From assembly GCA_041671225.1 (NCBI GenBank), contig JBAZBY010000001.1, positions 430,940-494,939 of the forward strand: a stretch of 64,000 nucleotides of DNA, written 5' to 3'. Below the pieces are notes generated by a model. It had not been told where the DNA came from. It worked only from the letters and a program-made list of their open reading frames with translations, and did no database searches. Positions within the stretch are counted from its first letter, which is position 1. Each line of letters begins with the position of its first letter. This document shows, in pieces, positions 1-64,000 of this stretch. The DNA comes from Patescibacteria group bacterium (GTDB taxonomy: Bacteria; Patescibacteriota; Patescibacteriia; JBAZBY01). Both the position numbers and the translations under genes were made by a program.

Positions 1-1931
1 TAAGACGCGCAACAGCGTGCTTCTCCATGTATTCAGACATATCAATACGCACCATGGCTTGTTCGTCGGAGAAGAGGAACGCCGCAAGTGAACGCGCGAG
101 TTCTGTTTTTCCCACGCCAGTGGGCCCAAGAAAGATGAATGAACCAATGGGGCGGTTTTCTTCCTGAATACCCGCACGCGAGCGGCGCACCGCGTTCGAA
201 ACAGCCTTCACTGCTTCTTCTTGCCCAACGACGCGCTCTTGCAATACGTGTTCCATACGCGCCAGTTTGTCCTGTTCGCTTTCTAACATGCGCGTGACAG
301 GGATTCCCGTCCAACGCCCAACAATGCGGGCAATGTCCTCTTCAGTAACTTCTTCACGAAGAATAGGGTTGCCCTTTTGGAGCTTCTTCAGCTTTTCGCC
401 TAGCGTCTTCGTCTGTTTTTCGAGTTCAGGAATTTTTCCGTATTGGATTTCCGCAACTTTTTGCAATTCACCTGCGCGTTCGGCTACTTCTGCTTGTGCC
501 TTCAATTCATCGATCGTGTTGCGGCTTGTGCGGATTTCTTGCACGACAGCTTTTTCATTCTGCCATTGCTGCTCCAGCGCTCCAGCGCGTTCTTTGAGTT
601 CCGCAAGGACTTTTTCTGTTTCCTTCAGACGGTCTTTCTCCTTATTCTTCTTGAGCGCTTCCCGTTCCACCTCTCGGCGGCTGATCTTGCGGCGCAACTC
701 GTCAATTTCATGGGGCACAGAATCAATGTCCATCTTTAATGCGCTCGTTGCTTCATCAACAAGGTCAATGGCCTTGTCCGGCAAAAAGCGGTCCGCAATA
801 TAGCGGGTAGAAAGTTCCACAGCAGCGCGCAGCGCATCGTCAGTGATTTTCACGCCGTGGTGCACTTCGTACTTCTCTTTAATACCGCGCAAGATCGCAA
901 GCGTATCTTCTTCGCTTGGCTCGCCAACATAGACTGGCTGAAAGCGTCGCTCCAGAGCAGCATCCTTTTCAACATGTTGCTGATATTCTTTGAGCGTGGT
1001 TGCGCCGATCGCATGCAGCGTCCCGCGGGCAAGCGCTGGTTTGAGCATATTCGACGCATCAAGCGCGCCCTCTGCGCCGCCGGCACCAACGAGCGTATGC
1101 ATTTCATCAATAAAGAGAATGATGCTGCCCGCATGTTCTTCCACTTCTTTGAGCACGGCTTTGAGGCGGTCTTCAAATTCACCGCGATACTTTGCACCAG
1201 CGAGCATGCTGCCGAGGTCAAGCGAAATAATTTTTTTCTCCTTGAGTGTTTCGGGAACATCACCAGAAATGATTCGTTGCGCCAGACCCTCCGCGATCGC
1301 TGTTTTTCCGGTGCCGGGTTCTCCGATGAGTACGGGGTTATTCTTTGTGCGGCGCGAGAGCACCTGCATGACGCGGCGGATTTCTTCATCACGACCGATG
1401 ATAGGGTCGATCTTCCCGTTGCGCGCGAGCTGCGTGAGGTCTTGGCCGTATTTTTCAAGCGCATTCATGGTTGCTTCCGGGTTCTGGTCTGTAATTTTTT
1501 TATTGCCCCGGAGTGCTTTGACTGCAGCAGTGAAGTGCGCGGCATTCACGCCGTGCTGTTTTATGATATCTGCGGCGTGCCCGCCATTTTTTATAAGGGA
1601 GAGAAAAAGATGTTCCGTTGAAAGATATTCATCACCAAGATTTTTTGCTTCCAGCTCTGCCTTGGCGATCATTTTTGAAAGCTCTGCGCTCGCTCGCGGC
1701 TCTCCGCCTTCAACGCGGGGGATACGTTCAACCTCTTCAGCGATCGCCTCTTTCATTCCCACCACATCTGCTTCGAGTTTTTCCAATACCGCAATAACCA
1801 GATTGTCTGTCTGATTCAGCAATGCGAGTGCAACATGTGGAACGCCAAGCTCCTGTTGGTCTTTTTGGAGCATAAGGCGCTGCGCATCTGCAAGCACTTC
1901 CTGTGTTTTTTGGGTGTATTTCTCTGGATTC
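1..1931 (-). CDS. clpB: ClpB AAA+ disaggregase chaperone, N-terminal ~640 aa; 3' part cut by window start
   Basis: Own reverse-strand translation from ATG (plus 1929-1931): [18 protein letters not shown]... Walker A motifs GEPGTGKT and GPTGVGKT, coiled-coil middle domain, [16 protein letters not shown] motif at position 1. The ORF runs off the window edge, so it is absent from the ORF track. Confidence 0.93.
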
Positions 1932-2017
1932 ATATAAGAATATTCTTGCGATTACGCATTGTACTGAAAAACTCTTGACTTGTCAAGTCATGACCATACG
2001 TTCCTTATAGAACAATC

Positions 2018-3313
2018 TTATTCTTCGCCCCAGTCTACGTCATCAGGAGTGGTGGAGCGCTTTTCCTGCGCGCTCGCAACGCGACGAAGCGCAATTACGA
2101 ATGCCGCTTCACGCAGCGTGATTTTCTTCTCCTGCGCCAAGTCCCATACCTGATTAAACTGCGGACGAATGATTTTTTCTACGTTTGCAAAAACTTTTTG
2201 CTCGCTCCATATCTCCCGCGTGCGTCCCTGCACCCATTCAAAGTACGAGCCGATCACGCCGCCAGAGTTTGCAAGAATATCCGGCACAACGATGATTCCT
2301 TTCTTGGAGAGTTTTGCGTCCGCGTCAGGTGTTGTTGGGCCGTTTGCCATTTCAACAATTGCTTTTGCTTTGATGCGACCGGCATTCTTTTTTGTTATGA
2401 CATCTTCCAGCGCAGAGGGAATCAAGAGATCAACATCAAGCTCCAGCAGTTTTTCATTTGAAATTTTTGTGAAGTTTTTATTGTCACATACCGTGCCCAC
2501 GCAATACACGCCAGAGATCATGCCGTCTTCGCGCTTTTTATGCATGACATGTTCCGGATCCATGCTTTTGCCATTCTTTGCGTAGATGGCTCCTTGTGAA
2601 TCTGAGAGTGCGGCAATGTTGTATCCGGCTTCGTAGAGGTACTTCGCAATATAGTAACCAACGTTTCCAAAACCTTGCACCGCAACACGTGTTTTTTTTG
2701 GTGTGTGCTTCAGGCGCTTCATCAACTCATCAATAATATAGAATCCACCTAATGAGGTGGACGTTTTGCGTCCAGCAGAGCCATGAAGTTCAAGTGGCTT
2801 GCCTGTGAATGCCGCGGGCTCCCAATGGCCAGCGAGCTTGGAATATTCATCCACCATCCATGCCATGATTTTTGGGTTGGTATAGACGTCCGGCGCGGGT
2901 ACGTCTTCATCAGGACCGATGTTTGGGAAGAGCACGCGCACGTATCCGCGAGAGAGGCGTTCAAGTTCGCCCTCAGAAAGTTTCTTCGGGTCAACAATAA
3001 CACCGCCCTTGCCGCCGCCAAAAGGAATATTCGCAACAGCGCACTTCCATGTCATCCAACTCGAGAGCGCCTTCACTTCATTGAGGTTCACTTTTGGGTG
3101 AAAACGTATGCCGCCTTTGAATGGCCCGCGCGCGTTGTTGTATTGCACGCGGAATCCCTCAAATATTTTTACCCTGCCATCATCCATGCGCACTGGCACG
3201 GAAAGCATGAGAATGCGTTTGGGTGCAAGAAATCGCGCAAACGTATGTGCATCAATTTGCGCGGTCTTTTGAGCCTGTTTGAGCTGTGAAAGCGAATCCT
3301 GAAATGCAGGCAT
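2018..3313 (-). CDS. gdhA: Glu/Leu/Phe/Val-family (glutamate) dehydrogenase
   Basis: 431 aa. Catalytic glycine-rich motif IPFGGGKGG and Rossmann motif GFGNVG typical of glutamate dehydrogenases. Confidence 0.9.
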   Translation of the reverse strand: MPAFQDSLSQLKQAQKTAQIDAHTFARFLAPKRILMLSVPVRMDDGRVKIFEGFRVQYNNARGPFKGGIRFHPKVNLNEVKALSSWMTWKCAVANIPFGGGKGGVIVDPKKLSEGELERLSRGYVRVLFPNIGPDEDVPAPDVYTNPKIMAWMVDEYSKLAGHWEPAAFTGKPLELHGSAGRKTSTSLGGFYIIDELMKRLKHTPKKTRVAVQGFGNVGYYIAKYLYEAGYNIAALSDSQGAIYAKNGKSMDPEHVMHKKREDGMISGVYCVGTVCDNKNFTKISNEKLLELDVDLLIPSALEDVITKKNAGRIKAKAIVEMANGPTTPDADAKLSKKGIIVVPDILANSGGVIGSYFEWVQGRTREIWSEQKVFANVEKIIRPQFNQVWDLAQEKKITLREAAFVIALRRVASAQEKRSTTPDDVDWGEE

Positions 3314-3351
3314 GAACGTTTTTTAAGCGCCGCCTCCGGCGAGATCCTTAG

Positions 3352-3675
3352 TTACCCGAGCGCCTTGGTAATTTGTTCTGCCATGGTGCTCTTTTCCTGC
3401 ACACCAACAGCTTGCCAAACTATTTTGCCATCCTTGAAGAGCGCAATCGTTGGAATAGACATCACGCCATACTGTTGCGGGTGCTGCGGGTGAGCATCAA
3501 CTTCAATTTTTGCGACTTTGGCTTTGCCAGCAAATTCCTCTGCCAATTCCTCAACAATAGGGCCCTGAATTCGACATGGGCCACACCATTCTGCCCAAAA
3601 ATCGACCAGCACTGGCTGTGCATTCTTTAATACCTCTTCTTCAAAGTTTGCGTCAGTAAGTATTACTTCTGCCAT
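3352..3675 (-). CDS. trxA: thioredoxin
   Basis: 107 aa with WCGPC active site and thioredoxin-fold length. Confidence 0.92.
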   Translation of the reverse strand: MAEVILTDANFEEEVLKNAQPVLVDFWAEWCGPCRIQGPIVEELAEEFAGKAKVAKIEVDAHPQHPQQYGVMSIPTIALFKDGKIVWQAVGVQEKSTMAEQITKALG

Positions 3676-3764
3676 ACATTTAAACGTTTAATTAAACACT
3701 TAACAATCAAGACTCCACTGTACTCTCGCATAGTAACCCTGTCAAGCCTTTGCGTCAATCCAAC

Positions 3765-4853
3765 TTATCCTGCCCAGTATCCGTTCACAAAAAGAAGCGT
3801 ATACAGCGCAAGCAATAAGATCGAAGCAAACGCAATGCCAAGTTTTATATACGCGTTGTGAATCATCGCAACCGCAATGAAGATTGGGAACAACACCAAC
3901 ACAAACCGTCCTATTGAAAGGAGTGTTCCGGTTGCAAGCGCGAGTGTAAGCATCGCAAGCATGTAGATGCCATATGAAAGTCTAACCTTCCATATCACAA
4001 AAATTGCAGCCGCAATTCCGATAAGCAAAAAGAAAATATCCATCGCAAGATTTATTCCGCCTGCAGATGAGATGATCGCAAAGTGGCTTGAGTTAACCTC
4101 AAGCGCGCGTCCCCATGCATCTTCAACCTTAAAGAATGCAAAAAAGTCTCCATACCACAATGCGTGGAATGAAAAATAAATGAGCGGGGCAAAAAGAGGA
4201 AGAAACAATGCCGGGAAGGCATGCAGTGGTTTTTTTTCAGACCGCAGATATTCAATCGCAAGTGGAATCATAAGAAGAAATCCAGGCGAACGCGTAAACG
4301 CGGCGAGCACACCAATAAGTCCCGCAAGTGCAAAGCTCTGTTTGCGTGCATAATACAATGAGGCAACGCTTAAAAAAAGAAATAGCGCTTCTGTGTACAC
4401 AACATTAAGAAAAAATGCCGTAGGGAATATCAACAGGAAAGCGATCACGAGCGTTGGTGAAACTCCAGGATGGAATTCATCCACGAGCTTTTTGATATAA
4501 TAGAGCGCAAAAAAAAGTGAAAAAATAGAAATCAACCACCCGGCAAGCGCATAGTTCCCAAAAAGAACAGGTGCGGAAATACGCATGAGCATGGGGTAGA
4601 GTGGGAAAAAAGCGATATTTGAAAGCCCCTCACCGTTGTAGTTATATCCGTGCTCTGCAATAAAAAGATAAAAAGCACTATCCCATTGCGTGTGGAGTGA
4701 AATGGGGTCCCATGTCTGTTTTTGTGTGTAGGTTTCTGGAGTCTGCCATGTATATGCACTATCTCCTGTGAGGTAAATGCGGTTATTCGCAATGAGTGCG
4801 AATACATTTACAAAAATTAACCAAATTGCAAATATTATTATGACTTTTTTCAT
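3765..4853 (-). CDS. polytopic membrane protein, putative GT-C type glycosyl/mannosyltransferase (DUF2029/PMT-like); family tentative
   Basis: 362 aa, about 10 hydrophobic helices with aromatic-rich loops. No soluble domain. Confidence 0.5.
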   Translation of the reverse strand: MKKVIIIFAIWLIFVNVFALIANNRIYLTGDSAYTWQTPETYTQKQTWDPISLHTQWDSAFYLFIAEHGYNYNGEGLSNIAFFPLYPMLMRISAPVLFGNYALAGWLISIFSLFFALYYIKKLVDEFHPGVSPTLVIAFLLIFPTAFFLNVVYTEALFLFLSVASLYYARKQSFALAGLIGVLAAFTRSPGFLLMIPLAIEYLRSEKKPLHAFPALFLPLFAPLIYFSFHALWYGDFFAFFKVEDAWGRALEVNSSHFAIISSAGGINLAMDIFFLLIGIAAAIFVIWKVRLSYGIYMLAMLTLALATGTLLSIGRFVLVLFPIFIAVAMIHNAYIKLGIAFASILLLALYTLLFVNGYWAG

Positions 4854-4919
4854 TGGTCTATTTTACCGCTTTCCTACTAGATAGCACAGGATTGTTCCAC
4901 GTGGAACACCCTGGCTACG

Positions 4920-5450
4920 CTAACGTAGCCAGGGTAATTTCTTCTGGGGATAGCCGAAGAGCACTTGAAGAACCGCGCCAACCACTAGAAGGATCGGATT
5001 CCGCGTCCACCACTGTATGGACTTTCTATAGAAGCCAATCCAACCGATATCACGCCGCAAGGGCCTGAAACCTTCCTTGCGTGTAAGAGAAACGCACTTG
5101 CCGAGCTGCAGAAATGGCTGAGCCACTGGTATAACCTCTGTAACGTGCAGTTTTCTCAGGAATTCAGCAGCCTGGGCCATAACCTCGTTGCTGTCGAGGT
5201 ATTTTCCAGGAATGTGATGTTCCCTTACGATGAGATCAGGTGGAAATAGCATAGCGGCCGCAACTTCCCATTGAGCAATCACAATGGGTCTCTTACCCGT
5301 AAGCATAAGCTCCTGAGCGATGATTCTCTCAGCCGCACGCGCGAGGCGCCTGTTGCAGCGATTTGGTTCTTCACTGGAAAGGGCAAAGGAAAAAACAACA
5401 ATCCCTCTTCTCACGGTATCCTCCTTGTTGTTGATTCCGTGTAGACCCAT
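4920..5450 (-). CDS. DUF218/YdcF-SanA-like protein (tentative)
   Basis: ORF-track ORF 4920..5546 trimmed to the internal Met (MGLHGINN...) because its upstream 96 nt overlap tRNA-Ala. GIVVFSF...GKYLDSNE resembles the DUF218 Rossmann-like fold. No clear SD. Confidence 0.45.
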   Translation of the reverse strand: MGLHGINNKEDTVRRGIVVFSFALSSEEPNRCNRRLARAAERIIAQELMLTGKRPIVIAQWEVAAAMLFPPDLIVREHHIPGKYLDSNEVMAQAAEFLRKLHVTEVIPVAQPFLQLGKCVSLTRKEGFRPLRRDIGWIGFYRKSIQWWTRNPILLVVGAVLQVLFGYPQKKLPWLR

Positions 5451-5490
5451 CCTACTCCATTTATGAATATTGGAAAGATGCTTGAATACA

Positions 5491-5517
5491 AAAAACACCA
5501 CAATATATGGTGTTTTT
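5491..5517 (-). terminator. rho-independent-like hairpin (AACACCA/TGGTGTT) flanked by A/T runs, immediately 3' of the minus-strand tRNA cluster
   Basis: aaaaacaccacaatatatggtgtttttt seen directly. Bidirectional geometry. Confidence 0.6.
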
Positions 5518-5593
5518 TGGTGGACCTGTGGGGACTCGAACCCCATACCTCGGCAATGCGAATGCCGCGCTCTACCAGATGAGCTACAGGCCC
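5518..5593 (-). tRNA. tRNA-Ala (anticodon CGC)
   Basis: Reverse complement GGGCCTGTAGCTCATCTGGTAGAGCGCGGCATTCGCATTGCCGAGGTATGGGGTTCGAGTCCCCACAGGTCCACCA folds as a cloverleaf with G3:U70 Ala identity pair and encoded CCA. Confidence 0.9.
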
Positions 5594-5646
5594 ATAATGG
5601 GCTTCGGCCAGAGGCCGAGATCTTTGCAATACCAGTCCTTGGTTGG

Positions 5647-5722
5647 TGGTGGACCTGCGGGGACTCGAACCCCGTACCTCTTCCATGCCATGGAAGCGCT
5701 CTACCAGATGAGCTACAGGCCC
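5647..5722 (-). tRNA. tRNA-Ala (anticodon GGC)
   Basis: Reverse complement GGGCCTGTAGCTCATCTGGTAGAGCGCTTCCATGGCATGGAAGAGGTACGGGGTTCGAGTCCCCGCAGGTCCACCA. Anticodon loop ATGGCAT, G3:U70, CCA encoded. Confidence 0.9.
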
Positions 5723-5725
5723 TTG

Positions 5726-5801
5726 TGGTGCCCCCGCCAGGAATTGAACCTAGATCTCGACCTTAGGAGTGTCTTGCTCTATCCAATTGAGCTACGGGGG
5801 C
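5726..5801 (-). tRNA. tRNA-Arg (anticodon CCT), anticodon stem only 3 bp Watson-Crick
   Basis: Reverse complement GCCCCCGTAGCTCAATTGGATAGAGCAAGACACTCCTAAGGTCGAGATCTAGGTTCAATTCCTGGCGGGGGCACCA. Good acceptor, D and T arms; loop CTCCTAA; anticodon stem AGACA/GGTCG has A-G mismatches at both ends. Confidence 0.6.
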
Positions 5802-5880
5802 AAGTGCCACCTTTGAATCTAGGGGCTACGGAATAAACATTGTTCCATGTAGAACATTAAATATCGCTAATATTAGCTAA

Positions 5881-6021
5881 TTATATGCTCAATTTTGCCG
5901 CGACGTCCGTAAGAAAGCCTGAATTTTGCTCTAGAAAATAGAGCAAAACATAGGCACCTACGATAAAAAAACTAAGAATAGAGACAAGAATAAGATCCTT
6001 TTTTAAGTATTGCATATTCAT
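5881..6021 (-). CDS. hypothetical 47-aa small membrane protein (MNMQYLKKDLILVSILSFFIVGAYVLLYFLEQNSGFLTDVAAKLSI)
   Basis: Own translation of the minus strand. One hydrophobic helix, no SD. Below the ORF-track size cut-off. Confidence 0.25.
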   Translation of the reverse strand: MNMQYLKKDLILVSILSFFIVGAYVLLYFLEQNSGFLTDVAAKLSI

Positions 6022-6064
6022 AAAAAAAAATAGAGCATGCGTAGTTTACAGCATAATGTCAGCA

Positions 6065-6093
6065 TTGACAAGAAGCTAAAAATAAAGTATAAT
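6065..6093 (+). promoter_or_regulatory. sigma70-type promoter TTGACA-17-TATAAT upstream of giant gene 1
   Basis: ttgacaagaagctaaaaataaagtataat; perfect consensus hexamers with 17-nt spacer. Confidence 0.6.
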
Positions 6094-6138
6094 AGAATGG
6101 CAAAAGTAGTGCAAAGCCCCTCAAAATAAAGGGATTTT

Positions 6139-9100
6139 GTGATATTTTTTGTAAAAATCAAAAAAATGAATTGGGCAGCAATGTTTAGACACCTTAAGGA
6201 GCAGCGCGACGCTTGCCTTGCGCGGGCTCAGGCAGGCGGACTATTTGTTAAGGCAATAGGATATATTGCCTGTTTTGTGTTGGACATTGTGCTTGTGTTC
6301 GCGCTCATTCCTTTTTCAATAACCGCATCGCCAACCGCTAGCTTTCAACGCGTTGCACGCTTTTCACCGGATAAAGGATTCATTGATTCATATGACAAGC
6401 ATTTAAAGTATTACCGCGCATCCGTCGGTACGGCATTACTTGCAGGTGTTGGCGTTTCTTTGCAGATCATTTTTGCGCTCGCAACGTTCGGCATTCTTTC
6501 TTTCAGTAATCCAACGCAGGTTAACGCTGTTGATGGACGGATGCTCGCCTTTTGGGATGCCAGCGGCCCAGTACCAGCTGGATGGAGCTGTCAGTCCTGC
6601 GGTTCAGGAGATTTCTACCAGAAGTTCCCCCGTGGCGCTGCAACATATGGCGGAACAGGCGGCGGTACAACGCATACCCATGCCATGTCATATCTTTCAA
6701 TGTCCGGAACCATCAGCAGCCCTCTTTCATTGATTGGTGGTGCGGTAGTACAAGCATCGAAATTGCACACGCATACCTATATCTACGACCAAACAATGAA
6801 TGCGGGAACGTCATTGCCTCCATATCGGGATATGGAGGTCATCCGATATGACACCACCGGCGCTCCTGCCACTATTCCTGCCGGGGTCATTTTAATGTTT
6901 GATGCTGCACCCTCAGGATCATGGACCAGGTATACCGATCAGGACGGAAGTTTCATTTATGGAGAAAATGACGTCACAGGAACTGGCGGCTCAGAAACCC
7001 ATAATCATACCAATGTTGGGTATACTGTTGATGCATCCGCCGGTAATGCAGGTATTGAACTTGGCGATGGTCTGGGCGCCGGTTCTTTTGATGCACACAC
7101 CCATACCGTATCCGGAGCAACGACAAATACCGTATCTACGTTGCCGCCATATCTTGATGTGTTGCTGTATAAAGCAACAGGAGAAACCGCACTTCCTGAC
7201 GGCGCCATTGCCATGTGGGATGATACGCCAGCGGATGCTGCTTGGACCGTGAACTCTGGAGCAAGCCAGCTATTCAATGAAAAATTCCTTCGCGGCAATT
7301 CCAGCTACACCGGCATTGCTGCAGGCTCCGCAACACACGGACACTCGAATCTTGCCAGTGTGACCAGTGGTCCTTCCGGCGGGGCAAACAATGCGGGTTC
7401 TGGGACAAAGTCGGGGGCGAGTTATTCTCATACACATTCCATTTCAGTCACCATCGGCGCGGCAACGAATTATCTGCCGCCGTACCGCGATGTCATCATT
7501 GCACAGTACTCGACGGACATCACTATCTCCGGCACGATTCGTCAGTCGAACGAAAGTACGGCCTACGACTGTTCGGCGAACAACTTGACAGTCAACGTGA
7601 GCGTCAATGGTGGCGCGAACTCGACCGCAACATGCACGGCAGCTGATGGGTCGTTCTCCGTAAGTGCATCGCAACCATCCTCCGCGGGTGACCCAATCGT
7701 TGTCTCGGTCGATAGTGGTGAGTCGGTGCAAGCGACGACCGTTACGCTCGCGGCAGACACGACGTCCGCCATCACCGATCTCGACCTGTACGAAAATCGA
7801 CTCATCGTCCGCCACGAGGATGCGGGCCCGATAACGAACGCGAAGCTCGCAACAGGGGATAACGGCGACGCGGGAATCCGCTACGGCGTTGCGTCGAGCA
7901 ACCTCACCGTGGATAACAATATTGAACTGCACGTCTGGACCGGTGATACATTCATCCCCGGTGGTATAGTGACGACGCAGGGTTCGGCGGATTTTCATAT
8001 TGACGATAGCGCGACTGCGACACTTGCGACGACGGGCAATACCATCGCGGGAGATGCGGTGGTCGACACCGGAGCAACACTGAACCTTAACGCGAACACA
8101 ACCATCGACGGTGGAGCCATCGCCACTGCCGGCACTGGGACGGTTGCAACGAGCGGGACACCAACCGTCACCTTGCACGGGACGGGAAGCATTGGCGGTG
8201 GGAGCGGGGCAATCGCTTTCTATAACCTCACCATCGGAGACGCATCGGCAGCCGCGACGACGATGGATAGTGACGTCAGCATTGCGAACGTCCTCAACGT
8301 CGACACGAGTGACAGTATGACGATTGCCGCAAGTAAGACCGTGACGCTCGGCGCGAGCGCCACCGTCACGCTGAACGGCTCCATCCTCGGTGACGGCCGC
8401 TTGATCTATGCGAATATCAGTACCACATTCCCAACGAGCGGCATCATCTCCTCCGTGCTGCGTTTCGACAGCAGCAGTGGCAATATCACGATTCCTGCGC
8501 GCACGTACGGCGGCGACGTTGAGCTATATAGCAATTCAGGGACGATCCGCATAGCGCCGATCGGCACTGCGCCCGGGCAGACCATTACAATCGGTGGCGA
8601 CTACATCATCATTGCAGACGGCACCGCAGATATATATTCCAACAATTTGACCTACGCCCCGATAATGTTGATTACCGGCGGCATCGACTTCACGGGTATT
8701 GGGAGCGGCACAGAGCGTATTGAGGGCGGGACGAGCAACTGGACGATTACCGGCGGCATCGACTTCACAGGTGGCAGCTGCGGATGTACCACGTCGGACT
8801 TCACGTTCAATGGGGGCGGGACACTGAACTTCGCATCTAACACGGTCGATGACCTCACCATCACAGGAACATACACCGTCACCTCGGGGAGTCTCGCAGG
8901 AGTGAACGGGACGCTCGATCTCACCGGAAGTACGACAACGCTGACGAACACCACCATCTGGATGAGGGGATCTACTGGCACCATCATCGGCGCGGGCAAT
9001 GCGTTCAGCACGCTGTCCATCGGCAACGGCTCGGACATCATCACCGTTGCTGATTCGGATTTTTCCGTGACGGCGAATTTAAATATATTGTTTGCGACGG

Positions 9101-12100
9101 ATACTCTCTCTATTGGTGCTGGGCGAACCGTGACACTTTCAGGAACGCTGACTATGCCTGGGACCATTTCCGGTGAGGGGCGGCTGACATATCAGAATGC
9201 TGCCGCATTCCCGACCACCGGGACGATATCCTCCATCCTGCGCTTTGACGCGACGAACAACGACCAGACGATGAGCACCCGGGTGTATTCCGGTGCGGTG
9301 GAGATCGTGAACTCCTCGGATGCCGCGGCACGAACCGTGACCATGAGCGCTGGTGACACATACTTCCTGAGCGATCTGACGCTTGCAGCGAACGGAACGC
9401 AGAATGTGACGCTGAATGCTGCGACGAACAGCGCCACTCCATCCGTTGGGGGCAATATTGATTTCAATGGTACAGGAGCAGGGACGGAGATCATTGTGAG
9501 TGGTGCTCAGCAGTGGGTTGTTACAGGCGACGTCGATTTCACCGGAGGGACGTACACTGCGAGTGCTGGGAACACCTTCGCTATGGATGGTATTGGGAAG
9601 GTACTCACTTCAGCTGGCACGACCTTCCAGCATTTCGCGCCATACGGTGACATCACCCTCGCCGATGCGCTGGTGGTTGCCGGGGACGTGACTGCCGCAG
9701 GGAACTTTGACGCCGCGGGCAAAGCGATCACTGTGAGCGGGAGCTGGGATGGTAGCGCCGGTGCATTCACTCCTAATGGTAACATCGTCACATTTGATGC
9801 GACTGCTGCAGGTAAGACCATCATCACCGGTGGCTCGTCGTTCTACGATGTTGATTTCAACAGTGCGAGCGGCGGGTGGACCGTGCAGACCGATGACATG
9901 GTGACGCATGACCTCACACTGACTGACGCAGCGAGTTTCACGCTTGAAAGCGGCCGCACGCTCACCGTGCAAGGCAACTTCACCAACAGCGTCCCGAGCA
10001 CAACAACCTGGACCGGCACCACGTTGTATTTGAACGGCAGCGGTGGGTTGCAGACCATCAACACCAAGGGCAGCGGTGACACGTACGCGACACTGCGGAT
10101 CGGCGCGAGCGAAGACATTGCGATGTGGGATTCCAGCGCCGGGACAGTGACCACTGACGCCGGCGGTTGTCTGCTCTCGCAAGATGATGCAGGGACGGCC
10201 GGACGCCTGAACATCTACGGCACCTGTAACTCACGTGCGAACGAGTATTGGGCGTATGCGACGGATTTTGACGGGACGGCGCTCGGCGGCGCATCGCGGC
10301 AGGCAGACGTGCGCTTTGCAGACGGCGCGAGCTTCACCGTGGATGCAGGGGACACGCTCCAGGTTCTTGGCCAGAGCGCGAGCGCAAACCGCACGGCCAT
10401 TACACGGCAAAGCACTGGCAATTATGGCGTGAGCGTTGACGGAACGCTGTCCGCGCAGTATTACGATTTTGATTATTTGAATGCAAGCGGACTGAACATC
10501 ACATCCACAGCAACCGTGAGCGAACTTTCCGACGGGAGTTATGACAACAATGCTGCCGGCGCTTCGTCCGCCTATATAACGGTTACCGGTAACACATCAG
10601 CCACCACCTTCACCAATATCGTTTTTGATTCTGCTGGCGACGGCGCTGATGCGAACGTCGTCTATAACGTGAACGCTGACGGCAGCGGCATTGACTGGAC
10701 CTTTCTTGCAGCAGCAGGAAATAAGAACGGCGAAAGCTTTGACCGCGAGGTCAATGGCGCCAGCGTTGTGTGGACGGAAATATTCACCGCAGTGAATGAC
10801 GGCCTGACTGGCGATGCTGACTTTTCCAATGACACTGACACCCTTTCTGCCAATTGGGCCATGGATGATGAGACCGGCATCGACCACTACGAATATGCCT
10901 TTGGCACAACCCAAGGCGGAACCGATGTCGTGAACTTTACGAATGCAGGGCTTGCCACGGTTGCAACGGAAAACAACCTTGCGTTGGTGGATGGCACAAC
11001 GTATTACGCGACCATCCGTGCGATCAACGCCGGGGACGACGTGATGGAAGAAGCATCCAGTAATGGCGTGGTGGTGGACACGGCAGCTGCAACATTCTCC
11101 AATATTCAAGATTCCGCAACCACAACAACCATCACCATCACCTGGGACAGCTCAGAAGGGACCACAACCCAGGTTCGTTATGGAATCACGGCCGGGTATG
11201 GCAGTGCAACGATAGCAGACCCCGCTTTGCTCACCGAGCACAGCGCGACCATCAGCGGGCTCAATGAAGACACCACATATCATTACCAGTTGGTCGGCGT
11301 TGACCGCGCAGGCAATGAAACAACATCTGCAGACCGCACCATTGTAACAGATGGCCTTGACCCCACGGTCATCACCAACACGCAATCCACTGTACTTTCA
11401 TCCACATCGGTTCTCATCACGTGGGACACCAACCACCTTGCGGACTCCAAGGTGCGGTATGGGCTCACCACCGCATACGGCCTTGAGGAATACGATGCGA
11501 CGCTCGTTACCAGCCACTCCATGACGCTCACCGGGCTTGAACCCGGAGTGCAGTATCATTACGAAGTGCTTTCCGTGGGCAATACCAGCACGAACGATGC
11601 CGATGCGACATTCATCACCGATGCAGAAGAACCAGAACCAGAGCCTGAACCAGAGGATGAACTGACTCCAGTTGAAAATGTTGAACTCAATGGCGAGGCA
11701 GCACAAACCGGAGATGATTTCAATCTCATCTTTATTCCCAAATCAGGAACTCTTATCTTTATCGGTACCGCAGAGTCGAATGCAACCGTTCGCATTCGTC
11801 TTGATGGATTCTACACGGCCAGCACCACATCAGATGCAGATGGAAATTGGGAGATCATCATCAGCGTAAAAAGCACTCCATTGGAATTTGGCGAACACAT
11901 TGCTGAAGCCCGTGTGCTGAAGAACGGACACAGCACGTCATACGAGCGCATTGCGGAATTCCAGTTGACGTCGGAGCGGTACCTCGCCTCCCCGACTATT
12001 CTTTCACCCGAAGAAGATGAGATTGTTATCTCACTGCGACCCCTTATTACCGGGCTCGCAGAATCAGGCAGCATCATTCATTTCTATATTGATAACGTCT

Positions 12101-12831
12101 TTGTTGGTTCCACAACCACAACGCAGCATGCGTCAGGCACGGGCAGCTTTGCCTTCACGCCGACAGAGGAACTCACTGGCGTCCAGCATACGCTGTATGC
12201 GGTTGCCGTTAGCGGCGACAGCGCCTCCAGAAATTCACCGGATGTGCATTTTACCGTAGAGCTGCCCTTCATCGGCATCACGTTCCTGGATGCATACCTT
12301 GTACAGGCACTGCCGGAACCATATATCGCCTTTGAAGGCATCGGCGCAGGCGGATCGCGCGTCGACTTTTATCTGAACGATGAATTCCTGGATCGCATCG
12401 GCTTGCTCAACGGGCATGATTCCGTGGAGCACTTCACATACAAACTGTATGCCAATAACCTAGTGCCAAAGGATTACACATTATATGCGATCGCATACGA
12501 TGATAGTGGCAAGTCTTCACGAAAATCGAACGTGGTGAGTTTCACCAAGTCCAGTGATGTTGCCGCGTCGATATTAGTGACCAGTCTGGGTAGCGCACCA
12601 GTCCCCGCAACGCCTTCTCCGCAGCCGATATCCCTGCCAACGGTCATTGGAACCGGCCCGGGTGGAACATATACCGTACAGCGCGGAGACAGCTTATGGA
12701 GCATTGCAGAGGCACAGCTTGGCGACGGCTCTCGCTACGACGAAATAATCGCATTGAACCAAGATGCGCATCCGGAGCTGCTCATGGATTCGGGGAGTAT
12801 TTACAGCGGCTGGGTTCTGCGGCTGCCCTAG
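6139..12831 (+). CDS. giant (2230 aa) cell-surface protein: N-terminal TM anchor, phage-tail-collar-like repeats, repeated beta-helix-like modules, FN3 and Ig-like domains, C-terminal LysM
   Basis: Single ORF. Collar-like segments PAGWSCQSCGSGDFYQKFPRGAATYGGTGG and HTH...LPPYRDV repeats. FN3-like TWDSSEGTTTQVRYG and ITWDTNHLADSKVRYG. EPEPEPEPE linker. C-terminal LysM GTYTVQRGDSLWSIAEAQLGDGSRYDEIIALN. Track start 6139 is GTG; alternative ATG at 6166. Confidence 0.85.
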   Translation: MIFFVKIKKMNWAAMFRHLKEQRDACLARAQAGGLFVKAIGYIACFVLDIVLVFALIPFSITASPTASFQRVARFSPDKGFIDSYDKHLKYYRASVGTALLAGVGVSLQIIFALATFGILSFSNPTQVNAVDGRMLAFWDASGPVPAGWSCQSCGSGDFYQKFPRGAATYGGTGGGTTHTHAMSYLSMSGTISSPLSLIGGAVVQASKLHTHTYIYDQTMNAGTSLPPYRDMEVIRYDTTGAPATIPAGVILMFDAAPSGSWTRYTDQDGSFIYGENDVTGTGGSETHNHTNVGYTVDASAGNAGIELGDGLGAGSFDAHTHTVSGATTNTVSTLPPYLDVLLYKATGETALPDGAIAMWDDTPADAAWTVNSGASQLFNEKFLRGNSSYTGIAAGSATHGHSNLASVTSGPSGGANNAGSGTKSGASYSHTHSISVTIGAATNYLPPYRDVIIAQYSTDITISGTIRQSNESTAYDCSANNLTVNVSVNGGANSTATCTAADGSFSVSASQPSSAGDPIVVSVDSGESVQATTVTLAADTTSAITDLDLYENRLIVRHEDAGPITNAKLATGDNGDAGIRYGVASSNLTVDNNIELHVWTGDTFIPGGIVTTQGSADFHIDDSATATLATTGNTIAGDAVVDTGATLNLNANTTIDGGAIATAGTGTVATSGTPTVTLHGTGSIGGGSGAIAFYNLTIGDASAAATTMDSDVSIANVLNVDTSDSMTIAASKTVTLGASATVTLNGSILGDGRLIYANISTTFPTSGIISSVLRFDSSSGNITIPARTYGGDVELYSNSGTIRIAPIGTAPGQTITIGGDYIIIADGTADIYSNNLTYAPIMLITGGIDFTGIGSGTERIEGGTSNWTITGGIDFTGGSCGCTTSDFTFNGGGTLNFASNTVDDLTITGTYTVTSGSLAGVNGTLDLTGSTTTLTNTTIWMRGSTGTIIGAGNAFSTLSIGNGSDIITVADSDFSVTANLNILFATDTLSIGAGRTVTLSGTLTMPGTISGEGRLTYQNAAAFPTTGTISSILRFDATNNDQTMSTRVYSGAVEIVNSSDAAARTVTMSAGDTYFLSDLTLAANGTQNVTLNAATNSATPSVGGNIDFNGTGAGTEIIVSGAQQWVVTGDVDFTGGTYTASAGNTFAMDGIGKVLTSAGTTFQHFAPYGDITLADALVVAGDVTAAGNFDAAGKAITVSGSWDGSAGAFTPNGNIVTFDATAAGKTIITGGSSFYDVDFNSASGGWTVQTDDMVTHDLTLTDAASFTLESGRTLTVQGNFTNSVPSTTTWTGTTLYLNGSGGLQTINTKGSGDTYATLRIGASEDIAMWDSSAGTVTTDAGGCLLSQDDAGTAGRLNIYGTCNSRANEYWAYATDFDGTALGGASRQADVRFADGASFTVDAGDTLQVLGQSASANRTAITRQSTGNYGVSVDGTLSAQYYDFDYLNASGLNITSTATVSELSDGSYDNNAAGASSAYITVTGNTSATTFTNIVFDSAGDGADANVVYNVNADGSGIDWTFLAAAGNKNGESFDREVNGASVVWTEIFTAVNDGLTGDADFSNDTDTLSANWAMDDETGIDHYEYAFGTTQGGTDVVNFTNAGLATVATENNLALVDGTTYYATIRAINAGDDVMEEASSNGVVVDTAAATFSNIQDSATTTTITITWDSSEGTTTQVRYGITAGYGSATIADPALLTEHSATISGLNEDTTYHYQLVGVDRAGNETTSADRTIVTDGLDPTVITNTQSTVLSSTSVLITWDTNHLADSKVRYGLTTAYGLEEYDATLVTSHSMTLTGLEPGVQYHYEVLSVGNTSTNDADATFITDAEEPEPEPEPEDELTPVENVELNGEAAQTGDDFNLIFIPKSGTLIFIGTAESNATVRIRLDGFYTASTTSDADGNWEIIISVKSTPLEFGEHIAEARVLKNGHSTSYERIAEFQLTSERYLASPTILSPEEDEIVISLRPLITGLAESGSIIHFYIDNVFVGSTTTTQHASGTGSFAFTPTEELTGVQHTLYAVAVSGDSASRNSPDVHFTVELPFIGITFLDAYLVQALPEPYIAFEGIGAGGSRVDFYLNDEFLDRIGLLNGHDSVEHFTYKLYANNLVPKDYTLYAIAYDDSGKSSRKSNVVSFTKSSDVAASILVTSLGSAPVPATPSPQPISLPTVIGTGPGGTYTVQRGDSLWSIAEAQLGDGSRYDEIIALNQDAHPELLMDSGSIYSGWVLRLP

Positions 12832-12885
12832 AGTGAGCGTACAAAATAAGTGTTCACCATCTTGCCTCATGACTCCAGTAGTCTT

Positions 12886-12913
12886 TTGACAGCTGGGCGC
12901 CCTTTGCTACACT
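12886..12913 (+). promoter_or_regulatory. sigma70-type promoter TTGACA-16-TACACT upstream of bactofilin gene
   Basis: ttgacagctgggcgccctttgctacact seen directly. Confidence 0.45.
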
Positions 12914-12964
12914 GATGAACGCGGCATACGCTGCATTCCTTATTACTATTTGAGGAGGAAAGAC

Positions 12965-13345
12965 ATGGGAAAAGAAAACGCAGAGACGATCATTGGTCCA
13001 TCAGTGCATGTGGAAGGGAACTTTCAAGGTGCTGGTGATATTGTCGTAGAGGGGAGTGTTGCTGGAACACTCAAGACCACGAGCAATGTACGTATTGGAG
13101 AGTCAGCAAAAGTGAAGGCTGATATCGAATGCGATACCATTTATGTTGCCGGTGAAGTTCGCGGCAACATCATTGCAAAAGGTCAGCTTGAAATTACGCA
13201 ATCCGGAAAAGTACAGGGCAACGTGGCGTGTACCGTGCTTTCAATTGCGCCGGGAGCAAAGCTCCATGGTAAGTGCGCGATGAACGGTAAGATGGATTCC
13301 AAAGAGGAGGCAGAAGAGCATGCAGACGACCGGAAGAGCGAATAG
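12965..13345 (+). CDS. bactofilin (DUF583) cytoskeletal polymer protein
   Basis: Beta-helical repeats VEGNFQGAGDIVVEGSVAGTLKTTSNVRIGESAKVKADIECDTIYVAGEVRGNI. ATG 12965 is preceded by GAGGAGG; the track start 12950 is TTG. Confidence 0.85.
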   Translation: MGKENAETIIGPSVHVEGNFQGAGDIVVEGSVAGTLKTTSNVRIGESAKVKADIECDTIYVAGEVRGNIIAKGQLEITQSGKVQGNVACTVLSIAPGAKLHGKCAMNGKMDSKEEAEEHADDRKSE

Positions 13346-14099
13346 CACCTACACGTACTTTTTTGATCAGTTTCTTCGCGAGAAGAAGTACGAAACAGAC
13401 GTGCATCGTATTGAGTCGCGCATTCTTGAGCTTGGCTTGAATGGGAAGATAGAGAAGCTCTCTGTACTCACCAGTGCGCGCGAGATGCTGAAGACTGCTA
13501 TTAGCCGTGGTGCGCAAACCATTGTGGCGGTGGGCAACGACCATACTTTGAGCAAGGTGGTGGACATTATTGCTGGTGAAAAAGTTATTTTAGGCTTTAT
13601 ACCCGTCGGCGATCCGCATGAGACAGCAGATATGCTTGGTATCCCAACAGGCGTCTCAGCCTGTGACGTCCTTTCGCACCGCATCATTATGGAGCTGGAT
13701 ATGGGGGAGGTGAATGACCTCCAACATTTCCTTTTTTCAGTAGAGATTCCGAGCAATTTAGTTGAGATCGAGTGTGACGGCAAGTACACCGTGCGCACAA
13801 AGGCAGAAGGAGGACAGTTTTCCATTCATAATTTTGGTTTGCCAGGCGGCCGCGTGCACAATCCCGCTGATGGGCTATTGGAAACAGTGATCACGAGGTC
13901 CAAGAAAGGAATGTTTTCACTCGGCAGTCGCCGGTTTGAAGAAGAAGGCGTGTTTCCCGTAAAGAAGGTGAAGGTCAGCTGCGCAGGTGATGCGCAAAAT
14001 CTTCTTTTGGATGGTACGACTATTGTGAAGACTCCTGCGACGGTGAAGATTTCTGCGAAGAAGCTCAAGATTATCGTGGGGAAAGGGAGACAGTTCTGA
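13320..14099 (+). CDS. DAGK_cat/NAD-kinase-fold lipid-kinase-like protein with degenerate GGDGT motif (GNDHT)
   Basis: 259 aa. AVGNDHTLSKVVD aligns to the GGDGT(L/V) loop of YegS/DgkA-type kinases. SD agaggagg. Overlaps the bactofilin gene by 26 nt. Confidence 0.5.
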   Translation: MQTTGRANSTYTYFFDQFLREKKYETDVHRIESRILELGLNGKIEKLSVLTSAREMLKTAISRGAQTIVAVGNDHTLSKVVDIIAGEKVILGFIPVGDPHETADMLGIPTGVSACDVLSHRIIMELDMGEVNDLQHFLFSVEIPSNLVEIECDGKYTVRTKAEGGQFSIHNFGLPGGRVHNPADGLLETVITRSKKGMFSLGSRRFEEEGVFPVKKVKVSCAGDAQNLLLDGTTIVKTPATVKISAKKLKIIVGKGRQF

Positions 14100-14147
14100 A
14101 GAAGGTTGTAGTGAGTAGGTGGTAGGGAGTTTTTTTATATTAAAAAC

Positions 14148-14176
14148 TTGCAATTTGGCCAAAAACGTGCTATACT
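14148..14176 (+). promoter_or_regulatory. sigma70-type promoter TTGCAA-17-TATACT driving the non-coding transcript
   Basis: cttgcaatttggccaaaaacgtgctatact. Confidence 0.55.
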
Positions 14177-14182
14177 ACTGCA

Positions 14183-14478
14183 AGCTCGATCGACAAACTA
14201 GTCCGTATGGCCAATACGGACACAACATGGCCATAATAACGCGACGGCGTTAGACAATTTCGAGCAAATTCTTATGGGATCGCTCGCACAAGCGATCTCG
14301 TGCACATCCACGTACGCCCAACCCCATAGGTTGAAGTACAGGATAACAATCGTACATTCCTATTCGGTTCATCGCTGCAATGCAGCTGAACTGATCGCCG
14401 TATACCGGCGCGCCGGCTAGTTCCCGGCAACACTTTAAGGCCCTAGGGGGCCATGACGTGCCCCTGCGGGCCTTTTTC
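14183..14478 (+). ncRNA. candidate ~295-nt structured non-coding RNA of unknown class, between its own promoter and terminator
   Basis: Stop codons in all frames. Several perfect hairpins (GTCCGTATggccaaATACGGAC; GATCGCTcgcacaAGCGATC; GCCGGCGCGCCGGC). Ends in a two-tier GC hairpin plus T-run. No tmRNA, RNase P or SRP signature motifs seen. Confidence 0.4.
14437..14478 (+). terminator. rho-independent terminator (AAGGCCC tag GGGGCcatgacgtGCCCC tgc GGGCCTT TTTTC)
   Basis: Nested GC stems followed by a T-tract, 65 nt upstream of infB. Confidence 0.7.
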
Positions 14479-14490
14479 TTACCCAAAATA

Positions 14491-14519
14491 TTGACGAAAA
14501 CGTTTATTTTCCGTATCCT
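14491..14519 (+). promoter_or_regulatory. putative infB promoter TTGACG-17-TATCCT
   Basis: ttgacgaaaacgtttattttccgtatcct. Confidence 0.4.
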
Positions 14520-14545
14520 TTGGTAGATTCACTGGGGTTTTATCT

Positions 14546-16381
14546 ATGGCCGAAGAAGAAGTACAAGAAAAAGAGATTAAGGGCGAGCCAATTGCCATCG
14601 GCAAAACGGTGGTGATTAAGGATTTAGCAGAAAAACTTGGTGTTGCGCCCACCAATGTGATTACCGAGCTCATGAAGAACGGCATTATGTCCGGTCAGAA
14701 TGAACGGATTGATTTTGATACTGCCACGATTATAGCCGCAGAGTTCCAACGGGAGGTTCTTCAAGAAGATGAAGACGCCGGTGAGCAGGCAGAAGGTATT
14801 GCAAAGCTTGAGGAAGAACTTGCAAGTCAGGAAAAAATGATCAAGCGCGCACCGGTCGTCGTTGTGATGGGCCACGTGGATCATGGTAAAACAAAGTTGC
14901 TTGATGCGATTCGCCAGACGGACGTTGTAGCAGGAGAAGCGGGCGGAATCACGCAGCACATTGGTGCGTACCAAGTGGTGAAAAAAAATCGCGAGCTCAC
15001 CTTTATTGATACACCAGGCCACGAAGCGTTTACCGCCATGCGGTCGCGCGGCGCGCGCGTCGCGGACATTGCGATTCTTGTGGTTGCCGCAGATGATGGG
15101 ATTCAACCGCAGACAAAAGAAGCGTTGCAAATTATTCAGAAGGCGGGGTTGCCGATGGTGGTTGCCATCAATAAAATCGACCGCGTAGAAGCGAATATCG
15201 ACCGCGTGAAAACGCAATTTGCTGAGTTGGGTATTCAGGCTGAGGATTGGGGCGGCAAGATCGTTATGGTGCCTATCTCTGCAAAAGAAGGTACGGGCAT
15301 CGATGACCTATTGGAAAATCTTTTATTGGTTGCTGATGTGGAAGAGAAGCGCATCATGGCAGATCCTACTCGCCGCGCCATTGGCACTATTATTGAATCA
15401 CACGTTGATGCTGGTGAAGGCGCTGCCGCGACCGTGCTTGTGCAGGCTGGTACGCTCCACGTGGGCGATAATATCATTGTTGGTAAGACTTTTGGTAAGG
15501 CGCGAACGCTCAAAGATTGGCGTGGCAAGCATGTGAAGGAAGCGCCACCATCTTTCCCTGTGCAGATTTTGGGTCTAAAAGGCAGCCCACAGGTTGGTGA
15601 TGTGCTTGAGGTTGCAGTGAATGATAAAGAGTTTCGCCGTATGCGAAAGCGTTCCGCGCAGGATCGCACTGTTCATCAAGATACTAAGGCAGCGCAAGAA
15701 GCAAATGCAAGCAGCATGACAGATGAAAATGGCGATAAGAAGGAAGATGGAAAGGAAATCGCTGAACTCAATATTGTCCTGAAGGCTGACACGCTTGGTT
15801 CTTTGGAAGCAATTGAAGCACAGATCAGCAAGCTTCATCATGATGATATTCACATCAAGCTCGTTGCCAAAGGACTTGGGAATATAACAGAAGCGGACGT
15901 GCTTCGCGCAGAAACAGCAAATGGTATTTTGTTGGGGTTCAACGTGCCGGCACAACAAGCAGCAGAGGATGTGGCGGGCGGTAAGCACATGGAGATCAAG
16001 ACTTTCAATATCATTTATGATCTCGTTGATGACGTGATTGCCCAGGCGGAATCGCGTCTTTCACCAGAAGTATTGGAAGATACACACGGAGAAATGACGG
16101 TCCTTGCGGTTTTCTTCACTAAAAAGAGGGAGCAGATTTTTGGTGGACGCATTACCAAGGGTACGATGAAGAATCCTTCTATGCTCAAGATCATGCGCGC
16201 TGGAGTAGAAGTGGCGCGCGGCAAACTCACTGAACTTGAATCAAATAAAGTGAAATCAAAGAGCGTTTCGGAAGGTTCTGAATGTGGCGTGAAGTATGAA
16301 GGTCCTGGCTTGGTGCAAGTGGGCGACATTGTACGATCCTACACACGCAAGGAGATTAAGAAAACACTCGAAGTACGCTAA
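14546..16381 (+). CDS. infB: translation initiation factor IF-2, short form (611 aa) lacking the long N-terminal domains
   Basis: G-domain [29 protein letters not shown]-terminal beta-barrel domains. Confidence 0.93.
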
Positions 16382-16387
16382 GCCCAT

Positions 16388-16732
16388 ATGCCTGCCGGCA
16401 GAATGGAAAAGGTGAACGCATTGATTGCGCAAGAGCTTGCACAGGCATTTCAGCATGACGTGGAATTCCCCAAAGGCACTGTGGTCAGTATTATGGAAGT
16501 CATGACATCGCGTGATTTGCGCCATGCGCAGGTGCATCTTTCTATTCTCCCTGAAGCAAAAACAGAAGAGGTGCTTGATGCACTCATCGAAGCAAAAAGT
16601 GATCTTGAGGACTCGCTGCATCGGCGATTGATCATGAAGTACACCCCGAGGCTTGCCTATCGGTTGGATCATTCCATGGCCCGGCAGGAACACATTGATG
16701 TCTTACTTGACAGGCTGAAGTCTGAAGAGTAA
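16388..16732 (+). CDS. rbfA: ribosome-binding factor A
   Basis: 114 aa, KH-like RbfA pattern RMEKVNALIAQELAQ. Immediately downstream of infB as in many bacteria. Confidence 0.85.
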   Translation: MPAGRMEKVNALIAQELAQAFQHDVEFPKGTVVSIMEVMTSRDLRHAQVHLSILPEAKTEEVLDALIEAKSDLEDSLHRRLIMKYTPRLAYRLDHSMARQEHIDVLLDRLKSEE

Positions 16733-16743
16733 GTTCTTCAGTT

Positions 16744-17742
16744 ATGAAAAATCATTTTAAGGAAATCGAGCGTACGCTCCAGGGGGCTGGCCGCATTCTT
16801 CTTGCGAGCCATGAAAACCCTGATGGCGATGGGCTTGGTTCCATGCTTGCTTTTTCCTATTATCTTGATGTCCAGCAGATTCCCCATACCTGTTTTTCTA
16901 CGCACCCTATCCCTCGCATGTATCATTTTCTTCCGGGAATTACACGGTTCACGGTTGGTGAAGATACCATTGCCCTGAGCGATCATGACGTTGTGGTATT
17001 TTTTGATATTGGCGATGTGAAGCGTTCGCGCTTTGCAGACAGACTCAGACAACAAAAAGAGAAAACGAAGGTCATTAATATCGATCACCACCCCACAAAG
17101 ATGGATGTGGATGGCGTGAATGTGGTGGACATTGCGGTGATTGATACTGCAGCATCTGCAACAACACAAATGGTACACCAATATTTTGAACTTGTGGGCC
17201 ATACTTTGAATCAGGCAGCAGCAACATGCCTTATGACCGGTCTTGCAACAGACACCGGTAACTTTTCAAACCTCGGCACCACTGAGGAATCAATGTGGCT
17301 AGGTTCCAAATTGCTATTATCTGGCGCACGGTTTAATCGTATAACACTGCAGACGCTCAAGAGTAAACCGCTTGCCGATCTCAAATTGTGGGGCCGCGCA
17401 CTCGAAAGATTGAAAGAGGATCCGAAGACGAAGATGGTAACAACCGCATTATTTTTAAAGGATCTTGAGGAATGCGGAGTGAATGAAGACGCTGCAGAGG
17501 GTATTTCCAATTTTTTGAATGAACTCGAAGGCGGTAAGATTATATGCGTGTTTCGCGAAAAAGAAGGTGGCGAGGTGAAGGCGAGCATGCGCACCACGGC
17601 GCCTGATGGTGACGTGCGGAGCATTGCGGAACGTTTTGGTGGCGGCGGGCACATGAAAGCCGCGGGGTATACAGTGAAGGGGACGCTCGTGAAAGGCGAG
17701 AACGCCTGGGAGATTCAGCAAGACAAAAAGCCCTTAATCTGA
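16744..17742 (+). CDS. nrnA: DHH/DHHA1 phosphoesterase (NrnA-like oligoribonuclease/pAp phosphatase)
   Basis: HENPDGDGLGS, NIDHHP (DHH motif), C-terminal GGGGH (DHHA1). Confidence 0.85.
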   Translation: MKNHFKEIERTLQGAGRILLASHENPDGDGLGSMLAFSYYLDVQQIPHTCFSTHPIPRMYHFLPGITRFTVGEDTIALSDHDVVVFFDIGDVKRSRFADRLRQQKEKTKVINIDHHPTKMDVDGVNVVDIAVIDTAASATTQMVHQYFELVGHTLNQAAATCLMTGLATDTGNFSNLGTTEESMWLGSKLLLSGARFNRITLQTLKSKPLADLKLWGRALERLKEDPKTKMVTTALFLKDLEECGVNEDAAEGISNFLNELEGGKIICVFREKEGGEVKASMRTTAPDGDVRSIAERFGGGGHMKAAGYTVKGTLVKGENAWEIQQDKKPLI

Positions 17743-17775
17743 TAAAATAGCTTCGTTATACTATTCAACGATCCT

Positions 17776-18360
17776 ATGCCACTTATTCCAATGGTTGTCG
17801 AAAAGTCATCGTTTGGGGAACGGGCGTACGATATTTATTCGCGTCTTTTAAAGGAGCGCATCATCTTTCTCGGCGAGCCTATTGATGATACGGTTGCCAA
17901 TATCGTGATCGCGCAGATGCTCTTTTTGGAGAGCGAAGATAAGAGCAAGGATATCAAGCTCTATATCAACTCGCCGGGCGGTTCCGTGACTGCCGGCATG
18001 GCCATTTATGACACCATGCAGTATGTGAAGTCTCCGGTGATGACCATCTGCATTGGCATGGCGGCAAGCATGGCAGCCGTGCTTCTTTCTGCCGGCGCCA
18101 AAGGCAAGCGACTTGGGCTGCCGAATTCTGAAATGCTCTTGCATCAGATCATGGGCGGTGCAGAAGGCCAGGCAGCGGATATCAAGATCCAGGCGGAGCA
18201 CATCCTCCGCATCCGCGAACGGCTGGATAAGATCCTCGCCAAACACACCGGGCAGCCCTTGCCAAAAATTCAGAAGGATACGGATCGTGATTTTTGGATG
18301 ACCGCCGAGGAAGCCAAGAAATACGGTGTCATTGATAAAATCGTTGATAAAGCGCCGTAA
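17776..18360 (+). CDS. clpP: ATP-dependent Clp protease proteolytic subunit
   Basis: 194 aa. [17 protein letters not shown], catalytic Ser in [14 protein letters not shown]. Confidence 0.93.
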
Positions 18361-18429
18361 ACCACTCGCGCATTCGCGCTCGGGTTCACGGCAAGCCATT
18401 CGTTATAAAATATTTAAGGGGATTTCTAT

Positions 18430-19548
18430 ATGAATAAAGGATTTGCTATCTTACCGGTGGTGTTTATTGTCGTTGCCGTCCTTCTTGGCGGCGTGGTTGG
18501 GTATGCAGTGTATTCTTTGCCTGGTCTCACGCAGAATGATGCAGCAGCACCAGCGCAGGTGATTGCCAATGGCAATACGAATACCGGCCTGCTCGGCGGA
18601 GATAGTGATGAACATGGGTGCATAGGGTCTGCGGGGTATTCGTGGTGCGAGGCAAAACAAAAGTGCTTACGTATTTGGGAAGAAGATTGCACAACTACGA
18701 CGAACACCAATACTACTACTGACCCAATCGCAGACTGGGAGACGTATATGAATACCGCCTTTGATTATTCTCTTCAGTACCCTACGAGCTGGGAAGCGCC
18801 TTCTGCCGATGCGGAGATTGCTGAATTTGGCGTAGGGGTAAGACAGCCTTTTTGGATCAAAAAAGTAGATACAATAAGCGAAACATTGGTTGTCCCTGGG
18901 AGCAACATGAAGATTATTATTGATGGAAATGAGGCAACTCAGCAGAAAGAGGGTGGAGAAAGCACATATGTAGTGACATATTTTTCACAAATGACTGGCT
19001 ATCTTCAAGTTGGTTATGATGAATCTCTCAGTGAAGGCAACGACGTTCTCTTGTCAATTGATTTTGATTCCACTGCCGACTGGGCGACATATACAAATAG
19101 CGATATGGGGTACCGTGTCCGTTACCCGGCCAATTGGACAATAACTGAAACCAATAAAACTTCAGAGATAACCACAGGTCAAACGGTTCAGTACGTCACG
19201 ATAGCAAACGCAACTGATACATACTCTCTCCATCTTGGAGTGAAAAGCACCAGCCAATCAAATATTGATATCTGGTATCGCACAGGAATCGGCGCGGGCG
19301 ATTTTGAAGCCGGTGAGTCGGTGGCGATGGCAGGTACAAGTATCCAAACGACAAAATTGGTCTATCAAGGAAAGACTGTTGAAGTGTTTTTCAATCCAGC
19401 GGATGCCTCACCCAGCCAGGTCGTTATCGGAACGCATGCCGTATCGGCTTACTTGCACAATAATTCAGAAAACAGCGCCGATATTTTAGGATCAGACGAA
19501 TATTCGGTTGCCAAAGACATTGTGGGTACATTGGAATTTACGGACTAA
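18430..19548 (+). CDS. paralog 1 of 4: N-terminal TM anchor (MNKGFAILPVVFIVVAVLLGG), 4-Cys module, two PsbP-like DWxTY-N...YP..W repeats
   Basis: 372 aa. HGCIGSAGYSWCEAKQKCLRIWEEDC; repeats DWETYMNTAFDYSLQYPTSWE and ADWATYTNSDMGYRVRYPANW. Confidence 0.7.
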   Translation: MNKGFAILPVVFIVVAVLLGGVVGYAVYSLPGLTQNDAAAPAQVIANGNTNTGLLGGDSDEHGCIGSAGYSWCEAKQKCLRIWEEDCTTTTNTNTTTDPIADWETYMNTAFDYSLQYPTSWEAPSADAEIAEFGVGVRQPFWIKKVDTISETLVVPGSNMKIIIDGNEATQQKEGGESTYVVTYFSQMTGYLQVGYDESLSEGNDVLLSIDFDSTADWATYTNSDMGYRVRYPANWTITETNKTSEITTGQTVQYVTIANATDTYSLHLGVKSTSQSNIDIWYRTGIGAGDFEAGESVAMAGTSIQTTKLVYQGKTVEVFFNPADASPSQVVIGTHAVSAYLHNNSENSADILGSDEYSVAKDIVGTLEFTD

Positions 19549-19558
19549 TACAAACACC

Positions 19559-20713
19559 ATGCTCCAACGCGGCATCGCTCTTCTTCCCATCCTTCTCATC
19601 ATCGGCGGCGTTGTATTGGCCGGCATTCTTGGATTTGTGATATGGCAACTGCCGAGCATGACCAACACCCAAACAACGAATACAGCAAATATCGTGGTCA
19701 ACACGAATGCTGTTGCTTGCACACAGGAAGCGAAGCTCTGCCCGGACGGTTCTGCTGTTGGCCGCACTGGGCCAAACTGCGAGTTCGCTGCATGCCCGGG
19801 GGAGACGAATACGAATATTTCTACCGCAGACTGGAAGACATATGCGAATAATGAATTTGATTTTACATTTCAGTATCCAAATTCCTGGATCGTCGAAAAT
19901 TGGAAAGATATTGGACAATTTGTCAATGGAGATGGAAGAACTTTTTCATTTATCTGGGATGAAATTATCATCCGCGAAGGAGATGTGCGGGAAAACACTA
20001 CTGGTAGCAGTGCGCTTAGTTTTGGGTTCACTGATATTTCGGCGGAGTTATTTATTGGACGGTATAATAGTGATGGTGATACCGCATCTCAGGTGATAGC
20101 GCCTGTATATATTGAAACCGTTGCGGGAAGAACTGTGAAGCATGTGACTGCAGAAACTGCAATTGGATTGCCACGTGAGTACCTGTTTTTTGCTCCGTAT
20201 TCCTCCGGTTTTATTATTTCTTACGATGATTTTGACAGTACACATAAACAAATTCTCTCTTCATTGACGTTTACGGAACAGGATCCAACCGCATGGTGGG
20301 GTACATATACAAATGAGCAATATGGATTTACATTGCGTTATCCATCTATGTTTAGTGTGTTTGAAGAATCAACCCTATTGAAAGGTGAGCAGGAATATCC
20401 ATCTATTGTCTTTGCACCAAGCAATGACCTTGGGGTTTTCTCAATAACAATATATCCGCGAAAAAGTAATGAAACCGGACTTGCTGCATATTTGAGCGCT
20501 GTGCCGACCGATCTTCATGCGTCAGAACAGACAAGTGTGTCTGTTGGCGGCGCTGAGGGTATTAGGATTGATCCTGTTCCAGGATTGGCACCAGCAAAGG
20601 CAGTTTTTCTTGCCAAGGACAATTTCGCGTTTGAGTTAAATACAAGCAGTAGACCTGGACTTACTGATGAGGAATATAATAGCATCCTCTCTACCTTCCA
20701 ATTCACAAATTAG
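19559..20713 (+). CDS. paralog 2 of 4: pilin-like N-terminus MLQRGIALLPILLIIGGVVLAGILGF, 4-Cys module VACTQEAKLCPDGSAVGRTGPNCEFAACPGE, PsbP-like repeats
   Basis: Track ORF 19508 trimmed to the Met after the stop of paralog 1. Repeats ADWKTYANNEFDFTFQYPNSW and AWWGTYTNEQYGFTLRYPSMF. Confidence 0.7.
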   Translation: MLQRGIALLPILLIIGGVVLAGILGFVIWQLPSMTNTQTTNTANIVVNTNAVACTQEAKLCPDGSAVGRTGPNCEFAACPGETNTNISTADWKTYANNEFDFTFQYPNSWIVENWKDIGQFVNGDGRTFSFIWDEIIIREGDVRENTTGSSALSFGFTDISAELFIGRYNSDGDTASQVIAPVYIETVAGRTVKHVTAETAIGLPREYLFFAPYSSGFIISYDDFDSTHKQILSSLTFTEQDPTAWWGTYTNEQYGFTLRYPSMFSVFEESTLLKGEQEYPSIVFAPSNDLGVFSITIYPRKSNETGLAAYLSAVPTDLHASEQTSVSVGGAEGIRIDPVPGLAPAKAVFLAKDNFAFELNTSSRPGLTDEEYNSILSTFQFTN

Positions 20714-20716
20714 GGT

Positions 20717-22054
20717 ATGACCCAACGCGGATTCGCTTTTCTTCCCATCCTTCTCATCATCGGCGGCGTTGTATTGGTCGGCATTCTTGGATTTGTGATA
20801 TGGCAACTGCCGAGCATGACCAACACCGGAAACACGAACACGGTGAATGTTGTGGTCAATGCGAATACTGTCGCCTGCACGGAAGAAGCAAAGCTCTGCC
20901 CGGACGGTTCTGCTGTTGGCCGCACCGGGCCAAACTGCGAGTTCGCTGCATGCCCGGGGGAGAATACCAATACCTCTGTTGATCTGACGGCCGATTGGGA
21001 AACATATACGAATGATACTTATGGGTATTCGATTCGATATCCAAAAGGGTGGGTATATGATGCTATGTTTCTTGAATCCGTGGTTTTTAATTCCGAATCT
21101 ACTGGTCAATGGAGGCTTTCAATCGATATGGAACCAACCGCGAGATCTGTGCAGGAAAATATTGATACTCCGATCCACAATAGCCTAGGAGAAGCCACGC
21201 ATCTTCAAGGAGATGAATGGGAAAGAAGCGCTCGCACCATCGATGGGCAACAAGCAATACGAATAGTTGTCCGTGAACTCCATCCTGGTGACTATGGGGA
21301 TACAAAAACACTGGTCGTCAATGACGGCTTCCTTTATACCTTAAGCCAAGGAACAGGTTCAGATCCTATTGAATCGGCCATGGTCGATAGTTTGAGATTT
21401 ACATCCCGCAAGACAATCGCAGATTGGAAGACATATACGAATGACGAATTCGGTTTTTCATTCAAATATCCTGCTGATTATCAACTTGAAACAGGCTCCG
21501 GCGATGTTCAACTCATTGCTCGCTCGTTCCACCCGCAAGGGCTCTTAGCCTTTGGAGTGTGGCGCGGAGAACAAGAGGACTGTGAGTGCGAGCTCATTAC
21601 GTATAATGGAAAAACCATCACCGTAGGTGATTCCCAATATAATGATTCATGGGAAACGGATTATATGTGGTCCACCTTCCAATTCACGGACGTCACGACC
21701 ACTCAAGCAACAGATGATGACTCTGTATCATTAAGTCCGGAGGATCAGCAAGCGCTGGAATCAGTCGCGTTTGCAGTGGTAGATCAAAAAACCAGTGGGC
21801 AATGGGATAAGAGAATAGATGTTGGGCGCGTAGATGCATCGCAAAATGCGGTTGTAGGGTACTGGTGGGCGCGCGACCGCTGGCAATGGATCGCTTGGAG
21901 ACAAGCAGGAGGCGATTGGAATATTCTGGTAAGTCTGGACGGATTTGATTGTACAGAATTAGAAAGTCTCCCAACGCAATATGAGAGTTTTTTCCATAAC
22001 GTCATATATATATCGTCTGGCGAAAAGTATTGCTTTTCACACACATCTCGCTAA
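20717..22054 (+). CDS. paralog 3 of 4: N-terminus MTQRGFAFLPILLIIGGVVLVGILGF, same 4-Cys module, PsbP-like repeats, 445 aa
   Basis: 5' ~110 nt and the Cys-module coding stretch are nearly identical at nucleotide level to paralog 2. Confidence 0.7.
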   Translation: MTQRGFAFLPILLIIGGVVLVGILGFVIWQLPSMTNTGNTNTVNVVVNANTVACTEEAKLCPDGSAVGRTGPNCEFAACPGENTNTSVDLTADWETYTNDTYGYSIRYPKGWVYDAMFLESVVFNSESTGQWRLSIDMEPTARSVQENIDTPIHNSLGEATHLQGDEWERSARTIDGQQAIRIVVRELHPGDYGDTKTLVVNDGFLYTLSQGTGSDPIESAMVDSLRFTSRKTIADWKTYTNDEFGFSFKYPADYQLETGSGDVQLIARSFHPQGLLAFGVWRGEQEDCECELITYNGKTITVGDSQYNDSWETDYMWSTFQFTDVTTTQATDDDSVSLSPEDQQALESVAFAVVDQKTSGQWDKRIDVGRVDASQNAVVGYWWARDRWQWIAWRQAGGDWNILVSLDGFDCTELESLPTQYESFFHNVIYISSGEKYCFSHTSR

Positions 22055-22090
22055 AGAAATAACAGGCACGTCGGAATTCACAATGAACAT

Positions 22091-22711
22091 ATGACCCAAC
22101 GCGGATTCGCTTTTCTTCCCATCCTTCTCGTCATCGTCGCGTTGATTCTCGCAGGAGTACTGAGTTTTGGTTTGTATTTGCTTTCTGGTGCTGGCAATGA
22201 TAATGGTATCAACACGAACATTGGCACTACTACCGTGGTAAAAAATTTTGATGAATGTGCAGCCGCGGGGTATCCGGTTGGCGAAAGCTACCCGCGCCAG
22301 TGCTTTGCAAATAGGCAGACGTTTGTGGAGGATATTGCTAACACGAATAACAACGCCACCACAGGACCTGCTGTGTGTGGTGATGGCGTGTGCGCCGTGG
22401 GTGAGGCAGAATGTATTCCGAGCGAGTGCGGTGAGGGTTGGTGTACAGATGATTGTAGCGTGCCACTCTGTCCGGAAGATTGTACGAATGAGGTAAGATT
22501 TTCCTTGCCATTAGAAACAGCAGAAGAGGTGCAGGCCTTTCTGGAGACGAAAAATAATCCTGTCGATTGTTTAAATACTCAATTTTCAGCTGATTGGAAT
22601 GAAGCGGGGTATTGGGATGTCACATGTCATAGTAACGAAATGAGTATGTCTGTTGCGGTTGAGCCAGATGGTGACTATCATGACGCGCCTCGATTTCTAG
22701 GGACAAATTAG
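22091..22711 (+). CDS. paralog 4 of 4 (206 aa): same N-terminus MTQRGFAFLPILLVIVALILAG, Cys-rich (12 Cys) extracellular domain
   Basis: First 40 nt identical to paralog 3. CGDGVCAVGEAECIPSECGEGWCTDDCSVPLCPEDC. Confidence 0.65.
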   Translation: MTQRGFAFLPILLVIVALILAGVLSFGLYLLSGAGNDNGINTNIGTTTVVKNFDECAAAGYPVGESYPRQCFANRQTFVEDIANTNNNATTGPAVCGDGVCAVGEAECIPSECGEGWCTDDCSVPLCPEDCTNEVRFSLPLETAEEVQAFLETKNNPVDCLNTQFSADWNEAGYWDVTCHSNEMSMSVAVEPDGDYHDAPRFLGTN

Positions 22712-22809
22712 CATATAAAATAAGAGAAAAATCGCTAACCTTGCAGACAGGGCGTCTTTGTGGTAGCATAGCGAACGCTTAACTTAACTCATTTGAATTT
22801 GGAAACCCA

Positions 22810-24339
22810 ATGGAATTCAGCATATTATGGTTCGCGATTCTCGCGGCCTCGCTTGCTGGTGGCGTGCTTGCAGGGTATTGGTTCCGCAAAACCTGGGCCA
22901 TTCGAGAAGCACAATCCATCGAAGCAAAAGCGCAAACACTCATAGAAAAGGCAAAGGCAGAGTCAAAGGAACATCTGCTCGATGCAAAAGAAAAGGCCAG
23001 TAAAGTAATTGAAGAAGCGCAACGCGAAGAAAAAGAACTTCGGGCGGAGCTTCGCAATCAACAGCAACGACTTGAACAACGCGAGTCGAAGTTTGATTCC
23101 AAGCTAATGGAGGTGGAAGGTAAGCAAGAAGAGCTTGCCAAAAAGGCCACAAAGCTTGAAGAACTCAAAGGGAAAATCCGTGAGATTCAGGAAATGCAGG
23201 AAAAGCGGTTAGAGGAAATCGCAAGTTTATCTCGGGAGGAAGCAACAGAAAAGCTCATGATCAAGGTGGAGGAGAGCAGCAAAGAAGCGCTGACATCCCG
23301 CCTTAAAAAGATGGATCAGGAGAGTTCTGATGTGATCGATAAGAAGGCCCGCGATCTTCTTTCCACCGCCATTCAGCGCGTGGTGCATAGCCACGTGACA
23401 GAAACGACCACCACCGTCGTGCAGCTTCCAAGTGAAGACATGAAGGGTCGCATCATCGGGCGCGAGGGCCGCAACATCAAAGCGCTTGAAACGCTCACCG
23501 GTGTTGAAATTGTTGTTGATGACACGCCGGATACCATCGTGATTTCTGGCTTCAATCCGATTCGTCGGCACTTAGCAAAGCGCGCATTAGAGAAACTGAT
23601 GTCTGATGGTCGCATTCACCCTGCCCGCATTGAAGAGACGGTAAAGGAAGCAAAGAAGGATCTCACGCGCGATATTCAAAAAGCCGGTGAAGATGCCGTG
23701 TATGATGTTGGCGTGACGGGGCTCAACCCGCAGCTCGTGCAGGTGCTCGGTCGTTTGAAGTACCGCACAAGTTACGGTCAGAATGTTCTCTTGCACTCCA
23801 TTGAAGTGGCATTACTCTCTGGGCTTATTGCCGCACAACTCGGCGCAGACAGCGCAAAAGCAAAGAAGGCCGGCTTGCTGCATGACATCGGTAAAGCAAT
23901 CAACCATGAAGTCGGCGGTGCGCATACGACCGTCGGATATGAAATTTTAAAGAAGTTCGGCGTGTCGGAAGATATTGCACAAGTCGCCGTGGGTCACCAC
24001 GAAGATCATGTTGAGGATCTTACCACTATTATCGTGAAGACAGCGGACGCCATCAGCGGTGGCCGCCCAGGCGCACGTAAGGATACCTATGAGAACTACG
24101 TGCAACGCTTGGATGAGATCGAAACACTTGCCAAGAACTTTGAGGGCGTAGAAAAGGTCTATGCAATTCAGGCTGGCCGCGAGGTTCGCGTGTTTGTGGA
24201 ACCAACCAAGATTGATGATTGGAAGGCGCATGAACTGGCAAAGGACATTGCCAAGAGCATTGAGCAGCAGCTGCAATACCCCGGTGAAATCAAGGTGAAT
24301 GTGATCCGTGAGACGCGGGCAATAGAATATGCCCGCTAA
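22810..24339 (+). CDS. rny: ribonuclease Y (N-terminal TM, KH and HD domains)
   Basis: 509 aa. N-terminal anchor FAILAASLAGGVLAGYWF, charged coiled coil, KH region GREGRNIKALE, HD motif GLLHDIGKA. Confidence 0.92.
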   Translation: MEFSILWFAILAASLAGGVLAGYWFRKTWAIREAQSIEAKAQTLIEKAKAESKEHLLDAKEKASKVIEEAQREEKELRAELRNQQQRLEQRESKFDSKLMEVEGKQEELAKKATKLEELKGKIREIQEMQEKRLEEIASLSREEATEKLMIKVEESSKEALTSRLKKMDQESSDVIDKKARDLLSTAIQRVVHSHVTETTTTVVQLPSEDMKGRIIGREGRNIKALETLTGVEIVVDDTPDTIVISGFNPIRRHLAKRALEKLMSDGRIHPARIEETVKEAKKDLTRDIQKAGEDAVYDVGVTGLNPQLVQVLGRLKYRTSYGQNVLLHSIEVALLSGLIAAQLGADSAKAKKAGLLHDIGKAINHEVGGAHTTVGYEILKKFGVSEDIAQVAVGHHEDHVEDLTTIIVKTADAISGGRPGARKDTYENYVQRLDEIETLAKNFEGVEKVYAIQAGREVRVFVEPTKIDDWKAHELAKDIAKSIEQQLQYPGEIKVNVIRETRAIEYAR

Positions 24340-24365
24340 CATGGTATACTCATAGAGGAGGATCT

Positions 24366-24704
24366 ATGAACCGTGCAGAGCTTGCAGAAAAGATCGCCGA
24401 GAAGATCGGCATCACTAAAAAGCAGGCAGAAGATGTACTGCGTTCTTTTGAGTCCCACACAATCAAAGCCTTGCAGCAGGGTCAAGAAGTGACGCTTGCG
24501 GGTTTTGGTACCTTTTCAGCGCGTGTGCGAAAAGAACGCGGCGGCGTGAATCCCCGCAATCCAAAAGAGCGTATTCAGATCCCAACCGTAACGGTACCAA
24601 AGTTCAAAGCAGGCAAGAACCTGAAGGATGAGCTGAAGTCCGGCAAAGCAGGATCCGCAGGAAAGAGCGAGGATCAGGACGTGCTGCCGGTTGAAGAGGC
24701 ATAA
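24366..24704 (+). CDS. hup: HU/IHF-family nucleoid DNA-binding protein
   Basis: RAELAEKIAEKIGITKKQAEDVL...LAGFGTFSARVRKERGGVNPRNPKERIQIP; SD agaggagg. Confidence 0.9.
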   Translation: MNRAELAEKIAEKIGITKKQAEDVLRSFESHTIKALQQGQEVTLAGFGTFSARVRKERGGVNPRNPKERIQIPTVTVPKFKAGKNLKDELKSGKAGSAGKSEDQDVLPVEEA

Positions 24705-24727
24705 TATATTATTAACCTCAACGATAT

Positions 24728-24913
24728 ATGATGGATGTGAATATTCATAAGCGCGGCGGCGGAGACGCTGTCTATGGGCTCGGTTTTATTGGCGCTGCCA
24801 TTTATTATATTTCTGTGGCTACCGGTTTTTGGGTCGGTGTTTTGGGTGTTCTCAAAGCGATCATTTGGCCCATCTTTTTTGTCTACGAGGCGTTGAAGTT
24901 TTTTGCGCAATAA
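24728..24913 (+). CDS. 61-aa small membrane protein; its last 15 codons lie inside the 88-bp direct repeat
   Basis: MMDVNIHKRGGGDAVYGLGFIGAAIYYISVATGFWVGVLGVLKAIIWPIFFVYEALKFFAQ with two hydrophobic helices. Confidence 0.5.
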   Translation: MMDVNIHKRGGGDAVYGLGFIGAAIYYISVATGFWVGVLGVLKAIIWPIFFVYEALKFFAQ

Positions 24914-24954
24914 TAAGAGGGGCGCAGCGAGGTAAACAAAAAACACTCCGCAGA
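24867..24954 (+). repeat. direct repeat copy 1 (88 bp) = 3' end of the small membrane-protein gene plus downstream hairpin
   Basis: ggcccatcttttttgtctacgaggcgttgaagttttttgcgcaataataagaggggcgcagcgaggtaaacaaaaaacactccgcaga recurs at 27537..27625 with one extra A. Confidence 0.9.
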
Positions 24955-25036
24955 GCATGCAGGGTGTTTTTGGGTATGCAAATAAAAAGAGGTGCTACCC
25001 GGAACGCGATGTCCGGATAGCACCTCGGTTGTGCAT

Positions 25037-26548
25037 TTAGAGTCCCCAGTTTTTGGTCCGGTCCGCAATGTGCATGCAGTCCGGACCATTCACCTCCTTC
25101 ATCCACCGGAGCCGAAGCTTGGTGAGTTGTATGGGAGTCAGGCCGCCAACAGGGAATGCCGAGCGCTCGTGGCTCGTGCGCAGGTCGAGATCCGGGAACA
25201 CGGTCTTCAGGTATGCGTATGCGGCAGTTCCGGGGATGGCGGTATAGATGAATAACATCACATATGCCAATCCCGCTTGCTTCAGTCGCTTCGCATACCA
25301 AACCGTCCGCTCCATATCCGCGAGCGACTCCTCGAAGCCGCCGTTGTTGCCTTTGAATCCGAGCATGAACCCGCCCACCGCTTCGATCCCCTTGTGTGCA
25401 GCGTAGCGCACGATCTTCTCGGCCGCGTCCGCCTCTGCATTCACATGCGGCTTGTGGCTTTTGGCAAGGGACTGCGGATTGGCCGATTCAATTGCCAGGT
25501 AGAACCGGTAGCAGCCGCTTTCCGCGAGTGCATCAAGGATGTGCTCGTATGAAAGGCAGAAGCCCGGCTTCATGAACTTGAACATGGAGAGTCCGCCTTC
25601 CTCGAACCACGCCATGTCGTATTTCTGCAGGATCGCCGCAACTGCCAGCGCGCGCGGGATGTCAGCGAAGAACATGTCGTCCTCTACGATGACTTCGTTG
25701 ACGCCGATGGCCTTCAGTAATGCAACTTCCCGCTCAAATCGCGCAAGTCCGTAGTAACGGATTTTCCCAGCCATGATATGGATATGACAGAAGTCGCACT
25801 TGAGCGGGCAGCCTTCACTGGACAGGATGTATGCATGCCGCCCCGTTGTCCGGAAACGACTGCCGCCCGTGTGCTCAGGAGTGTCATACATCGGATGGAG
25901 TGGAATTTCCAGGCGCCGTGGTGCAAGGACGTCGAGCGTGGGAATGAACAGACGGTCCGGATTGTGCACCAGAACGCCATGTTCATTCTTATAGCTCACA
26001 CCCGCAACCATTGTTGTATGGTGCGAAGAAATACCCTCCTCGATGGAGCGACATAGCTCAGGGAACGTTACAAGACCTTCGCCCCGGATCACCATGTCCA
26101 CACAAGGACTTTTCATCACGTCGCGACAATCACCGGTGGCGTGAGAGCCGCCCTCGGCAATGATCGCGTTGGGGTATGCACGCCTCATTATGTGAGCGAC
26201 ACGCTCTACATTACTTGCCTGGTTGCTGAACAGGCTCGTGATGCCGCAGACATCCGGAGTAAAGCGCTCAAGAACCTCTTCAAGTTGCGCGTCGGTCAGG
26301 CCGTAGCGAACCGTGCCGTCTTCCTGTGCAGTGTACTGGTCGTATGCGGACATACAGGCGTCGATGAAAACGACGTTGAATCCCGCAGCCACCAACTCAC
26401 TTGCAATAAGTTCCGCCCCGATCGGACAGCCAGCGCGGCGCGTTTCATATGTCGGCCAGAAGCTGTAAAAGGGGGCGGCCATCATGATAGTGAGTCGCCG
26501 CATGTCCTGCCAAAAGGCAACTCCCTGCGTAAATAGCTCGACCCGCAC
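25037..26548 (-). CDS. cobalamin(B12)-binding-domain radical SAM enzyme (class B-like)
   Basis: 503 aa. N-terminal B12-binding Rossmann-like region (LTIMMAAPFYSF...VVFIDACMS) and radical SAM cluster motif CPLKCDFC (CxxxCxxC). GTG start preceded by AAGGAAGG. About 60% GC versus ~50% around it. Confidence 0.8.
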   Translation of the reverse strand: MRVELFTQGVAFWQDMRRLTIMMAAPFYSFWPTYETRRAGCPIGAELIASELVAAGFNVVFIDACMSAYDQYTAQEDGTVRYGLTDAQLEEVLERFTPDVCGITSLFSNQASNVERVAHIMRRAYPNAIIAEGGSHATGDCRDVMKSPCVDMVIRGEGLVTFPELCRSIEEGISSHHTTMVAGVSYKNEHGVLVHNPDRLFIPTLDVLAPRRLEIPLHPMYDTPEHTGGSRFRTTGRHAYILSSEGCPLKCDFCHIHIMAGKIRYYGLARFEREVALLKAIGVNEVIVEDDMFFADIPRALAVAAILQKYDMAWFEEGGLSMFKFMKPGFCLSYEHILDALAESGCYRFYLAIESANPQSLAKSHKPHVNAEADAAEKIVRYAAHKGIEAVGGFMLGFKGNNGGFEESLADMERTVWYAKRLKQAGLAYVMLFIYTAIPGTAAYAYLKTVFPDLDLRTSHERSAFPVGGLTPIQLTKLRLRWMKEVNGPDCMHIADRTKNWGL

Positions 26549-26755
26549 TTTTGCACCTTCCTTTCCTATGTAGGTTGTTAAGTTGCGTGTTCAGACTGCA
26601 TTCGAGTTGAACAGGGGAATATACTACATATTTTCATAAATGTCAATATTATTCGTCATTTTTGACGAGTAATAAATGCTTATAATATAAAACAATATTG
26701 ACAATTATTCTTTCTTGATATATAATGACGACGAATAATTCGTCATATTGTCTAT
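26549..26755. promoter_or_regulatory. divergent promoter region with two palindromic operators (TCGTCAttttTGACGA at 26653..26668; ATGACGAcgaataattcgTCAT at 26725..26746)
   Basis: Plus-strand TTGACA(26698)-17-TATAAT(26721) promoter for the regulator overlaps operator 2. Minus-strand TTGACA-17-TATATT promoter (plus 26646..26618) for the radical SAM gene has operator 1 just upstream of its -35. Confidence 0.55.
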
Positions 26756-27496
26756 ATGAAAATAGAGCAAATCCTTGAAAAATTCGGTTTTTCTACGAAT
26801 GAGTCAAAAGTGTATTTGTCCTCCCTTGAAATGGGCCTGGCCTCGGCGCAAGATATTGCAAAAAAGGCTGGCCTAAAACGCACGACGACGTATTCGGTAT
26901 TGTCATACTTAGTGGATCGCGGAGTGGTCGGAAAGACCATCGTCAAGAATAAAACGCGGTTCGTTGCGGAACCACCGGACAAGCTCTTAAATTTAGTGAA
27001 CGAAGTCAAAGAAAGCATTACGGATGTGCTTCCGCAACTGGAGGCGATCTATAACACGAACGACGCGAAGCCGAAGATCACATTCTATGAAGGCGAAAGT
27101 GCGATCCATAATGTATATGAAGACACGCTCAAAGAGAAGCCAATGGAAATCTTGGAATGGAACACCAATGCATTTTTTGACCGTTTTCCAAAAGAGTATA
27201 ACTACATTGAAAAACGGGCCGCATTAGGGATCAAGGCACGGCGTATCTCAAGTAAAGGTTCTTTATGGGATACCACGCATAAACGAATGGACAAAATGGA
27301 ATTGGCAGAAACGATCGGTGTGCAAAAGGAACTTTTTGATCCGAAGATCGAAGTGAATATCTACAACAATAAGGTCGCATTCATGAATTACGCGGAAAAT
27401 ATGTCCATCATCATCGAGAGTAAGGCGATCGCGGATGCGATGCGACAAGCATATGAACTTTCGTGGCTTGGAGCAAAAGTGAGTTCGGCCAGGTAA
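26756..27496 (+). CDS. TrmB-family HTH transcriptional regulator
   Basis: 246 aa. N-terminal winged helix MKIEQILEKFGFSTNESKVYLSSLEMGLASAQDIAKKAGLKRTTTYSVLSYLVDRG typical of TrmB-like regulators. AT-rich (~42% GC). Confidence 0.7.
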   Translation: MKIEQILEKFGFSTNESKVYLSSLEMGLASAQDIAKKAGLKRTTTYSVLSYLVDRGVVGKTIVKNKTRFVAEPPDKLLNLVNEVKESITDVLPQLEAIYNTNDAKPKITFYEGESAIHNVYEDTLKEKPMEILEWNTNAFFDRFPKEYNYIEKRAALGIKARRISSKGSLWDTTHKRMDKMELAETIGVQKELFDPKIEVNIYNNKVAFMNYAENMSIIIESKAIADAMRQAYELSWLGAKVSSAR

Positions 27497-27536
27497 TAAC
27501 CCTTCCTACATTCCAGCATCAACAGTCCTTTGCTCG

Positions 27537-27625
27537 GGCCCATCTTTTTTGTCTACGAGGCGTTGAAGTTTTTTGCGCAATAATAAGAGGGGCGCAGCGA
27601 GGTAAACAAAAAAACACTCCGCAGA
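27537..27625 (+). repeat. direct repeat copy 2 (89 bp); promoter- and start-less remnant of the small-gene 3' end plus intact terminator hairpin
   Basis: Same sequence as 24867..24954. In frame it encodes ...LGPIFFVYEALKFFAQ* with no upstream Met. Followed by AACACTCCgcagaacgtGGAGTGTTTTTT. Confidence 0.9.
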
Positions 27626-27688
27626 ACGTGGAGTGTTTTTTGTGGGTTATACGCGTCGATGAGTGACATGAGAATTGCATGTTGTCTC

Positions 27689-28012
27689 TCAGCGGTTTTG
27701 GTGTGTGTTTTTTTGATTTGAGATTTGAATGATGGCGTCGAAGTTGTCCGCCTCTAACGTCTTGTTTTTTCTCTCAAATCCACACACAGCGCAGCGATGG
27801 AGAATGATATATCCTCCTCGCTTCGTCTCCACTCCAACAGGTTCCATAAGCCCCTGACATGCTGCCTGACGATCGCCAGGATTCATGTCAACGTGTTTGC
27901 TCCATAGACACTGCGGACAGTGGTTGGTATAGCCGCTCCCGCGTACAAAGAAACCACATCGTTCGCAGGTGAAGTCCTCTCTGGTACGTTGGAATTTTTT
28001 TGGCTGGGTCAT
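27689..28012 (-). CDS. RNHCP-domain zinc-ribbon protein
   Basis: 107 aa. CERCG...YTNHCPQC...CAVCG gives four Cys pairs and the RNHCP motif. Confidence 0.75.
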   Translation of the reverse strand: MTQPKKFQRTREDFTCERCGFFVRGSGYTNHCPQCLWSKHVDMNPGDRQAACQGLMEPVGVETKRGGYIILHRCAVCGFERKNKTLEADNFDAIIQISNQKNTHQNR

Positions 28013-28127
28013 AGCATGAATATCCAGGTTTGGGTTATCAACGATCAGCGTATCTCGGGCTCTTTATAAACACAGTAACCCAATAAGACAAAGGGCACAC
28101 ATACACTGAAGCCTGCAAATATTGTTG

Positions 28128-28204
28128 TGGTGGGCCGTGAGGGATTTGAACCCCCGACACCCAGATTAAGAGTCTGGTGTTCTACCAGGCTGAACTAACG
28201 GCCC
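28128..28204 (-). tRNA. tRNA-Lys (anticodon CTT)
   Basis: Reverse complement GGGCCGTTAGTTCAGCCTGGTAGAACACCAGACTCTTAATCTGGGTGTCGGGGGTTCAAATCCCTCACGGCCCACCA. Clean cloverleaf, CCA encoded. Confidence 0.9.
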
Positions 28205-28286
28205 ATATCGTTTGCGGGAACCCCATGAGATTAGCTCACAAAGTCGCTTTGCTAGTATACGTATTTTCTCTTTCTCTGCAAGCTTC

Positions 28287-28364
28287 TGGTGCGCCCGGAG
28301 GGATTTGAACCCCCAACCTTGTGGTCCGAAGCCACACACTCTATCCAATTGAGCTACGGGCGCC
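28287..28364 (-). tRNA. tRNA-Arg (anticodon TCG)
   Basis: Reverse complement GGCGCCCGTAGCTCAATTGGATAGAGTGTGTGGCTTCGGACCACAAGGTTGGGGGTTCAAATCCCTCCGGGCGCACCA. Loop CTTCGGA. Confidence 0.85.
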
Positions 28365-28533
28365 CGTCAGCGCTTTGATTTTCATCAAAGCTTCGTCGCG
28401 GGCAAGTAAAGGATATTTTATCTTTCGCTTGTCCACCGAAGCTCGAATGCCATGAGAGCAGAGGCGGAAGCCACGGGCGCATAAAAAATGAAGCGCACTG
28501 AAAGATAGCACGCGTTTGTTTTGAGGGCAAGTA

Positions 28534-29580
28534 TTACCGAAGTATCGTGGGATCAGAGACGTGCGCCTGTGCCGTAGCTTCGTCAATTTGATCCTGTTCG
28601 TAGAGTTGCTTTACTGCCTGATCCATGGTGACCATACCGTGATCCTTGCTTGTTTGGATTGCGGTCTTGATCTGTGCGATCTTGTTTTCGCGGATAAGGT
28701 TGGCAACTGCTGGCGTGTTGAGCAATACTTCTCGTGATGCAACGCGGCCGCCGGTCTTTCTTGGCAGTAATTGTTGTGAGATGACCGCGCGTAAGAACAA
28801 TGAGAGCTGCAAACGCACCTGTGGCTGTTGGTATGGAGGGAATACATCGATAATACGGTCGATCGTTTGTGCGGCATTCAGCGTGTGCAGGGTGGCCATC
28901 ACAAGGTGGCCTGTTTCAGCAAGGGTAATAGTGGAAGCGATGGTTTCAAGATCCCGCATTTCTCCAACAAGGATAACGTTTGGATCCTGACGCAGCACGT
29001 GCTTCAAGCCCTGCGCAAAGGAGAGGATGTCCGTGCCGTACTGCCGTTGTTTGATGATGCTTTTTTTTGGTTCGTAGACGAATTCAATAGGATCCTCAAG
29101 TGTAATGATATGGCGCGCGCGTTCTCGATTGATAATATCAATCATTGCGGCAAGCGAGGTGGACTTTCCCGAGCCGGTCGGTCCGGTGACGAGAATCAAT
29201 CCCTGGTTGAGTTTCACAAGATCATAAACGATCGGCGGCATGCCGATTTCTTCCATAGAAGGAATTTTTTGTCCAATGACGCGCGCAACGAGCCCTGCGT
29301 GTTCTTTTTCCCAGTGAAGGTTCACGCGGAAGCGCGAGAGATTCTTTATCTCATAAGAAACGTCGAGTTCACGGTCTTCAATATAGCTCGCTTTTTGTTG
29401 TTCGTTCAGGATGGAGTAGCAGAGTTTTTCTACGTCCGTAGCAGTGAGTACAGGCTGGCCGTCGATGGGCCTGAGTTCTCCGTCAATACGAAGAATAGGT
29501 TGCAGATTTGTAACCAAGTGAAGGTCTGATGCGCCTTTTTCAACGGCGATGCGAAACAGTTCGTCCATTGTTGTTCCCAT
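28534..29580 (-). CDS. pilT: type IV pilus retraction ATPase PilT
   Basis: 348 aa. Walker A GPTGSGKST, Asp box, Walker B and His-box typical of PilT/PilU (shorter than PilB, no N-terminal extension). Confidence 0.88.
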   Translation of the reverse strand: MGTTMDELFRIAVEKGASDLHLVTNLQPILRIDGELRPIDGQPVLTATDVEKLCYSILNEQQKASYIEDRELDVSYEIKNLSRFRVNLHWEKEHAGLVARVIGQKIPSMEEIGMPPIVYDLVKLNQGLILVTGPTGSGKSTSLAAMIDIINRERARHIITLEDPIEFVYEPKKSIIKQRQYGTDILSFAQGLKHVLRQDPNVILVGEMRDLETIASTITLAETGHLVMATLHTLNAAQTIDRIIDVFPPYQQPQVRLQLSLFLRAVISQQLLPRKTGGRVASREVLLNTPAVANLIRENKIAQIKTAIQTSKDHGMVTMDQAVKQLYEQDQIDEATAQAHVSDPTILR

Positions 29581-29595
29581 ATGCTCTGTAGTGTA

Positions 29596-30207
29596 TCAGA
29601 ATGTCTCCTTCTGCGGAAGCGCATTCTGTTGAGGTGTAAAATACTTCTTCAGATAGCGCTCACCAAATGCCCATACGGCATACGCCAGCAAGAGACCGCC
29701 CGCGATATCAGCAGTGTAGTGTGCACGCGTGATGATCGACCCCAGACCAAAGAGGAGAACGGCAACAGTACAGGATATACGCAGGGTACGGCTCCGTACA
29801 AGTAGTGTCAGAATAAACATTATACCCACGTGCCCTCCGGGAAAGAATGCATGCCCTGCATATGGGTAGAGTACGAATCGTTCCGCTACTTCTGGTGCAT
29901 CCAGCGGCGGCCCGATAGGTAAGAGAATCAAGAATACGCCCCGACACGCATAAAAGATACCGAGCAAAGCAAGGATGTAACCAAGGTCACACCACCGGTC
30001 TCGCAAGAGGATGACGCCGAATCCCACCATAAGAACCAAAAAAAGGATTTCGCCGATACCGAAGAGATCAATAAATGGAAGTTGTCGCATCACAATATCT
30101 GTCACACCAGGAAATGATTCCACGTATGTATCTGCCACCCAGAGTGCGAGCATGTGTAGTCCGACCCCGCTGATGCCGATGGCGAACCCACCAATGATTT
30201 TTTTCAT
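29596..30207 (-). CDS. PAP2-superfamily membrane phosphatase
   Basis: 203 aa, 6 TM. PSGH-like FFPGGH and SRT...RAHYTAD motifs (KX6RP / PSGH / SRX5HX3D pattern). Confidence 0.75.
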   Translation of the reverse strand: MKKIIGGFAIGISGVGLHMLALWVADTYVESFPGVTDIVMRQLPFIDLFGIGEILFLVLMVGFGVILLRDRWCDLGYILALLGIFYACRGVFLILLPIGPPLDAPEVAERFVLYPYAGHAFFPGGHVGIMFILTLLVRSRTLRISCTVAVLLFGLGSIITRAHYTADIAGGLLLAYAVWAFGERYLKKYFTPQQNALPQKETF

Positions 30208-30316
30208 ACCTTAATGATAGTTCAGTCTATCTATGTCGTAAACATGCACTGTTTTTTGTTATGAGAAAATCCTGCTGAGCGGGGTTATTGTTTTATCAAA
30301 GAAAAAGGTGGACAAA

Positions 30317-30350
30317 AAAGAAAACCCCCCGCAAAGGGGGAGTTTTCTTC
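30317..30350 (-). terminator. GC hairpin (CCCCCC gcaaa GGGGG) with T-run on the minus strand, downstream of the 40-aa acidic ORF
   Basis: Minus strand reads AAAACTCCCCCTTTGCGGGGGGTTTTCTTTTTTG. Confidence 0.6.
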
Positions 30351-30364
30351 AAGTGGAGAGAAGC

Positions 30365-30487
30365 TTATGCCATCTCTTCGCCACCTTCTTCTGTTGTTTC
30401 TTCGGTGGTGGGTTCCTCAGTACCTTCTGTCATTCCATCTTCTTCCATACCACCATCTTCTGACGTCGTTTCGTCGTCAAAAATCAT
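30365..30487 (-). CDS. 40-aa highly acidic small protein MIFDDETTSEDGGMEEDGMTEGTEEPTTEETTEEGGEEMA
   Basis: Own translation. Strong SD AAGGAGGTGA 7 nt upstream of the ATG and a terminator immediately after the stop. Below the ORF-track size cut-off; overlapping plus-strand track ORFs are low-complexity and lack an SD. Confidence 0.5.
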   Translation of the reverse strand: MIFDDETTSEDGGMEEDGMTEGTEEPTTEETTEEGGEEMA

Positions 30488-30622
30488 TCTCAAGTCACCT
30501 CCTTTACGGATTATCTCAATGCTCAAAAACTACGTGGTCTCAAAGACCGGAGTCGCAGAAAAGATATCATGCAGACGATGACTGTCAAGAGAAAAATGAT
30601 TCAAGTTATCCACACAAATCAA

Positions 30623-31600
30623 CTAGCAGATGCGCGCGGGTACTGCTTTGTTCTTTAATGCGCAAAGAATATTCTGCGCGGCTTGCTCGCCCATTGTGCG
30701 TCGTGCGCGCATCGTTGCAGAACCAGTATGTGGAGTAACAATGATATTCTTTAATTTCGCGAGTCCAGGGGTCATGTGCGGTTCGTTCTCAAAGACATCG
30801 AGCCCCGCAGCCGCGATCCTTTTTTTCTTGAGCGTCGCAAGCAATGCTTTTTCGTTGATGATGGGTCCGCGCGCGATATTCACGAGAATGGCGGTTGATT
30901 TCATTGATGCAAGCTCTTTTGCTCCAATAAGGTGATGTGTCGAGGGGAGGAGCGGCACTGCGATGATGATGACATCAGCCTTTTTGATGAGCGTTGTGAG
31001 AGTAACTTTTTTTGCGGAATATTTTTTTTCGAAAGCAACGTTTCTGCTCCGATCAACATAGAGCACCGGCATACGAAAACCGCCGTTTCCGATAGTGGCA
31101 ATCATTTGACCAATGCGTCCGAGGCCGATAACACCGAGTATTTTTCCTGAAAGCTCAAGCCCAAGCATTTGTCCTGGTGTCCATTGCTTGTATTTTCCTG
31201 CGCGCATGTACGCGTCTGATTCCACAATGCGTTTTGCGCAGCCAAGTGCAAGAACCCACGCATGTTCAGCCACGGCTGTTGAGACTCCACCCGGCGTGTT
31301 CGTCACGATAATACCCCGTTTTTTTGCTGCAGCAATATCAATATTATCAAAGCCCGCAGCATAGTTTGCAATAATTTTTAGCCCAGGCCCTGCGGCATCC
31401 ATGATTTCACCATCGATTTTTTCTGTGAGCTGTGAAAGAATTGCGTCCGCGCCCTGCACCATTTTTTTAAGGCGTGCCCGCGAGGGAGAGAATGCATTCA
31501 TGCCGCCAACGATATGCATGCTTTTGTTCGTGAGGAGCGATTCAAGACCAGCTGTGGGGAGTTTTTTTGTAAGAACGACGCGGAATTTTTTTTGGGGCAT
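30623..31600 (-). CDS. D-isomer-specific 2-hydroxyacid dehydrogenase (glycerate/hydroxypyruvate reductase-like)
   Basis: 325 aa. NAD-binding GVIGLGRIGQ, catalytic R/E/H arrangement of the 2-Hacid_dh_C family. Confidence 0.85.
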   Translation of the reverse strand: MPQKKFRVVLTKKLPTAGLESLLTNKSMHIVGGMNAFSPSRARLKKMVQGADAILSQLTEKIDGEIMDAAGPGLKIIANYAAGFDNIDIAAAKKRGIIVTNTPGGVSTAVAEHAWVLALGCAKRIVESDAYMRAGKYKQWTPGQMLGLELSGKILGVIGLGRIGQMIATIGNGGFRMPVLYVDRSRNVAFEKKYSAKKVTLTTLIKKADVIIIAVPLLPSTHHLIGAKELASMKSTAILVNIARGPIINEKALLATLKKKRIAAAGLDVFENEPHMTPGLAKLKNIIVTPHTGSATMRARRTMGEQAAQNILCALKNKAVPARIC

Positions 31601-32595
31601 TAATTTGGGAATGAGGTTATGGTAACTTCACGAGGATCCTTTTTTGGGAAGTGCGTAAGAAGACCGTTCTTTGCCCCGATTTTTTGGATGACCGACTCTG
31701 AGCTCGCAATGCCCGTTTGCAATGCGTATGCAATATCATTTTTGTGCATATATCCTGCAACAAAACCCATGCCAAAGGAGTCTCCGGCACCCGTTGTGTC
31801 GTGCACAGTGATAGTATGCGGCTTTCCTTTATAACGATATGTATTGTCAGCAACGAGTGCGCCACGCGGACCGTCTGTCACAACCACCATGCCAGGAAGT
31901 CCGATTGCAAGTTTTTTGAACATAGCTCTTTCCTGTTCAAAAGGTATGCCCGTAAGGCGCGCTGCTTCTTCTCGGTTCAAGAGAACAACTGTTGCGCCTT
32001 TGAGCACTGGCGCGAGCGCGCGGTATCCCTTGTCCAATTCTGCCCGTCCGGGGTTCACCGCGACACTGATATGGTGCTTTGCCGCAAAGTGCACAAGCTT
32101 CTTCATGAGCGGAAGATTACCGCCGAGTGAACTCACATAGAACCATTTTGTTTTTTTGAGTTTCGTCCACTGTATGCCCGCATCGGTGAATCGAGATGAT
32201 GCACCGCGATGGACAAGGATGGTGCGTTCACCTTTTGGGGAGCGCAGCAAAACAGAATACGCCGTCATATCCTTTTTATCATGCACAACAAAACGCGTAT
32301 CAACCCCATTTTCTTGAAGTGTATGAAGAAGGATTTTACCGCGCGCATCATTCGCGCCGATGCGCGTAACCACGGCTGTTTTGAATCCTAGCCTCGCAAA
32401 TCCAACTGCAGTATTTGTTCCCCCGCCACCCGTTTCAAAATAGACAATTGGAATATCATATTTTGCACCAAGCGCAAGACGGATAACCTTTCGTGTTTTT
32501 GCTTTTTTGTCTGCTACCCCTCGGAATTTTTCGCTTTGCAAATAGACATCGCGGGTTGCAGATCCAAAGGTGATAACGTCGTATCTTTTTTTCAT
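31600..32595 (-). CDS. PfkB-family carbohydrate (ribokinase-like) kinase
   Basis: 331 aa. N-terminal GG motif FETGGGGTN and C-terminal DTTGAGDSF. Confidence 0.85.
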   Translation of the reverse strand: MKKRYDVITFGSATRDVYLQSEKFRGVADKKAKTRKVIRLALGAKYDIPIVYFETGGGGTNTAVGFARLGFKTAVVTRIGANDARGKILLHTLQENGVDTRFVVHDKKDMTAYSVLLRSPKGERTILVHRGASSRFTDAGIQWTKLKKTKWFYVSSLGGNLPLMKKLVHFAAKHHISVAVNPGRAELDKGYRALAPVLKGATVVLLNREEAARLTGIPFEQERAMFKKLAIGLPGMVVVTDGPRGALVADNTYRYKGKPHTITVHDTTGAGDSFGMGFVAGYMHKNDIAYALQTGIASSESVIQKIGAKNGLLTHFPKKDPREVTITSFPN

Positions 32596-32598
32596 GTG

Positions 32599-33228
32599 TT
32601 ATGTGAGTTGTGTGAGTTCGCGGAATGCCGCTGCTGGGTCTGCCTGTTTGATAATTGCAGATCCCACAACGATGTTTGCGATCTTGAGTGGTTTGATGAG
32701 CGGGATCGTTTCCTTGTTCATCGCGCCATCTATCCCTATCGTAACGCCTGGGAAGTTTTTCTGAAAGTCAGCGATCTTGCGGATAACATCCGGCATGAAT
32801 GGTGATCCCTGAAAGCCTGGTTTCACCGCCATAAAGAGGACAAAGGAGAGAATATCCGCAATTGGCTGCATGGCAGAAAGGGGAGTTTCTGGATTCAACG
32901 CAACGCCCACTTTTTTACCACACGCACGGATGGCTTCCACAACAGCGCGGAGATTATGCGTTGCTTCTGCATGAATGATGATGCATTCTGCGCGGAGTTT
33001 TTCGATTTTCTGCAGCACGTGCTCTGGCTGGTCATACATAAGGTGTACGCGATATGTCTTTTGCGGCTCAGCATTTTTGAGTTCATCAAGAGAGATCGTT
33101 TTGTTGGGAACGAACCGTCCATCGGCAAGATCAATATGGAGCAGATCACTGAAGGCGCTCACCGTTTCCACTGCGCGGTGAAATGCTTCGGCATCGGATT
33201 CTAAAATAGCTGGAACGATCACACTCAT
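32599..33228 (-). CDS. rpe: ribulose-phosphate 3-epimerase
   Basis: 209 aa. HIDLADGRFVPN, HLM, MAVKPGFQGSPF. Confidence 0.88.
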   Translation of the reverse strand: MSVIVPAILESDAEAFHRAVETVSAFSDLLHIDLADGRFVPNKTISLDELKNAEPQKTYRVHLMYDQPEHVLQKIEKLRAECIIIHAEATHNLRAVVEAIRACGKKVGVALNPETPLSAMQPIADILSFVLFMAVKPGFQGSPFMPDVIRKIADFQKNFPGVTIGIDGAMNKETIPLIKPLKIANIVVGSAIIKQADPAAAFRELTQLT

Positions 33229-33683
33229 GTTTTTGTACCGAATCGATTCAAGCTTCGCGCACGGCGATGGTAGCGTTGTGATGTGCCGGGCGGGGTTGTG
33301 AGAAAGACATTGACCATGCGTTCTGCCTCGCGCGTACTGATGAAGTCCGCTGCAAGCGCAAGGATATTGATGAGGTCATCTCTGCGGCCAGCTTTGGCTT
33401 GTGCGACAGAATGAGCGAGCCCTGCGCGTATGCCCTGGATCTTATTCGCCGCAACAGAAATACCGATACCAGAACCGCAGATGACTATTCCCATACTGTT
33501 CGGATCCTTTGCAACAATGCGCGCAACGCGGAGGCCATACGTTGCATAATCATCTGTTGCGATCCGTTTGTGAGCGCCGAGGTCACGAACGATAAAGCCG
33601 CGCGTTGCAAGATACGCTTTAAGGCGTTCCTTAAGATGGAACCCGCGATGGTCTGCGCCAAAATAGATCGTTGTGTTTTTCAT
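33225..33683 (-). CDS. rpiB: ribose-5-phosphate isomerase B (RpiB/LacAB family)
   Basis: 152 aa. ICGSGIGISVAANK...GIRAG. 4-nt overlap with rpe. Confidence 0.88.
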   Translation of the reverse strand: MKNTTIYFGADHRGFHLKERLKAYLATRGFIVRDLGAHKRIATDDYATYGLRVARIVAKDPNSMGIVICGSGIGISVAANKIQGIRAGLAHSVAQAKAGRRDDLINILALAADFISTREAERMVNVFLTTPPGTSQRYHRRARSLNRFGTKT

Positions 33684-33713
33684 ATTTACCTGAGAGTGCC
33701 AACAGCTACGAAC

Positions 33714-35450
33714 TTAGACACGCTGTACGTGTTTTAAAATAAAGCCGTAGCGTTCTTTTAACTCTGCGATGTGTTCAGCACGATCCACAGAGATATTGCC
33801 GGAGTTCATGAGTTGAGATTCTAACATGAGGCCAAGGTGCTTCCCTGCAATATGGTGCGGGAGAATCACATATGCTGCGCCGTGTTCGTAGAGATCAAGG
33901 GCATCAAGGGGAGAAAAAGCGCTGAGGTATGTGGGGATTTTGAGTTTTAAGCGTTTGATGTTTTGCAGAAGACGTATATTGTCCTGGACGTCAGGAACCG
34001 TTGTAATAATCATACGCGCCTCGGTGATATTCACTCGGTCGAGCAGTTCAGAATCAGAAAGGTCGCCATACATAACGGGGATTTTGAGTTTTGTGAGTTC
34101 ACGAACAACCTGCGGATCAAAATCAATAACAATGACCGGCACCTTTGTCCTGCGGAGAGAATCAAGAATTGCTTTTCCTATGCGGTGTACGCCAACAAGT
34201 ATGACGTGGCCAGAAAGTTCCTTCGAAAGTTCTGTCGGTTCTTGCACTTTTGTACGTTGGAAGACACGTAAGAATGGGCTTAAGATGCGGTAAAGTCGTT
34301 CTGCGTGTGCAAACATGTAAGCTGAAAGTGCAATCGTTACAACGCCAATGGCGGTAACGAGCGCGACCATATCATCTGAAACGTGTCCAAGTCGTGCACC
34401 GATTGCCATGAGAATGAGTGAGAATTCAGAGATCTGTGCCACCGTGATTCCCGTGAAAAAGGCAGTGCGTCGGTGGTAGCCCAAGAGGCCCATGATAATC
34501 ATAATGATAAGCGGGTTGCCGATCAGCACGAAGAATGAGAGTGCAACAAAAAGACCAAAGTGCGTGGAGAGTGCGGCAACAGTGAGGTGTGTTCCGAGTG
34601 AGACAAAAAACATCGTAATAAAAAAGTCGCGCAGATTTTTGACGCGGCCGGCAATTTCTAAGTGATACGGAACGCTTGCAAGTGCAATGCCCGCAAGGAA
34701 GGCACCAATTTCAACAGAGAAGCCAATAGCGGCGGCAAAGATAGAAAAGATGAATGCCCAGCTGATTGAAGCGAGGAAAAGAAGCTCATCACTCCGCGCG
34801 AGATACGAAAAAATTGGCGGGAGAATATAGCGACTGAGCAACGCAGTAAAAACAAAAAGCATGGCACCCTTTGCGAGTGTAAAGATCATGGCTGCGCCGA
34901 AAAGGCCACCCTCTGCATCGCCAACGCCCGCGAGGATAATAAGAATAAGAATTGCAACAAAATCTTGCACCAACAGGATGCCGATGCTGATGCGGCCATA
35001 GAGTGACGTGAGTGCGCGTTTTTCTGAAAGCAGCTTCACAACAATAATCGTGGAAGAGAGCGTCAGTGCTATTGACGCATAGAGTGCCGGAATAGCATCA
35101 ATGCCGAGCAGTATAAGGACACCAAAGGCAATAGCGGCAGTGAAGAGAATTTGCCCGGCGCCTATAATGGCGCTGGTTTTGCCGATTTCCTTAAGGCGAC
35201 GAACATCAAGCTCGAGTCCAATTAAGAAAAGGAGGAAGGCAACACCAAGCGCAGAAAGACTATTGAGGATGTCTGGCAGTGAAATAAGGTTGAGCACCAG
35301 CGGACCAAGAAAAACGCCAGCGAGAATATATGCCAAAATAAGCGGTTGGCGGAGTACGCGGGCAACCACAGCAAAAATCGTCGCAACGATGATACTCAGT
35401 GTTATTTCGAGGAAAATAGTTTCCATACAAAAACAGAGGGATGTCGACAA
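33714..35450 (-). CDS. CPA2 monovalent cation:proton antiporter with C-terminal RCK/TrkA-N domain (KefB-like)
   Basis: 578 aa. ~12 TM core plus GHVILVGVHRIGKAI Rossmann motif. True start may be the Met at 35426 (METIFLEI). Confidence 0.85.
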   Translation of the reverse strand: MSTSLCFCMETIFLEITLSIIVATIFAVVARVLRQPLILAYILAGVFLGPLVLNLISLPDILNSLSALGVAFLLFLIGLELDVRRLKEIGKTSAIIGAGQILFTAAIAFGVLILLGIDAIPALYASIALTLSSTIIVVKLLSEKRALTSLYGRISIGILLVQDFVAILILIILAGVGDAEGGLFGAAMIFTLAKGAMLFVFTALLSRYILPPIFSYLARSDELLFLASISWAFIFSIFAAAIGFSVEIGAFLAGIALASVPYHLEIAGRVKNLRDFFITMFFVSLGTHLTVAALSTHFGLFVALSFFVLIGNPLIIMIIMGLLGYHRRTAFFTGITVAQISEFSLILMAIGARLGHVSDDMVALVTAIGVVTIALSAYMFAHAERLYRILSPFLRVFQRTKVQEPTELSKELSGHVILVGVHRIGKAILDSLRRTKVPVIVIDFDPQVVRELTKLKIPVMYGDLSDSELLDRVNITEARMIITTVPDVQDNIRLLQNIKRLKLKIPTYLSAFSPLDALDLYEHGAAYVILPHHIAGKHLGLMLESQLMNSGNISVDRAEHIAELKERYGFILKHVQRV

Positions 35451-35570
35451 CCCGTCCGTGTTCCTTTTTCTGGTTGTCGTTTTATTTTACTCAGTGTAGT
35501 ATAACACATTTTTTTGTTTTATTCAAGTGTGCGACACAAGAATGTCGGAAAGTCTCATTCGTTTTTTATT

Positions 35571-35783
35571 CTATACCCTTGGTTCTTCCGCGGGAGAGTG
35601 CGGTATTTCTTTGTGGGGTTCTTTACCTATAAAGAGTGTGAGTGCCACAACAACAGAAACAGCACCAACGATCATTTGGATCCATTCTGTGCCACCGGTG
35701 AGTTCTGTGAGCCATTCATACAGTGCGGGTACAAGGTGAACGAGTCCACCAAGAAGCAAGAGAAGTGCACCAGTTGTTTTCAT
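35571..35783 (-). CDS. 70-aa small membrane protein, translationally coupled to the upstream thioredoxin-fold gene (ATGA overlap)
   Basis: MKTTGALLLLLGGLVHLVPALYEWLTELTGGTEWIQMIVGAVSVVVALTLFIGKEPHKEIPHSPAEEPRV. SD AAGGAGGTGA lies inside the upstream gene's last codons. Confidence 0.6.
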   Translation of the reverse strand: MKTTGALLLLLGGLVHLVPALYEWLTELTGGTEWIQMIVGAVSVVVALTLFIGKEPHKEIPHSPAEEPRV

Positions 35784-36382
35784 GCATTATCACCTCCTTT
35801 TTCGTTTTTCCATTTAATACTGCATCCAACAGAGGGCTGTTGCTCTTCACCTGGTTTTTCACCGTTGAGCAAATCATCAAGAGCATCACGAAGATCTTCT
35901 TGCGTGACTTTTTCAATATCTTTCCAGTTATCATCAACACGCCCGTGATACGCCAGGCGTCGCGCGTTATCATAGACAAAGATATCCGGAGTGCAGGCCG
36001 CGCCAAAGTCTCGCGCGACATCCTGCGTCTCATCTCGCAAATATGGGAAGGAATAATTATATTTTTCCTCCATCATATGTTTCATGGAATCTTTAGGGTA
36101 TGCATGCTCGTCATTTGAATTGATTGCAATGAACTGCACACCAAGCTCATCATAGAAATCGTGCAGTGCAATAATGCGCGGACGGATAGCCTGCGCATAG
36201 GGACAATGATTGCACGTAAAAATCACAACAAGTACCTGTGCCTCATCGAAGTCTTTGAGGCAGTAGGTTTGGCCGTCTGTGCCGGGGAGGCAGAATGACG
36301 GTGCCGGCAGGCCCAAGTCCTTTGGTTGTGAGTATGCCAGGGCCATGGGATGCGCGTTATTCGTGCGCTTCAAGCATACCAA
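35780..36382 (-). CDS. thioredoxin-fold thiol-disulfide oxidoreductase (TlpA/AhpC-TSA-like, CxxC = CNHC)
   Basis: LVVIFTCNHCPYAQAIRPRI. Likely start at the internal Met (MALAYSQPK...). Confidence 0.75.
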   Translation of the reverse strand: MVCLKRTNNAHPMALAYSQPKDLGLPAPSFCLPGTDGQTYCLKDFDEAQVLVVIFTCNHCPYAQAIRPRIIALHDFYDELGVQFIAINSNDEHAYPKDSMKHMMEEKYNYSFPYLRDETQDVARDFGAACTPDIFVYDNARRLAYHGRVDDNWKDIEKVTQEDLRDALDDLLNGEKPGEEQQPSVGCSIKWKNEKGGDNA

Positions 36383-36428
36383 AAAAGACCGGTTTCGTCA
36401 GCCTAGCCGTGGTGCCGCATCAAGCGGT

Positions 36429-37136
36429 TTATTGCAGCGTCTGGAAGATGCCAGAGAGGAGTGTTACCTCATTTTCTGGCGCTTTTGGGTCTGGGCCTGT
36501 AATGAAGACGAACTCGTTGGTGTTGTATCCCGGCTCAGTGATAGACAGAGAGTATGTCAGCGGGCTCTCATGCGTCATGATGCCGAGTTTATAAGCAGAT
36601 GATCCCTCACTTCCAAGATAGACCGTGTAGGCTTGGTCATCATCTGTTCCTGGAAGGAAGGCGCTTATGGTGTATGAGGTGGTGGATGCAATGAACGTTC
36701 GCGTTGCAACCACATGTGCGTCCCCAGAATTTTCTGCACGGAGATAGGGATGTGGAATAACGCCCATTGCTCGTTTGTAGGCAACAAGAGTGTTATCCAT
36801 AATTGCTTGTGCGCGTGCTGGCGAAGGACCAGAATCTGCACCAAGAACTTTTCCAATACGTCCTTCGCGGATTGCGGCAGGAATATCCGGTATCTCTTCT
36901 TGAGCGATAGGGATTGCGATTGGTTCGGGCGTTTCCGTTTTTGGAATTTTGCGTATGACAAAATAGATCGTACCGGTAATAAGTAGGAGTACTCCAGTAA
37001 TAACAAGGATATTGCGAAGTGAACTTGGGAGAATGCCCCGGTTTTCTTCCTGCTCATCAACAAGATTCTGCTCCGTTTGAACAGCTTTTTGATCTAGTGA
37101 CTCTGCGAGTTTTACCGAGAGATGTTCCTCTGGCAT
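36429..37136 (-). CDS. hypothetical single-pass membrane protein (235 aa)
   Basis: Acidic N-terminus, one TM (ILVITGVLLLITGTIYFVI), extracellular Ser/Thr-rich domain. No recognisable motif. Confidence 0.55.
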   Translation of the reverse strand: MPEEHLSVKLAESLDQKAVQTEQNLVDEQEENRGILPSSLRNILVITGVLLLITGTIYFVIRKIPKTETPEPIAIPIAQEEIPDIPAAIREGRIGKVLGADSGPSPARAQAIMDNTLVAYKRAMGVIPHPYLRAENSGDAHVVATRTFIASTTSYTISAFLPGTDDDQAYTVYLGSEGSSAYKLGIMTHESPLTYSLSITEPGYNTNEFVFITGPDPKAPENEVTLLSGIFQTLQ

Positions 37137-37199
37137 AGAAAATATTGTCCCAACAATAAAGCAGCCTATCTAATCATAGGTTGGGGTGTTTGTCAAGGG

Positions 37200-39542
37200 T
37201 TAATTGGAGATGCGTTGCGGAAAGTATTCACTCCCAAGGGGCTCTAGATTTCCACTGCCATTTGGGTTAAAACCATTCGATATTTCAATATAATCATCAA
37301 ACCCATCACCGTCAGTGTCTGTATTGTTTTTGTCGGTGCCATATTGGTATTCAATCGCGTCATGAAGTTTGTCGCCATCCGCATCAAAAATATCAACGGT
37401 TTCCTCAACGCCACCAGCACTTGCACCTCCCTCAAGCGAGAGAAAGCGATCCGTCGCCGTATTCAATCCTGCGATAAATCCAAAATTCCCAACGATAACG
37501 GTGCCGGTTTCTCCTTGGAGCTGATAGAGAAGTTTATAGTGCGTTCCTTCGGCCGTTGGGCTATAGTTGAAGTTTTCTCCGGTGACAATATCTATTAATG
37601 AAGGTGGTGCTTCGTTCCAAGCATCTGCCGTTGCAAGAAGATCATTTAGTGTCTCTGGGTAGATACCATTATCGACATAATAGTATTTGAGAAGATTGTG
37701 AAGCGTTGAAATATTTCCCGTTTGACGCTGATTCTCAATCGGCTGAAGTTCTTCTTCGGTTGGTAAGCTCAAAACAGTAGGTGTTCCGCTAAACTGGAAA
37801 GCTGTTGCGATATTTGTTTGATTTGGCAAGAGACTTCCTATGTCATAACGATATGGCATGAGAAGACTAATCGGGTTTTGTAAATTTTCTACGGAGGGTG
37901 GGCCTTGGAAATCGAGAAGATACCCATTCAAATTATCTGTGTCGAGATGATACGTAAAAGGCTTCTTGGTATATTGATCCAAAGGAATTTCTTCAAGATA
38001 CTTTGGGGTCAGTTGTTCAAGTGATGTAGGGTACGTATATTCGTTATCATATGAATAGTCCCGAAGAGCATTGCGAACCCGATTTACGCTTCCGAGTTGG
38101 TGGTAGGCTACCATATCGGCATCGGTGAGACCGAATGTCTCTTGTGCAATGGTGTCTATGTCAACAGCGTTTGTAGGATTCTGAATGATAATGGGTTGAT
38201 TGACATCGGTGAGTGTAAGAGAAAAACGCATCACTAATTGTTTATCAGGAAGTATATTCGCACTCGTTGGGATAAGCCTCAGCCAGATTTCTGTTTTTAC
38301 CGGCATGTCAGTTTGGGCATCAATCCAGACATCAACGTAGCTGTTTTGTTGAAGGGAATCTAAAAATAACAAGAATGCAGGATCATCATAGATTGCAAAC
38401 ACATCATCACTGCCGATGAATGGAATTTCAATTGATTGATTTTTTTCAGAAAGTATTTGTAGTGCAGCAGTGAGAGCCGGGCGAATATTTTTAGGATTGG
38501 TTCCGACACGAAGATGGCGCGTGTTGACGTTGTTGATCATTTCCTTCCCAAGATCCTTTCGTATCGTGAACAGTCCTTGCGTGACGAGCGCTGATGAGAT
38601 TTCTTGTGCGGTTTCAATCGTCGTGTTTTCTTTTGACGATGGTGGGGTTGCGTCCGGCGTTGTGTTGATTGTCCCAAGACCGAGTATTTCTCCAAGCGCA
38701 GAATCTTTTTCAAGATGTATCCACGTATTCAGGAGCGGAGTGAGATCTGTATTATTTCCCACAAGATCATTGGCGAGAGAGGGTAATGTGGAAATGAGCG
38801 CATAGAGATTATTCTCAATAAGACGCATTTGCATTGCGAATCCTTCATCTATTTCATTGAAAACGAATTGACCCTCCATACCGAATTCTGTATCGCCAAG
38901 ACCGTTGTTCGCAATGTCTTTTTTAAAAATACCGTTCATCGATAGCGTCATATCCATATTATTTGGTACAAATCCAAATAAGGAATCCAAACCACTGGAA
39001 GGCAAGGATGTTGCGATATTTTCGATACCAACATTTGCGGCGCTACTGTCGATTGAGAAGGCACTTTGTGCATGAGCGATATTCGGCTGTAGCCATGAGC
39101 TGGCGTTCGACATGTTCGTATTCTTTGTTGAGATGTTTTGCATCGCCTCGTCATAACTTTCCCAATCGATCGGTATGGCATCCGCATCGCGTGGTTGTAC
39201 GCTCACGTCTAGATCAATATGATATTTGGCAGATTCAATTGAAAAGAGTTGTTCAATTGTCTTTGAAAATACCGCCGTGGCACGATTGTTAAAGAATTGT
39301 GTTGGTGTCGGTATCCATCCCTGATACATGCCAAAGGCCGTGCCGCCAAAAAACAGAATCGCAAGGGCAGTAATGATTCCCCATATAAATCTTTTGCGAC
39401 CGCGTTTTTGTGGTGCTTGAAATCCGTCGCCTTGTTTTTGTGGTGCTTGCGGACGCTCAGGCGTCAGACTTGGTTGTGCTGGAGAAAAAATATCTTGAAT
39501 GTCAGCCATGCATGCAGTATAAACAGGTTTTTGAGTACACAC
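37200..39542 (-). CDS. large (780 aa) membrane-anchored extracellular protein with C-terminal thrombospondin-type-3-like Ca-binding repeats
   Basis: N-terminal TM (FIWGIITALAILFFGGTAF). C-terminal DADGDKLHDAIEYQYGTDKNNTDTDGDGFDDYIEISNGFNPNG. Confidence 0.6.
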   Translation of the reverse strand: MCTQKPVYTACMADIQDIFSPAQPSLTPERPQAPQKQGDGFQAPQKRGRKRFIWGIITALAILFFGGTAFGMYQGWIPTPTQFFNNRATAVFSKTIEQLFSIESAKYHIDLDVSVQPRDADAIPIDWESYDEAMQNISTKNTNMSNASSWLQPNIAHAQSAFSIDSSAANVGIENIATSLPSSGLDSLFGFVPNNMDMTLSMNGIFKKDIANNGLGDTEFGMEGQFVFNEIDEGFAMQMRLIENNLYALISTLPSLANDLVGNNTDLTPLLNTWIHLEKDSALGEILGLGTINTTPDATPPSSKENTTIETAQEISSALVTQGLFTIRKDLGKEMINNVNTRHLRVGTNPKNIRPALTAALQILSEKNQSIEIPFIGSDDVFAIYDDPAFLLFLDSLQQNSYVDVWIDAQTDMPVKTEIWLRLIPTSANILPDKQLVMRFSLTLTDVNQPIIIQNPTNAVDIDTIAQETFGLTDADMVAYHQLGSVNRVRNALRDYSYDNEYTYPTSLEQLTPKYLEEIPLDQYTKKPFTYHLDTDNLNGYLLDFQGPPSVENLQNPISLLMPYRYDIGSLLPNQTNIATAFQFSGTPTVLSLPTEEELQPIENQRQTGNISTLHNLLKYYYVDNGIYPETLNDLLATADAWNEAPPSLIDIVTGENFNYSPTAEGTHYKLLYQLQGETGTVIVGNFGFIAGLNTATDRFLSLEGGASAGGVEETVDIFDADGDKLHDAIEYQYGTDKNNTDTDGDGFDDYIEISNGFNPNGSGNLEPLGSEYFPQRISN

Positions 39543-39586
39543 AATGACTGGAAAAGTGACTCTTTATTTGATACACTTGTGCAGCT

Positions 39587-40591
39587 ATGGCAAATCCATA
39601 TACGGTGTATCGTTTCATTGCAGAGGAACAACGGAAGCACAAAGATGCGACCGGGGAGTTTTCTAATCTCTTCCGTGACTTGATCGTAGCCGTAAAAGAG
39701 ATCAACCAGCACGTGCGCAAGGCAGGACTCGGAGAGGCGCTTGGCGAGATGGAAAGTGAGAATGCAAGCGGTGATGCGCAGAAGAAACTTGATGTCATGG
39801 CAAATGAGATTTTAAAGGACGCCATGTGTCATGGCGGGCATTTGTGCGCTATTGGATCGGAAGAAGAAGCGGGGTTGGTATCGATTCCGATCGAGCATCC
39901 AACAGGTGATTACGTCATGTTGTTCGATCCGCTGGATGGCTCAGGGAATGCGAATATCGGTCTTGATGTGGGAACCATTTTTTCCATACGAGAACGCATG
40001 AGCCGAGAGAAGGAATCTCCCGGCGGTCTTGCGGATGTGCTCCGCCCCGGTTCAGAACAAGTTGCCGCCGGTTATGTGCTCTATGGCGCAAGCACGCATC
40101 TTGTGTTCACCACCGGCAACGGCGTGCATCATTTTACGTATGATCCGGCAGTGGGAGAATTTTTTCTGACGGAAGCCAATGTCCAATTACAAGAAACGAC
40201 AAAAGTGTTTTCTGCAAATTTGGCCAATCGCCATCTTTTTGGCGATGCAGAGAATCGATTTCTTGATGAGCTGACCGGCGCAACGGATCCATCCGGCAAG
40301 GGATTAAAATATCGCTGGATGAAGTGCATGGTGGCAGAGGTGCATAGCGCATTGATGGAGGGGGGCATGTATTTTTATCCCACAAAGAAGAGCGGGGAAG
40401 GAAAGATCCGCTTCTTGTATGAGTGGCAGCCGATGGCAATGCTTTTTGAGCAGGCCGGGGGCGCATCAACTGATGGCACACAGAGTCTCCTCACACGCGT
40501 TCCAACGGAACTGCATGAAAAATGCGGTGGACTCATTGGTACCAAGGCCGCTGTTGCCCGCTACGAAGCATTAGTGAAGGAATACCGTTAA
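39587..40591 (+). CDS. fbp: fructose-1,6-bisphosphatase class I
   Basis: 334 aa. DPLDGSGN metal-binding motif and GGMYFYP region of class I FBPase. Confidence 0.9.
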   Translation: MANPYTVYRFIAEEQRKHKDATGEFSNLFRDLIVAVKEINQHVRKAGLGEALGEMESENASGDAQKKLDVMANEILKDAMCHGGHLCAIGSEEEAGLVSIPIEHPTGDYVMLFDPLDGSGNANIGLDVGTIFSIRERMSREKESPGGLADVLRPGSEQVAAGYVLYGASTHLVFTTGNGVHHFTYDPAVGEFFLTEANVQLQETTKVFSANLANRHLFGDAENRFLDELTGATDPSGKGLKYRWMKCMVAEVHSALMEGGMYFYPTKKSGEGKIRFLYEWQPMAMLFEQAGGASTDGTQSLLTRVPTELHEKCGGLIGTKAAVARYEALVKEYR

Positions 40592-40622
40592 GTGGATCGG
40601 GAACTGGACGGTGGGAATTACT

Positions 40623-41621
40623 TTACTGTATCTTCCCAGCGTGAATATCCATGACCGTCGTCAGGAATTCAACTGCGTGTTCTTTGTCGCGCTGAAACGA
40701 GTTACGTCCGATGACCGACCCATGCCCACCACCGTCACGGATCGCGCGGATCTCATCGTAGATTTCCGCATCTTCTTTCTTTGAACCTCCAGAGAAGATA
40801 ATCAGTCGTTTGCCATTGAACGCGCTCTGGACGACATGCGCGACCCGTTCAGCCAGCGTGCCGATAGCTACATTTTCGGATTCATAGACAGCTTTTGCTT
40901 TCTCATCTTCAATATGATCCGTTGGCAGTTTGACCTTGATGATGTGCGCACCCATCTGTGCGGCGAGGTGTGCGGCATACGCGATGATATCAATACCAGT
41001 CTGTCCCTCCTTACTCATACCCGAGCCGCGCGGATAGCACCACACGATGAGTACGAGTCCATGTTCTCGCGCCTTGGCTGCGACTGACTGTAGTTGTTGG
41101 TACATGTCGCGCCATGGTTTAGAACCCGGATAGATGGTGAAACCGACACCGACGCACCCCATACGCGCCGCATCCTCAACTGATGATGTCAGGGCAGGGA
41201 TGGGATCGTCTTCCTTCACGATCGAGTCGTGATTGTTCAGTTTTAAGATCAGCGGCATTTTTTTTGCGTAGCGGCTGGCAACGTGCTGAATGAAGCCATA
41301 CGGTGCTGCGTATGCGCTGCAGCCGGCCTCGATTGCGAGGTTCACATGATAGTCTGGATCATACGCTGCAGGATTCATGGCGAAACTGCGTGCGGGACCA
41401 TGTTCGAATCCTTGGTCGACCGGAAGGATGACCAGTTTGCCGGTCCCCGCGAGACGACCAGTCATTAAGATGCGCTCGAGATTTGCGAGTGTTTCTTTGT
41501 TTTCCGAGGAGTAGTGCTCCAGCGTGAGATGGACTGCGTTACTCATGGGGATAGTGTTAATAGTCGGCTTTATTGCTGGGGTAGTATACCATGAGCGCAG
41601 GACTTCCGAAATTCCTTTCAA
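40623..41621 (-). CDS. fbaB: class I fructose-bisphosphate aldolase (FbaB/DhnA type)
   Basis: 332 aa. LVILPVDQGFEHGP and the Schiff-base lysine region IIKVKLP of class I DhnA-type aldolases. Confidence 0.8.
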   Translation of the reverse strand: MKGISEVLRSWYTTPAIKPTINTIPMSNAVHLTLEHYSSENKETLANLERILMTGRLAGTGKLVILPVDQGFEHGPARSFAMNPAAYDPDYHVNLAIEAGCSAYAAPYGFIQHVASRYAKKMPLILKLNNHDSIVKEDDPIPALTSSVEDAARMGCVGVGFTIYPGSKPWRDMYQQLQSVAAKAREHGLVLIVWCYPRGSGMSKEGQTGIDIIAYAAHLAAQMGAHIIKVKLPTDHIEDEKAKAVYESENVAIGTLAERVAHVVQSAFNGKRLIIFSGGSKKEDAEIYDEIRAIRDGGGHGSVIGRNSFQRDKEHAVEFLTTVMDIHAGKIQ

Positions 41622-41688
41622 TAACCATAAAGTAAACTAAGTGCGTGAAAGAAAATGCTATTCTATAGTGTAATAGAATAAAGGTCGT

Positions 41689-42234
41689 ATGCCTGAGCCC
41701 ACTGACGAACAACTTGCCGCGGAAGCCCAACGCGGGAGCCAACCGGCCCTTACCGCGCTTTTTAAACGCTATACAGAAAGATTGCTTCGGTATGCAATAA
41801 GCATCGTCAAATCCGGAGATGAAGCGCACGATGTGGTTCAGGAAGCCTTTATCAAGGCGTATATGAATCTCAAAAGTTTTGATACAAAGCGGAAGTTTTC
41901 ATCCTGGATCTATCGTATCGTGCATAACGAGGCAATGAATCATATCCGTCGGGAAAGCCGTCGGCCCTGGATATCGCTCGATGCGGATACCGTTCTTCCG
42001 CTGCCGGCCAGCGAGAAGCCGGATCCGCTTGAAGAGCAGATGACGGCGGAGGAGAAGCAAGAAATGCAAGATGCGATTCATTCCTTGCCGGTGAAGTATC
42101 GAGAAGTTGTTGAATTGCGCTATCTGCAGGAATTTTCATATGAGGAAATTGCGGATATATTAACGATTCCACAAGCAACCGTCGGCGTGCGTCTCTCACG
42201 AGCAAAATCCCTTTTGAAAAAGAAGATTTTATGA
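41689..42234 (+). CDS. ECF-family RNA polymerase sigma-70 factor
   Basis: 181 aa. Region 2 DVVQEAFIKAYMNL...FSSWIYRIVHNEAMNHIRR and region 4 HTH YEEIADILTIPQATVGVRLSRAK. Confidence 0.88.
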   Translation: MPEPTDEQLAAEAQRGSQPALTALFKRYTERLLRYAISIVKSGDEAHDVVQEAFIKAYMNLKSFDTKRKFSSWIYRIVHNEAMNHIRRESRRPWISLDADTVLPLPASEKPDPLEEQMTAEEKQEMQDAIHSLPVKYREVVELRYLQEFSYEEIADILTIPQATVGVRLSRAKSLLKKKIL

Positions 42235-43001
42235 TTGAGCCAAATAACAAAAAAGATTTCATCGAAGAAACGCTTAAAAAAATTACTGAGCGTAAGATTG
42301 CCATGCGTTCAAAATCGTATTTTGTTTTGCGTGCTGCGGCGTTTATTGGTGTGGCACTTCTTATTGCAGCCATCACGCTCTTTCTCGCGAGTCTTTTCCT
42401 TTATTATCTGCGCGTATCAGGCGCATCCTCATTACTTCGTATCGGGCCGGAAGGTTTCAGTGATTTTCTTCGCGCGCTTCCGTTGTGGCTCTTGGCGATC
42501 GGATTGTTTGGCCTTGGTATTGTGCTTTTCCTTTCTCTTCATTTTCGGCTTACATTCAAGAAACCCCTTGCGCTGACGCTTGGAGGGGTGCTCATTGGCA
42601 TGGTTGCTGGGAGTTTTGCTCTTTCATATATTCCATTGCATGGTTCTATTTTTAACGCAGCAAAAGAGGGGCGCGCACCCTTTGCCACTCCCCTTCATCG
42701 CATGCTCGTGAACCGTGAGATTCCACACGCGATGGTCGGCGAGGTTCTTGAAATACGGGAGAAGGATATGACGCTCTTAACGATTGCTGAGCAAGTTGAG
42801 GTTGGTTTTGAGGACGAGACAGTCTTTCTTCCGGAGAGACCCTTTGCGGGTGATACGGTTATCATACACGGAGAAATTGAGGGCAGTAGCATTATCGCAG
42901 ACGCGGTCGTGAAGGTGGACCATGCAATCGGCGAGTTTCGGGGGCCGTTCTTCAGGCGTGATATGCGCAGTGAAAGAATGTTACCTCCCCCGGCGTATTA
43001 A
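42231..43001 (+). CDS. putative membrane anti-sigma factor (4-nt overlap with ECF sigma gene)
   Basis: 256 aa. Cytoplasmic N-terminus, 4 TM, C-terminal soluble domain. The position immediately after the sigma gene is the basis. Confidence 0.5.
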   Translation: MIEPNNKKDFIEETLKKITERKIAMRSKSYFVLRAAAFIGVALLIAAITLFLASLFLYYLRVSGASSLLRIGPEGFSDFLRALPLWLLAIGLFGLGIVLFLSLHFRLTFKKPLALTLGGVLIGMVAGSFALSYIPLHGSIFNAAKEGRAPFATPLHRMLVNREIPHAMVGEVLEIREKDMTLLTIAEQVEVGFEDETVFLPERPFAGDTVIIHGEIEGSSIIADAVVKVDHAIGEFRGPFFRRDMRSERMLPPPAY

Positions 43002-43003
43002 GG

Positions 43004-43549
43004 GTGAAAGGTCGAAAGAATAATCCCCCTAACACATACCCTTACATGAAAAAAGGTCTCCTCACTCTTACGCTTGCAGTTTCCAGTATCCTCATTGGCG
43101 GCGTGATCGCTGTCGCAACCACAAGCGCATTTGCGCAAAACAGCGATACTGCGGTACCTGCAGCTGAGACGAGTACCGCAACAACAGCGCAGGACACAAT
43201 GCCGCTGTTAAGCGCAGAAGAACGTGATGCCATTCACACGCAAGTACAAGAGCGTACTGCGGAAAAGCTTGGTGTTACGGTAGATGCAATGGATACAGCG
43301 CGAACAGAAGCGCGAACAGAAGTCTTTGCCGAACATGGCATTGATCTCGCAGCGCATCAGGCAGAACGCCTTGAGCGCATGACAGCGCATCTACAGGAAA
43401 TGGTGGATGAAGGTCGCATCACGCAAGAAGAAATGGATGCGCGCATTCAGCAGATCGAAGATGGCGAAGGTTTTGGTCCAGGTATGGGCCAAGGCATGCA
43501 CGATGGTCTCGGACATGGACATCGCGGCATGGGTTCCATGGACCTCTAA
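43004..43549 (+). CDS. secreted His/Gly/Met-rich protein (signal peptide; likely start at the Met at 43046)
   Basis: MKKGLLTLTLAVSSILIGGVIAVATTSAFA signal peptide. C-terminal GFGPGMGQGMHDGLGHGHRGMG suggests metal binding. Confidence 0.55.
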   Translation: MKGRKNNPPNTYPYMKKGLLTLTLAVSSILIGGVIAVATTSAFAQNSDTAVPAAETSTATTAQDTMPLLSAEERDAIHTQVQERTAEKLGVTVDAMDTARTEARTEVFAEHGIDLAAHQAERLERMTAHLQEMVDEGRITQEEMDARIQQIEDGEGFGPGMGQGMHDGLGHGHRGMGSMDL

Positions 43550-43576
43550 CACATTGGTGACTTTGCTTTTCCCGTT

Positions 43577-43610
43577 CAGGGCGCGTCAAGGGCGGCGCGC
43601 CCTGTTTTTT
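43577..43610 (+). terminator. rho-independent terminator CAGGGCGCGtcaagggcggCGCGCCCTG TTTTTT
   Basis: Seen directly after the stop of the secreted-protein gene. Confidence 0.75.
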
Positions 43611-43653
43611 ATTTGTAGTGCGTGTTACCGTTTGCATGAAGGAGGTGAATACT

Positions 43654-44076
43654 ATGAAAAAAAAGAAATCCGGCGAAGCTCAAAAAAAGGGTGGCAGTGG
43701 TATGTTTGCCTTTGCCGCCGCAGCCGCGCTTGCGGCAGCAACCTTTGTGTATTTGAAAAAGAAAGGCGTTGGCAAAAAGCACGCGCAGGTTGTAAAGAAG
43801 CACGGGCAAGGGCTCTCTGCATTGGTGAAGGGTGAAGGAAGGGCCGCGTATCAGGAAGTACGCGCAGTTGTTAAAGAAGAACTTGCAGAAGAAGATGTCC
43901 CGCCAACAAGAGCAGTGGTGCAACGCATCGTGAAACGTTCCCTGGCGGAATTGAAAAAGCATGGCCGTCTGACAAAATCAGAGCTTGATGCGCTCTCTGA
44001 AGAATTGATCGTTGATTGGAAAGGTATCACCGCTGATGCAAAAAAACCCGCTGCACCAGGAAGGAAGAAAGCGTAA
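43654..44076 (+). CDS. Lys-rich small protein with one TM (hypothetical)
   Basis: ATG 43654 preceded by AGGAGGTGA. MKKKKSGEAQKKGGSGMFAFAAAAALAAATFVYLKKKG... Confidence 0.5.
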   Translation: MKKKKSGEAQKKGGSGMFAFAAAAALAAATFVYLKKKGVGKKHAQVVKKHGQGLSALVKGEGRAAYQEVRAVVKEELAEEDVPPTRAVVQRIVKRSLAELKKHGRLTKSELDALSEELIVDWKGITADAKKPAAPGRKKA

Positions 44077-44087
44077 ACGATGAAGAA

Positions 44088-44114
44088 GGGCGCCCCGCAT
44101 CCGGGGCGCTTTTG
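44088..44114. terminator. bidirectional terminator GGGCGCCCCGcatCCGGGGCGC + TTTT between convergent genes
   Basis: Seen directly between 44076 (plus-strand gene end) and 44116 (minus-strand gene end). Confidence 0.75.
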
Positions 44115-44115
44115 G

Positions 44116-44910
44116 TTATTCTGCCTTATTGAAGCTCCAGAATGACAACGCGAACATCACAAGTCCAAACGCAAGAATCACCAACGCGTCGAGCCCAAGT
44201 CCATAGACAAGGAGTTGGTCTTTCACAATTGCGGGTGCGTCAGAGAATATGATATTGCGGAGTCCATCCACTGCGTAGGTAAGTGGATTCATTTTTGAGA
44301 GCAGACTCATCCATTGAGGCACGTTTGTGAGTGGGAAGAACGCGCCGGAGAGGAACATCATAGGGAAGAAGAGGAATTGGAAAATAAATTGAAAGCCTTC
44401 TGCATTACGCATGCGACTCGCGATAAGGAGTCCTAAAGATGTCACCGCAAAGGAGAGCAGTAGTGAGATGCCGAGTAGTAATGGAAGAGCGGTCCAATCA
44501 ATTGTAAAACCAAAGATCGGTGAGATGATGATGATAATAATCGCCTGGAACAAGCCAATGATGGTACCCGAAAAAATCTTGCCAAGGATGATGGACCATC
44601 GGGAGACCGGTGCCACGAGAATTTCTTTAAGAAAGCCAAATTCACGGTCAGTTACAATAGAGATGGAGGTATTGAGCGCGACACCGAGGACAGTTGTTGC
44701 GATAATGCCGGGGAACATGAATTCAACGAAGTTAAAATCAAAACCTTCGCCAAGTTGCAGTGTGGATTCTAGACCCACACCAAACACGCCTAAAAATATG
44801 AGGGGCTGTGCGAGCGATCCGATAATGCGAGCCTTGTCTCGGAAAAATCGGAGTAGGTCACGGTATGCTATATTGCGAATAGCGCGAAATTCGAGTTCTA
44901 ATGTACTCAT
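44116..44910 (-). CDS. ABC-2 type transporter permease
   Basis: 264 aa, 6 TM, ABC-2 permease signature region. 4-nt overlap with the upstream ATPase gene. Confidence 0.8.
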   Translation of the reverse strand: MSTLELEFRAIRNIAYRDLLRFFRDKARIIGSLAQPLIFLGVFGVGLESTLQLGEGFDFNFVEFMFPGIIATTVLGVALNTSISIVTDREFGFLKEILVAPVSRWSIILGKIFSGTIIGLFQAIIIIIISPIFGFTIDWTALPLLLGISLLLSFAVTSLGLLIASRMRNAEGFQFIFQFLFFPMMFLSGAFFPLTNVPQWMSLLSKMNPLTYAVDGLRNIIFSDAPAIVKDQLLVYGLGLDALVILAFGLVMFALSFWSFNKAE

Positions 44911-45932
44911 CGTCGGAATCCTCTTCGCTGCATGAATGCTTTAGTCTTTTCTTTGTTTGATGCTTCGTCTTCTCGGATTTCCCGACCGGTGAACTTCAGA
45001 AAGACGTCATCCATCGTCGGTTCGCGGAGCGCAACGCTGGTGACCTTTACAGGAAGATCACGGATCATTTTCGGTAACAACTCCTCGCCATTCTGTGCAA
45101 CAATGATGAGTTTTCCTTCTTTTGCTTCCGCCTGCAGCTTGAACGTTGCAAGGATCCCTTCCTGCGCCTTTTGGTTGTCTTCCGTTGTCAGTGTGATGAT
45201 GTCGCCGCCGACTTGCCGTTTGAGGTTCTTTGGAGTATCCAGCGCGATGATCTTTCCGTGGTCGATGATGGCGATGCGGTTGCAATATTCCGCCTCCGCC
45301 AGATAGTGCGTCGTGAGGAAGAGGGTGATGTCCTGTTCGTGAGCGACCTTCAAGATATATTGCCAGATGACGGATCGCGTCTGCGGATCCAGTCCTATGG
45401 TCGGTTCATCAAGGAAAAGCAACCGCGGATGATGCAGCAGCCCGCGCGCGATCTCCAGCCGGCGCTTCATGCCCCCGGAAAAATTGCGGACATAATCATT
45501 TGCGCGGTCTGCAAGTTCAACGATCTTCAGCAATTCTTTGCTTCGCTCTTCATATTCCGGCTTCGTGACGCCGTAAAATTCTGCATGAAAGCGGAGATTC
45601 TCATACGCTTTGAGCTCCAGGTCCAGTGTGGAATCCTGGAAGACAAGCCCGATCGCCCTGCGAACGGCAATGCGGTCATTCTTGATGGAATGTCCGTCAA
45701 TGCGCGCGTCTCCTTCGGTTGCCCGGAGAATGGTAGCGAGCATGTTGATGGTGGTGGTCTTTCCTGCTCCGTTCGGTCCAAGAAAACCAAAGACTTCGCC
45801 TTCTCCGACAGAAAAAGAAATGTGATCAACGGCAGTGAAGTCGCCGAATGTACGGGTCAGGCCATCTACTTCAAGGATATTGCTTTCTGTCATACGGGGA
45901 AGAAGAATAGCATGGAACCGGTTTCCGGACAA
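44907..45932 (-). CDS. ABC transporter ATP-binding protein
   Basis: Walker A GPNGAGKTT, ABC signature FSGGMKRRL, Walker B LLFLDEPT, H-loop. Confidence 0.9.
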   Translation of the reverse strand: MSGNRFHAILLPRMTESNILEVDGLTRTFGDFTAVDHISFSVGEGEVFGFLGPNGAGKTTTINMLATILRATEGDARIDGHSIKNDRIAVRRAIGLVFQDSTLDLELKAYENLRFHAEFYGVTKPEYEERSKELLKIVELADRANDYVRNFSGGMKRRLEIARGLLHHPRLLFLDEPTIGLDPQTRSVIWQYILKVAHEQDITLFLTTHYLAEAEYCNRIAIIDHGKIIALDTPKNLKRQVGGDIITLTTEDNQKAQEGILATFKLQAEAKEGKLIIVAQNGEELLPKMIRDLPVKVTSVALREPTMDDVFLKFTGREIREDEASNKEKTKAFMQRRGFRR

Positions 45933-46005
45933 CCCCCGCAGGTCGCGCAGATTTGACAGCTTTCATATCCTTCGGTAGAATCGTGAGCACGCATATATCT
46001 TTGTT

Positions 46006-46242
46006 ATGGCACAGATTTGTGAAATCACAGGAAAGCAGGCACAAACCGGAAACAGCCGGAGCCATTCAAATATCGCCTCAAAGCGACGTTTTAAGGTGAA
46101 TCTGCATAAGAAAAAGGTATTGAATCCGGCAACGAGTCGTTTTATGACTGTGAAAATCTCAACGAGCGGCATGAAACTCCTGAATAAGTGGGATCGTGAA
46201 GGGAAACAATATGATCTCCGTGATTTTGTAACGAAGATATAG
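46006..46242 (+). CDS. rpmB: 50S ribosomal protein L28
   Basis: 78 aa. MAQICEITGKQAQTGNSRSHSNIASKRRFKVNLHKKKV matches the L28 family pattern. Confidence 0.9.
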   Translation: MAQICEITGKQAQTGNSRSHSNIASKRRFKVNLHKKKVLNPATSRFMTVKISTSGMKLLNKWDREGKQYDLRDFVTKI

Positions 46243-46263
46243 GAGAATAGAGAGAGTAAGAGG

Positions 46264-46289
46264 AATCCGCGCGCGACGCGGATTTTTTT
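46264..46289 (+). terminator. rho-independent terminator AATCCGCGcgcgaCGCGGATT TTTTTT after rpmB
   Basis: Seen directly. Confidence 0.75.
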
Positions 46290-46331
46290 GTGTATTCTTT
46301 GTAAAGAGAAAATTATGTATACTCCCCCTGC

Positions 46332-47279
46332 ATGAAACACGTTGAAGAGCTTCTGAATATTCCGCAGCATCTCAAGAGCCTCCACCGCCGTGAGGTGAAT
46401 TTGCTGTGGTATGGCCCGAGCCGCCTCTTTGGCATTCGGCAGGCTCAGGATAACAAAAATTCTGGTTTTATCGGTGTCATAAGAATTGCTATGCGCGAGC
46501 ATGACGCAGTGAAGCATGGGCTCATGACGGATCTCACACTGGAAGATGAAGCTCACGAGGAGCTTGCAAAGGAGCTCATTGCGCACGCAGAGGAGGAATT
46601 GAAGAAACACGGCGCAACAAAGATCGATGCCGTGGTGCTTGATGGAGATAAACGCACGCATCCTTTTCAGGAATCTGGCTATTGGCCACAACGCAAGACC
46701 GTGGTGATCGAATGGGATTTGGGCAGGCTCCCTGCGTCAGCGCCGCTTGATGGTATAGCGTATGAAGAGACCGATGCCCCGCCAGCTGAAGAAGCGGCAG
46801 ATTTCATCCTCTCTTCATATCAGCCGTACTGGCGTTGGTGGAAGAATGACTTGTCCGACCGGCCGTGGGAGCGTATTGATTACCCGGCGGCAGAACCAAG
46901 CATCGCGGAAAAAGAAAACCTCGCGAAGAATCGAGAGAAGGTGATCGCAATGCTCCGCGCTTTTAACAAAGAAGTTCCGCAGCGTATGATCCTTGCTCGC
47001 AAAGGAGGAGAGATTATTGGGCTCTGTGATGCAAAGCTTACCCATGATGAACAATTTGATTGGGGCGTGCTCATGAAGCGTGATCATCCAGGCGCGGGCT
47101 TTGGCACATCATTGCTTATCCCTATGTTGCAGTGGTTAAAGGATCATGGACGCAAAACCGCAGAGATAACGACGACGTCCGGCATGGATGACTTTGACCC
47201 CACGGTGTATCTTTATGTGCAGTCGTGCGGTGGCGCGATCCGTGGTGAGTTTATTAATTTGGTAAAAAGGAAGTTGTAA
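46332..47279 (+). CDS. GNAT-like acetyltransferase-fold protein (tentative)
   Basis: 315 aa. C-terminal half LCDAKLTHDEQFDWGVLMKRDHPGAGFGTSLL resembles GNAT motif A. Weak. Confidence 0.4.
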   Translation: MKHVEELLNIPQHLKSLHRREVNLLWYGPSRLFGIRQAQDNKNSGFIGVIRIAMREHDAVKHGLMTDLTLEDEAHEELAKELIAHAEEELKKHGATKIDAVVLDGDKRTHPFQESGYWPQRKTVVIEWDLGRLPASAPLDGIAYEETDAPPAEEAADFILSSYQPYWRWWKNDLSDRPWERIDYPAAEPSIAEKENLAKNREKVIAMLRAFNKEVPQRMILARKGGEIIGLCDAKLTHDEQFDWGVLMKRDHPGAGFGTSLLIPMLQWLKDHGRKTAEITTTSGMDDFDPTVYLYVQSCGGAIRGEFINLVKRKL

Positions 47280-47281
47280 AG

Positions 47282-48388
47282 TTGTCATTCCCGCGAAAGC
47301 GGGAATCCATTGTGATAATAAGAGTGGATGCCCGCCTGCGCGGGCATGACATAGAAAAAGCTATGACCCTACAAGAATATCTTCAAGCACAGCTTGAGCA
47401 GAGCGCGCGCTATACATTAACCGATGCGGATCGTGTGCTTATTGAACATGACGGTATGGAGGCATTCATCTTTAAAACACTCATGCGCAAGCCATTCAGA
47501 AAATGGGCACTACCAGAAGAATTATTACAGCGTATCCATAAGGCGATTCAGTATTCAGTGCAACAGAACGAGCCGATTCACTGTGTCTGGCCATTTGGCG
47601 GATATAAGCTTTGGAGACTTCCCTCTAGTCCAGAAGTCGATTGGGCTGAGTTTTTTTCGATTCTTTATTTTAATGAATATTTTTCTCCAATTACTGCGGC
47701 GTACTCGCCCGGGGTACGTTTTGTATTCACGTCCGATGATCATCTCTTAACGCAACTCAGTAATATTCCTCAAACTGAGACAGATGCATATTGTGATTCA
47801 CTGGAACGCCTGATTGCTGTACTGGCAAAGTCATTGCCAAACAACATGCAATTCTTTTTGTTGCGTTTTGCAGCTATTATAGAAAAAAATAAAACGGCGT
47901 ATGTGGAGCAGCTTGCTAAGGCAGTGCATGAACAGGAAAAGATTTTTAGTCGTGTATCTGAAGAATCACGCGCAGCGGAGTTGCGTAAAGCAGCATTGAA
48001 TATTCGTTGGGACGGTGCGGAGAATCTTACTGGAATAACCGAAGAAGAGAAGCGGAGGTTTATTGAGAAAGCGCCAGTTCTTCACGATGCTCATTATAGT
48101 ACGCCACTCGTACGGGAATATTATGCTCAACAAGGTCTTCTTGAAGTGTTTACAACAAAGTTTGGTTCAAATATCGCCATTGGGACAACAAAATCATCTC
48201 GTACAAAATTCTGGACCGGTTTCGGTATTTTGGAGAAACATAAAGATTCCTGGCAACCGCGTATTCTTTCTCCTCAACAATTTGAGAAAGCAAAAGACAT
48301 GCCGCATGACGTCGTGCCAAGCGACCTTATTCCACTGAAGAATTTCACCGAGATCTGGACGTTCCCTGAAGCGTTTTCATTTAGTTAA
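47282..48388 (+). CDS. hypothetical protein (368 aa); probable true start at the Met at 47360
   Basis: First 26 codons of the track ORF run through two GC hairpins. No recognisable motifs. Confidence 0.45.
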   Translation: MSFPRKRESIVIIRVDARLRGHDIEKAMTLQEYLQAQLEQSARYTLTDADRVLIEHDGMEAFIFKTLMRKPFRKWALPEELLQRIHKAIQYSVQQNEPIHCVWPFGGYKLWRLPSSPEVDWAEFFSILYFNEYFSPITAAYSPGVRFVFTSDDHLLTQLSNIPQTETDAYCDSLERLIAVLAKSLPNNMQFFLLRFAAIIEKNKTAYVEQLAKAVHEQEKIFSRVSEESRAAELRKAALNIRWDGAENLTGITEEEKRRFIEKAPVLHDAHYSTPLVREYYAQQGLLEVFTTKFGSNIAIGTTKSSRTKFWTGFGILEKHKDSWQPRILSPQQFEKAKDMPHDVVPSDLIPLKNFTEIWTFPEAFSFS

Positions 48389-48412
48389 GGAATCTGGTAC
48401 GCTACTTTCACT

Positions 48413-49006
48413 ATGGCATTCCAAATAAAAGACCTTCCATTCGGCAAAGATGCGCTCAAGGGCATTTCTGAGAAAACAACGGAGATTCACCATGACAAGC
48501 TTTATGCTGGCTATGTCAACAAACGCAATGAGATTGCGGAGGCTTTGGAGAGTGCGGATCGCAGCAAAGCGAACCAGGCATACAGCCCGTTCCGCGCATT
48601 GAAGCTAGAAGAAACCTTTGCAGCAGACGGTGCGATTTTACATGAGATCTATTTTGACTCACTTGGCGGCGACGGCAGCCTTCCTGATGGCGCATTCAAG
48701 CAGAAGATAGTAGAAGACTTCGGCTCGTGGGAGAAGTTTGTTGAGGATGCGACGGCAACGGCCATGGCCGCGCGCGGCTGGGCAGTGACCGCGTATGATC
48801 CCTCGGACGGGAAGATCCGCAATTTTCTCTGCGATATGCATAACCAGGGCGGCGTGTGGGGCAGTGTTCCGCTATGGACCATCGACTGCTACGAACACGC
48901 ATACTTTATTGATTACGGCGCAGATCGCGGGGCATATATCAAAGCGGTGTTTGAGAATGTGAATTGGGCTGCAGTAGCAAAACGCTACGACGCGGCAAGC
49001 GCGTAG
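48413..49006 (+). CDS. Fe/Mn-family superoxide dismutase
   Basis: 197 aa. HHDKLYAGYVN and DCYEHAYFIDYGADR (DxWEHAYY-type motif). Confidence 0.88.
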   Translation: MAFQIKDLPFGKDALKGISEKTTEIHHDKLYAGYVNKRNEIAEALESADRSKANQAYSPFRALKLEETFAADGAILHEIYFDSLGGDGSLPDGAFKQKIVEDFGSWEKFVEDATATAMAARGWAVTAYDPSDGKIRNFLCDMHNQGGVWGSVPLWTIDCYEHAYFIDYGADRGAYIKAVFENVNWAAVAKRYDAASA

Positions 49007-49079
49007 GAAATAAAAAAAAGAATAGCATACACTCCTAACGCCAGCGTCTGGAGAGTTTTTCTATATCCGCAATAGTGTT

Positions 49080-49757
49080 TTACGCCTTCGGTAACTGTGC
49101 AATAACTTCGTCAGCCGATGCAAAAAATTGCACGTTTTCCATGTATTGCGCGGGAAGCGCGCGCATGTTCACCATCGTCTGCAGCATTGGTGTCCAGTAA
49201 TTACTGATGAACACCATTTGCGGAAGCTGTTCCGGGTGATATTGGTGGTCATGCAAATGAACGACCGCGCGAAGAAGTTGCTGCAATGTTCCGATGCCAC
49301 CCTGGAAGATCACCATGATCGGCGGGCATGTTGCGAGAATTTCAATACGCTGCGAAGGAGAGTTCACCATCGCGTACTCATGCTTCATGCGCTGCTTTTT
49401 TTCATCAATTTCAGGGTAGAGCACGCCAATGACATTTTGACCTCCACCCTTTGAACTTGCCTGCATGATTCCTTTTTTTCGACCGCCATTTAACACAATA
49501 CCGCCGAGTTCCACGATGGTTGCAGCGAGTTTTTTGGCGTCTTCTGCGTGAGGGTGATTCATGGGCATGTCTTCCCCACCGCCATTGATAGAGACAACGA
49601 GTCCTTCACTCTCAAACGTACCCAAAAGCTCTTTTGATGATTTGTGAAGATGAGCCCATGCTTTTTCACGTTTAATTTCAGCTTCCTGCATGACCTCGCC
49701 AAAAAAACGTCGCTTACGCAGATCGTACAAATTACCCGAGGTTGCCATATGTTTCAC
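49080..49757 (-). CDS. LOG-family (TIGR00730, lysine-decarboxylase-like) nucleotide-binding protein
   Basis: 225 aa. INGGGED and FQGGIGTLQQL (PGGxGTxxE motif). Confidence 0.7.
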   Translation of the reverse strand: MKHMATSGNLYDLRKRRFFGEVMQEAEIKREKAWAHLHKSSKELLGTFESEGLVVSINGGGEDMPMNHPHAEDAKKLAATIVELGGIVLNGGRKKGIMQASSKGGGQNVIGVLYPEIDEKKQRMKHEYAMVNSPSQRIEILATCPPIMVIFQGGIGTLQQLLRAVVHLHDHQYHPEQLPQMVFISNYWTPMLQTMVNMRALPAQYMENVQFFASADEVIAQLPKA

Positions 49758-50179
49758 ATTAATAGGTAAACGTAGTTGTAGCGTAGCATCAAATAGTAAT
49801 GCGTCAACGGTATGCTGAATGAGTATTGTGGGATTTCAGTAATCGCTGTTCCAATAAAGAGCAGGTCGCCAAAGATCCGCAACATTAAAAAATAAAGACC
49901 CAAAAATAATCATGACAGTCTTGAAGGCGACTCCCTCTTATCCCCGCATGGTATCTGCATCTGCCGCCAAACTACTTTTTTTTCTTGGCTCTGGCTTCAA
50001 GCATGAGTTTTTTTATTGCAAGCCTTTTTGCAGTTTTGTGGGATCGAGATTTTTGTCTGTCATTCACGCCGTGATATTTTCTTTTCATGTGTTTTTCTTG
50101 AATAATGTTCTAAGGCATTCTAACGAAAAATATGGAGATATTCAAGGCTGGCTCCATCAATACTTGCAAACGTGTTTGC

Positions 50180-50254
50180 TGGGGCGACCAGAGGGTTACG
50201 ATCCCTCGTCCCCGGGACCACAACCCGGTGTTCTACCATTGAACTATGATCGCC
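50180..50254 (-). tRNA. tRNA-His (anticodon GTG) with genome-encoded G-1 and discriminator C73
   Basis: Reverse complement G-GCGATCATAGTTCAATGGTAGAACACCGGGTTGTGGTCCCGGGGACGAGGGATCGTAACCCTCTGGTCGCCCCA. Anticodon loop TTGTGGT. Extra 5' G pairs with C73. T-loop reads ATCGTAA (non-canonical). Confidence 0.8.
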
Positions 50255-50489
50255 ACGTCCAACACGGATTTCGGCCTTCGTCCCGCCGAGCGGGACTCCG
50301 CCCTCAATCACGTGTTCTCCTCTTCCCCATAAACGTGTGCTCGACCTCGCTTACGGTACTCACTCGCTACACTCATTCGTACCTACTCGGTCTGCGCACC
50401 CCGTTCATGGGGGCCCCAGGGATTAGGGGAGTTAAATGCCAAACGATTCTAGTGCAATTGTAACATGAAGTCAATGCTATACTAGAAAT

Positions 50490-51494
50490 ATGAACTTTAA
50501 TCGTATGTGGTTTATTGTCGGTTATCTCTTGCTTCTGTTGTTTTTTGGTGGACTGGCGGTTTATTCTTTTACACAGTTCAGTCAGGGCATACGCGCATTG
50601 CCTGATGATTTTGGCACGTCAGTGCAGGTACGGGATCCAGTACAACCGGCACAAGACGTAAACGGAGCAGAAGTGGAATCCCTATCCCTGACAGAACGCG
50701 CACCGATGACTTTGTTGTTTGCCGGGGATGTCATGCTGTCCCGCTATGTGGATACACTTATTCAGCGCGCAGGTACGCCGGACATGCCATGGGAACTCAT
50801 GGCGGATTCCACGCAACATGCGGATATTTTTTTTGTGAATCTTGAGGCGCCTTTTTCAGATGTCGGGCCGTATGACGACGAAAATATGGTGTTTCATGTG
50901 CGGCCGGACTATGTGAGTGGATTGAACTTTGCCGGTGTTGATGTTGTTTCTTTTGCGAACAATCACTGGCGGGATGCGGGCGATAGCGGTGTTAAAAAAA
51001 CAAAAGAGACGCTTGCGGATAACGACATCGCGTATGCACTACCCGGCGAACCGACGCTCATGGAGCGGCGTGGCTGGCGTATCGGATTCACTGCCGGTGC
51101 GTATACCATCGGGTTGAATCAGGATACGCTCAAAGCGGATGTTGCTTCACTTCAGGATCAGGGTGCGGATTTTATCGTGAGCAGCATGCATGCGGGCGTG
51201 GAATATCAAAAGACACCGAGCACATCTCAGGAAACCTATGCGCATGCGGCCATTGATGCCGGAGCAGATCTTGTGGTGGGACATCATCCGCATGTGACGC
51301 AGACCATTGAAGAGTACAACGGTGGGTACATCGTGTATTCGCTCGGCAACTTCATATTCGATCAGTTCTGGAGCGCAGACACGCTGCGAGGGCAGGTGCT
51401 GGATGTGTTCTTAAGCGAAGACAATTCAACGTACGCGTTGAGGGACATCACCATAAACAACAAGACACAGCCAAGCCTGGTTGAGATTCGTTGA
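50490..51494 (+). CDS. CapA/PgsA-family metallophosphoesterase (poly-gamma-glutamate capsule synthesis-like)
   Basis: 334 aa. N-terminal TM, LLFAGDVML, SFANNHWRD, SSMHAGVEY, VVGHHPHV metallophosphatase motifs. Confidence 0.8.
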   Translation: MNFNRMWFIVGYLLLLLFFGGLAVYSFTQFSQGIRALPDDFGTSVQVRDPVQPAQDVNGAEVESLSLTERAPMTLLFAGDVMLSRYVDTLIQRAGTPDMPWELMADSTQHADIFFVNLEAPFSDVGPYDDENMVFHVRPDYVSGLNFAGVDVVSFANNHWRDAGDSGVKKTKETLADNDIAYALPGEPTLMERRGWRIGFTAGAYTIGLNQDTLKADVASLQDQGADFIVSSMHAGVEYQKTPSTSQETYAHAAIDAGADLVVGHHPHVTQTIEEYNGGYIVYSLGNFIFDQFWSADTLRGQVLDVFLSEDNSTYALRDITINNKTQPSLVEIR

Positions 51495-51665
51495 TATGCT
51501 CTGGTACCCCCGGAAGGAATCCCCGCCTTCGTCCCATACCGAGACTTCGGCGGGTCCGCCGTAGCTCTTCCGAGAGCGGAGGCGGAGAAACCTACATCTT
51601 GGGTGGCTTACACACCTACGTCCTTACGGGCTATGGTGGGCAGGAAGTTCTCAAACAAATATTCT

Positions 51666-51740
51666 TGGTGCCCCGTGAGGGAGTCGAACCCCCATTAGCG
51701 GCTTAGAAGTCCGCAGTTCTATCCGTTGAACTAACGGGGC
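51666..51740 (-). tRNA. tRNA-Arg (anticodon TCT)
   Basis: Reverse complement GCCCCGTTAGTTCAACGGATAGAACTGCGGACTTCTAAGCCGCTAATGGGGGTTCGACTCCCTCACGGGGCACCA. Loop CTTCTAA, 4-bp anticodon stem plus one mismatch. Confidence 0.8.
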
Positions 51741-51852
51741 TAGCGAAGCGACCATACCAAAAAAAATCATGTATGGTCAATGACGGAGCAATACATTCGT
51801 AGAAAGGTGGTGTTTTGTGGCATAATAAAAGATTACAGGGGGCTATGTTTTC

Positions 51853-54800
51853 ATGAGAAAGCCTAAAAAAATAAAGCGAAAGCAAAACGCAACCAGGGGG
51901 ACGCGATTCTTTTCTCTGGCGCTGGGTATCATTGTGGCGCTGGGTCTTCTTATTGTGCTTTGGCCCCAAACACTTGAGGAGCCTGAACGCCCTTTACGCA
52001 AGAGTATTCTCGGGCTCGAACAGCGCTTTCTCATCCCCGGCACGTGCACCGGATGGCATGAATCCGCGCGCGCAAAAGAGACTGATCTTCTTGGTTCTTC
52101 TGCTCGTGATGCATTTGATGATTCTAATAGTGCGTTTATCCCTGGCAAAGAGGCAGTGCTTGGTGTTGGGAATATTGAGTTAGAGGATGTGAGCACAGAA
52201 TTGCGTTGTGACAGCTTTGCTTTTCCAGAAGATATTGAACCGAATGCGTTGCTGGAAAATATATTCCTTCGTCTTTCGCTTGCCGCAGATGGAGTGCCTG
52301 ATAATGAAGATGTGCTGGCACTGTCATATAGCACAGATGACGGAGCAAGCTGGCATACGCTTGAATCCTTTCCGCTTATTGACGAGCTAAGCAATAATAT
52401 CAACGACGGTTTTTTTCGTTATGAACTGCCAGAACTGACTGATCCAAAAAATCAACTGGGGCATCTTATATTTCGGGCGGAGTATTACCCTGGATTCATT
52501 GAGCAGCACAGCCAAGCACTGATTGATGGCGTGAATATCGCCATGTCCTTTCAGACCGACCCCGAGGAGTTTGATGTAGATGCTACGCCATTAGAAGCAG
52601 TACAGATTGCGAAAGGAGATTTTCAGATGTTTGAAGATCCGGTCATACGGGTGGATATTGAAGAGCGTAGCGCGTTGAGTTTTATTGGCATTGGTGCCAC
52701 AAAACGCGAGGTGACGAACATTAAAGTCACTGATCCGGTTGGTACTATCATCCCTGACGTTGCAGTATCTGAAGTAAAAAAGGGCAAAAAGACCATTGCT
52801 GAATATCGGATTGATGAAACGCAGTTTACTCAGCCTGGGCAGTATCAGGTGCAGATTGAAATCACACAGGACGGGGAAACATACCTCATCACCCAGGATT
52901 TCACCTGGGGCGTGCTAGCGCTGAACGTGCTGAAGTCCGTTGCGCTCCCGGGCGAGACCGTGAATGCCGGCATGGCGGTGCTCACTCCCGGCGGCAATAC
53001 GCTCTGCGATGCGGAATTGGAACTGATCGTCACCAGCCCGTCTGGGACGCGCGAGACCTTCCGCACAACGGATGGCACCATAGCGCTTTCATCCGAATGC
53101 GGCCCGGAGACCGTGACCAACGTGCCGGATTATGCGGCATCATTCACCGCAATCGAGGTTGGACTACACGGCTTGGCACTCACTGCGCGCACGGAGTATG
53201 GCGAGTACACCATCACCGACGCGCTTGACGTCCGCGCGAGCGTGCCGTTTGATGTGACACGGCTCGGCCCGACGCGCATCTATCCGGAGGCGGACTATAC
53301 GATGTATATGGAAGTGGTCCCCACGCAGGATCTGCTGGGCACGGTGGAAGAATTCGTTCCGGCGGGCTTTGTCTTGAGCAACGTGTCCGATGGCGGCGAA
53401 GAGCGCGCCATCAGCGACGCGCAAAAAGCAGTACGCTGGCTGGTGGACTGGAAGGCGGGGCAATCATATACCCTTTCTTACACATTTGATGCGCCGAATG
53501 TGAGCCCGGAATTTTATTTGCTCGGCCCTGCAACATTCGGTGCGTCGTTCGTTGAAGCACGGCAATGGCAGATCGCTTCTGATGCAACGGATAACATGCT
53601 CGCTTTTTGGGCAGGCGGTGATCCGCCAGCAGGGTGGACGTGCGTGTCTTGCGGCTCCGGTGACTTTTACCAGAAGTTTCCCCGCGGCGCTGCCACTTAC
53701 GGCGGAACAGGCGGCGCAGCGACCCATAACAATCACTCCATCTCATGGGTATCTACCACTGGCACAATTACTCCTCCATTTTCAAATATTGGTGGTGCTG
53801 TAACTGTTGCAGCAAAAGTTCATACCCATCCATGGATAAGTAGTGCCAGCATGGGCAGCGGCACATTGCTGCCGGCCTATCAGAATCTGAAGGTCATTCG
53901 GTATGACACCACCGGCACCCCGGCGACCATTCCCTCTGGCGTGATTTTGATGTTTGATGCCGCTCCGACCGGATCTTGGTCGCGCTACACAGCCCAGGAC
54001 AACGATATGATTTATGGCGAGAATGACGCCACTGGTACTGGCGGGACAGCGACGCATACTCATGGCAGCGTCGGTTATACTGTGGATTCATCTACTGAGA
54101 CATCTACACCTCAATTTGGTATGGGCGGTGTTTTTGGGGCAGTAAACGGACATCAGCATACTGTTTCTGGTGCAACCACTGCTTCAGGTAATCATACACC
54201 TCCTTATTTAGGCGTGCTTCTTTATTCAGCCACTGCTGATAATACCCTGCCAAGTGACGCCATAGCCATGTGGGATGACACCCCGGCTGACACAGATTGG
54301 TCTGTGGTTTCAGGCGCTGCCCAATCCTATAATGGTAAATTTTTAATGGGCGTATCCTCATATACTGGGACTCCCGGAGGCAATTCCACCCATAATCATA
54401 GCAACCTCGGCAGTACTACCAGTGCGCCAACAGGCGGAACAGTTGAAGCGGAAGGAGGAACTAAAGGAACTGGTGCAGTTAGTACCCACACTCATACAGC
54501 CACCGTTTCTTTCGGAAATGTGAATAATCTGCCGCCGTACATTGATGTGATCATGGCAAAGTATACTGCGCCTGTTGGCATAGATATTTCAGGGCGTATT
54601 TATACCGATGAAGGATCCACCGGGCTTGATTGCGGCACGCCGCGCACGGTGCATCTCCGCATCAATGGTTCCGGAACAGACACGGTTGAGTGTTCCAATT
54701 CGCCGTCCAATGGCTCTTTTTCATTCAGTGGTGTTTTTGTTGACTCGGCGGATATTGTCACCCTCTATCTTGATAACGAGACCGAGGAGGCGACCACGGT

Positions 54801-57800
54801 TTTTGTTTCCGACGGCACTTCGCAGACCGACGTGGCGCTGTATCAAGATTTCGTCGTCGTGCGCGCGGATACCGGTTCCATCATCAATGCGAATCTTGTC
54901 ACCGGAGATGATGCAGATGATGACGTGAAGTATAACGTAGCGTCCAGCAACCTCACCGTCGATTCCGGCTTTGCTTTGCACGTCTGGACCGGAGATACCT
55001 TTGCGCCCGGAGGCACGGTGACCATGCAAGGAGCTGGCGGCAGTGTGCATATCAACACATCCGCAACGCTCAACATGGCCGGGAGCGCGCTCTCCGTCAC
55101 CGGAAGTTTTGATAACGACGGAACATACACCCCAGGAGCGAACTTAACGTACTTCGCCGCTCCTTCCGGCACCGTTACCATAAGTTCAGCAAGCGCATTC
55201 AACAATATTTCATTCAATGAAGATGGCGGGCCGGTGACCTATACGCATTCTTCAGCCCTCGACGTGAACGGGACCTTCACGCTATTGGACGGGACCTTCC
55301 AACAGGGAGCGAATGTGAACCTGAATATCGCCGGCAACATCGAATTAGCGAACGCATCGACGTTCACCAAGGCTTCCGGCACCGGACTTTTGATCCTTGA
55401 CGGGGATCTGACATTTTTTGATTGGCACGCGTCAAAACAGGATATGGGAAATGTGCACATCGGGACGTCGCCTGACACCACGGATCTTACAAGCGACATG
55501 GCCGCAACATCGCTTACGGTGAATGCCGCTGATATTTTCAACACGAACGGTTATGACCTTGATATCGGAACGGGGGGCATCACCGTTTCCGGTACGCTTG
55601 ATGCAACGGATGACGCTGAGGGGGATGATACGAGCATCAATACCGAAGGGCTGTTCGATTTGAACAGCGGCGCAACATTCACGCAGGATCAGAGTACGGT
55701 GACGTTTGACGCAACGTCCGGTACTGATGGCATCACCGATGATGCAACGCTCACATTCTACAACCTTGTGCTTAATGATGCTGGCGGTTCGCTTCAGGTC
55801 GACGCGGTGAACAGTTTTGAAGTGAGCAACAACCTCACCATTACCAACGGTACGCTGAATATTGCGAGCGGCCAGACCGTGACGCATAACGGTGCAACGC
55901 TCACGCTTTCAGATATCATCAGCGGCGCCGGCCGGCTCACGTACACGAGCGCAACGGCGTTCCCGGCCACCGGTACCATATCTTCCATATTGCGTTTTGA
56001 CGCGACCGGCGGGAACCAGACCATGAGTGCGCGAACGTATGGGGGCAACGTGGAAGTGTACAACAACAGCGCGAGCACGCGCACAGTGACGGCAGCAGCA
56101 GGGACAGAAACGCTGAGCGCGAATCTGGATCTTTCCACAGGCAACGCCGCGGTGACGCTTGATCTGAATGCGAACAACCCGACATTCGATGTGGCCGGGA
56201 ATGTGACCATCGGCGCGAGCACAACGCTCATTGCGACGACGAGCGCATTCACCGTGGCTGGAAACTGGGACAACAACGGCACCTTCACGCATTCCAGCGG
56301 CACGGTCACCATGGATGCTGCGGATACGGACAACACGATCGAGTGCGGAGCATCTTCGTTCAATGCGCTGACGCTGGCCGGAAGCGACAGCAGCGGCACG
56401 TGGACCGCGCAAACGGACAATTGCACCGTGGCCGGAACATTGAATGTGGATACCAGTGACGTCCTGACCATCACCACTGTTACCGTGACGCATTCAGGCG
56501 CAACGCTCACGCTCAACGGAACGATTTCCGGCACGGGCCGTCTGACGTATTTGAGCGCGACCAACTTTCCTACCTCTGGGACCATCTCGTCCATCCTGCG
56601 TTATGATATGACTGCTACAGCCCAGAATGTCACCAACCGGACGTATGGCGGCTTGGTGGAGATCTATGCGAACACCGCGTCAACACGTTCAGCAACGGCA
56701 CTCGCCGGCACCACTGTGATGACCGGCGGACTGACGCTTTCCACGGGCAATGCCGCAGTCACCTTTGACCAGACGACAAGCGACCCGACGCTCACGGTAA
56801 CAGGAACCGTGACCATCGGTACAGGAACGACCTTCAGCGCCAGCAACAGCGCCACAACATCTTTTGCCGACAGCTATATCAACAATGGAACATTTACTGC
56901 CAACAGCGGAATAATCACCTTCACGGCAACGGATGCAGGCAATACACTTTCTGGCACGCTCAACGGGTCATCCGCTTTTTATAAAGTTAGATTCAACGGC
57001 ACGGGCGGCGAATGGACCACGCAGGACCCCATGCTCATCTCCGCAGCCAATGACGCTGCTACGCTTCAACTATATGCCGGAACCGTGACGGTCGGAAATG
57101 GTAATGGCGATAATTTCGAGGTGGACGGCAGAGTTGTCATTGCCGGGAACGTCGGTGAAACGGCAACACTGCAGACTGCCGCACTTGCTGAAGGCAGCTC
57201 ACTCATTTTTGACATGAATGCCAACACATCCACACCAACGTGCGCAAACTGTTATGTGCAGGTTGGGGTAGGCGGCGGTGCTGGTACCGGAATATTCAAA
57301 GTACAGAAGAATACTATTCTGCGCCTCAACCCGCGCTCCGCAGCAACAGCATCAGATACCGGTGTCCAAGTGCAGACCACCGGAAATTTTCAAGTCGTCG
57401 GTTCACTTGATGATTCTGGTACGTCAGATAGCACGACCAACGAAACGACGCTTACCGATACCACGAAGGCCTGGACGACCGACGCGCACATCGGAAAGAA
57501 GATGCGCATTTCTAATACGAGTTCCCTTGCCTACGGCCGCGTGTATCCCATTACCGCCAACACTGCGACCGCGCTCACATACACCACCACGGCGTCGGCC
57601 AGCTCCACCATCGCGTCCATCACCAACACCGGCGCCAACCCCACGCGCATCATCTGTTCCGCGTCGAACGCCTTGATCACGGCGGACGACGCAGGTATCG
57701 GACGATATCTCCACGATACAACCGGTACAGCAGGCTATTTCCAGATCGTTGACTCCACGAACAATAATGCGTCATGTTCTTCCAATGACTCATTTGTCAT

Positions 57801-60522
57801 CGTGGCCATCCCGACTGCCTTCACGGCTTTGGCAGTAAGCGACGCCATTCAGGTATCCGACGGTCTCCAGCAAGGTGACCAGTATGAGATTCTCGATTAT
57901 GCGTACGTCACTGCGGAGAACGGAACGGCATGCAATGCGGCAGTGAACGAAGCAGGAGAGGCATATATCTATGGGAATGCTGCCTCACAACTTACCATTC
58001 AGTACGCTGATGTGTGCAATCTCGGAAGGAATGCCGGTGGATACCGCGGTCTTGAAGCGTCGGGCATTGATGGTTCAGTGGCAAATGCGGGCATTCTCAT
58101 TGACCGTTCTGAACTTCACGGAAATGCCTGGAATTATTTTGGCGTTAGTCCGAACAATAATAGCACCTACGGATATGGGGTGTATCGCAACCTCATCTAT
58201 AGCAATGCAACACATGCCATGCGTCCGGGCGGGAATGGCATGGAGATCAATGGCAACCGCATCTATAGCAACACGGGGTATGGCGTGTATGGCGCCAATG
58301 CCACGACGTTAGTGATCAGCAATAATCATATCTACCTGAATAGCAGTGATGGTATTGAGATCGAGGGAGCGGGCGCGACTGTTTCCGGGAACACCACCTA
58401 CAAGAATACCGGGTCAGGCATCTATTTTGTCACCTCTGATAATTGTTCCGGCACATCGAATGCTACATTCAGCAATACGGTCCACGGTATTTATGACAAT
58501 TCTGCGTCATACAACAACACCTATACGGGGAACAGTGTTTATTATAACGATTCGTATGGGTTGCGTATCAATAGCACAACGAATACGACCGCAACCTCGA
58601 ACGCGATCTATGCGAATAAAAGTTACGGGCTTGTTACCTCGAACACGGTAAAAAATATTGTCGCTCGCTCAAATACGATTTATTATAATACATTGATTGA
58701 TGTTCTTGTAGGCAAAACAACATATAGTATTTTTGAAAATAACACGATTTACAACATTGGCTCTCCAACGGCTACGTATGGGATTTACATAAGTAATACG
58801 CCGAATTCAAACAATGTTTTCATCGGAAACGCTATTTACAATCAACGTTATGCGATTCAAACAAGCGATAATGCTGCTGTGACGAATACCGTTTTCATCA
58901 ATGAGCAATATGGCGTTTCCGGGAATAACGCTTTCTGGGATATCAATAGTGGCGGATATGCTGACCAGTTATATTTTTACAATTCAACTTTTGGCTCAAC
59001 AACAGAAAACAATGCATTGACTCCGGCGAACGCATTCTATATATCGCGGAAGCACGACGGAGTAGCTGGAGCGACAAAGGTCTGGGGCGAGTACGCGGTG
59101 CAGGCCGACAACACGGAAACGCCGCAGAACGAGGCGACGGATCAGTTCAACTACGCCAACGACCTCTGGCCGGATTCCTTCACGCCGCACGGGTTTTCAG
59201 TTGGGTATGGCGCAGGCAGCGAGGACACCGACCTTGACTATGCAGTAAGCGGAACATTCGGCGGTGATGCGAGCGCATATTCATACCGGGTAGTTTGTAC
59301 TGCGGCCAATTGTGTTTCAACCGGAAGCTCGTGGGACGTGTACCGCAACGGAACATTGCTTACCGCCAAGGCATCAACCGGCTCTCTCTATACAGATGCG
59401 CAGGTTGACGGCAGCACGGCACCCAGCATCCAATTCAAAATTGATGACGCAGGCACGGATTACACTGCTGGCGCTATGTACACGTTCGTTGCGTGGAAAG
59501 CGAGCGGAGATACCAGCACGCAGAAGGCCATCACTATGGCGCAGGATGGGGACAAGTTCACCGTTGCTTCCGGCAGAACGCTTGAACTCAAAGGGAATAC
59601 TGGCGGCGCAAACCCAACGCTCATCACGCGCGGCGCCACCGGCGGATATCAGTTCAGCGTGAGTGGCGCGATCGACGCAGACGGATATTCATTTAACTAC
59701 CTCGGCGGGGCTAGCCAGGCGAGCGGTTTGGATATCAACTCCGGTGCAACGGTCACCAGTCTTGATAACGGATATTTCGATAATTTTGGCACGAACGTGG
59801 GAAGTGCTGATTCATTCATCGATATCGATTCGTCGCTCATCGGCAGCGGCACCCCAACGCGCTCGCTGTATAAGGTATCGTTCGATAACACCACTGGATA
59901 TGCGAACTGCAACATCAATGCGACCGGCGCAGACGCTGCGGGGTATTGGGAGTTTTTGAACAGCACAGGGGCTTTCACCGGGGAAAGCTATGACTGCAAT
60001 GACGCTGCGGCAGATGGTACGCCCGGGCAGATAAGCTGGGGTGATCCATCCATCACACTCAGCATCTCAGATACCGCGATCGGCTTCGGGTCGCTTTCCG
60101 ATGCCGCGGCGCGATATGCGACGGATGATGAAGCCGGTTCAGACAGCGAGGTTGAGGCCCATACCGTCACCGCCAGCACGAACAGTGATAACGGGTATAG
60201 CATCACGGTACAAGGAAGTACACTCACCAGCGGCGGCGATACCATCAGCGCGATCGGTCCAGTAAATACGGCATCAGATCCCGGGACAGAGCAATTCGGC
60301 CTGCGCATGACGGCATCCGGCGGGTCAGGAGCGGTGAGCGCACCATACGCCGCGTCAGGTTTTGCACTGGACACCGCTGCGTTCCCGGACGAGGTCGTAT
60401 CAAGCTCCACTGCAGATAGCGGCACCACGTATTCCGCGCGGTATCTTGCGAATATTTCCGGCCCCACGGAAGCGGGGATATACAATGCCATACTCACTTA
60501 TATTGTGGTTGGTTCTTTCTGA
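51853..60522 (+). CDS. giant (2889 aa) cell-surface protein: N-terminal TM, tail-collar-like module, ~65-aa TLxGxISGxGRLTY repeats, long PbH1 parallel beta-helix region, C-terminal WxL-like domain
   Basis: Collar-like PAGWTCVSCGSGDFYQKFPRGAATYGGTGG almost identical to giant gene 1. Beta-helix repeats NRIYSNTGYGVYGANATTLVISNNHIYLNSSDGIEIEGAGATVSGNTTYKNTGSGIYF... C-terminal 165 aa homologous to the two downstream 357-aa proteins. Confidence 0.85.
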   Translation: MRKPKKIKRKQNATRGTRFFSLALGIIVALGLLIVLWPQTLEEPERPLRKSILGLEQRFLIPGTCTGWHESARAKETDLLGSSARDAFDDSNSAFIPGKEAVLGVGNIELEDVSTELRCDSFAFPEDIEPNALLENIFLRLSLAADGVPDNEDVLALSYSTDDGASWHTLESFPLIDELSNNINDGFFRYELPELTDPKNQLGHLIFRAEYYPGFIEQHSQALIDGVNIAMSFQTDPEEFDVDATPLEAVQIAKGDFQMFEDPVIRVDIEERSALSFIGIGATKREVTNIKVTDPVGTIIPDVAVSEVKKGKKTIAEYRIDETQFTQPGQYQVQIEITQDGETYLITQDFTWGVLALNVLKSVALPGETVNAGMAVLTPGGNTLCDAELELIVTSPSGTRETFRTTDGTIALSSECGPETVTNVPDYAASFTAIEVGLHGLALTARTEYGEYTITDALDVRASVPFDVTRLGPTRIYPEADYTMYMEVVPTQDLLGTVEEFVPAGFVLSNVSDGGEERAISDAQKAVRWLVDWKAGQSYTLSYTFDAPNVSPEFYLLGPATFGASFVEARQWQIASDATDNMLAFWAGGDPPAGWTCVSCGSGDFYQKFPRGAATYGGTGGAATHNNHSISWVSTTGTITPPFSNIGGAVTVAAKVHTHPWISSASMGSGTLLPAYQNLKVIRYDTTGTPATIPSGVILMFDAAPTGSWSRYTAQDNDMIYGENDATGTGGTATHTHGSVGYTVDSSTETSTPQFGMGGVFGAVNGHQHTVSGATTASGNHTPPYLGVLLYSATADNTLPSDAIAMWDDTPADTDWSVVSGAAQSYNGKFLMGVSSYTGTPGGNSTHNHSNLGSTTSAPTGGTVEAEGGTKGTGAVSTHTHTATVSFGNVNNLPPYIDVIMAKYTAPVGIDISGRIYTDEGSTGLDCGTPRTVHLRINGSGTDTVECSNSPSNGSFSFSGVFVDSADIVTLYLDNETEEATTVFVSDGTSQTDVALYQDFVVVRADTGSIINANLVTGDDADDDVKYNVASSNLTVDSGFALHVWTGDTFAPGGTVTMQGAGGSVHINTSATLNMAGSALSVTGSFDNDGTYTPGANLTYFAAPSGTVTISSASAFNNISFNEDGGPVTYTHSSALDVNGTFTLLDGTFQQGANVNLNIAGNIELANASTFTKASGTGLLILDGDLTFFDWHASKQDMGNVHIGTSPDTTDLTSDMAATSLTVNAADIFNTNGYDLDIGTGGITVSGTLDATDDAEGDDTSINTEGLFDLNSGATFTQDQSTVTFDATSGTDGITDDATLTFYNLVLNDAGGSLQVDAVNSFEVSNNLTITNGTLNIASGQTVTHNGATLTLSDIISGAGRLTYTSATAFPATGTISSILRFDATGGNQTMSARTYGGNVEVYNNSASTRTVTAAAGTETLSANLDLSTGNAAVTLDLNANNPTFDVAGNVTIGASTTLIATTSAFTVAGNWDNNGTFTHSSGTVTMDAADTDNTIECGASSFNALTLAGSDSSGTWTAQTDNCTVAGTLNVDTSDVLTITTVTVTHSGATLTLNGTISGTGRLTYLSATNFPTSGTISSILRYDMTATAQNVTNRTYGGLVEIYANTASTRSATALAGTTVMTGGLTLSTGNAAVTFDQTTSDPTLTVTGTVTIGTGTTFSASNSATTSFADSYINNGTFTANSGIITFTATDAGNTLSGTLNGSSAFYKVRFNGTGGEWTTQDPMLISAANDAATLQLYAGTVTVGNGNGDNFEVDGRVVIAGNVGETATLQTAALAEGSSLIFDMNANTSTPTCANCYVQVGVGGGAGTGIFKVQKNTILRLNPRSAATASDTGVQVQTTGNFQVVGSLDDSGTSDSTTNETTLTDTTKAWTTDAHIGKKMRISNTSSLAYGRVYPITANTATALTYTTTASASSTIASITNTGANPTRIICSASNALITADDAGIGRYLHDTTGTAGYFQIVDSTNNNASCSSNDSFVIVAIPTAFTALAVSDAIQVSDGLQQGDQYEILDYAYVTAENGTACNAAVNEAGEAYIYGNAASQLTIQYADVCNLGRNAGGYRGLEASGIDGSVANAGILIDRSELHGNAWNYFGVSPNNNSTYGYGVYRNLIYSNATHAMRPGGNGMEINGNRIYSNTGYGVYGANATTLVISNNHIYLNSSDGIEIEGAGATVSGNTTYKNTGSGIYFVTSDNCSGTSNATFSNTVHGIYDNSASYNNTYTGNSVYYNDSYGLRINSTTNTTATSNAIYANKSYGLVTSNTVKNIVARSNTIYYNTLIDVLVGKTTYSIFENNTIYNIGSPTATYGIYISNTPNSNNVFIGNAIYNQRYAIQTSDNAAVTNTVFINEQYGVSGNNAFWDINSGGYADQLYFYNSTFGSTTENNALTPANAFYISRKHDGVAGATKVWGEYAVQADNTETPQNEATDQFNYANDLWPDSFTPHGFSVGYGAGSEDTDLDYAVSGTFGGDASAYSYRVVCTAANCVSTGSSWDVYRNGTLLTAKASTGSLYTDAQVDGSTAPSIQFKIDDAGTDYTAGAMYTFVAWKASGDTSTQKAITMAQDGDKFTVASGRTLELKGNTGGANPTLITRGATGGYQFSVSGAIDADGYSFNYLGGASQASGLDINSGATVTSLDNGYFDNFGTNVGSADSFIDIDSSLIGSGTPTRSLYKVSFDNTTGYANCNINATGADAAGYWEFLNSTGAFTGESYDCNDAAADGTPGQISWGDPSITLSISDTAIGFGSLSDAAARYATDDEAGSDSEVEAHTVTASTNSDNGYSITVQGSTLTSGGDTISAIGPVNTASDPGTEQFGLRMTASGGSGAVSAPYAASGFALDTAAFPDEVVSSSTADSGTTYSARYLANISGPTEAGIYNAILTYIVVGSF

Positions 60523-60643
60523 TTTCTTGACCCAAAGAGCTTTCCGTGGTATACTGTTTTTGTTGAAGCTCATCAGAGGGGGAATTTTCCGCCTTGAATT
60601 TTCAGCAAAAAAAGATAGAATTCATTCGTTAAGAGAAGCAGAT

Positions 60644-61717
60644 ATGCAGAAGCGACTTCTCATCAGCGGTCTTATCCTCGCGTTCGTCACAGCGCTTACT
60701 TTGCCGTTGCCGCAAACAGCGCATGCGGCCAACCTCACATCACTCTCTGACACGCTCTCCACGCTCACGCAGAATGTTGCGGCGAACCACACCATCCTCT
60801 TCGTCACCCCCACCGGCGTCCAAGCGACCGCTGATACCATCACCATCGACCTTACGGACTTCACCGTCGGTACCGTTGACTACACGGATATCGATCTTGC
60901 AGAAGATAACGATGGCGCGTGCGACGGCACATGGACGGACAAGACGCTTGCCGCTGTTGCAGGCGCTGGAGAATGGGGCGCAGCATTCGCTGCTGCCGTC
61001 CTTACCCTCACCCCGCCGACCGATGCCGCATCCGGTGAGATCGATGCCGGATACTGCGTACAAGTGGAGATCGGCACCAATGCCGCAAGCGGCAATGCGC
61101 AGCTTACCAGCCCGAACGACACCAACACGCATGTCATCGAGCTTGCAGGCAACTTTGGCGATGACGGAAAGTATGCCGTAGACTTTGTTGCGGATGATAG
61201 CGTGGCGGTGAGCGCCACTGTCGACCCGACGATGACTTTTGCCATCTCCGACACGGATATCGGCTTTGGAACGCTTTCTGCGAGCGCAGCCACGTGGGCG
61301 ACCGACGATGCGGCGGGTTCGGCCACGGATGTCGCAGCGCACACCCTTGCCCTCTCCACCAATGCGACCGATGGCTATGCCATCACGTATAACGGCGCAA
61401 CGCTGACATCGGGAAGCGATACTATTTCTGTTGCGACCATTTCCAATAATGCAGACGGCACGCCAACGACAGAAGAGTTTGCCATGGGCTTTTCCACTGA
61501 CGGCGATGCGACCATTGCCGCGGCATATGACCATAATGCGACGCCGGGAAGCCGCGACTGGGCATTCGTGGCAAGCACCACGACGACCATTGCCTCAGAG
61601 CTCGGCCCAACCGCAACAGAGACCATCAGCGCGTTCTATCTTGCAAACATTGCCGCGGTAACGGAAGCGGGCATCTATACGACCAGCGTCACATACATTG
61701 CGACGGCCACATTTTAA
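60644..61717 (+). CDS. 357-aa secreted protein with C-terminal WxL-like domain (paralog A)
   Basis: Track ORF trimmed to MQKRLLISGLILAFVTALTLPLPQTAHA signal peptide. C-terminus ...DTDIGFGTLS...DGYAITYNGATLTSGSDTIS...EAGIYTTSVTYIATATF. Confidence 0.75.
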   Translation: MQKRLLISGLILAFVTALTLPLPQTAHAANLTSLSDTLSTLTQNVAANHTILFVTPTGVQATADTITIDLTDFTVGTVDYTDIDLAEDNDGACDGTWTDKTLAAVAGAGEWGAAFAAAVLTLTPPTDAASGEIDAGYCVQVEIGTNAASGNAQLTSPNDTNTHVIELAGNFGDDGKYAVDFVADDSVAVSATVDPTMTFAISDTDIGFGTLSASAATWATDDAAGSATDVAAHTLALSTNATDGYAITYNGATLTSGSDTISVATISNNADGTPTTEEFAMGFSTDGDATIAAAYDHNATPGSRDWAFVASTTTTIASELGPTATETISAFYLANIAAVTEAGIYTTSVTYIATATF

Positions 61718-61723
61718 AGGGTC

Positions 61724-62797
61724 TTGTACATGGGAAAATATCGCATCATCTCTCTTATCCTCATCATGACATTGGGGTTTGGTTTATCGTGGGCGCCTGT
61801 CCGTGCGGTAAGCCTCACATCACTCTCTGACACGCTCTCCACGCTCACGCAGAATGTTGCGGCGAACCACACCATCCTCTTCGTCACCCCCACCGGCGTC
61901 CAAGCGACCGCTGATACCATCACCATCGACCTTACGGACTTCACCGTCGGTACCGTTGACTACACGGATATCGATCTTGCAGAAGATAACGATGGCGCGT
62001 GCGACGGCACATGGACGGACAAGACGCTTGCCGCTGTTGCAGGCGCTGGAGAATGGGGCGCAGCATTCGCTGCTGCCGTCCTTACCCTCACCCCGCCGAC
62101 CGATGCCGCATCCGGTGAGATCGATGCCGGATACTGCGTACAAGTGGAGATCGGCACCAATGCCGCAAGCGGCAATGCGCAGCTTACCAGCCCGAACGAC
62201 ACCAACACGCATGTCATCGAGCTTGCAGGCAACTTTGGCGATGACGGAAAGTATGCCGTAGACTTTGTTGCGGATGATAGTGTTGATGTCACCGGAACCG
62301 TGGACGCAACAATGACGTTTGCCATCAGCGATGTTGATGTCGGTTTTGGCACGCTTGATGCGAGCAATCCCCGTTGGGCGAATGCCGGCGGCACAGGCTC
62401 AGCCACAGATACGGCCGCGCATACCTTGAGCCTTGCGACGAATGCGACCGATGGCTATGCCATCACCTATAATGGTGCAACACTCACCAGCGGAGCAGAT
62501 ACGATTACGGTTGCTTCTATTTCTAATGATGCAGACGGTACACAAGGATCGGAACAGTTCGCCATGGGCTTTTCCACGGACGGCGATGCGACCATTGCCG
62601 CGGCATATGACCATAATGCGACGCCGGGAAGCCGCGACTGGGCATTCGTGGCAAGCACCACAACGACCCTTGCCTCAGAGCTCGGCCCAACCGCAACAGA
62701 GACCATCAGCGCGTTCTACCTTGCAAACATTGCCGGAAATACAGAAGCAGGGATCTATTCCACCAGCGTCACGTATATTGCGACGGCCACGTTCTAA
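61724..62797 (+). CDS. 357-aa secreted protein with C-terminal WxL-like domain (paralog B)
   Basis: Signal peptide MGKYRIISLILIMTLGFGLSWAPVRA. Residues ~28-190 encoded by DNA 100% identical to paralog A (61800..62283 = 60722..61205). Confidence 0.75.
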   Translation: MYMGKYRIISLILIMTLGFGLSWAPVRAVSLTSLSDTLSTLTQNVAANHTILFVTPTGVQATADTITIDLTDFTVGTVDYTDIDLAEDNDGACDGTWTDKTLAAVAGAGEWGAAFAAAVLTLTPPTDAASGEIDAGYCVQVEIGTNAASGNAQLTSPNDTNTHVIELAGNFGDDGKYAVDFVADDSVDVTGTVDATMTFAISDVDVGFGTLDASNPRWANAGGTGSATDTAAHTLSLATNATDGYAITYNGATLTSGADTITVASISNDADGTQGSEQFAMGFSTDGDATIAAAYDHNATPGSRDWAFVASTTTTLASELGPTATETISAFYLANIAGNTEAGIYSTSVTYIATATF

Positions 62798-62887
62798 GGT
62801 GGGAAAACCGCCATTTCTTTTTTCTGGGATTTCAGTATACTTACTATAGATTATTAACGTTTCATAGTGAAAAAGGGGGATTTCTTT

Positions 62888-63937
62888 ATGCAGAAGCTTG
62901 CTATGGCACTCATCGTGCTCGGCATATTTTTTGTTTTTGGGTTGGAGAAGGCGCAGGCCTTGACCATCATCCCCCCATCAACGGAGTTTCAGGTGGATCC
63001 TGGTGAGACATATGAAACGACCATCAAGCTCTTCAATGAGACGCAGAGCGATCTCACGCTCTATACGGATGTTCGGAATTTTACGCAGCTCGGAGAAACC
63101 GGAACGCCGAATTTTGATTTTGATGCGGAGCTCGCCGGCCTTGCCTCATATATCACGGTAACGCCCGGGCCCATTCCCGTAGGTGCTGGCGAGCGCGTGG
63201 AAGTTGCGGTGAAGATCGCTTTCCCATTGGATGCTGAACCCGGCGGAGCCTACGCTTCTGTATTTTTTACCGAGACCCCCCCAGTACCCACAGCACCTGG
63301 CCAGGTCGCGATTTCTTCAAAGCTTGGCAGTCTTTTGATCGTTCGCGTTAGCGGGGATATTCTTGAAATGGGCGCGGTTTCTGATTTTGGTACTGAGGTC
63401 TGTAATAGTGAGACCAAAACCTGCGCGGAGCATGGCGGAACGTATAACCGTCTTCCGATAGAGTTTTTTATGCGGTATACCAATACAGGCAATGTTCATT
63501 TGCGCCCGAGCGGCACTATTGCAATAAAGAACATACTTGGCGGTACCACTGCGACGCTAGAAATGAATGACGCAGACGGTGCAACGCTTCCAGACAGTAC
63601 GCGCAAATATACTGCTGTGTGGGAGAAAGAAAGAGTGAATGCAGATGAAGGCAATATATGGACGGATTTTTGGCAGGAATTCGGCAATGAATGGCGCAAC
63701 TTCGGCCTTGGCCGTTATACCGCAATGGTTACCGTTACCGCTGGCGAGGATACCATCATTACTGATACCGGCACTCTTACGCTGTGGATTTGGCCATGGC
63801 GCGTGCTTGTTATCTCCTTACTCGTCTTGGTTGCCCTCGTTCTCATTATCTTCTTTGGCATCAAGCGCTATAACGCGCACATCCTGAAGAAAGCCGCGGA
63901 ACAGCAGGGTCAATCTAAGCCGTCGAGCAAGGTGTAG
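62888..63937 (+). CDS. DUF916-like surface protein with C-terminal TM anchor and basic tail (CscA-like)
   Basis: ATG 62888 preceded by AAGGGGGA (track start 62867 is GTG). Signal peptide, beta-sandwich-like LTIIPPSTEFQVDPGETYETTIKLFNETQSDLTLYTDVRNF, C-terminal WRVLVISLLVLVALVLIIFFGIKRYNAH. Confidence 0.65.
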   Translation: MQKLAMALIVLGIFFVFGLEKAQALTIIPPSTEFQVDPGETYETTIKLFNETQSDLTLYTDVRNFTQLGETGTPNFDFDAELAGLASYITVTPGPIPVGAGERVEVAVKIAFPLDAEPGGAYASVFFTETPPVPTAPGQVAISSKLGSLLIVRVSGDILEMGAVSDFGTEVCNSETKTCAEHGGTYNRLPIEFFMRYTNTGNVHLRPSGTIAIKNILGGTTATLEMNDADGATLPDSTRKYTAVWEKERVNADEGNIWTDFWQEFGNEWRNFGLGRYTAMVTVTAGEDTIITDTGTLTLWIWPWRVLVISLLVLVALVLIIFFGIKRYNAHILKKAAEQQGQSKPSSKV

Positions 63938-63955
63938 CCTCTTCGGAGGTCGCAC

Positions 63956-64000
63956 ATGTTTTTTCGCTCGCTTACACTCCTCACGCTCGCGATTCTGGGA
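63956..64000 (+). CDS. start of another secreted-protein gene (MFFRSLTLLTLAILG...), cut by window end
   Basis: ATG preceded by GGAGGT. Hydrophobic signal-like N-terminus. Only 15 codons visible. Confidence 0.4.
   Translation, partial: MFFRSLTLLTLAILG

What the first reader, a model, noticed from the sequence alone, without database searches (positions are those of the whole stretch)
14148..14478. Promoter- and terminator-bounded ~295-nt structured non-coding transcript candidate immediately upstream of infB
A near-consensus promoter (TTGCAA-17-TATACT) and a strong two-tier terminator delimit a region with stop codons in every frame and multiple perfect hairpins (GTCCGTAT/ATACGGAC, GATCGCT/AGCGATC, GCCGGCGCGCCGGC). 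I could not match it to tmRNA (no tRNA-like end or CCA), RNase P RNA (no AGGAAAGUCCGGGC P4 motif), SRP RNA or 6S consensus by eye. It may be a novel sRNA, a 6S-like RNA, or a large cis-regulatory leader of the infB operon.
Basis: seen in the sequence. Interest (0 to 1): 0.55.

Follow-up and report, generated by a model that had tools for sequence, protein, structure and literature searches.

The report
Orphan structured RNA gene before infB
A roughly 295-base, heavily folded non-coding RNA gene with its own promoter and terminator sits just upstream of the translation-factor gene infB in a small-genome Patescibacteria (CPR) bacterium; it is conserved with compensatory base-pair changes in two related metagenomic genomes, matches no known RNA family, and its function is unknown.

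Summary
Window 14148-14478 (+) holds a promoter with an extended -10 (TTGCAA-17-TGcTATACT), about 295 nt with stops in all three frames of the + strand, and a two-tier GC-rich terminator. The sequence folds far better than shuffles (z = -6.2).

Two syntenic relatives (IF2 72% and 68% identical) carry a homologous element with the same promoter, hairpin series and terminator. The helices keep pairing through 14 to 19 double-sided changes, and essentially none are broken.

Neither this copy nor the two homologues matches any Rfam 15 family, even at E <= 10. ARAGORN finds no tRNA or tmRNA there, and no ORF is conserved.

infB has its own conserved promoter between the terminator and its start codon. 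The RNA is therefore most likely an independent, strongly expressed ncRNA gene rather than a plain leader.

More distant relatives have protein genes in this slot and no RNA, so the family looks clade-restricted.

Function is not established. My best guess is a trans-acting RNA that uses a conserved, accessible pyrimidine-rich stretch (AAUCGUnCnUUCC). The main rival is a protein-dependent attenuator feeding read-through into infB, as in the E. coli metY/rimP-leader layout. Only three independent sequences are available.

The parts
14148..14176 (+). Promoter of the RNA gene: -35 TTGCAA (14148-14153), 17-nt spacer, extended -10 TGcTATACT (14168-14176). The predicted start is about 14183.
   Evidence: Found by the scan. 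The hexamers are conserved and the spacer is not in L081 and L082. TGNTATACT is enriched 6 against 0.78 expected, with no copy inside a confident coding region, and one copy sits ahead of the HU gene.
14184..14265 (+). 5' multi-branch domain closed by helix P1 (GCUCGA 14184-14189 with UCGAGC 14260-14265). It contains H1 and H2.
   Evidence: Present in the MFE of all three homologues. P1 is sequence-invariant.
14201..14221 (+). H1: 8-bp hairpin GUCCGUAU-GGCCA-AUACGGAC. The palindromic loop UGGCCA could pair with AUGGCCAU at 14227-14234, as a possible pseudoknot or alternative fold.
   Evidence: L081 has GUCUGCUU-GGCCA-AAGCAGAC, which is 3 double-sided changes with none broken. H1 is absent in L082. 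The window MFE prefers the alternative UAUGGCCA/UGGCCAUA pairing.
14237..14252 (+). H2: 6-bp hairpin with a conserved GACG loop (UAACGC-GACG-GCGUUA).
   Evidence: L081 has GUCUAC-GACG-GUAGAC and L082 has GUUGCC-GACG-GGCAGC. Five of 6 pairs change on both sides and all stay paired (manual register).
14275..14300 (+). P2: 10-bp hairpin (GGGAUCGCU.../...AGCGAUCUC). A hairpin occupies this position in all three homologues, but the sequences cannot be aligned.
14319..14333 (+). H5: small hairpin CAACC-CCAUA-GGUUG. L081 has GCUCU-GAAA-AGAGC nearby; L082 has none. Positional homology is uncertain.
14348..14365 (+). Conserved single-stranded pyrimidine-rich motif AAUCGUaCaUUCCuAUUC, proposed as the interaction site.
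   Evidence: Conserved in all three homologues. Predicted unpaired probability is 0.70-0.80 against 0.41-0.45 for the whole RNA.
14364..14394 (+). H6: bipartite hairpin UCGGUUCA..GCUGC-AAU-GCAGC-UGAACUGA.
   Evidence: The base UC(G/A)G...CUGA is conserved and the inner pairs covary. It contains a G-U pair that would be a mismatch on the other strand.
14396..14410 (+). H7: hairpin CGCCG-UAUAC-CGGCG.
   Evidence: L081 has CCCCGCA-CACAU-UGCGGGG and L082 has CGCCUC-UCUGCAC-GAGGCG, giving 2 double-sided changes.
14412..14428 (+). H8: sequence-invariant 5-bp stem GCCGG/CCGGC with the 7-nt loop CUAGUUC.
   Evidence: The stem is identical in all three homologues, and the loop is CUUGUUC (L081) or CUUUCC (L082). 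The loop is predicted unpaired at 0.86-1.0.
14437..14477 (+). Two-tier intrinsic terminator: outer stem GGCCC/GGGCC, inner stem GGGGGC/GCCCCU, 2x2 internal loops, then U5 (14473-14477).
   Evidence: dG is -25.3 kcal/mol, and -27.6 and -39.3 in the homologues. The outer stem is invariant and the inner stem has 2 double-sided changes.
14491..14519 (+). Separate promoter of infB (TTGACG-17-TATCCT), between the terminator and the infB start codon at 14546.
   Evidence: Found by the scan. Conserved as TTGACC-17-TATCCT in L081 and TTGACC-17-TACACT in L082. A similar box precedes the MBL-infB pair in L083.
14546..16381 (+). infB (IF2, 611 aa), followed by rbfA, a DHH/DHHA1 gene and clpP. This is context, not part of the RNA.
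   Evidence: Pfam.

Best explanation
This is a separate gene for a stable, highly structured non-coding RNA of about 295 nt (window about 14183-14478, + strand). It belongs to a previously uncatalogued family restricted, as far as the data reach, to a narrow clade of Patescibacteria.

Shown. It has its own strong promoter with an extended -10 and its own intrinsic terminator. The fold is a 5' multi-branch domain (P1 enclosing H1 and the GACG-loop hairpin H2), a variable middle hairpin, a conserved accessible single-stranded stretch AAUCGUnCnUUCC(n)AUUYC, then three hairpins (H6, H7 and the invariant H8) and the terminator hairpin. The helices are maintained by compensatory substitutions.

Inferred. 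The RNA acts in trans. The conserved unpaired pyrimidine-rich stretch, and possibly the invariant H8 loop, would be the contact surface for a purine-rich RNA partner such as a ribosome-binding region, or for a protein. The hairpins would give stability and shape.

Its position at the head of the infB-rbfA cluster, followed by an internal promoter, mirrors the E. coli layout in which a stable RNA gene (metY), terminators and an internal promoter precede rimP-nusA-infB. Some read-through into infB may therefore add a cis component.

I put about 0.6 on 'independent structured ncRNA gene' and only about 0.25 on the specific base-pairing or protein-contact mechanism.
For: Thermodynamics: z = -6.2 in the window, -7.1 in L081 and -6.1 in L082.

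Homologues sit at the syntenic position in L081 and L082. A covariance model built from the window alone finds them at 96.5 bits (E 8e-32) and 41.2 bits (E 1e-12), and finds nothing else in 154 kb of related loci.

Pair counts on the model-fitted alignment: 98.7% of cells paired against 89.3% in shuffles; 14 pairs changed on both sides against 5.9 +/- 1.8 (0 of 500 shuffles); at most 1 when the partners are slid. My manual register gives 47 homologous pairs, of which 32 are invariant, 1 changes on one side, 14 change on both sides and 0 are broken. It includes H2, with 5 of 6 pairs covarying under a conserved GACG loop. RNAalifold independently recovers P1, H1, H6, H7, H8 and the terminator.

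Strand: the G-U pairs, the promoter and the terminator all point to the + strand.

Promoter class: shared with the HU gene and, in L082, with clpP.

Separate conserved infB promoter. No conserved ORF. The conserved motif is predicted accessible.

Layout analogue: E. coli metY-t1/t2-P2-rimP-nusA-infB (PMC6511841).
Against: Only three independent sequences exist, so covariation cannot be tested with proper statistics, and the fitted alignment leans towards the model.

There is no expression data.

No partner was found. The seed region shows no consistent complementarity to the start regions of the shared neighbouring genes. In the 64-kb window its best duplex is no better than that of shuffled seeds, and there is no near-perfect complement.

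The middle third (P2 to H5) cannot be aligned with confidence.

P1, H8 and the outer terminator stem are invariant, so they give no covariation evidence.

The family was not found beyond the three genomes in the metagenome, virus, phage or plasmid searches.
Confidence: 0.6

Rival explanations
1. Cis-acting leader or attenuator of infB. Transcription from the strong upstream promoter runs through the structured region, and the sequence-invariant terminator is read through in a regulated way into infB-rbfA. A termination or antitermination protein such as NusA, or IF2 itself, would control this, as proposed for the rimP-leader of rimP-nusA-infB operons.
For: The element is always immediately upstream of infB, about 68 nt from terminator to start codon, in the three genomes that have it. 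The terminator stems are almost invariant in sequence while other stems covary. This is the same argument used for the protein-dependent rimP-leader, whose hallmark is a GGGc...gCCC hairpin plus U-run with no antiterminator (PMC2965389). The inner stem here is GGGGC...GCCCC. E. coli infB expression is controlled by terminators upstream in the operon and by NusA (PMC6511841).
Against: A conserved -35/-10 pair lies between the terminator and infB in all three genomes, so infB does not need the upstream promoter. No alternative antiterminator pairing was seen. About 250 nt of conserved structure is far more than a protein-dependent attenuator needs. Relatives with the same bactofilin-DAGK-...-infB-rbfA order (L083, L207) have no such element. 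rimP and nusA are not at this locus. No rimP-leader hit appears in the Rfam scan. GGGC/GCCC stems are generic in GC-rich terminators.
Confidence: 0.2
2. A very divergent copy of a universal housekeeping RNA (6S, tmRNA, RNase P RNA or SRP RNA) that the standard models miss in this deep-branching lineage.
For: The size, strong promoter, strong terminator and high structure are typical of housekeeping RNAs. CPR lineages are divergent. The 64-kb window contains none of these RNAs.
Against: There is no hit to any of these Rfam families even at E <= 10 with lax filters, for three divergent homologues. ARAGORN finds no tmRNA. There is no 5'-3' closing stem or rod, so it is not 6S-like, and the ends do not pair as in the P1 helix of RNase P RNA. 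The element is absent from the same locus in relatives at 54% IF2 identity. The window is only 6% of the genome, so the standard RNAs are probably elsewhere.
Confidence: 0.04
3. No RNA function. The region is a conserved intergenic spacer rich in palindromes (DNA-level protein-binding sites or remnants of a degraded gene), with a fortuitous promoter-like box and the terminator of the upstream gene.
For: Several invariant elements (GCTCGA/TCGAGC, GCCGG/CCGGC, CCGGCGCGCCGG) are DNA palindromes. There is no expression evidence. Only three genomes are available.
Against: Double-sided substitutions that keep pairing in H1, H2, H6, H7 and the inner terminator stem, with none broken, are not expected of DNA sites or decaying sequence. 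G-U pairs mean the structure works on one strand only. The upstream NUDIX gene in L081 has its own hairpin plus T-run before the RNA promoter (read from the sequence). The promoter hexamers are conserved and the spacer is not.
Confidence: 0.06
4. A small-protein gene, for example the 48-codon ATG ORF at 14274-14420.
For: That ORF exists. Some frames of the L081 and L082 copies are open over long stretches.
Against: The ATG and the frame are not conserved. The window has stops in every frame. The substitutions preserve base pairs, not codons. There is no SD.
Confidence: 0.02

Closest known systems
E. coli metY-(t1,t2)-P2-rimP-nusA-infB-rbfA operon head (PMC6511841)
   Same: A stable structured RNA gene with its own strong promoter(s) sits at the head of the cluster that contains infB and rbfA. 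It is followed by intrinsic terminator(s) and then an internal promoter for the protein genes.
   Different: There the RNA is an initiator tRNA, and here no tRNA-like element is detected. rimP and nusA are not at this locus. Co-transcription and processing are shown in E. coli and are unknown here.
rimP-leader attenuator (Naville & Gautheret 2010, PMC2965389)
   Same: A sequence-conserved G-rich/C-rich terminator hairpin (GGGc...gCCC) with a U-run lies within 4-130 nt of the first gene of the infB-containing operon, with no visible antiterminator. The inner stem here is GGGGC...GCCCC, 68 nt before infB.
   Different: The rimP-leader is a short single hairpin directly before rimP. Here the hairpin is two-tiered, ends a structured RNA of about 250 nt, is followed by a conserved promoter, and the downstream gene is infB without rimP or nusA. 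The Rfam scan returned no such match.
Base-pairing sRNAs with C/U-rich accessible seeds and an intrinsic terminator (such as RsaE/RoxS and RNAIII; from general knowledge)
   Same: Own promoter, intrinsic terminator, several stable hairpins, and a conserved unpaired pyrimidine-rich stretch that could pair with purine-rich ribosome-binding regions.
   Different: No sequence or structure homology. It is longer than most sRNAs. No target was found. The seed is in a linker rather than in hairpin loops.
6S RNA / Ms1 (RNA-polymerase-binding RNAs)
   Same: Abundant-type promoter. The size is similar to Ms1 (about 300 nt, from memory).
   Different: There is no rod-like fold, no closing stem, no central bubble, and no Rfam match.
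Orphan structured ncRNAs found by comparative genomics (raiA, ROOL, OLE and the Weinberg/Breaker motif sets)
   Same: A conserved multi-hairpin RNA of unknown function, recognised only by covariation and intergenic location.
   Different: It is not homologous to any of them (Rfam 15 scan). It has a much narrower distribution, with only three sequences so far.

Membership tests
Any Rfam 15 family (4227 covariance models) | Score at or above the family's gathering threshold, or at least a suggestive E-value | tested here: not met
   In the whole window at gathering score only 7 tRNAs are found, all elsewhere. At E <= 10 the region and both homologues give only noise, such as TCL6, CRISPR-DR, XIST and RsmY on the wrong strand, at 10-16 bits.
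tmRNA | tRNA-like domain (acceptor stem, T-arm, CCA end) plus a tag reading frame | tested here: not met
   ARAGORN finds no tmRNA in the window. H8 has a 5-bp stem and a 7-nt loop, but the loop CUAGUUC does not fit the T-loop consensus (read from the sequence).
6S RNA | Rod-like fold with paired 5' and 3' ends and a large central bubble | tested here: not met
   The MFE and centroid folds of all three homologues are strings of local hairpins with no closing stem. No Rfam 6S hit.
RNase P RNA / SRP RNA | Conserved core (P4 and CR-I to CR-V; domain IV loops) recognised by the family models | tested here: not met
   No hit at E <= 10 for three homologues.
rimP-leader attenuator | Short terminator hairpin with GGGc...gCCC and a U-run in the 5' UTR of the rimP-nusA-infB operon | tested here: inconclusive
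   The inner terminator stem GGGGC...GCCCC with U5 lies 68 nt before infB. However, rimP and nusA are absent from the locus, a promoter intervenes, and the motif is generic for GC-rich terminators. There is no Rfam match (I recall a rimP family in Rfam, from memory).
Riboswitch / T-box / ribosomal-protein leader | Sensor domain directly coupled to an expression platform (terminator/antiterminator or RBS sequestration) of the downstream gene, on one transcript | tested here: not met
   No antiterminator alternative was seen. A conserved promoter separates the terminator from infB. The conserved 5' junction is about 170 nt from the terminator. No Rfam match.
Trans-acting base-pairing sRNA (functional class, not a homology family) | Own promoter and intrinsic terminator | tested here: met
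Trans-acting base-pairing sRNA (functional class, not a homology family) | Conserved, accessible seed region | tested here: met
   AAUCGUnCnUUCC is conserved in all three homologues and predicted 70-80% unpaired.
Trans-acting base-pairing sRNA (functional class, not a homology family) | Conserved complementary target(s) | tested here: inconclusive
   None was found among shared neighbouring genes or in the 64-kb window. Only 6% of the genome could be searched.
Structured ncRNA (general) | Helices supported by compensatory substitutions across homologues | tested here: met
   Fourteen double-sided changes on the fitted alignment against 5.9 in shuffles and at most 1 when slid. H2 in the manual register has 5 of 6 pairs covarying. 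Caveat: there are only 3 sequences.

The most novel reading that the evidence does not exclude
A new family of abundant, stable structured RNA specific to a Patescibacteria clade, retained in a 1-Mb genome and placed at the head of the infB-rbfA translation/ribosome-assembly cluster. It would be functionally tied to translation initiation or ribosome biogenesis, for example as an RNP component or a regulator acting on ribosome-binding regions. The stable-RNA-first layout of the E. coli metY operon would then be echoed with a non-tRNA RNA.
Probability: 0.3. Interest if true: 0.6.

Novelty: new member of a known kind. Interest (0 to 1): 0.42.

Why it matters
CPR/Patescibacteria genomes are tiny and poorly understood, and almost nothing is known about their regulatory or structural RNAs. 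A 300-nt RNA that keeps a complex fold by compensatory change, is driven by the same promoter type as the HU gene, and sits next to infB-rbfA is a concrete, testable candidate for a lineage-specific RNA function. It also shows that standard annotation leaves such genes invisible in these genomes. The value is limited by the narrow distribution (three genomes) and by the lack of any functional clue beyond position and a conserved accessible motif.

Tried and rejected
1. Rfam at gathering score and at E <= 10, on the window region and both homologues: nothing.

2. ARAGORN: no tRNA or tmRNA here.

3. GTDB species genomes via IF2. The best relative is only 49% identical, and there is no sequence similarity to the RNA in 80 loci.

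4. Metagenome scan with CGCCGGCTN{3,7}CCGGCN{32,62}CGGGCCTTTT. It returned 120 loci and none is homologous. Eighty-five of them are the 3' end of an HU gene plus its terminator from a human-gut bacterium. A pattern including the AAUCGUnCnUUCC block would have been better.

5. Two scans of viral contigs, and blastn against phages and plasmids: nothing.

6. Protein searches with the DAGK-like neighbour and the IF2 N-terminus to find more clade members. They yielded only a 1.4-kb contig that ends before the RNA, plus the window's own genome.

7. More distant syntenic relatives L083 and L207 have an MBL-fold gene (plus a 68-aa ORF in L083) in the slot, and no covariance-model hit.

8. Small-ORF reading: rejected.

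9. Target search by duplex energy against neighbouring start regions and all large ORFs of the window: no signal above shuffled seeds.

10. Long-range pseudoknots (H8 loop with J1; H1 loop with the downstream UGGCCA) were inspected by eye. The first is not conserved. The second is present in the window and in a bulged form in L081, and both partners are absent in L082. That is suggestive only.

11. MAFFT alignments of the whole RNA or of its halves were structurally wrong in the variable parts. I therefore used a covariance-model alignment and a manual helix register.

Full report
**What is in the sequence.**
The interval between a DAGK-family gene (13320-14099) and infB (14546-16381) is 446 nt. 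The scan finds TTGCAA-17-TATACT at 14148-14176 with a TG extension.

From about 14183 the + strand folds into a dense set of hairpins. The MFE is -115.4 kcal/mol against -83.8 +/- 5.1 for dinucleotide shuffles (z = -6.2, 0 of 200 as good). The reverse strand gives z = -4.2.

The 3' end is a two-tier GC-rich hairpin followed by UUUUU at 14437-14477, with dG -25.3 kcal/mol. The simple terminator scan missed it because of its internal loops.

All three frames of the + strand carry stops. The exception is the 'GCCGGCGCGCCGGC' element, which is a loop-less palindrome (CCGGCGCGCCGG). Comparison shows it is the 3' strand of one hairpin next to the 5' strand of the next.

**Not a known RNA.**
Rfam 15 at gathering score finds only seven tRNAs elsewhere in the window. 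A permissive scan at E <= 10 of 14000-14650 gives one meaningless hit outside the element. The same scan on the two homologues gives only noise at 10-16 bits. ARAGORN finds no tRNA or tmRNA. There is no similarity in phage or plasmid collections.

**Organism and relatives.**
The best IF2 match among GTDB species genomes is 49% identical, and the hits are Patescibacteria/Parcubacteria. The neighbouring DAGK-like protein is 100% identical to an NCBI MAG protein from 'Patescibacteria group bacterium', on a 1,028,488-bp contig. Locus L206 from an ENA assembly is identical to the window over 6.8 kb.

Only two other assemblies are close. L081 has IF2 72% and DAGK 80% identical. L082 has IF2 68% and DAGK 64% identical. 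Both keep the order giant protein - bactofilin - DAGK - (NUDIX in L081) - gap of about 500 nt - infB - rbfA - DHH - clpP.

**The element is conserved as an RNA.**
Alignment of the gaps shows several shared features:
- the promoter, CTTGAAATT ... TGCTATACTA, with a non-conserved 17-nt spacer;
- the first helix, AGCUCGA ... UCGAGC;
- the block AAUCGUnCnUUCC;
- GCGCCGGCU(U/A)GUUCCCGGC;
- the terminator.

All three copies fold much better than shuffles (z = -7.1 and -6.1 for the homologues) and have the same layout.

A covariance model built from the window sequence alone, with my curated structure, finds L081 at 96.5 bits (E 8e-32) and L082 at 41.2 bits (E 1e-12). It finds nothing else in 154 kb of related loci.

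On the model-fitted three-sequence alignment, 98.7% of cells are standard pairs against 89.3 +/- 2.1% after shuffling the partners. Fourteen pairs change on both sides against 5.9 +/- 1.8 (0 of 500 shuffles reach this). Sliding the partners by 1-3 columns leaves at most 1.

That alignment failed to align hairpin H2. In my manual register, anchored on its invariant GACG loop, the stems are UAACGC/GCGUUA, GUCUAC/GUAGAC and GUUGCC/GGCAGC. Five of the 6 pairs change on both sides and all stay paired.

Over the helices whose register is unambiguous I count 47 pairs. Of these, 32 are invariant, 1 changes on one side (G-U to A-U), 14 change on both sides, and none is broken. RNAalifold on the fitted alignment independently recovers P1, H1, H6, H7, H8 and the terminator. 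The G-U pairs (H6 and the inner terminator stem in the window, H2 in L082) would be mismatches on the other strand.

There are caveats. Only three independent sequences exist, the alignment is partly fitted to the structure, and the middle region (P2 to H5) cannot be aligned. P1, H8 and the outer terminator stem are invariant and so say nothing about structure.

**Independent gene or leader?**
The promoter is credible for two reasons. Its hexamers are conserved and its spacer is not. The extended -10 TGNTATACT occurs six times in the window against 0.78 expected (0 of 100 shuffles reach 6). No copy lies inside a confident coding region, and one is just upstream of the SD of the HU gene at 24366-24704. 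The same box precedes clpP in L082.

Between the terminator and infB lies a second promoter-like pair, TTGACG-17-TATCCT at 14491-14519. It is conserved with the same spacing in L081 and L082. infB therefore has its own promoter.

More distant relatives with the same gene order (L083 with IF2 54%; L207 with DAGK 47%) carry an MBL-fold gene in this slot, plus a 68-codon ORF with an SD in L083. They give no covariance-model hit.

I found no antiterminator alternative. Together these points favour a separate ncRNA gene in a variable slot over a dedicated infB leader.

**Why the cis reading is not dead.**
The terminator stems are nearly invariant in sequence while other stems covary. Naville and Gautheret used the same argument for the rimP-leader, a GGGc...gCCC hairpin plus U-run 4-130 nt before the rimP-nusA-infB operon. 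It has no antiterminator, and they proposed that it is protein (NusA) dependent (PMC2965389). The inner stem here is GGGGC...GCCCC, 68 nt before infB.

In E. coli the operon starts with a stable RNA gene (metY, an initiator tRNA). Terminators t1 and t2 and the internal promoter P2 follow, and NusA modulates termination (PMC6511841). The layout here, with strong promoter, stable RNA, terminator, internal promoter and then infB-rbfA, is the same with a non-tRNA RNA. I treat this as an architectural analogy, not as membership. rimP and nusA are not at this locus. GGGC/GCCC stems are common in GC-rich terminators. Rfam gives no match.

**Mechanism.**
The one conserved segment that is not in a helix is AAUCGUaCaUUCCuAUUC (14348-14365). 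Its predicted unpaired probability is 0.70-0.80 in all three RNAs, against 0.41-0.45 for the whole molecules. The invariant H8 loop is also exposed. This is the anatomy of a seed or protein-binding site.

I could not find a partner. Duplex energies against the start regions of the shared neighbouring genes are inconsistent between genomes. The best duplex among 47 start regions in the window (-14.0 kcal/mol) is no better than shuffled seeds give (60% of shuffled seeds give a minimum at least as low). There is no near-perfect complement in the window. The window is only 6% of the genome.

I therefore commit to 'independent, trans-acting structured ncRNA that uses the exposed pyrimidine-rich stretch' as the most likely reading. 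My confidence in the gene is about 0.6. My confidence in the mechanism is low, about 0.25.

**Other rivals.**
A divergent housekeeping RNA is unlikely. No model hits for any of the three homologues, there is no closing stem, and the element is absent from relatives. A small protein is rejected because no start codon or frame is conserved. A purely DNA-level palindromic spacer does not explain strand-specific compensatory changes.

**Searches that failed to extend the family.**
- The single metagenome pattern scan returned 120 loci and none is homologous. Most are an HU gene end plus terminator from a gut bacterium.
- Scans of viral contigs were empty of homologues.
- Extra protein searches added no usable contig.
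- The literature searches found no description of such an RNA in Patescibacteria.

**Verdict.**
This is a real, conserved, structured RNA element with its own promoter and terminator. It is not in Rfam and is restricted, so far, to three related Patescibacteria genomes. It is a new orphan ncRNA family of ordinary kind rather than a new type of system. It is of moderate interest, mainly because of the organism and the position next to infB-rbfA.

Noticed in passing
window 14168, 24342, 35498(-), 41583(-), 50475, 60547: The extended -10 box TGNTATACT is strongly enriched (6 copies against 0.78 expected) and appears always to lie in front of genes. It looks like the strong-promoter signature of this lineage. 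The copy at 50475-50483 ends only 7 nt before the ATG of ORF 50490-51494, which suggests a leaderless mRNA.
   Followed up: partly
window 24342-24704: An HU-family DNA-binding protein gene (112 aa) with TGGTATACT, a GGAGG Shine-Dalgarno and an ATG within 25 nt. It was not in my first ORF list because it is under 150 aa. A 61-aa hydrophobic ORF (24728-24913) follows it.
   Followed up: partly
L083 3978-4184; L207 1460-2074; L081 2690-3106: The slot between the DAGK-like gene and the infB promoter is variable among relatives. L083 has a 68-codon ORF with an SD and terminator plus an MBL-fold gene. L207 has an MBL-fold gene. L081 has a NUDIX gene plus the RNA. The window and L082 have the RNA alone.
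   Followed up: partly
L085-L204 (e.g. L088 minus strand): Eighty-five of the 120 metagenome pattern hits are one 85-nt sequence from human-gut assemblies. It is the C-terminal coding end of an HU gene (...APAFKPGKAFKDSVQ*) plus its terminator. It matched my GC-rich pattern by coincidence and is unrelated to the finding.
   Followed up: yes
window 6139-12831 and 51853-60522: Two giant ORFs (2230 and 2889 aa). The first carries faint or weak fn3, Pur_ac_phosph_N and LysM hits in the precomputed annotation of its identical copy. It is conserved upstream of the bactofilin gene in the relatives.
   Followed up: no
window 18430-22054: Three consecutive ORFs (372, 401 and 445 aa) each give weak PsbP_2-like hits. 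This looks like a tandem paralogue family downstream of clpP. In L082 the RNase Y gene follows clpP directly.
   Followed up: no
window 14201-14234: The H1 loop UGGCCA is palindromic and is repeated as AUGGCCAU 7 nt after the hairpin. The window MFE prefers the alternative UAUGGCCA/UGGCCAUA pairing over H1. L081 has a bulged equivalent (UUGG-AU-CCAA) and L082 lacks both partners. It could be a pseudoknot, a conformational switch or a dimerisation loop.
   Followed up: partly

Follow-up and report, generated by a model that had tools for sequence, protein, structure and literature searches.

Domains of the PsbP/Mog1 fold are found outside the cytoplasmic membrane in cyanobacterial CyanoP, Salmonella DcrB and M. 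tuberculosis Apa, where they are placed on an N-terminal anchor or signal. A different kind of N-terminus is the class III signal (TIGR02532, Pfam N_methyl), which comprises a hydrophilic leader of 6–26 residues up to [KR]-G, a +1 residue that is aromatic or aliphatic, Glu at +5 and some 21 or more hydrophobic residues (PMC4471445). The Gly at −1 and the hydrophobic tract are the parts of this signal known to matter for processing; the Gly is the critical determinant, Glu5 is dispensable for cleavage, and Glu5 is required for homopolymer assembly (PMC4471445). Archaeal signals often lack Glu5 and stand on non-pilin binding proteins (PMC4471445, PMC3047682). In the Sulfolobus bindosome, PibD-processed proteins have a pilin-like leader, which has no need of Glu5, followed by a large ectodomain that is not a pilin (PMC3047682, PMC4471445); their cleavage has been shown experimentally and they have a dedicated assembly system, Bas. 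In the modular pilins, i.e., PilB and PilC of Streptococcus sanguinis and PilX1 and PilX2 of the Saccharibacterium TM7x, the cell is monoderm-like and a hydrophobic helix at the N-terminus bears large functional domains. PilX1 and PilX2, which are large and pilus-associated, have non-canonical signals that are not predicted PilD sites (PMC11623550).

The window analysed here is a stretch of 64,000 nucleotides from a member of the Patescibacteria (CPR), an ultrasmall bacterium, and contains four co-directional open reading frames, P1–P4, between clpP (17776-18360) and rny (22810-24339). P1–P3 resemble PsbP/Mog1 proteins in matching the Pfam model PF18933 (PsbP_2; P3 and P2 exceed the cut-off), in a fold, predicted for P3, that matches PsbP crystal structures, and in a predicted extracytoplasmic position of the domain, attached through an N-terminal anchor, as in CyanoP, DcrB and Apa. 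They differ in having two tandem domains per protein, in having a transmembrane (TM) helix, a Thr/Asn stalk and a Cys mini-module in place of a lipobox, in the lack of any photosystem context, and in their low identity to solved PsbP proteins (only 12–20%). The N-termini of P1–P4 share the general layout of a class III signal, but Pro replaces Glu at +5, the leader has only 4–5 residues, the profile finds no match in them whereas it does in controls, and the helix ends near residue 30, where a disordered linker takes the place of α-1C and a β-sheet head. Compared with the bindosome, which is archaeal, the array is bacterial and has no linked assembly genes, and the DPANN homologues of its modules use lipoboxes. 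The modular pilins have a pilin lollipop module and pilus loci, whereas P1–P4 have neither.

Organization of the array and its N-terminal cassette

The four frames agree with independent gene calls, and the tandem array of four paralogs just downstream of clpP, as first proposed, is real (Table 1). The length of P2 is counted from an ATG, as in the independent gene calls (384 aa); a longer TTG start exists at 19508. The surrounding genes are housekeeping genes (infB, rbfA, clpP and rny). A gene for a PilT-type ATPase lies 6 kb away on the minus strand (28534-29580) and, in agreement with the first-pass annotation, no pilin genes were found beside it. Other secreted proteins of the window carry normal AxA Sec signals (e.g. 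...PQTAHA|AN at 60644 and ...TSAFA|QN at 43046), and thus ordinary secretion is present in this organism.

Table 1. Features of the P1–P4 array (positions within the window)
Feature	Position	Strand	Extent	Description
P1 (paralog 1)	18430..19548	+	372 aa	Anchor MNKGFAILP, Cys mini-module M1, two PsbP-like domains
P1 leader (MNKG) and hydrophobic helix	18430..18516	+	aa 1-29	Gly4, Pro9 (+5); sequence and hydropathy
M1 of P1	18595..18690	+	aa 56-87	GGDSDEHGCIGSAGYSWCEAKQKCLRIWEEDC; 4 Cys; differs from the module described earlier
P2 (paralog 2)	19559..20713	+	384 aa	Anchor MLQRGIALLP, module M2, two PsbP-like domains
5′ cassette (leader, TM, linker, M2)	19559..19805	+		89% nucleotide identity to 20717-20963; direct-repeat families D1 and D4, DNA alignment
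M2 of P2	19718..19798	+	aa 54-80	CTQEAKLCPDGSAVGRTGPNCEFAACP
P3 (paralog 3)	20717..22054	+	445 aa	Anchor MTQRGFAFLP, M2, two PsbP-like domains, extra C-terminal α/β domain
P3 leader (MTQRG) and hydrophobic helix	20717..20806	+	aa 1-30	Model helix 8-30, Pro10 in first turn
M2 of P3	20876..20956	+	aa 54-80	CTEEAKLCPDGSAVGRTGPNCEFAACP; model pLDDT 74-82 over block
P3 PsbP-like domain 1	20999..21394	+	aa 95-226	Model secondary structure; Foldseek PsbP; profile against PDB, CyanoP 2xb3, E 0.0025
P3 PsbP-like domain 2	21428..21676	+	aa 238-320	Shorter than domain 1; profile match sll1418/CyanoP 2lnj, E 0.028
P3 C-terminal extra domain	21737..22012	+	aa 341-432	Model confidence low to moderate
P4 (paralog 4)	22091..22711	+	206 aa	12 Cys; P3-type anchor, M3, CGDG-type Cys-rich stretch, small α + three-β domain
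M3 of P4	22247..22330	+	aa 53-80	FDECAAAGYPVGESYPRQCFANRQTFVE; FDECAAAGYPVGESYPRQC...FVE
P4 Cys-rich stretch	22376..22483	+		CGDGVCAVGEAECIPSECGEGWCTDDCSVPLCPEDC; 10 Cys; model confidence <50

The order of elements is common to all four proteins: a basic leader of 4–5 residues, a single hydrophobic helix some 25 residues long, a disordered stalk rich in Thr and Asn, one small membrane-proximal Cys mini-module, and then the ectodomains. The N-terminus is MNKGFAILPVVF in P1, MLQRGIALLPILL in P2 and MTQRGFAFLPILL in both P3 and P4, and the Pro described earlier is indeed present exactly at +5 after the Gly in all four. The helix extends from residue 8 to 30 in the model of P3 and from 8 to 32 in that of P4, and is followed by a linker of low confidence. 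The common N-terminus reflects homology and not chance: the first 247 nucleotides show 89% identity between P2 and P3, and the first 50 (22090-22139 in P4) 96% between P3 and P4, versus only about 30% protein-level identity over the remainders. The array probably originated by tandem duplication, and gene conversion would have kept the 5′ leader/anchor cassette near-identical while the ectodomains diverged.

Ectodomains and Cys mini-modules

The two PsbP/Mog1-like repeats that had been reported in each of P1–P3 were recovered by motif (six W-x-T-Y-x-N...YP repeat starts, two per protein), by PF18933 and in the AlphaFold model of P3. Against the PF18933 cut-off of 27 bits, P3 scored 39.3 (E 8.7e-10) and P2 27.5, with P1 just below at 26.2. 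The P3 model is of moderate confidence only (pLDDT 71); its best PDB matches by Foldseek were PsbP structures (E 1e-6 to 1e-5), and after these came envelope proteins that share the fold, among them M. tuberculosis Apa and, with a weak match, DcrB. The extra C-terminal domain of P3 had no family match. Judging by the fold, the PsbP-like domains may be protein- or ligand-binding scaffolds. The ectodomain family is neither new, as had been suggested, nor rare, because PF18933 covers ectodomains of the P1–P3 type and a search with the ectodomain alone gave 2,128 representative clusters. We found no paper that names the PF18933 family.

The module VACT(Q/E)EAKLCPDGSAVGRTGPNCEFAACPGE, which had been assigned to all four paralogs, is restricted to P2 and P3 (VACT..CPDG..CEF..CP; M2), and P1 and P4 have two other small Cys modules. 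Its AKxCPDG[ST][ASY]V pattern has >592 genomic matches in Patescibacteria and DPANN. M1 has no match in Pfam or the PDB; modules of its type are present in proteins P0167 and P0182 as well as in DPANN proteins encoded at loci L067 and L080. M3 has invariant columns in 34 homologues and is modelled with pLDDT 93–96; in most homologues it follows a lipobox or a plain TM anchor. The count of 12 Cys in P4 was correct, and CGDGVC...CP.DC stretches related to its Cys-rich stretch are present in homologues. Families that form disulfides, of the MdbA/VKOR-like type, are enriched in CPR (PMC6744442). In their predicted position outside the membrane, the Cys modules are probably disulfide-bonded.

The N-terminal anchor

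Taken together, the most likely reading, held with moderate confidence, is that P1–P4 are uncleaved signal-anchored proteins of the envelope whose diversity comes from duplication and 5′ gene conversion. The N-terminus would act as an uncleaved Sec/SRP signal anchor, N-in/C-out, with the Lys/Arg remaining in the cytoplasm, the Pro capping the membrane helix at its first turn, and the flexible stalk displaying the ectodomains outside the membrane. The proposal that these are membrane-tethered extracellular proteins is supported by the hydrophobic helix, the disordered linker and the folded ectodomains, and also by the relatives: among the 147 best, selected on the ectodomain alone, 143 have an N-terminal hydrophobic segment. 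Their anchors are a plain N-terminal TM segment (96), a lipobox (9), a Gly junction without Pro (25) or Gly with Pro (only 13). In other proteins the Cys modules likewise follow a lipobox, a Sec signal or a plain anchor, and the DPANN homologues have lipoboxes. Thus, anchor type is interchangeable, as family members mostly use plain TM anchors or lipoprotein signals.

Three other explanations can be weighed against the uncleaved anchor. The N-termini of P1–P4 have the minimal features for prepilin peptidase (a short, basic, hydrophilic leader, Gly at −1, Phe or Ile at +1 and about 21 or more hydrophobic residues), and Glu5 is reported to be dispensable (PMC4471445), so that the lack of cleavage is an assumption. 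PilD might remove the leader (MNKG, MLQRG or MTQRG) after the Gly, with the mature protein held in the membrane by its helix or passed to a type IV filament machine that would display it on the surface, in the manner of the sugar-binding proteins of the Sulfolobus bindosome or of a subunit at the tip, for which Glu5 is not needed. The pattern of Gly-1, Phe+1 and hydrophobic tract in all four paralogs, the leaders of 3–8 residues ending in [KR]-G that recur in relatives, the precedent of PilX1 and PilX2, the PilT gene in the window and the wide occurrence of PilD and type IV pili in CPR (PMC6744442) are in keeping with such a Glu5-less class III signal. However, none of P1–P4 has Glu or Asp at +5, and TIGR02532 (cut-off 16.3 bits) found no match in them even at E≤10, nor in an in-silico P10E mutant of P3, whereas the N-termini of three genuine Patescibacterial pilins scored 35.4, 20.4 and 16.8 bits. 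The models of P3 and P4 have neither a pilin head or lollipop fold nor a long α-1 helix. Pilus or Bas-like assembly genes are linked neither to the array nor to the 18 other loci; anchors of the P1–P4 type occur in a pilus operon in 0 of 18 loci, and canonical pilins adjoin PilB/T ATPases in two of four. Even the Gly is not conserved in the ectodomain family, and the DPANN archaeal homologues use lipoboxes instead. Cleavage by a prepilin peptidase is rather unlikely: the Gly is present and Glu5 is not needed for processing, but nothing in the analysis favours it, and the initial suggestion of non-canonical prepilin-peptidase substrates gains no support from these tests.

Signal peptidase I might instead cut after the hydrophobic segment, to give soluble or wall-associated exoproteins. 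A basic residue followed by a hydrophobic segment is also the generic Sec layout, and an A-P-A|Q site is present in P1 (aa 41–44). Against this, the segments are of TM length (about 24–26 residues, versus 7–15 for a signal-peptide core), Thr/Asn linkers follow, no small-x-small site was found within a few residues, and the genuine Sec signals of the window look different; ordinary cleavable signal peptides are accordingly improbable. That P1–P4 could be true (minor) type IV pilins, polymerizing into or capping a pilus, draws only on a leader that superficially resembles KG|FTLIE and on pilT nearby. This is very improbable: the Glu5 required for homopolymer assembly is missing, genuine pilins of related genomes retain the GFTLIE consensus, the genes lie among housekeeping genes, and the tests of fold and motif contradict the reading. 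Since the slightly pilin-like helix fails most pilin tests, P1–P4 probably belong to an ordinary, if poorly understood, family of surface proteins.

Among 72 Gly-junction N-termini without Glu5, Pro first occurs at +3 in 21, at +4 in 7 and at +5 in 16, and is absent from 25; thus, Pro is not the fixed substitute for Glu5 that had been supposed, because its position floats, or it is lacking, in relatives. RGF-A-x-L-P represents a variant of an anchor that is common in Patescibacteria, [KR]-G-[FIL]-A-(x0-2)-P, rather than a pilin signal with Glu5 exchanged for Pro. A point against the uncleaved anchor is the recurrence of [KR]-G-F-A across distant Patescibacteria, which hints at selection beyond hydrophobicity.

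Layout and N-termini of the array

The four tandem paralogs P1–P4 are most likely signal-anchored surface proteins. Their genes lie between clpP and rny, downstream of clpP as the first-pass annotation had placed them, in a run of housekeeping genes (infB, rbfA, a DHH phosphoesterase gene, clpP, the array, rny and HU). All four ORFs are co-directional, with intergenic gaps of 10, 3 and 36 nt, and public gene calls made independently agree on the four products, which NCBI labels "hypothetical protein" (WCV86_02390/02395/02400; MAG of "Patescibacteria group bacterium", 1.03 Mb contig). Promoter and terminator scans of the array gave counts no higher than those of shuffled sequence; thus, the claim of an operon is limited to co-directionality and gaps of 3–98 nt.

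Positions of the array, its parts and other genes discussed (window coordinates, except for the related loci L067 and L080)
Feature	Position	Strand	Description
clpP	17776-18360		upstream flank of the array
P1	18430-19548	+	ORF, 372 aa
M1 (in P1)	18595-18690	+	consensus DxHGC..AGYxWC
P2	19559-20713	+	ORF, 384 aa
M2 (in P2)	19718-19798	+	consensus CTxEAKxCPDGSxVGRTGPNCEFAxCP
P3	20717-22054	+	ORF, 445 aa
M2 (in P3)	20876-20956	+	consensus as for P2
P4	22091-22711	+	ORF, 206 aa
M3 (in P4)	22247-22330	+	consensus FxECAAAGxPVxESYPRQC..FVE
rny	22810-24339		downstream flank of the array
pilT	28534-29580	-	PilT-type ATPase (T2SSE, E 4e-43); orphan, 6 kb from the array
Giant predicted surface protein	6139-12831	+	2,230 aa; fn3-like domains, C-terminal LysM
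TM-anchored protein	37200-39542	-	780 aa; two internal pseudopilin/GspG head-like stretches (..L..Y..D.G.YP..L..L)
Giant predicted surface protein	51853-60522	+	2,889 aa; right-handed beta-helix/NosD repeats
Secreted tandem paralog	60644-61717	+	357 aa; 86% identical to the next
Secreted tandem paralog	61724-62797	+	357 aa
Module-bearing protein	L067 10034-10828		recurrence of mini-modules
Module-bearing protein	L080 9980-10816		recurrence of mini-modules

The N-terminal sequences are MNKGFAILPVVF (P1), MLQRGIALLPILL (P2) and MTQRGFAFLPILL (P3 and P4). Each has a leader ending in glycine (MNKG|F in P1, MLQRG|I in P2, MTQRG|F in P3 and P4), is aromatic or aliphatic at +1, and continues with a hydrophobic tract of 24–26 residues, with a Kyte-Doolittle mean of 2.9–3.1 in its best 17-residue window. 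All four have proline exactly five residues past the glycine, as first described.

Cysteine mini-modules and ectodomains

Close to the membrane anchor each paralog carries one small cysteine mini-module, and because these modules differ between P1, P2/P3 and P4, there are three kinds (M1, M2 and M3, respectively). All four proteins had initially been assigned the motif VACT(Q/E)EAKLCPDGSAVGRTGPNCEFAACP; this holds for P2 and P3 (aa 54-80), whereas P1 has the four-cysteine module GGDSDEHGCIGSAGYSWCEAKQKCLRIWEEDC (aa 56-87) and P4 has FDECAAAGYPVGESYPRQC...FVE (aa 53-80) and, after it, a cysteine-rich stretch of the CGDG type. In all, P4 has 12 cysteines.

The modules, about 30 residues each, recur beside the membrane anchors of surface proteins. 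The M2 pattern, AKxCPDG[ST][ASY]V, has at least 592 confirmed matches in the genome collection, in many Patescibacterial lineages and in a few DPANN archaea and others. M2 is more widespread than the family of the P3 ectodomain, and its fusion partners are unrelated to one another: substrate-binding proteins, IPT/TIG, Gmad2, CarboxypepD_reg and META. M3 has 11 invariant columns across 34 homologues. The modules also occur together in varied orders (M2 with M1 in the archaeal L067 and L080 proteins; M1 with M3 in the homologous proteins P0167 and P0182), and M1–M3 of distant Patescibacteria share 70–90% identity with those of DPANN archaea. Pfam and NCBIfam hold no relatives of them, and sequence searches of the PDB gave nothing meaningful. 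The mini-modules are a better lead than the resemblance to pilins.

Beyond the modules, P1–P3 each have the two PsbP-like repeats reported for them at first, seen as six W-x-T-Y-x-N...YP starts. The Pfam family PsbP_2 (PF18933, gathering cut-off 27 bits) matches two stretches in each of the three, scoring 39.3 bits in P3, 27.5 in P2 and 26.2 in P1, the last just under the cut-off; it has no match in P4. The AlphaFold model of P3 (36 homologues, mean pLDDT 71) consists of a helix (8–30), a low-confidence linker (31–57), M2, two beta-rich domains (95–226 and 238–320) and a C-terminal alpha/beta domain (341–432), and the alpha-beta-alpha sandwich of PsbP is present in this predicted structure. 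Foldseek found 22 PDB matches to the model at E<=1e-3, nearly all of them PsbP/CyanoP, with TM-scores of 0.5–0.6 when normalised by target length; the best 12 are PsbP/CyanoP (E 1e-6 to 1e-5), and behind them come BT_1490, Tsi3, M. tuberculosis Apa and, as a weak match, DcrB, all envelope proteins that share the fold. A profile built from the family's sequences matches CyanoP with E 0.0025 for domain 1 and 0.028 for domain 2. In the P4 model (34 homologues), a helix (8–32) is followed by M3 (pLDDT 93–96), the low-confidence cysteine-rich stretch and a small domain of alpha-helix and three strands.

Searched by itself, with the anchor and cysteine module removed, the P3 ectodomain (aa 85-330) matches 2,128 representative clusters (E<=1e-3; 1.84 billion representatives searched). 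The suggestion of membrane-tethered extracellular proteins is supported, but the suggestion that they form a new family is not: it is a large family that Pfam already models as PF18933, on which no paper was found in the literature.

Pilin signal or signal anchor

The first-pass annotation, largely right in its observations, had proposed that P1–P4 might be non-canonical prepilin-peptidase substrates. In the definition of Berry and Pelicic (PMC4471445), type IV pilins have a class III signal, i.e., a hydrophilic leader ending in glycine and a tract of about 21 hydrophobic residues broken by Glu5, are cleaved by a dedicated peptidase, and carry a globular head on an alpha-1 helix about 50 residues long. 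The glycine at -1 and the length of the hydrophobic tract in P1–P4 agree with this definition; the leader, at 4–5 residues, is below the range of 6–26 (PMC4471445), and +5 is proline rather than Glu/Asp in all four. Full-length P1–P4 gave no match at E<=1 to the pilin models TIGR02532 or Pfam N_methyl in the Pfam and NCBIfam scans, and the isolated N-termini gave none even at E<=10; as positive controls, three genuine pilin N-termini from related Patescibacterial loci scored 35.4, 20.4 and 16.8 bits with TIGR02532 (cut-off 16.3 bits). A P10E mutant of P3 made in silico still had no TIGR02532 match, only 14-bit matches to GspH and PilV, which rules out that the P3 N-terminus is one residue short of a pilin signal. 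The pilin lollipop, a helix of about 50 residues on a beta-sheet head, was not found in the models of P3 and P4, in which a Thr/Asn linker of low confidence and then unrelated domains follow the shorter helix. The true-pilin motif G-[FILMV]-[TSA]-L-x-E does not occur in six frames of the 64-kb window.

Nor was linkage to pilus genes found in the window or in related loci. The neighbours of pilT encode a PAP2-like membrane protein and an RNHCP protein, and pilin genes are absent beside it in the window, as originally noted; pilB, pilC, pilM, pilD and pilin genes were found neither in the 64 kb window nor in about 8 kb past its low-coordinate (5') end, and the 10 kb reached from a window-edge protein consists of housekeeping genes. 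A survey of 79 related loci by PilT BLAST and motif classes found genes with anchors of the P1–P4 type in 18, often as tandem pairs or triplets amid housekeeping genes (L008, L029, L056); in none of those 18 are they part of a pilus operon. The sole adjacency of such an anchor gene to a pilus gene, in L050, is to a convergent ATPase gene, with no operon. By comparison, two of the four loci of this dataset that have canonical GFTLIE pilins have them adjoining PilB/T ATPases. With no Glu5, no TIGR02532 match, no lollipop and no pilus-operon linkage in the window or the related loci, the pilin interpretation of P1–P4 is not supported, and neither is the proposal of non-canonical substrates.

It is also unlikely that the prepilin peptidase PilD cleaves these anchors, i.e., that they are prepilin-peptidase sites, although several observations are on the side of cleavage. 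Mutagenesis identified Gly-1 as the critical determinant and Glu5 as "always dispensable for processing" (PMC4471445), archaea have class III signals without Glu5 on binding proteins that are not pilins (PMC3047682), PilD is widespread in CPR (PMC6744442), TM7x has two large pilus-associated proteins without a predicted PilD signal (PMC11623550), and the short [KR]-G-F-A leader is found repeatedly across distant lineages. Such cleavage would considerably widen the substrate range of bacterial PilD. Still less probable is the specific form in which [KR]-G-[FI]-A-(x0-2)-P is a genuine Patescibacterial class III signal without Glu5, PilD removes a leader of 4–8 residues, and the helix passes the ectodomains to the pilus platform, so that PsbP-like and other ectodomains would be shown on the surface or at the pilus tip. 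If true, bacteria would have their own equivalent of the archaeal bindosome, and episymbiotic bacteria would put the pilus machinery to a second use that does not depend on pilins. P1–P4 do have the [KR]-G-hydrophobic junction without Glu5, and no Bas-like (bindosome assembly) genes are present in the window. No report that connects Patescibacterial proteins of this kind with class III signals was found in the literature.

Variation among relatives argues against a pilin-like role for the proline. Among 72 relatives with a Gly-hydrophobic junction and no pilin consensus, none has Glu or Asp at +5; KGFAP(I/L) is the commonest form, and the first proline is at +3 in 21, at +4 in 7, at +5 in 16 and absent in 25. 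Since the proline floats in this way, it is no positional substitute for Glu5, and it appears to behave as a helix N-cap. The best 147 relatives picked by ectodomain have plain TM anchors (96), lipoboxes (9), a Gly junction without proline (25) or with it (13), or no hydrophobic N-terminus (4); M2 and M3 proteins have a similar mixture, and DPANN homologues of the modules have lipoboxes instead, against the PilD reading. Thus, the ectodomains evidently function whatever tethers them to the membrane.

P1–P4 differ from many of their homologues in having no lipobox ([LVI][ASTG][GA]C) where the hydrophobic segment ends, and no cysteine precedes residue 54. By inspection, they also lack the layout of a class I Sec signal (a 7–15-residue core, then small-x-small within a few residues): an A-x-A-like site first occurs more than 12 residues past the hydrophobic stretch in P1 and more than 20 past it in P3. 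Because the stretch is of TM length and has no small-x-small site nearby, unlike the clear AxA signals on other secreted proteins in the window, we infer an uncleaved signal anchor. SRP/Sec would insert P1–P4 as N-in/C-out signal-anchored proteins, in which the Thr/Asn stalk and the mini-module, probably disulfide-bonded, would hold the PsbP-fold domains outside the membrane. PsbP-type folds outside the membrane are typically protein- or ligand-binding scaffolds, and P1–P3 may likewise bind proteins or ligands.

Diversification and other surface proteins in the window

The 5' ends of P2–P4 are nearly uniform (89% nucleotide identity between P2 and P3 over the first 247 nt, 96% between P3 and P4 over the first 50 nt), whereas ectodomain protein identity between paralogs is about 25–39%. 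Such a pattern is the hallmark of genes that were duplicated in tandem and whose 5' cassette (leader, anchor, linker and module) underwent gene conversion or recent exchange, with divergence of the ectodomains.

The likely points of contact between Patescibacteria and the microbes to which they live attached are Patescibacterial surface proteins, mostly annotated as "hypothetical". The array illustrates the build of such proteins, in which a conserved anchor cassette and a flexible stalk are combined with a cysteine module of one of three kinds and with swappable ectodomains, and how they may diversify, with gene conversion keeping the 5' end uniform as ectodomains change.

The 780-aa protein has a weak Pfam T2SSG match (aa 607-637) and no class III leader, and in L056 (2275-3264) a KGF-type anchor and PsbP-like domain are followed by the same GspG-like motif at the C-terminus; modules resembling pilin heads seem to occur in this lineage apart from the pilin N-terminus. 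Both giant predicted surface proteins have N-terminal TM anchors; giant TM-anchored surface proteins are typical of episymbiotic CPR genomes. The two secreted tandem paralogs are nearly 100% identical over aa 30-187; they match nothing in Pfam and have cleavable Sec signals of the ordinary kind, and the gene after them (62867-63937) encodes a third signal-peptide protein.

Many TPA_asm MAG records with genes typical of Patescibacteria bear the title "uncultured Gammaproteobacteria bacterium" or "Candidatus Saccharibacteria" (L002, L005, L018, L023, L024 and others), and the homologous protein P0028 is from Pacearchaeota by its NCBI name, on a contig titled Saccharibacteria. Given such conflicting titles, the source organism names of homologues are unreliable.

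Follow-up and report, generated by a model that had tools for sequence, protein, structure and literature searches.

In the 64-kb stretch of Patescibacteria DNA analysed here (the window), two genes, for a B12-binding radical SAM enzyme (rSAM) and a TrmB-type regulator (trmB), lie between two copies of a direct repeat that reproduces the 3' end of small61, a gene for a 61-aa membrane protein. This raises the question of how a segment of 2.67 kb came to be placed at the end of a gene that is still intact. Our analysis indicates that the segment is probably an integrated islet, derived from a circle with a diverged small61 3' end and terminator by a Campbell-style insertion. The features on which this reading is based are listed in Table 1.

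Table 1. Features of the islet and its flanks, in window coordinates.
Feature	Position	Strand	Details and evidence
small61, gene for a 61-aa two-helix membrane protein, putative insertion target	24728..24913	+	ORF list, homologue search
Direct repeat copy 1 (attL-like)	24867..24954	+	88 nt; repeat search, blastn, global alignment
Terminator hairpin 1 (A-run, interrupted stem, U-run)	24939..24971	+	RNA fold -17.5 kcal/mol, z = -2.1
rSAM intrinsic terminator (15-bp stem, then T5)	24989..25026	-	fold -29.3 kcal/mol, z = -7.3
rSAM, class-B (B12-binding) radical SAM enzyme, 503 aa, GTG start	25037..26548	-	Pfam PF02310 and PF04055
rSAM promoter TTGACA-17-TATATT	26646 to 26618	-	promoter scan, 11/12
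Candidate operator O2, TCGTCA-N4-TGACGA	26653-26668		immediately upstream of rSAM -35 box; palindrome, comparison of 14 loci
trmB promoter TTGACA-17-TATAAT	26698-26726	+	promoter scan, 12/12
Candidate operator O1, ATGACGACGAATAATTCGTCAT	26725-26746		over trmB -10 box and +1; palindrome TGACGA-N8-TCGTCA
trmB, TrmB-type winged-helix regulator, 246 aa, divergent from rSAM	26756..27496	+	Pfam TrmB HTH
Direct repeat copy 2 (attR-like), start-less small61 tail	27537..27625	+	89 nt; repeat search, blastn, global alignment
Terminator hairpin 2 (A7, 8-bp stem, U6), bidirectional	27606..27643	+	RNA fold -26.9 kcal/mol, z = -4.4
RNHCP-domain gene, right host flank	27689..28012	-	Pfam PF12647, E = 8e-30
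tRNA-Lys(CTT) and tRNA-Arg(TCG), context only	28128..28363	-	3' ends face the islet

The two repeat copies are identical over 77 nt (24867-24943 and 27537-27613) at a spacing of 2670 nt, and this exact repeat occurs twice in the window compared to zero expected occurrences (100 shuffles). Copy 2 then has one A more than copy 1 (A7 versus A6), which is followed by 11 further matching bases. Weaker homology continues beyond the repeats up to approximately position 24975 in copy 1 and 27647 in copy 2; blastn of the region gave 93.7% over 111 columns, in agreement with the global alignment. The differences are clustered towards the right, with one in alignment columns 1-89 and six in the following 22 (Fisher p = 2e-4). 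The left edge is abrupt, with 19/60 matches in the flanking sequence. The first base of copy 1 is base two of small61 codon 47, so that this copy comprises two of the three Trp47 nucleotides, the remaining 14 codons, and the stop. Translation of copy 2 gives GPIFFVYEALKFFAQ and a stop codon, with Gly in place of Trp47 and no start codon upstream; its reading frame is that of trmB, from which it is separated by two stop codons. A preceding sequence-only reading of this DNA had described bracketing direct repeats of 88 bp, and their coordinates and spacing were reproduced; with the A-run indel included, copies 1 and 2 measure 88 and 89 nt, respectively. It had placed the last 15 codons and the stop of small61 in copy 1; the stop is indeed included, while the count is 14.7 codons. 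Its description of copy 2 as an in-frame, start-less C-terminal peptide followed by a terminator hairpin agrees with the translation and the RNA fold. It had also named a generic REP element as an interpretation that would undermine its case. The 77-nt repeat has only two copies in the window and none among 42 compared loci of other genomes or contigs, and a generic REP or MITE repeat was rejected on these counts.

The small61 family is large: 1455 homologues were obtained with E<=1e-3, from Patescibacteria, Bacteroidales, and Clostridia, and the C-terminal tail is conserved (...WP[VI]FFVYEALKFF); none of the Pfam and NCBIfam models matched the protein. The gene occurs in many genomic contexts. 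According to the alignment, the two terminator hairpins at the ends of the islet have their left arm in common, and their right arms are different. Within the 64-kb window, there are no partial copies of the nearby tRNA-Lys gene elsewhere. The reconstructed empty site consists of small61, a bidirectional terminator, and the converging RNHCP gene, which is an ordinary arrangement.

The islet is tightly delimited. Only 57 nt, mostly the rSAM terminator, separate the rSAM stop from the end of the repeat homology, and 40 nt lie between the trmB stop and copy 2, in which interval trmB has no terminator of its own. The statement that no integrase is present held, as the cassette has just two supported ORFs, for the radical SAM enzyme and the regulator with a TrmB HTH. 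Neither the cassette nor the scan of 37 window ORFs (25 of 56 families listed; 64 kb of ~1 Mb) yielded an integrase or recombinase. Likewise, the islet contains no ICE, IME, or phage gene remnants and no pseudogene fragments, and no PHROG matches were obtained. The locus thus combines bracketing repeats of the attL/attR type, one of which overlaps the 3' end of the intact small61, with the absence of integration and transfer genes that characterizes CIMEs.

We compared the locus with that of the nearest relative, L042, whose RNase Y is 80% identical (next best 63%). In this locus, HU precedes a single-tailed small61 pseudogene, behind which lie tRNA-Arg/tRNA-Lys, and the cassette is absent at the corresponding spot; L042 represents another species with a rearranged locus on a short contig. 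Specifically, YmdB is present, RNHCP is absent, the tRNA genes are inverted relative to the window, and the contig ends 24 nt past tRNA-Lys. Neither a true empty site nor a circular form or a population polymorphism was encountered, and the exact-protein look-ups all returned the same cassette-bearing genome. The structure of the window was recovered identically in a 147-kb MEGAHIT k141 contig (ENA ERZ27249449), whose k exceeds the repeat, and exact sequence look-ups placed the 61-aa protein and the rSAM core, at the protein level only, on a 1.03-Mb NCBI/JGI contig as well. In SRR6484324, two Logan unitigs are interrupted precisely within the repeat: L045 has its end there, and L003, a 2653-bp unitig, corresponds to the loop between the copies, which is expected from the integrated form alone.

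The trmB-rSAM module is found in more than 15 Patescibacteria loci, with neighbours that are nearly always different. A TrmB orthologue (60-82% identity) adjoins the rSAM gene in at least 14 loci. Conservation of the module together with its promoters and operators extends to at least 14 loci, and a Trbp111/CsaA-type tRNA-binding gene lies 3' of rSAM in at least 14. The module is located on opposite sides of infB in L046 and L050, whose IF2 proteins are 92% identical, and the infB-rbfA pair is split in L046. The rSAM and tRNA_bind genes of L019 and L046 are 88% identical at the DNA level, and their contexts are different. In L034, the module is part of a 3.6-kb integrase-less islet whose borders share 22 identical nt from the 3' end of tRNA-Asp, compared to a longest chance match of 14 nt in shuffles. 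Its geometry is canonical: tRNA-Asp itself is intact, and the 22 nt that repeat its 3' end lie at the far border. The cassette also abuts the 3' end of tRNA-His in L028 and L052. The cassette of L052 has a PilT orthologue and an HU-family gene in its vicinity; PilT and HU are encoded in the 64-kb window as well. No small61 tail was found beside other cassette copies and most of them are without any flanking repeats; mobility by way of repeats is therefore no general feature of the module. The cassette was absent from IMG/VR and from the phage and plasmid collections.

According to the insertion reading that we favour, the cassette would be one copy of a self-regulated TrmB-rSAM module of patchy distribution that relocates among Patescibacteria genomes, and the direction of change at this site would be gain. 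A circular form would have the 3' ends of trmB and rSAM separated by a ~110-nt homologue of the small61 tail, with its final 15 codons, stop, and terminator, and one reciprocal Campbell-type crossover within the identical stretch of 77-88 nt would insert the circle. small61 would then end in the element-borne tail and hairpin 1, whose right arm would be element-derived under any Campbell model and which would now serve as the small61 terminator. The original tail would have been pushed 2.67 kb downstream together with hairpin 2, the presumed former shared terminator of the convergent small61 and RNHCP genes, which would now end trmB transcription in addition. As the element-borne tail would replace the original one, small61 would remain intact. 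The right arms of the hairpins are different and yet functional, and the divergence is graded towards the right, so the copies appear to be homologues that diverged from each other rather than a newly formed target duplication. The exact 77 nt adjoin a stretch of ~30% divergence, and this juxtaposition requires an added assumption, for example that the identical part is a conversion tract or that the donor was very recent. The crossover may have been catalysed by a site-specific recombinase provided in trans or, somewhat less probably, by RecA through the 77-88 nt of identical sequence, e.g. after DNA uptake. The claim of the sequence-only reading that an element had entered the 3' end of small61 and supplied a replacement tail is the best-supported one, on account of L042, the spread of the module, L034, and the hairpins; no true empty site turned up.

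The att-like repeats and the missing integrase would be explained equally well if the islet were the remnant of a larger prophage, ICE, or IME with its own integrase that decayed to two cargo genes and att sites, i.e. a true CIME. This route to CIMEs is documented (PMC5704250), and L034 could be counted as a comparable integrase-less islet at a tRNA gene. However, decay would hardly be expected to leave boundaries as tight as 57 and 40 nt with no gene remnants or spare DNA, and the same compact unit of two or three genes recurs in many genomes with no phage or ICE genes near it; together with the lack of PHROG matches, this makes such an ancestry unlikely. Quite unlikely, too, is an origin in situ with no mobile element, in which the cassette is old and copy 2 is the relic of a small61 paralogue or segmental duplication whose 5' part was deleted. 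That small61 is small and found in many contexts would favour such a history, as would the frequent rearrangements near the module (L046 versus L050) and the PilT orthologue and HU-family gene shared by the surroundings of the L052 cassette and the window. It would nevertheless demand at least two events and a deletion endpoint that spares just the tail, upstream of copy 2 there is no leftover similarity (19/60 matches), 88 nt of identity beside a terminator arm with ~30% divergence are left unexplained, and L042 has a single small61 tail and no cassette.

The presence of direct repeats around an insert also brings to mind a target-site duplication, left by transposase activity or by the filling-in of a staggered break. 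Target duplications of IS elements and transposons measure about 2-15 bp, and the 88-110 nt observed here are far beyond the known range. Moreover, the copies are unevenly similar, unlike a fresh duplication (p = 2e-4), and we found neither a transposase nor terminal inverted repeats. This origin is hence very improbable, and an IS or transposon insertion was rejected on the combination of the missing transposase, the missing inverted repeats at the ends, and a repeat of 88-110 nt with non-uniform divergence. An assembly artefact, in which two strains were chimerically joined at a shared 77-mer, had to be considered as the window stems from a metagenome-assembled genome and 77 is a common assembler k-mer size. 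Such a join is barely conceivable, given that the MEGAHIT contig at k=141 requires k-mers across the entire repeat and its unique flanks, that the exact small61 and rSAM proteins recur on the 1.03-Mb contig (protein level only), that the Logan unitigs of another run agree, and that the repeat runs beyond 77 nt with an indel and diverged bases.

The islet as read here, as an insertion into small61, resembles several known systems. Prophage e14 carries a replacement 3' end of icd, icdC (PMC13626634). e14 and phage 21 in icd of E. coli share with the islet the insertion into the 3' end of a coding gene, the diverged tail that is carried along and keeps the gene intact, and the start-less displaced tail at the far end (PMC13626634). 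The e14 prophage remnant has a size of 15 kb, encodes its integrase, and is excised under SOS conditions, whereas the islet measures 2.67 kb and carries two cargo genes but no recombinase. The duplication at the islet furthermore includes the terminator, and its target is a 61-aa gene. CIMEs retain attL and attR after loss of the integrase, and those of Firmicutes likewise are bordered by attL/attR-like repeats with the target's 3' end and encode no integrase or transfer genes (PMC5704250). Whereas CIMEs are decay products of ICEs or IMEs and are mobilized by a cognate ICE integrating alongside, the islet is without such remnants, has no known cognate element or integrase, and belongs to another phylum. 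Genomic islands at tRNA and tmRNA genes are mirrored by L034 at tRNA-Asp and by the copies that abut a tRNA-His 3' end; small61 differs from these targets in being protein-coding and in its longer identity block (77-88 nt), and neither the window islet nor L034 has an integrase. Genomic islands and transfer between Patescibacteria are documented, and these bacteria have tiny genomes with few recognized mobile elements and a gene content that varies much through within-phylum exchange (PMC12455944). The locus may represent a base-pair-resolved case of a small cargo module that entered a genome although it encodes no integrase, with the target gene left active. Since an att-type scar is a textbook phenomenon, the value of the locus lies in the cargo family and in documented integrase-less CPR islets, and not in a new principle.

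Both Pfam domains of the radical SAM enzyme scored above their cut-offs (PF02310 57.9 bits, PF04055 55.2 bits), which bears out its earlier description as B12-binding. With an N-terminal cobalamin-binding domain and a radical SAM core, the protein belongs to the class-B superfamily. Its CxxxCxxC motif (C247/C251/C254) is invariant in 32 aligned sequences. A search against class-B radical SAM families, as had been proposed before, assigned no named NCBIfam family: 18 of 18 matches were far under their cut-offs, with Sden_1168 P-methyltransferase as the best (99.6 bits vs 575). The named subfamilies Sden_1168 P-methyltransferase, KedN5, HpnJ, BchE, PhpK, and MgmA were rejected on these scores. 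The AF2 model of the enzyme (pLDDT 90.7) had its best Foldseek matches in TsrM, AprD4, MgmA, OxsB, and CysS (E = 1e-17 to 1e-20). Like these enzymes and TokK, it has a B12-binding Rossmann domain at the N-terminus, followed by the radical SAM core with CxxxCxxC, but it is just 13-17% identical to them, reaches no NCBIfam equivalog cut-off, and falls into a tight separate clade of ~40 clusters (51-77% identity), whose source-named members are all from Patescibacteria or Parcubacteria. The GC content is 56.9% in rSAM, 44.2% in trmB, and 49.9% in the 64-kb window. This confirms the direction of the values given before (60, 42, and 50), which were slightly more extreme. As an argument for recent arrival the contrast is weak, because rSAM is GC-richer than its flanks in most carrier genomes; the high GC looks like a trait of the family.

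The Trbp111/CsaA-type gene 3' of rSAM in most relatives hints at an RNA or a chaperoned substrate for the enzyme. TrmB-rSAM(-Trbp111) would, in a speculative and as a whole unlikely extension, be an unrecognized miniature recombinase-less CPR cassette that hitch-hikes with a first tRNA-acting cobalamin-type radical SAM enzyme as cargo. It may spread by carrying along the 3' end of a conserved host gene, a tRNA gene or small61, together with the terminator, through target-sparing insertion by host RecA after DNA uptake or by a recombinase in trans. The idea of a tRNA-acting cargo arises because at least 14 loci have the Trbp111/CsaA-type gene and several copies of the cassette adjoin tRNA genes.

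The regulator had been called TrmB-like, and its TrmB HTH (PF01978, residues 7-74) indeed exceeds the cut-off with 51.6 against 25.6 bits. We did not find the C-terminal sugar-binding domain of archaeal TrmB/TrmBL1 in the protein, which scored 23-32 bits against NCBIfam cut-offs of 500-650. The TrmB/TrmBL1 equivalog matches are mostly N-terminal (the longest covers residues 2-168), the regulator has 246 aa compared to ~340 aa, and its PDB sequence matches comprise only the HTH part. The position of the O2 palindrome is kept in nearly all of the 14 loci compared, and the O1 palindrome TGACGA-N8-TCGTCA is conserved across loci. The regulator would bind both TGACGA/TCGTCA palindromes, over its own promoter and beside that of rSAM, and would thus act as a repressor of its own gene and of rSAM, by which expression of the radical SAM enzyme would be gated by a ligand. 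The comparison defines a conserved and presumably self-regulated module in which a B12-type radical SAM enzyme is combined with a TrmB-type repressor and two operators, usually accompanied by a tRNA-binding protein; the operators and promoters are explicit enough for direct testing.

The cassette, which consists of a TrmB-type regulator gene (trmB) and a class-B, B12-binding radical SAM gene (rSAM), is bracketed by a direct repeat, for which a repeat search of the window returned two copies with 77 exactly matching nucleotides, spaced 2670 nt apart. The 77-mer occurs exactly twice in 64 kb when up to three mismatches are allowed, and in none of 100 shuffles. Copy 2 contains one extra A followed by 11 further identical bases, which extends the repeat to 88/89 nt and bears out the 88-bp direct repeats described in the sequence-only reading. 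Weaker homology was detected by blastn beyond the repeat as far as ~24975 and ~27647, respectively (111 columns, 93.7%), with which a global alignment concurs. The mismatches are clustered, with 1 in the first 89 columns compared to 6 in the following 22 (Fisher p = 2e-4), and the left edge of the repeat is sharp, the flank matching at 19/60 positions in the global alignment.

Copy 1 takes in the 3' end of a 61-aa membrane-protein gene (small61) from base 2 of codon 47 onwards, stop codon included, while copy 2 carries the same tail without a start codon and with Trp47 changed to Gly. Both copies close with a terminator-like hairpin made up of an A-run, a stem and a U-run (hairpins 1 and 2, respectively), the left arm of which is common to both and the right arm unlike. 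ORF and fold analysis thus reproduced the arrangement of gene end, start-less tail and terminator that had been read from the sequence. The 61-aa protein has 1455 homologues in several phyla with a strongly conserved tail (WP[VI]FFVYEALKFF); judged by sequence, the ORF is a real gene. A generic REP element, the reading under which the repeat would be common, was rejected, since the 77-mer has just two copies in the window and blastn-short of both copies against 42 other loci matched only this organism. Rfam matches in the repeat and its flanks were limited to tRNAs. Inspection of the repeat by eye for a dif-like Xer site showed one arm resembling TGCGCA(A)TAA and no second arm. The tail in copy 2 lies in frame with trmB, with TAA TAA and 12 codons between them (27494-27583). 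This is probably a coincidence, for which the chance is 1 in 3; readthrough from trmB into copy 2 would add a hydrophobic tail to the regulator.

Features of the islet and its flanks (window coordinates)
Feature	Position	Strand	Description
small61	24728-24913	+	61-aa membrane-protein gene
Repeat copy 1	24867-24943		exact 77 nt; 24867-24954 with extension
rSAM terminator	24989-25026		strong, own
rSAM gene	25037-26548	-	503 aa; B12-binding domain and radical SAM core
Palindrome TCGTCA-N4-TGACGA	26653-68		immediately upstream of rSAM -35 box
Palindrome TGACGA-N8-TCGTCA	within 26725-46		overlaps trmB -10 box
trmB	26756-27496	+	246 aa; TrmB-type winged helix
Repeat copy 2	27537-27613		exact 77 nt; 27537-27625 with extension
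Right flank		- (RNHCP)	RNHCP gene, then tRNA-Lys, tRNA-Arg

In rSAM, the cysteines of the CxxxCxxC motif do not vary across 32 homologues. The intergenic region of 207 nt that separates the gene from trmB holds two divergent near-consensus promoters (12/12 and 11/12 positions in a promoter scan), and trmB has no terminator upstream of copy 2. As noted earlier, the islet is devoid of an integrase. For the window, 37 ORFs gave no recombinase or integrase in the family matches listed (25 of 56 families), nor did 10 ORFs viewed in full. An island anchored at the flanking tRNA-Lys was rejected, as no partial tRNA-Lys copy exists anywhere in the window.

The earlier proposal held that an element had integrated into the 3' end of small61 and supplied a replacement tail. 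Its core is the best explanation, with the hairpins and two loci in other genomes, the syntenic contig L042 and the tRNA-associated islet L034, in its favour, and we regard the insertion model as a whole as fairly probable; the GC contrast that had been cited with it lends weak support. If a single (Campbell-type) crossover inserted the element, the right arm of hairpin 1 would adjoin element DNA, and the right arm of hairpin 2 would adjoin host DNA. Any such model therefore requires the element to have brought along a segment of ~110 nt homologous to the tail and terminator of small61. A segment of this kind fits the presence of two unlike but functional hairpins as well as the abrupt left edge of the repeat, at which the element-borne homology would end. 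It also fits the reliance of trmB termination on a repeat-borne hairpin, and hairpin 2 as a good bidirectional terminator for small61 and RNHCP, which converge once the empty site is reconstructed. That 77-88 identical nucleotides stand beside 22 nt that are ~30% diverged would be accounted for by a conversion tract or by a very recent donor. As to the catalyst, the duplicated 22 nt of tRNA in L034 speak for a site-specific recombinase provided in trans; insertion by RecA would be feasible as well, given how long the identity in the window is.

Other origins of the repeat-flanked structure are less probable. Decay of a larger element, which the sequence-only reading had offered for an islet without integrase, is unlikely, and duplication in situ followed by deletion is slightly more so. 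That the repeats are a target-site duplication seems highly improbable. An assembly artefact is very unlikely, because the identical arrangement is present in a 147-kb MEGAHIT k141 contig, exact look-ups at the protein level found both the 61-aa protein and the rSAM core also on a 1.03-Mb NCBI/JGI contig, and two Logan unitigs from another run, which break within the repeat, are consistent with it. Read as an insertion, the islet is att-flanked, lacks an integrase and leaves its target gene with a restored 3' end, a kind that is already known: its pattern is like that of e14 with icd/icdC (PMC13626634), and the absence of an integrase is shared with the definition of a CIME (PMC5704250).

The nearest relative, P0171, was identified by RNase Y comparison (80% identity, all others at most 63%). 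The 14.7-kb contig on which it lies, L042, shares synteny with the window over the genes for a giant fn3 protein, bactofilin, DAGK, IF2, RbfA, DHH, ClpP, RNase Y, and HU. HU is followed by a small61 pseudogene (12707-12830) with a recognisable 5' part and a single 3' tail, in which an internal deletion of ~62 nt has removed the transmembrane core of a protein that is very highly conserved elsewhere. Genes for rSAM, trmB and RNHCP are absent at this spot; tRNA-Arg(TCG) and tRNA-Lys(CTT) lie ~440 nt beyond the pseudogene, where the contig ends, and the pair is inverted relative to the window. As far as gene order can tell, the comparison shows that small61 downstream of HU is ancestral and that the closest available genome has no cassette in the matching interval. 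The locus resembles the predicted empty site imperfectly: no cassette follows small61, but small61 is a pseudogene, the RNHCP gene is missing and the tRNAs are inverted. Homologues of small61 with 78-87% identity have unrelated neighbourhoods and are uninformative on the empty site, and exact look-ups of small61, rSAM, RNHCP and HU for population variants returned just this genome, with the cassette always present. The rny-hup-tRNA neighbourhood is a rearrangement hotspot. In L042, rny and hup are separated by a YmdB gene (11536-12339), which is absent from the window (24339-24366). Between clpP and rny, the window contains four tandem paralogues (18430-22711) that have PsbP_2-like domains and a pilin-like N-terminus (MTQRGFAFLPILL...). 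Direct repeats of 243 nt and 76 nt, 88-90% identical, recur at the 5' ends of these genes; the whole block is missing in L042, where rny directly follows clpP.

Most cassette copies in other genomes lack flanking repeats above chance; such repeats are present in three lineages, including the window. In L034 (FLOH01000015, 831 kb), the intact tRNA-Asp is followed 3.6 kb downstream by an exact duplicate of 22 nt from its 3' end, in direct orientation (4152-4173 and 7754-7775); the longest chance match in shuffles was 14 nt. This geometry is that of a canonical island at a tRNA. The L034 islet encodes a 247-aa ORF, trmB and rSAM, and no integrase; a hidden recombinase in the 247-aa ORF was rejected, as it has no Pfam, PADLOC, PHROG or PDB match. 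A second direct repeat of 21 nt (TTTTGGGCACTATATGGTCAC) lies just inside each end (4291-4311 and 7630-7650) and might represent arm-type binding sites. In the third lineage, which holds the closest rSAM relatives, a three-gene cassette (trmB, rSAM and the tRNA-binding gene tRNA_bind) is enclosed by perfect 387-nt inverted repeats (L019 1090-1476, L020 3012-3398, L018 2038-2425). The repeat is GC-rich, contains no ORF, has no Rfam match and is carried at 94% identity by a third strain; the segment could be invertible or a composite MITE-like structure. In L028 and L052, the cassette adjoins the 3' end of tRNA-His.

More than 15 distinct module loci came out of contig look-ups and of scans through genome and metagenome collections. 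The rSAM clade comprises ~40 protein clusters at 51-77% identity (next relatives at most 29%), and all members with a source name are labelled Patescibacteria or Parcubacteria. A divergent TrmB orthologue (60-82% identical) stands beside rSAM in at least 14 loci, and the promoter layout and both palindromes hold their position in nearly all compared loci with this orthologue. Because of this conservation, the trmB-rSAM pair looks like a self-regulated unit, as far as sequence can indicate. A Trbp111/CsaA-type tRNA-binding gene (PF01588) follows rSAM in at least 14 loci; the window has none, neither in the cassette nor elsewhere. Neighbours outside the module are unrelated in almost every locus. 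The close relatives L046 and L050 (IF2 92%, DHH 82% identical) carry the cassette between infB and rbfA and upstream of infB, respectively; infB and rbfA, which it separates in L046, stand side by side in L050, L042 and the window. Between L019 and L046, rSAM and tRNA_bind share 88% DNA identity and the flanks are unlike. No copy of the cassette was found in IMG/VR, phage and plasmid collections, where plasmid matches were rSAM proteins at no more than 28% identity. A six-frame motif search of all loci for the small61 tail recovered only this genome and genuine small61 genes.

The AlphaFold model of rSAM (pLDDT 90.7) matches the cobalamin-type radical SAM enzymes TsrM, AprD4, MgmA, OxsB, and CysS at 13-17% identity, matches to PDB sequences are weak (best TokK at 1e-8), and all NCBIfam equivalogs score far under their cut-offs. 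The search against class B families thus settled membership at the level of the cobalamin-type radical SAM superfamily only, and no named equivalog was reached. The frequent Trbp111/CsaA-type partner and nearby tRNA genes hint at an RNA-related substrate. PADLOC and PHROGs yielded nothing meaningful that would link the cargo to defence systems or phage proteins, and a literature search on Patescibacteria with B12 radical SAM enzymes returned no papers. In most host genomes, rSAM lies 4-10 GC points above its flanks. The contrast in GC content noted previously is hence a trait of the gene family, which makes it weak evidence of recent arrival. The islet carries an uncharacterised, apparently self-regulated B12-type radical SAM module, the named carriers of which are all Patescibacteria.

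For ~15 of the ~40 rSAM clusters, the longest contig measures just 2.1-3.0 kb, the size of the cassette. This may mean that assemblies often break at the edges of the cassette, owing to repeats or strain-variable flanks, although metagenomic contigs that are short in general would give the same pattern; terminal repeats or circularity were not found in short cassette-only contigs. Further TrmB-family paralogues, with 26-30% identity to the regulator of the cassette, are encoded no more than a few kb away from it in several genomes (L011 3640-4443 and 10442-11182; L021/L050; L046 11332-12084); the infB-adjacent one is common to L046 and L050 at 89% identity. In L022, the trmB-rSAM promoter region carries an insertion (5367-5815), a gene for a GIY-YIG nuclease of 96 aa with direct repeats of 30 nt on either side that contain a palindrome. 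This cassette copy is decaying, since its rSAM gene contains an in-frame TAA (7006-7008).
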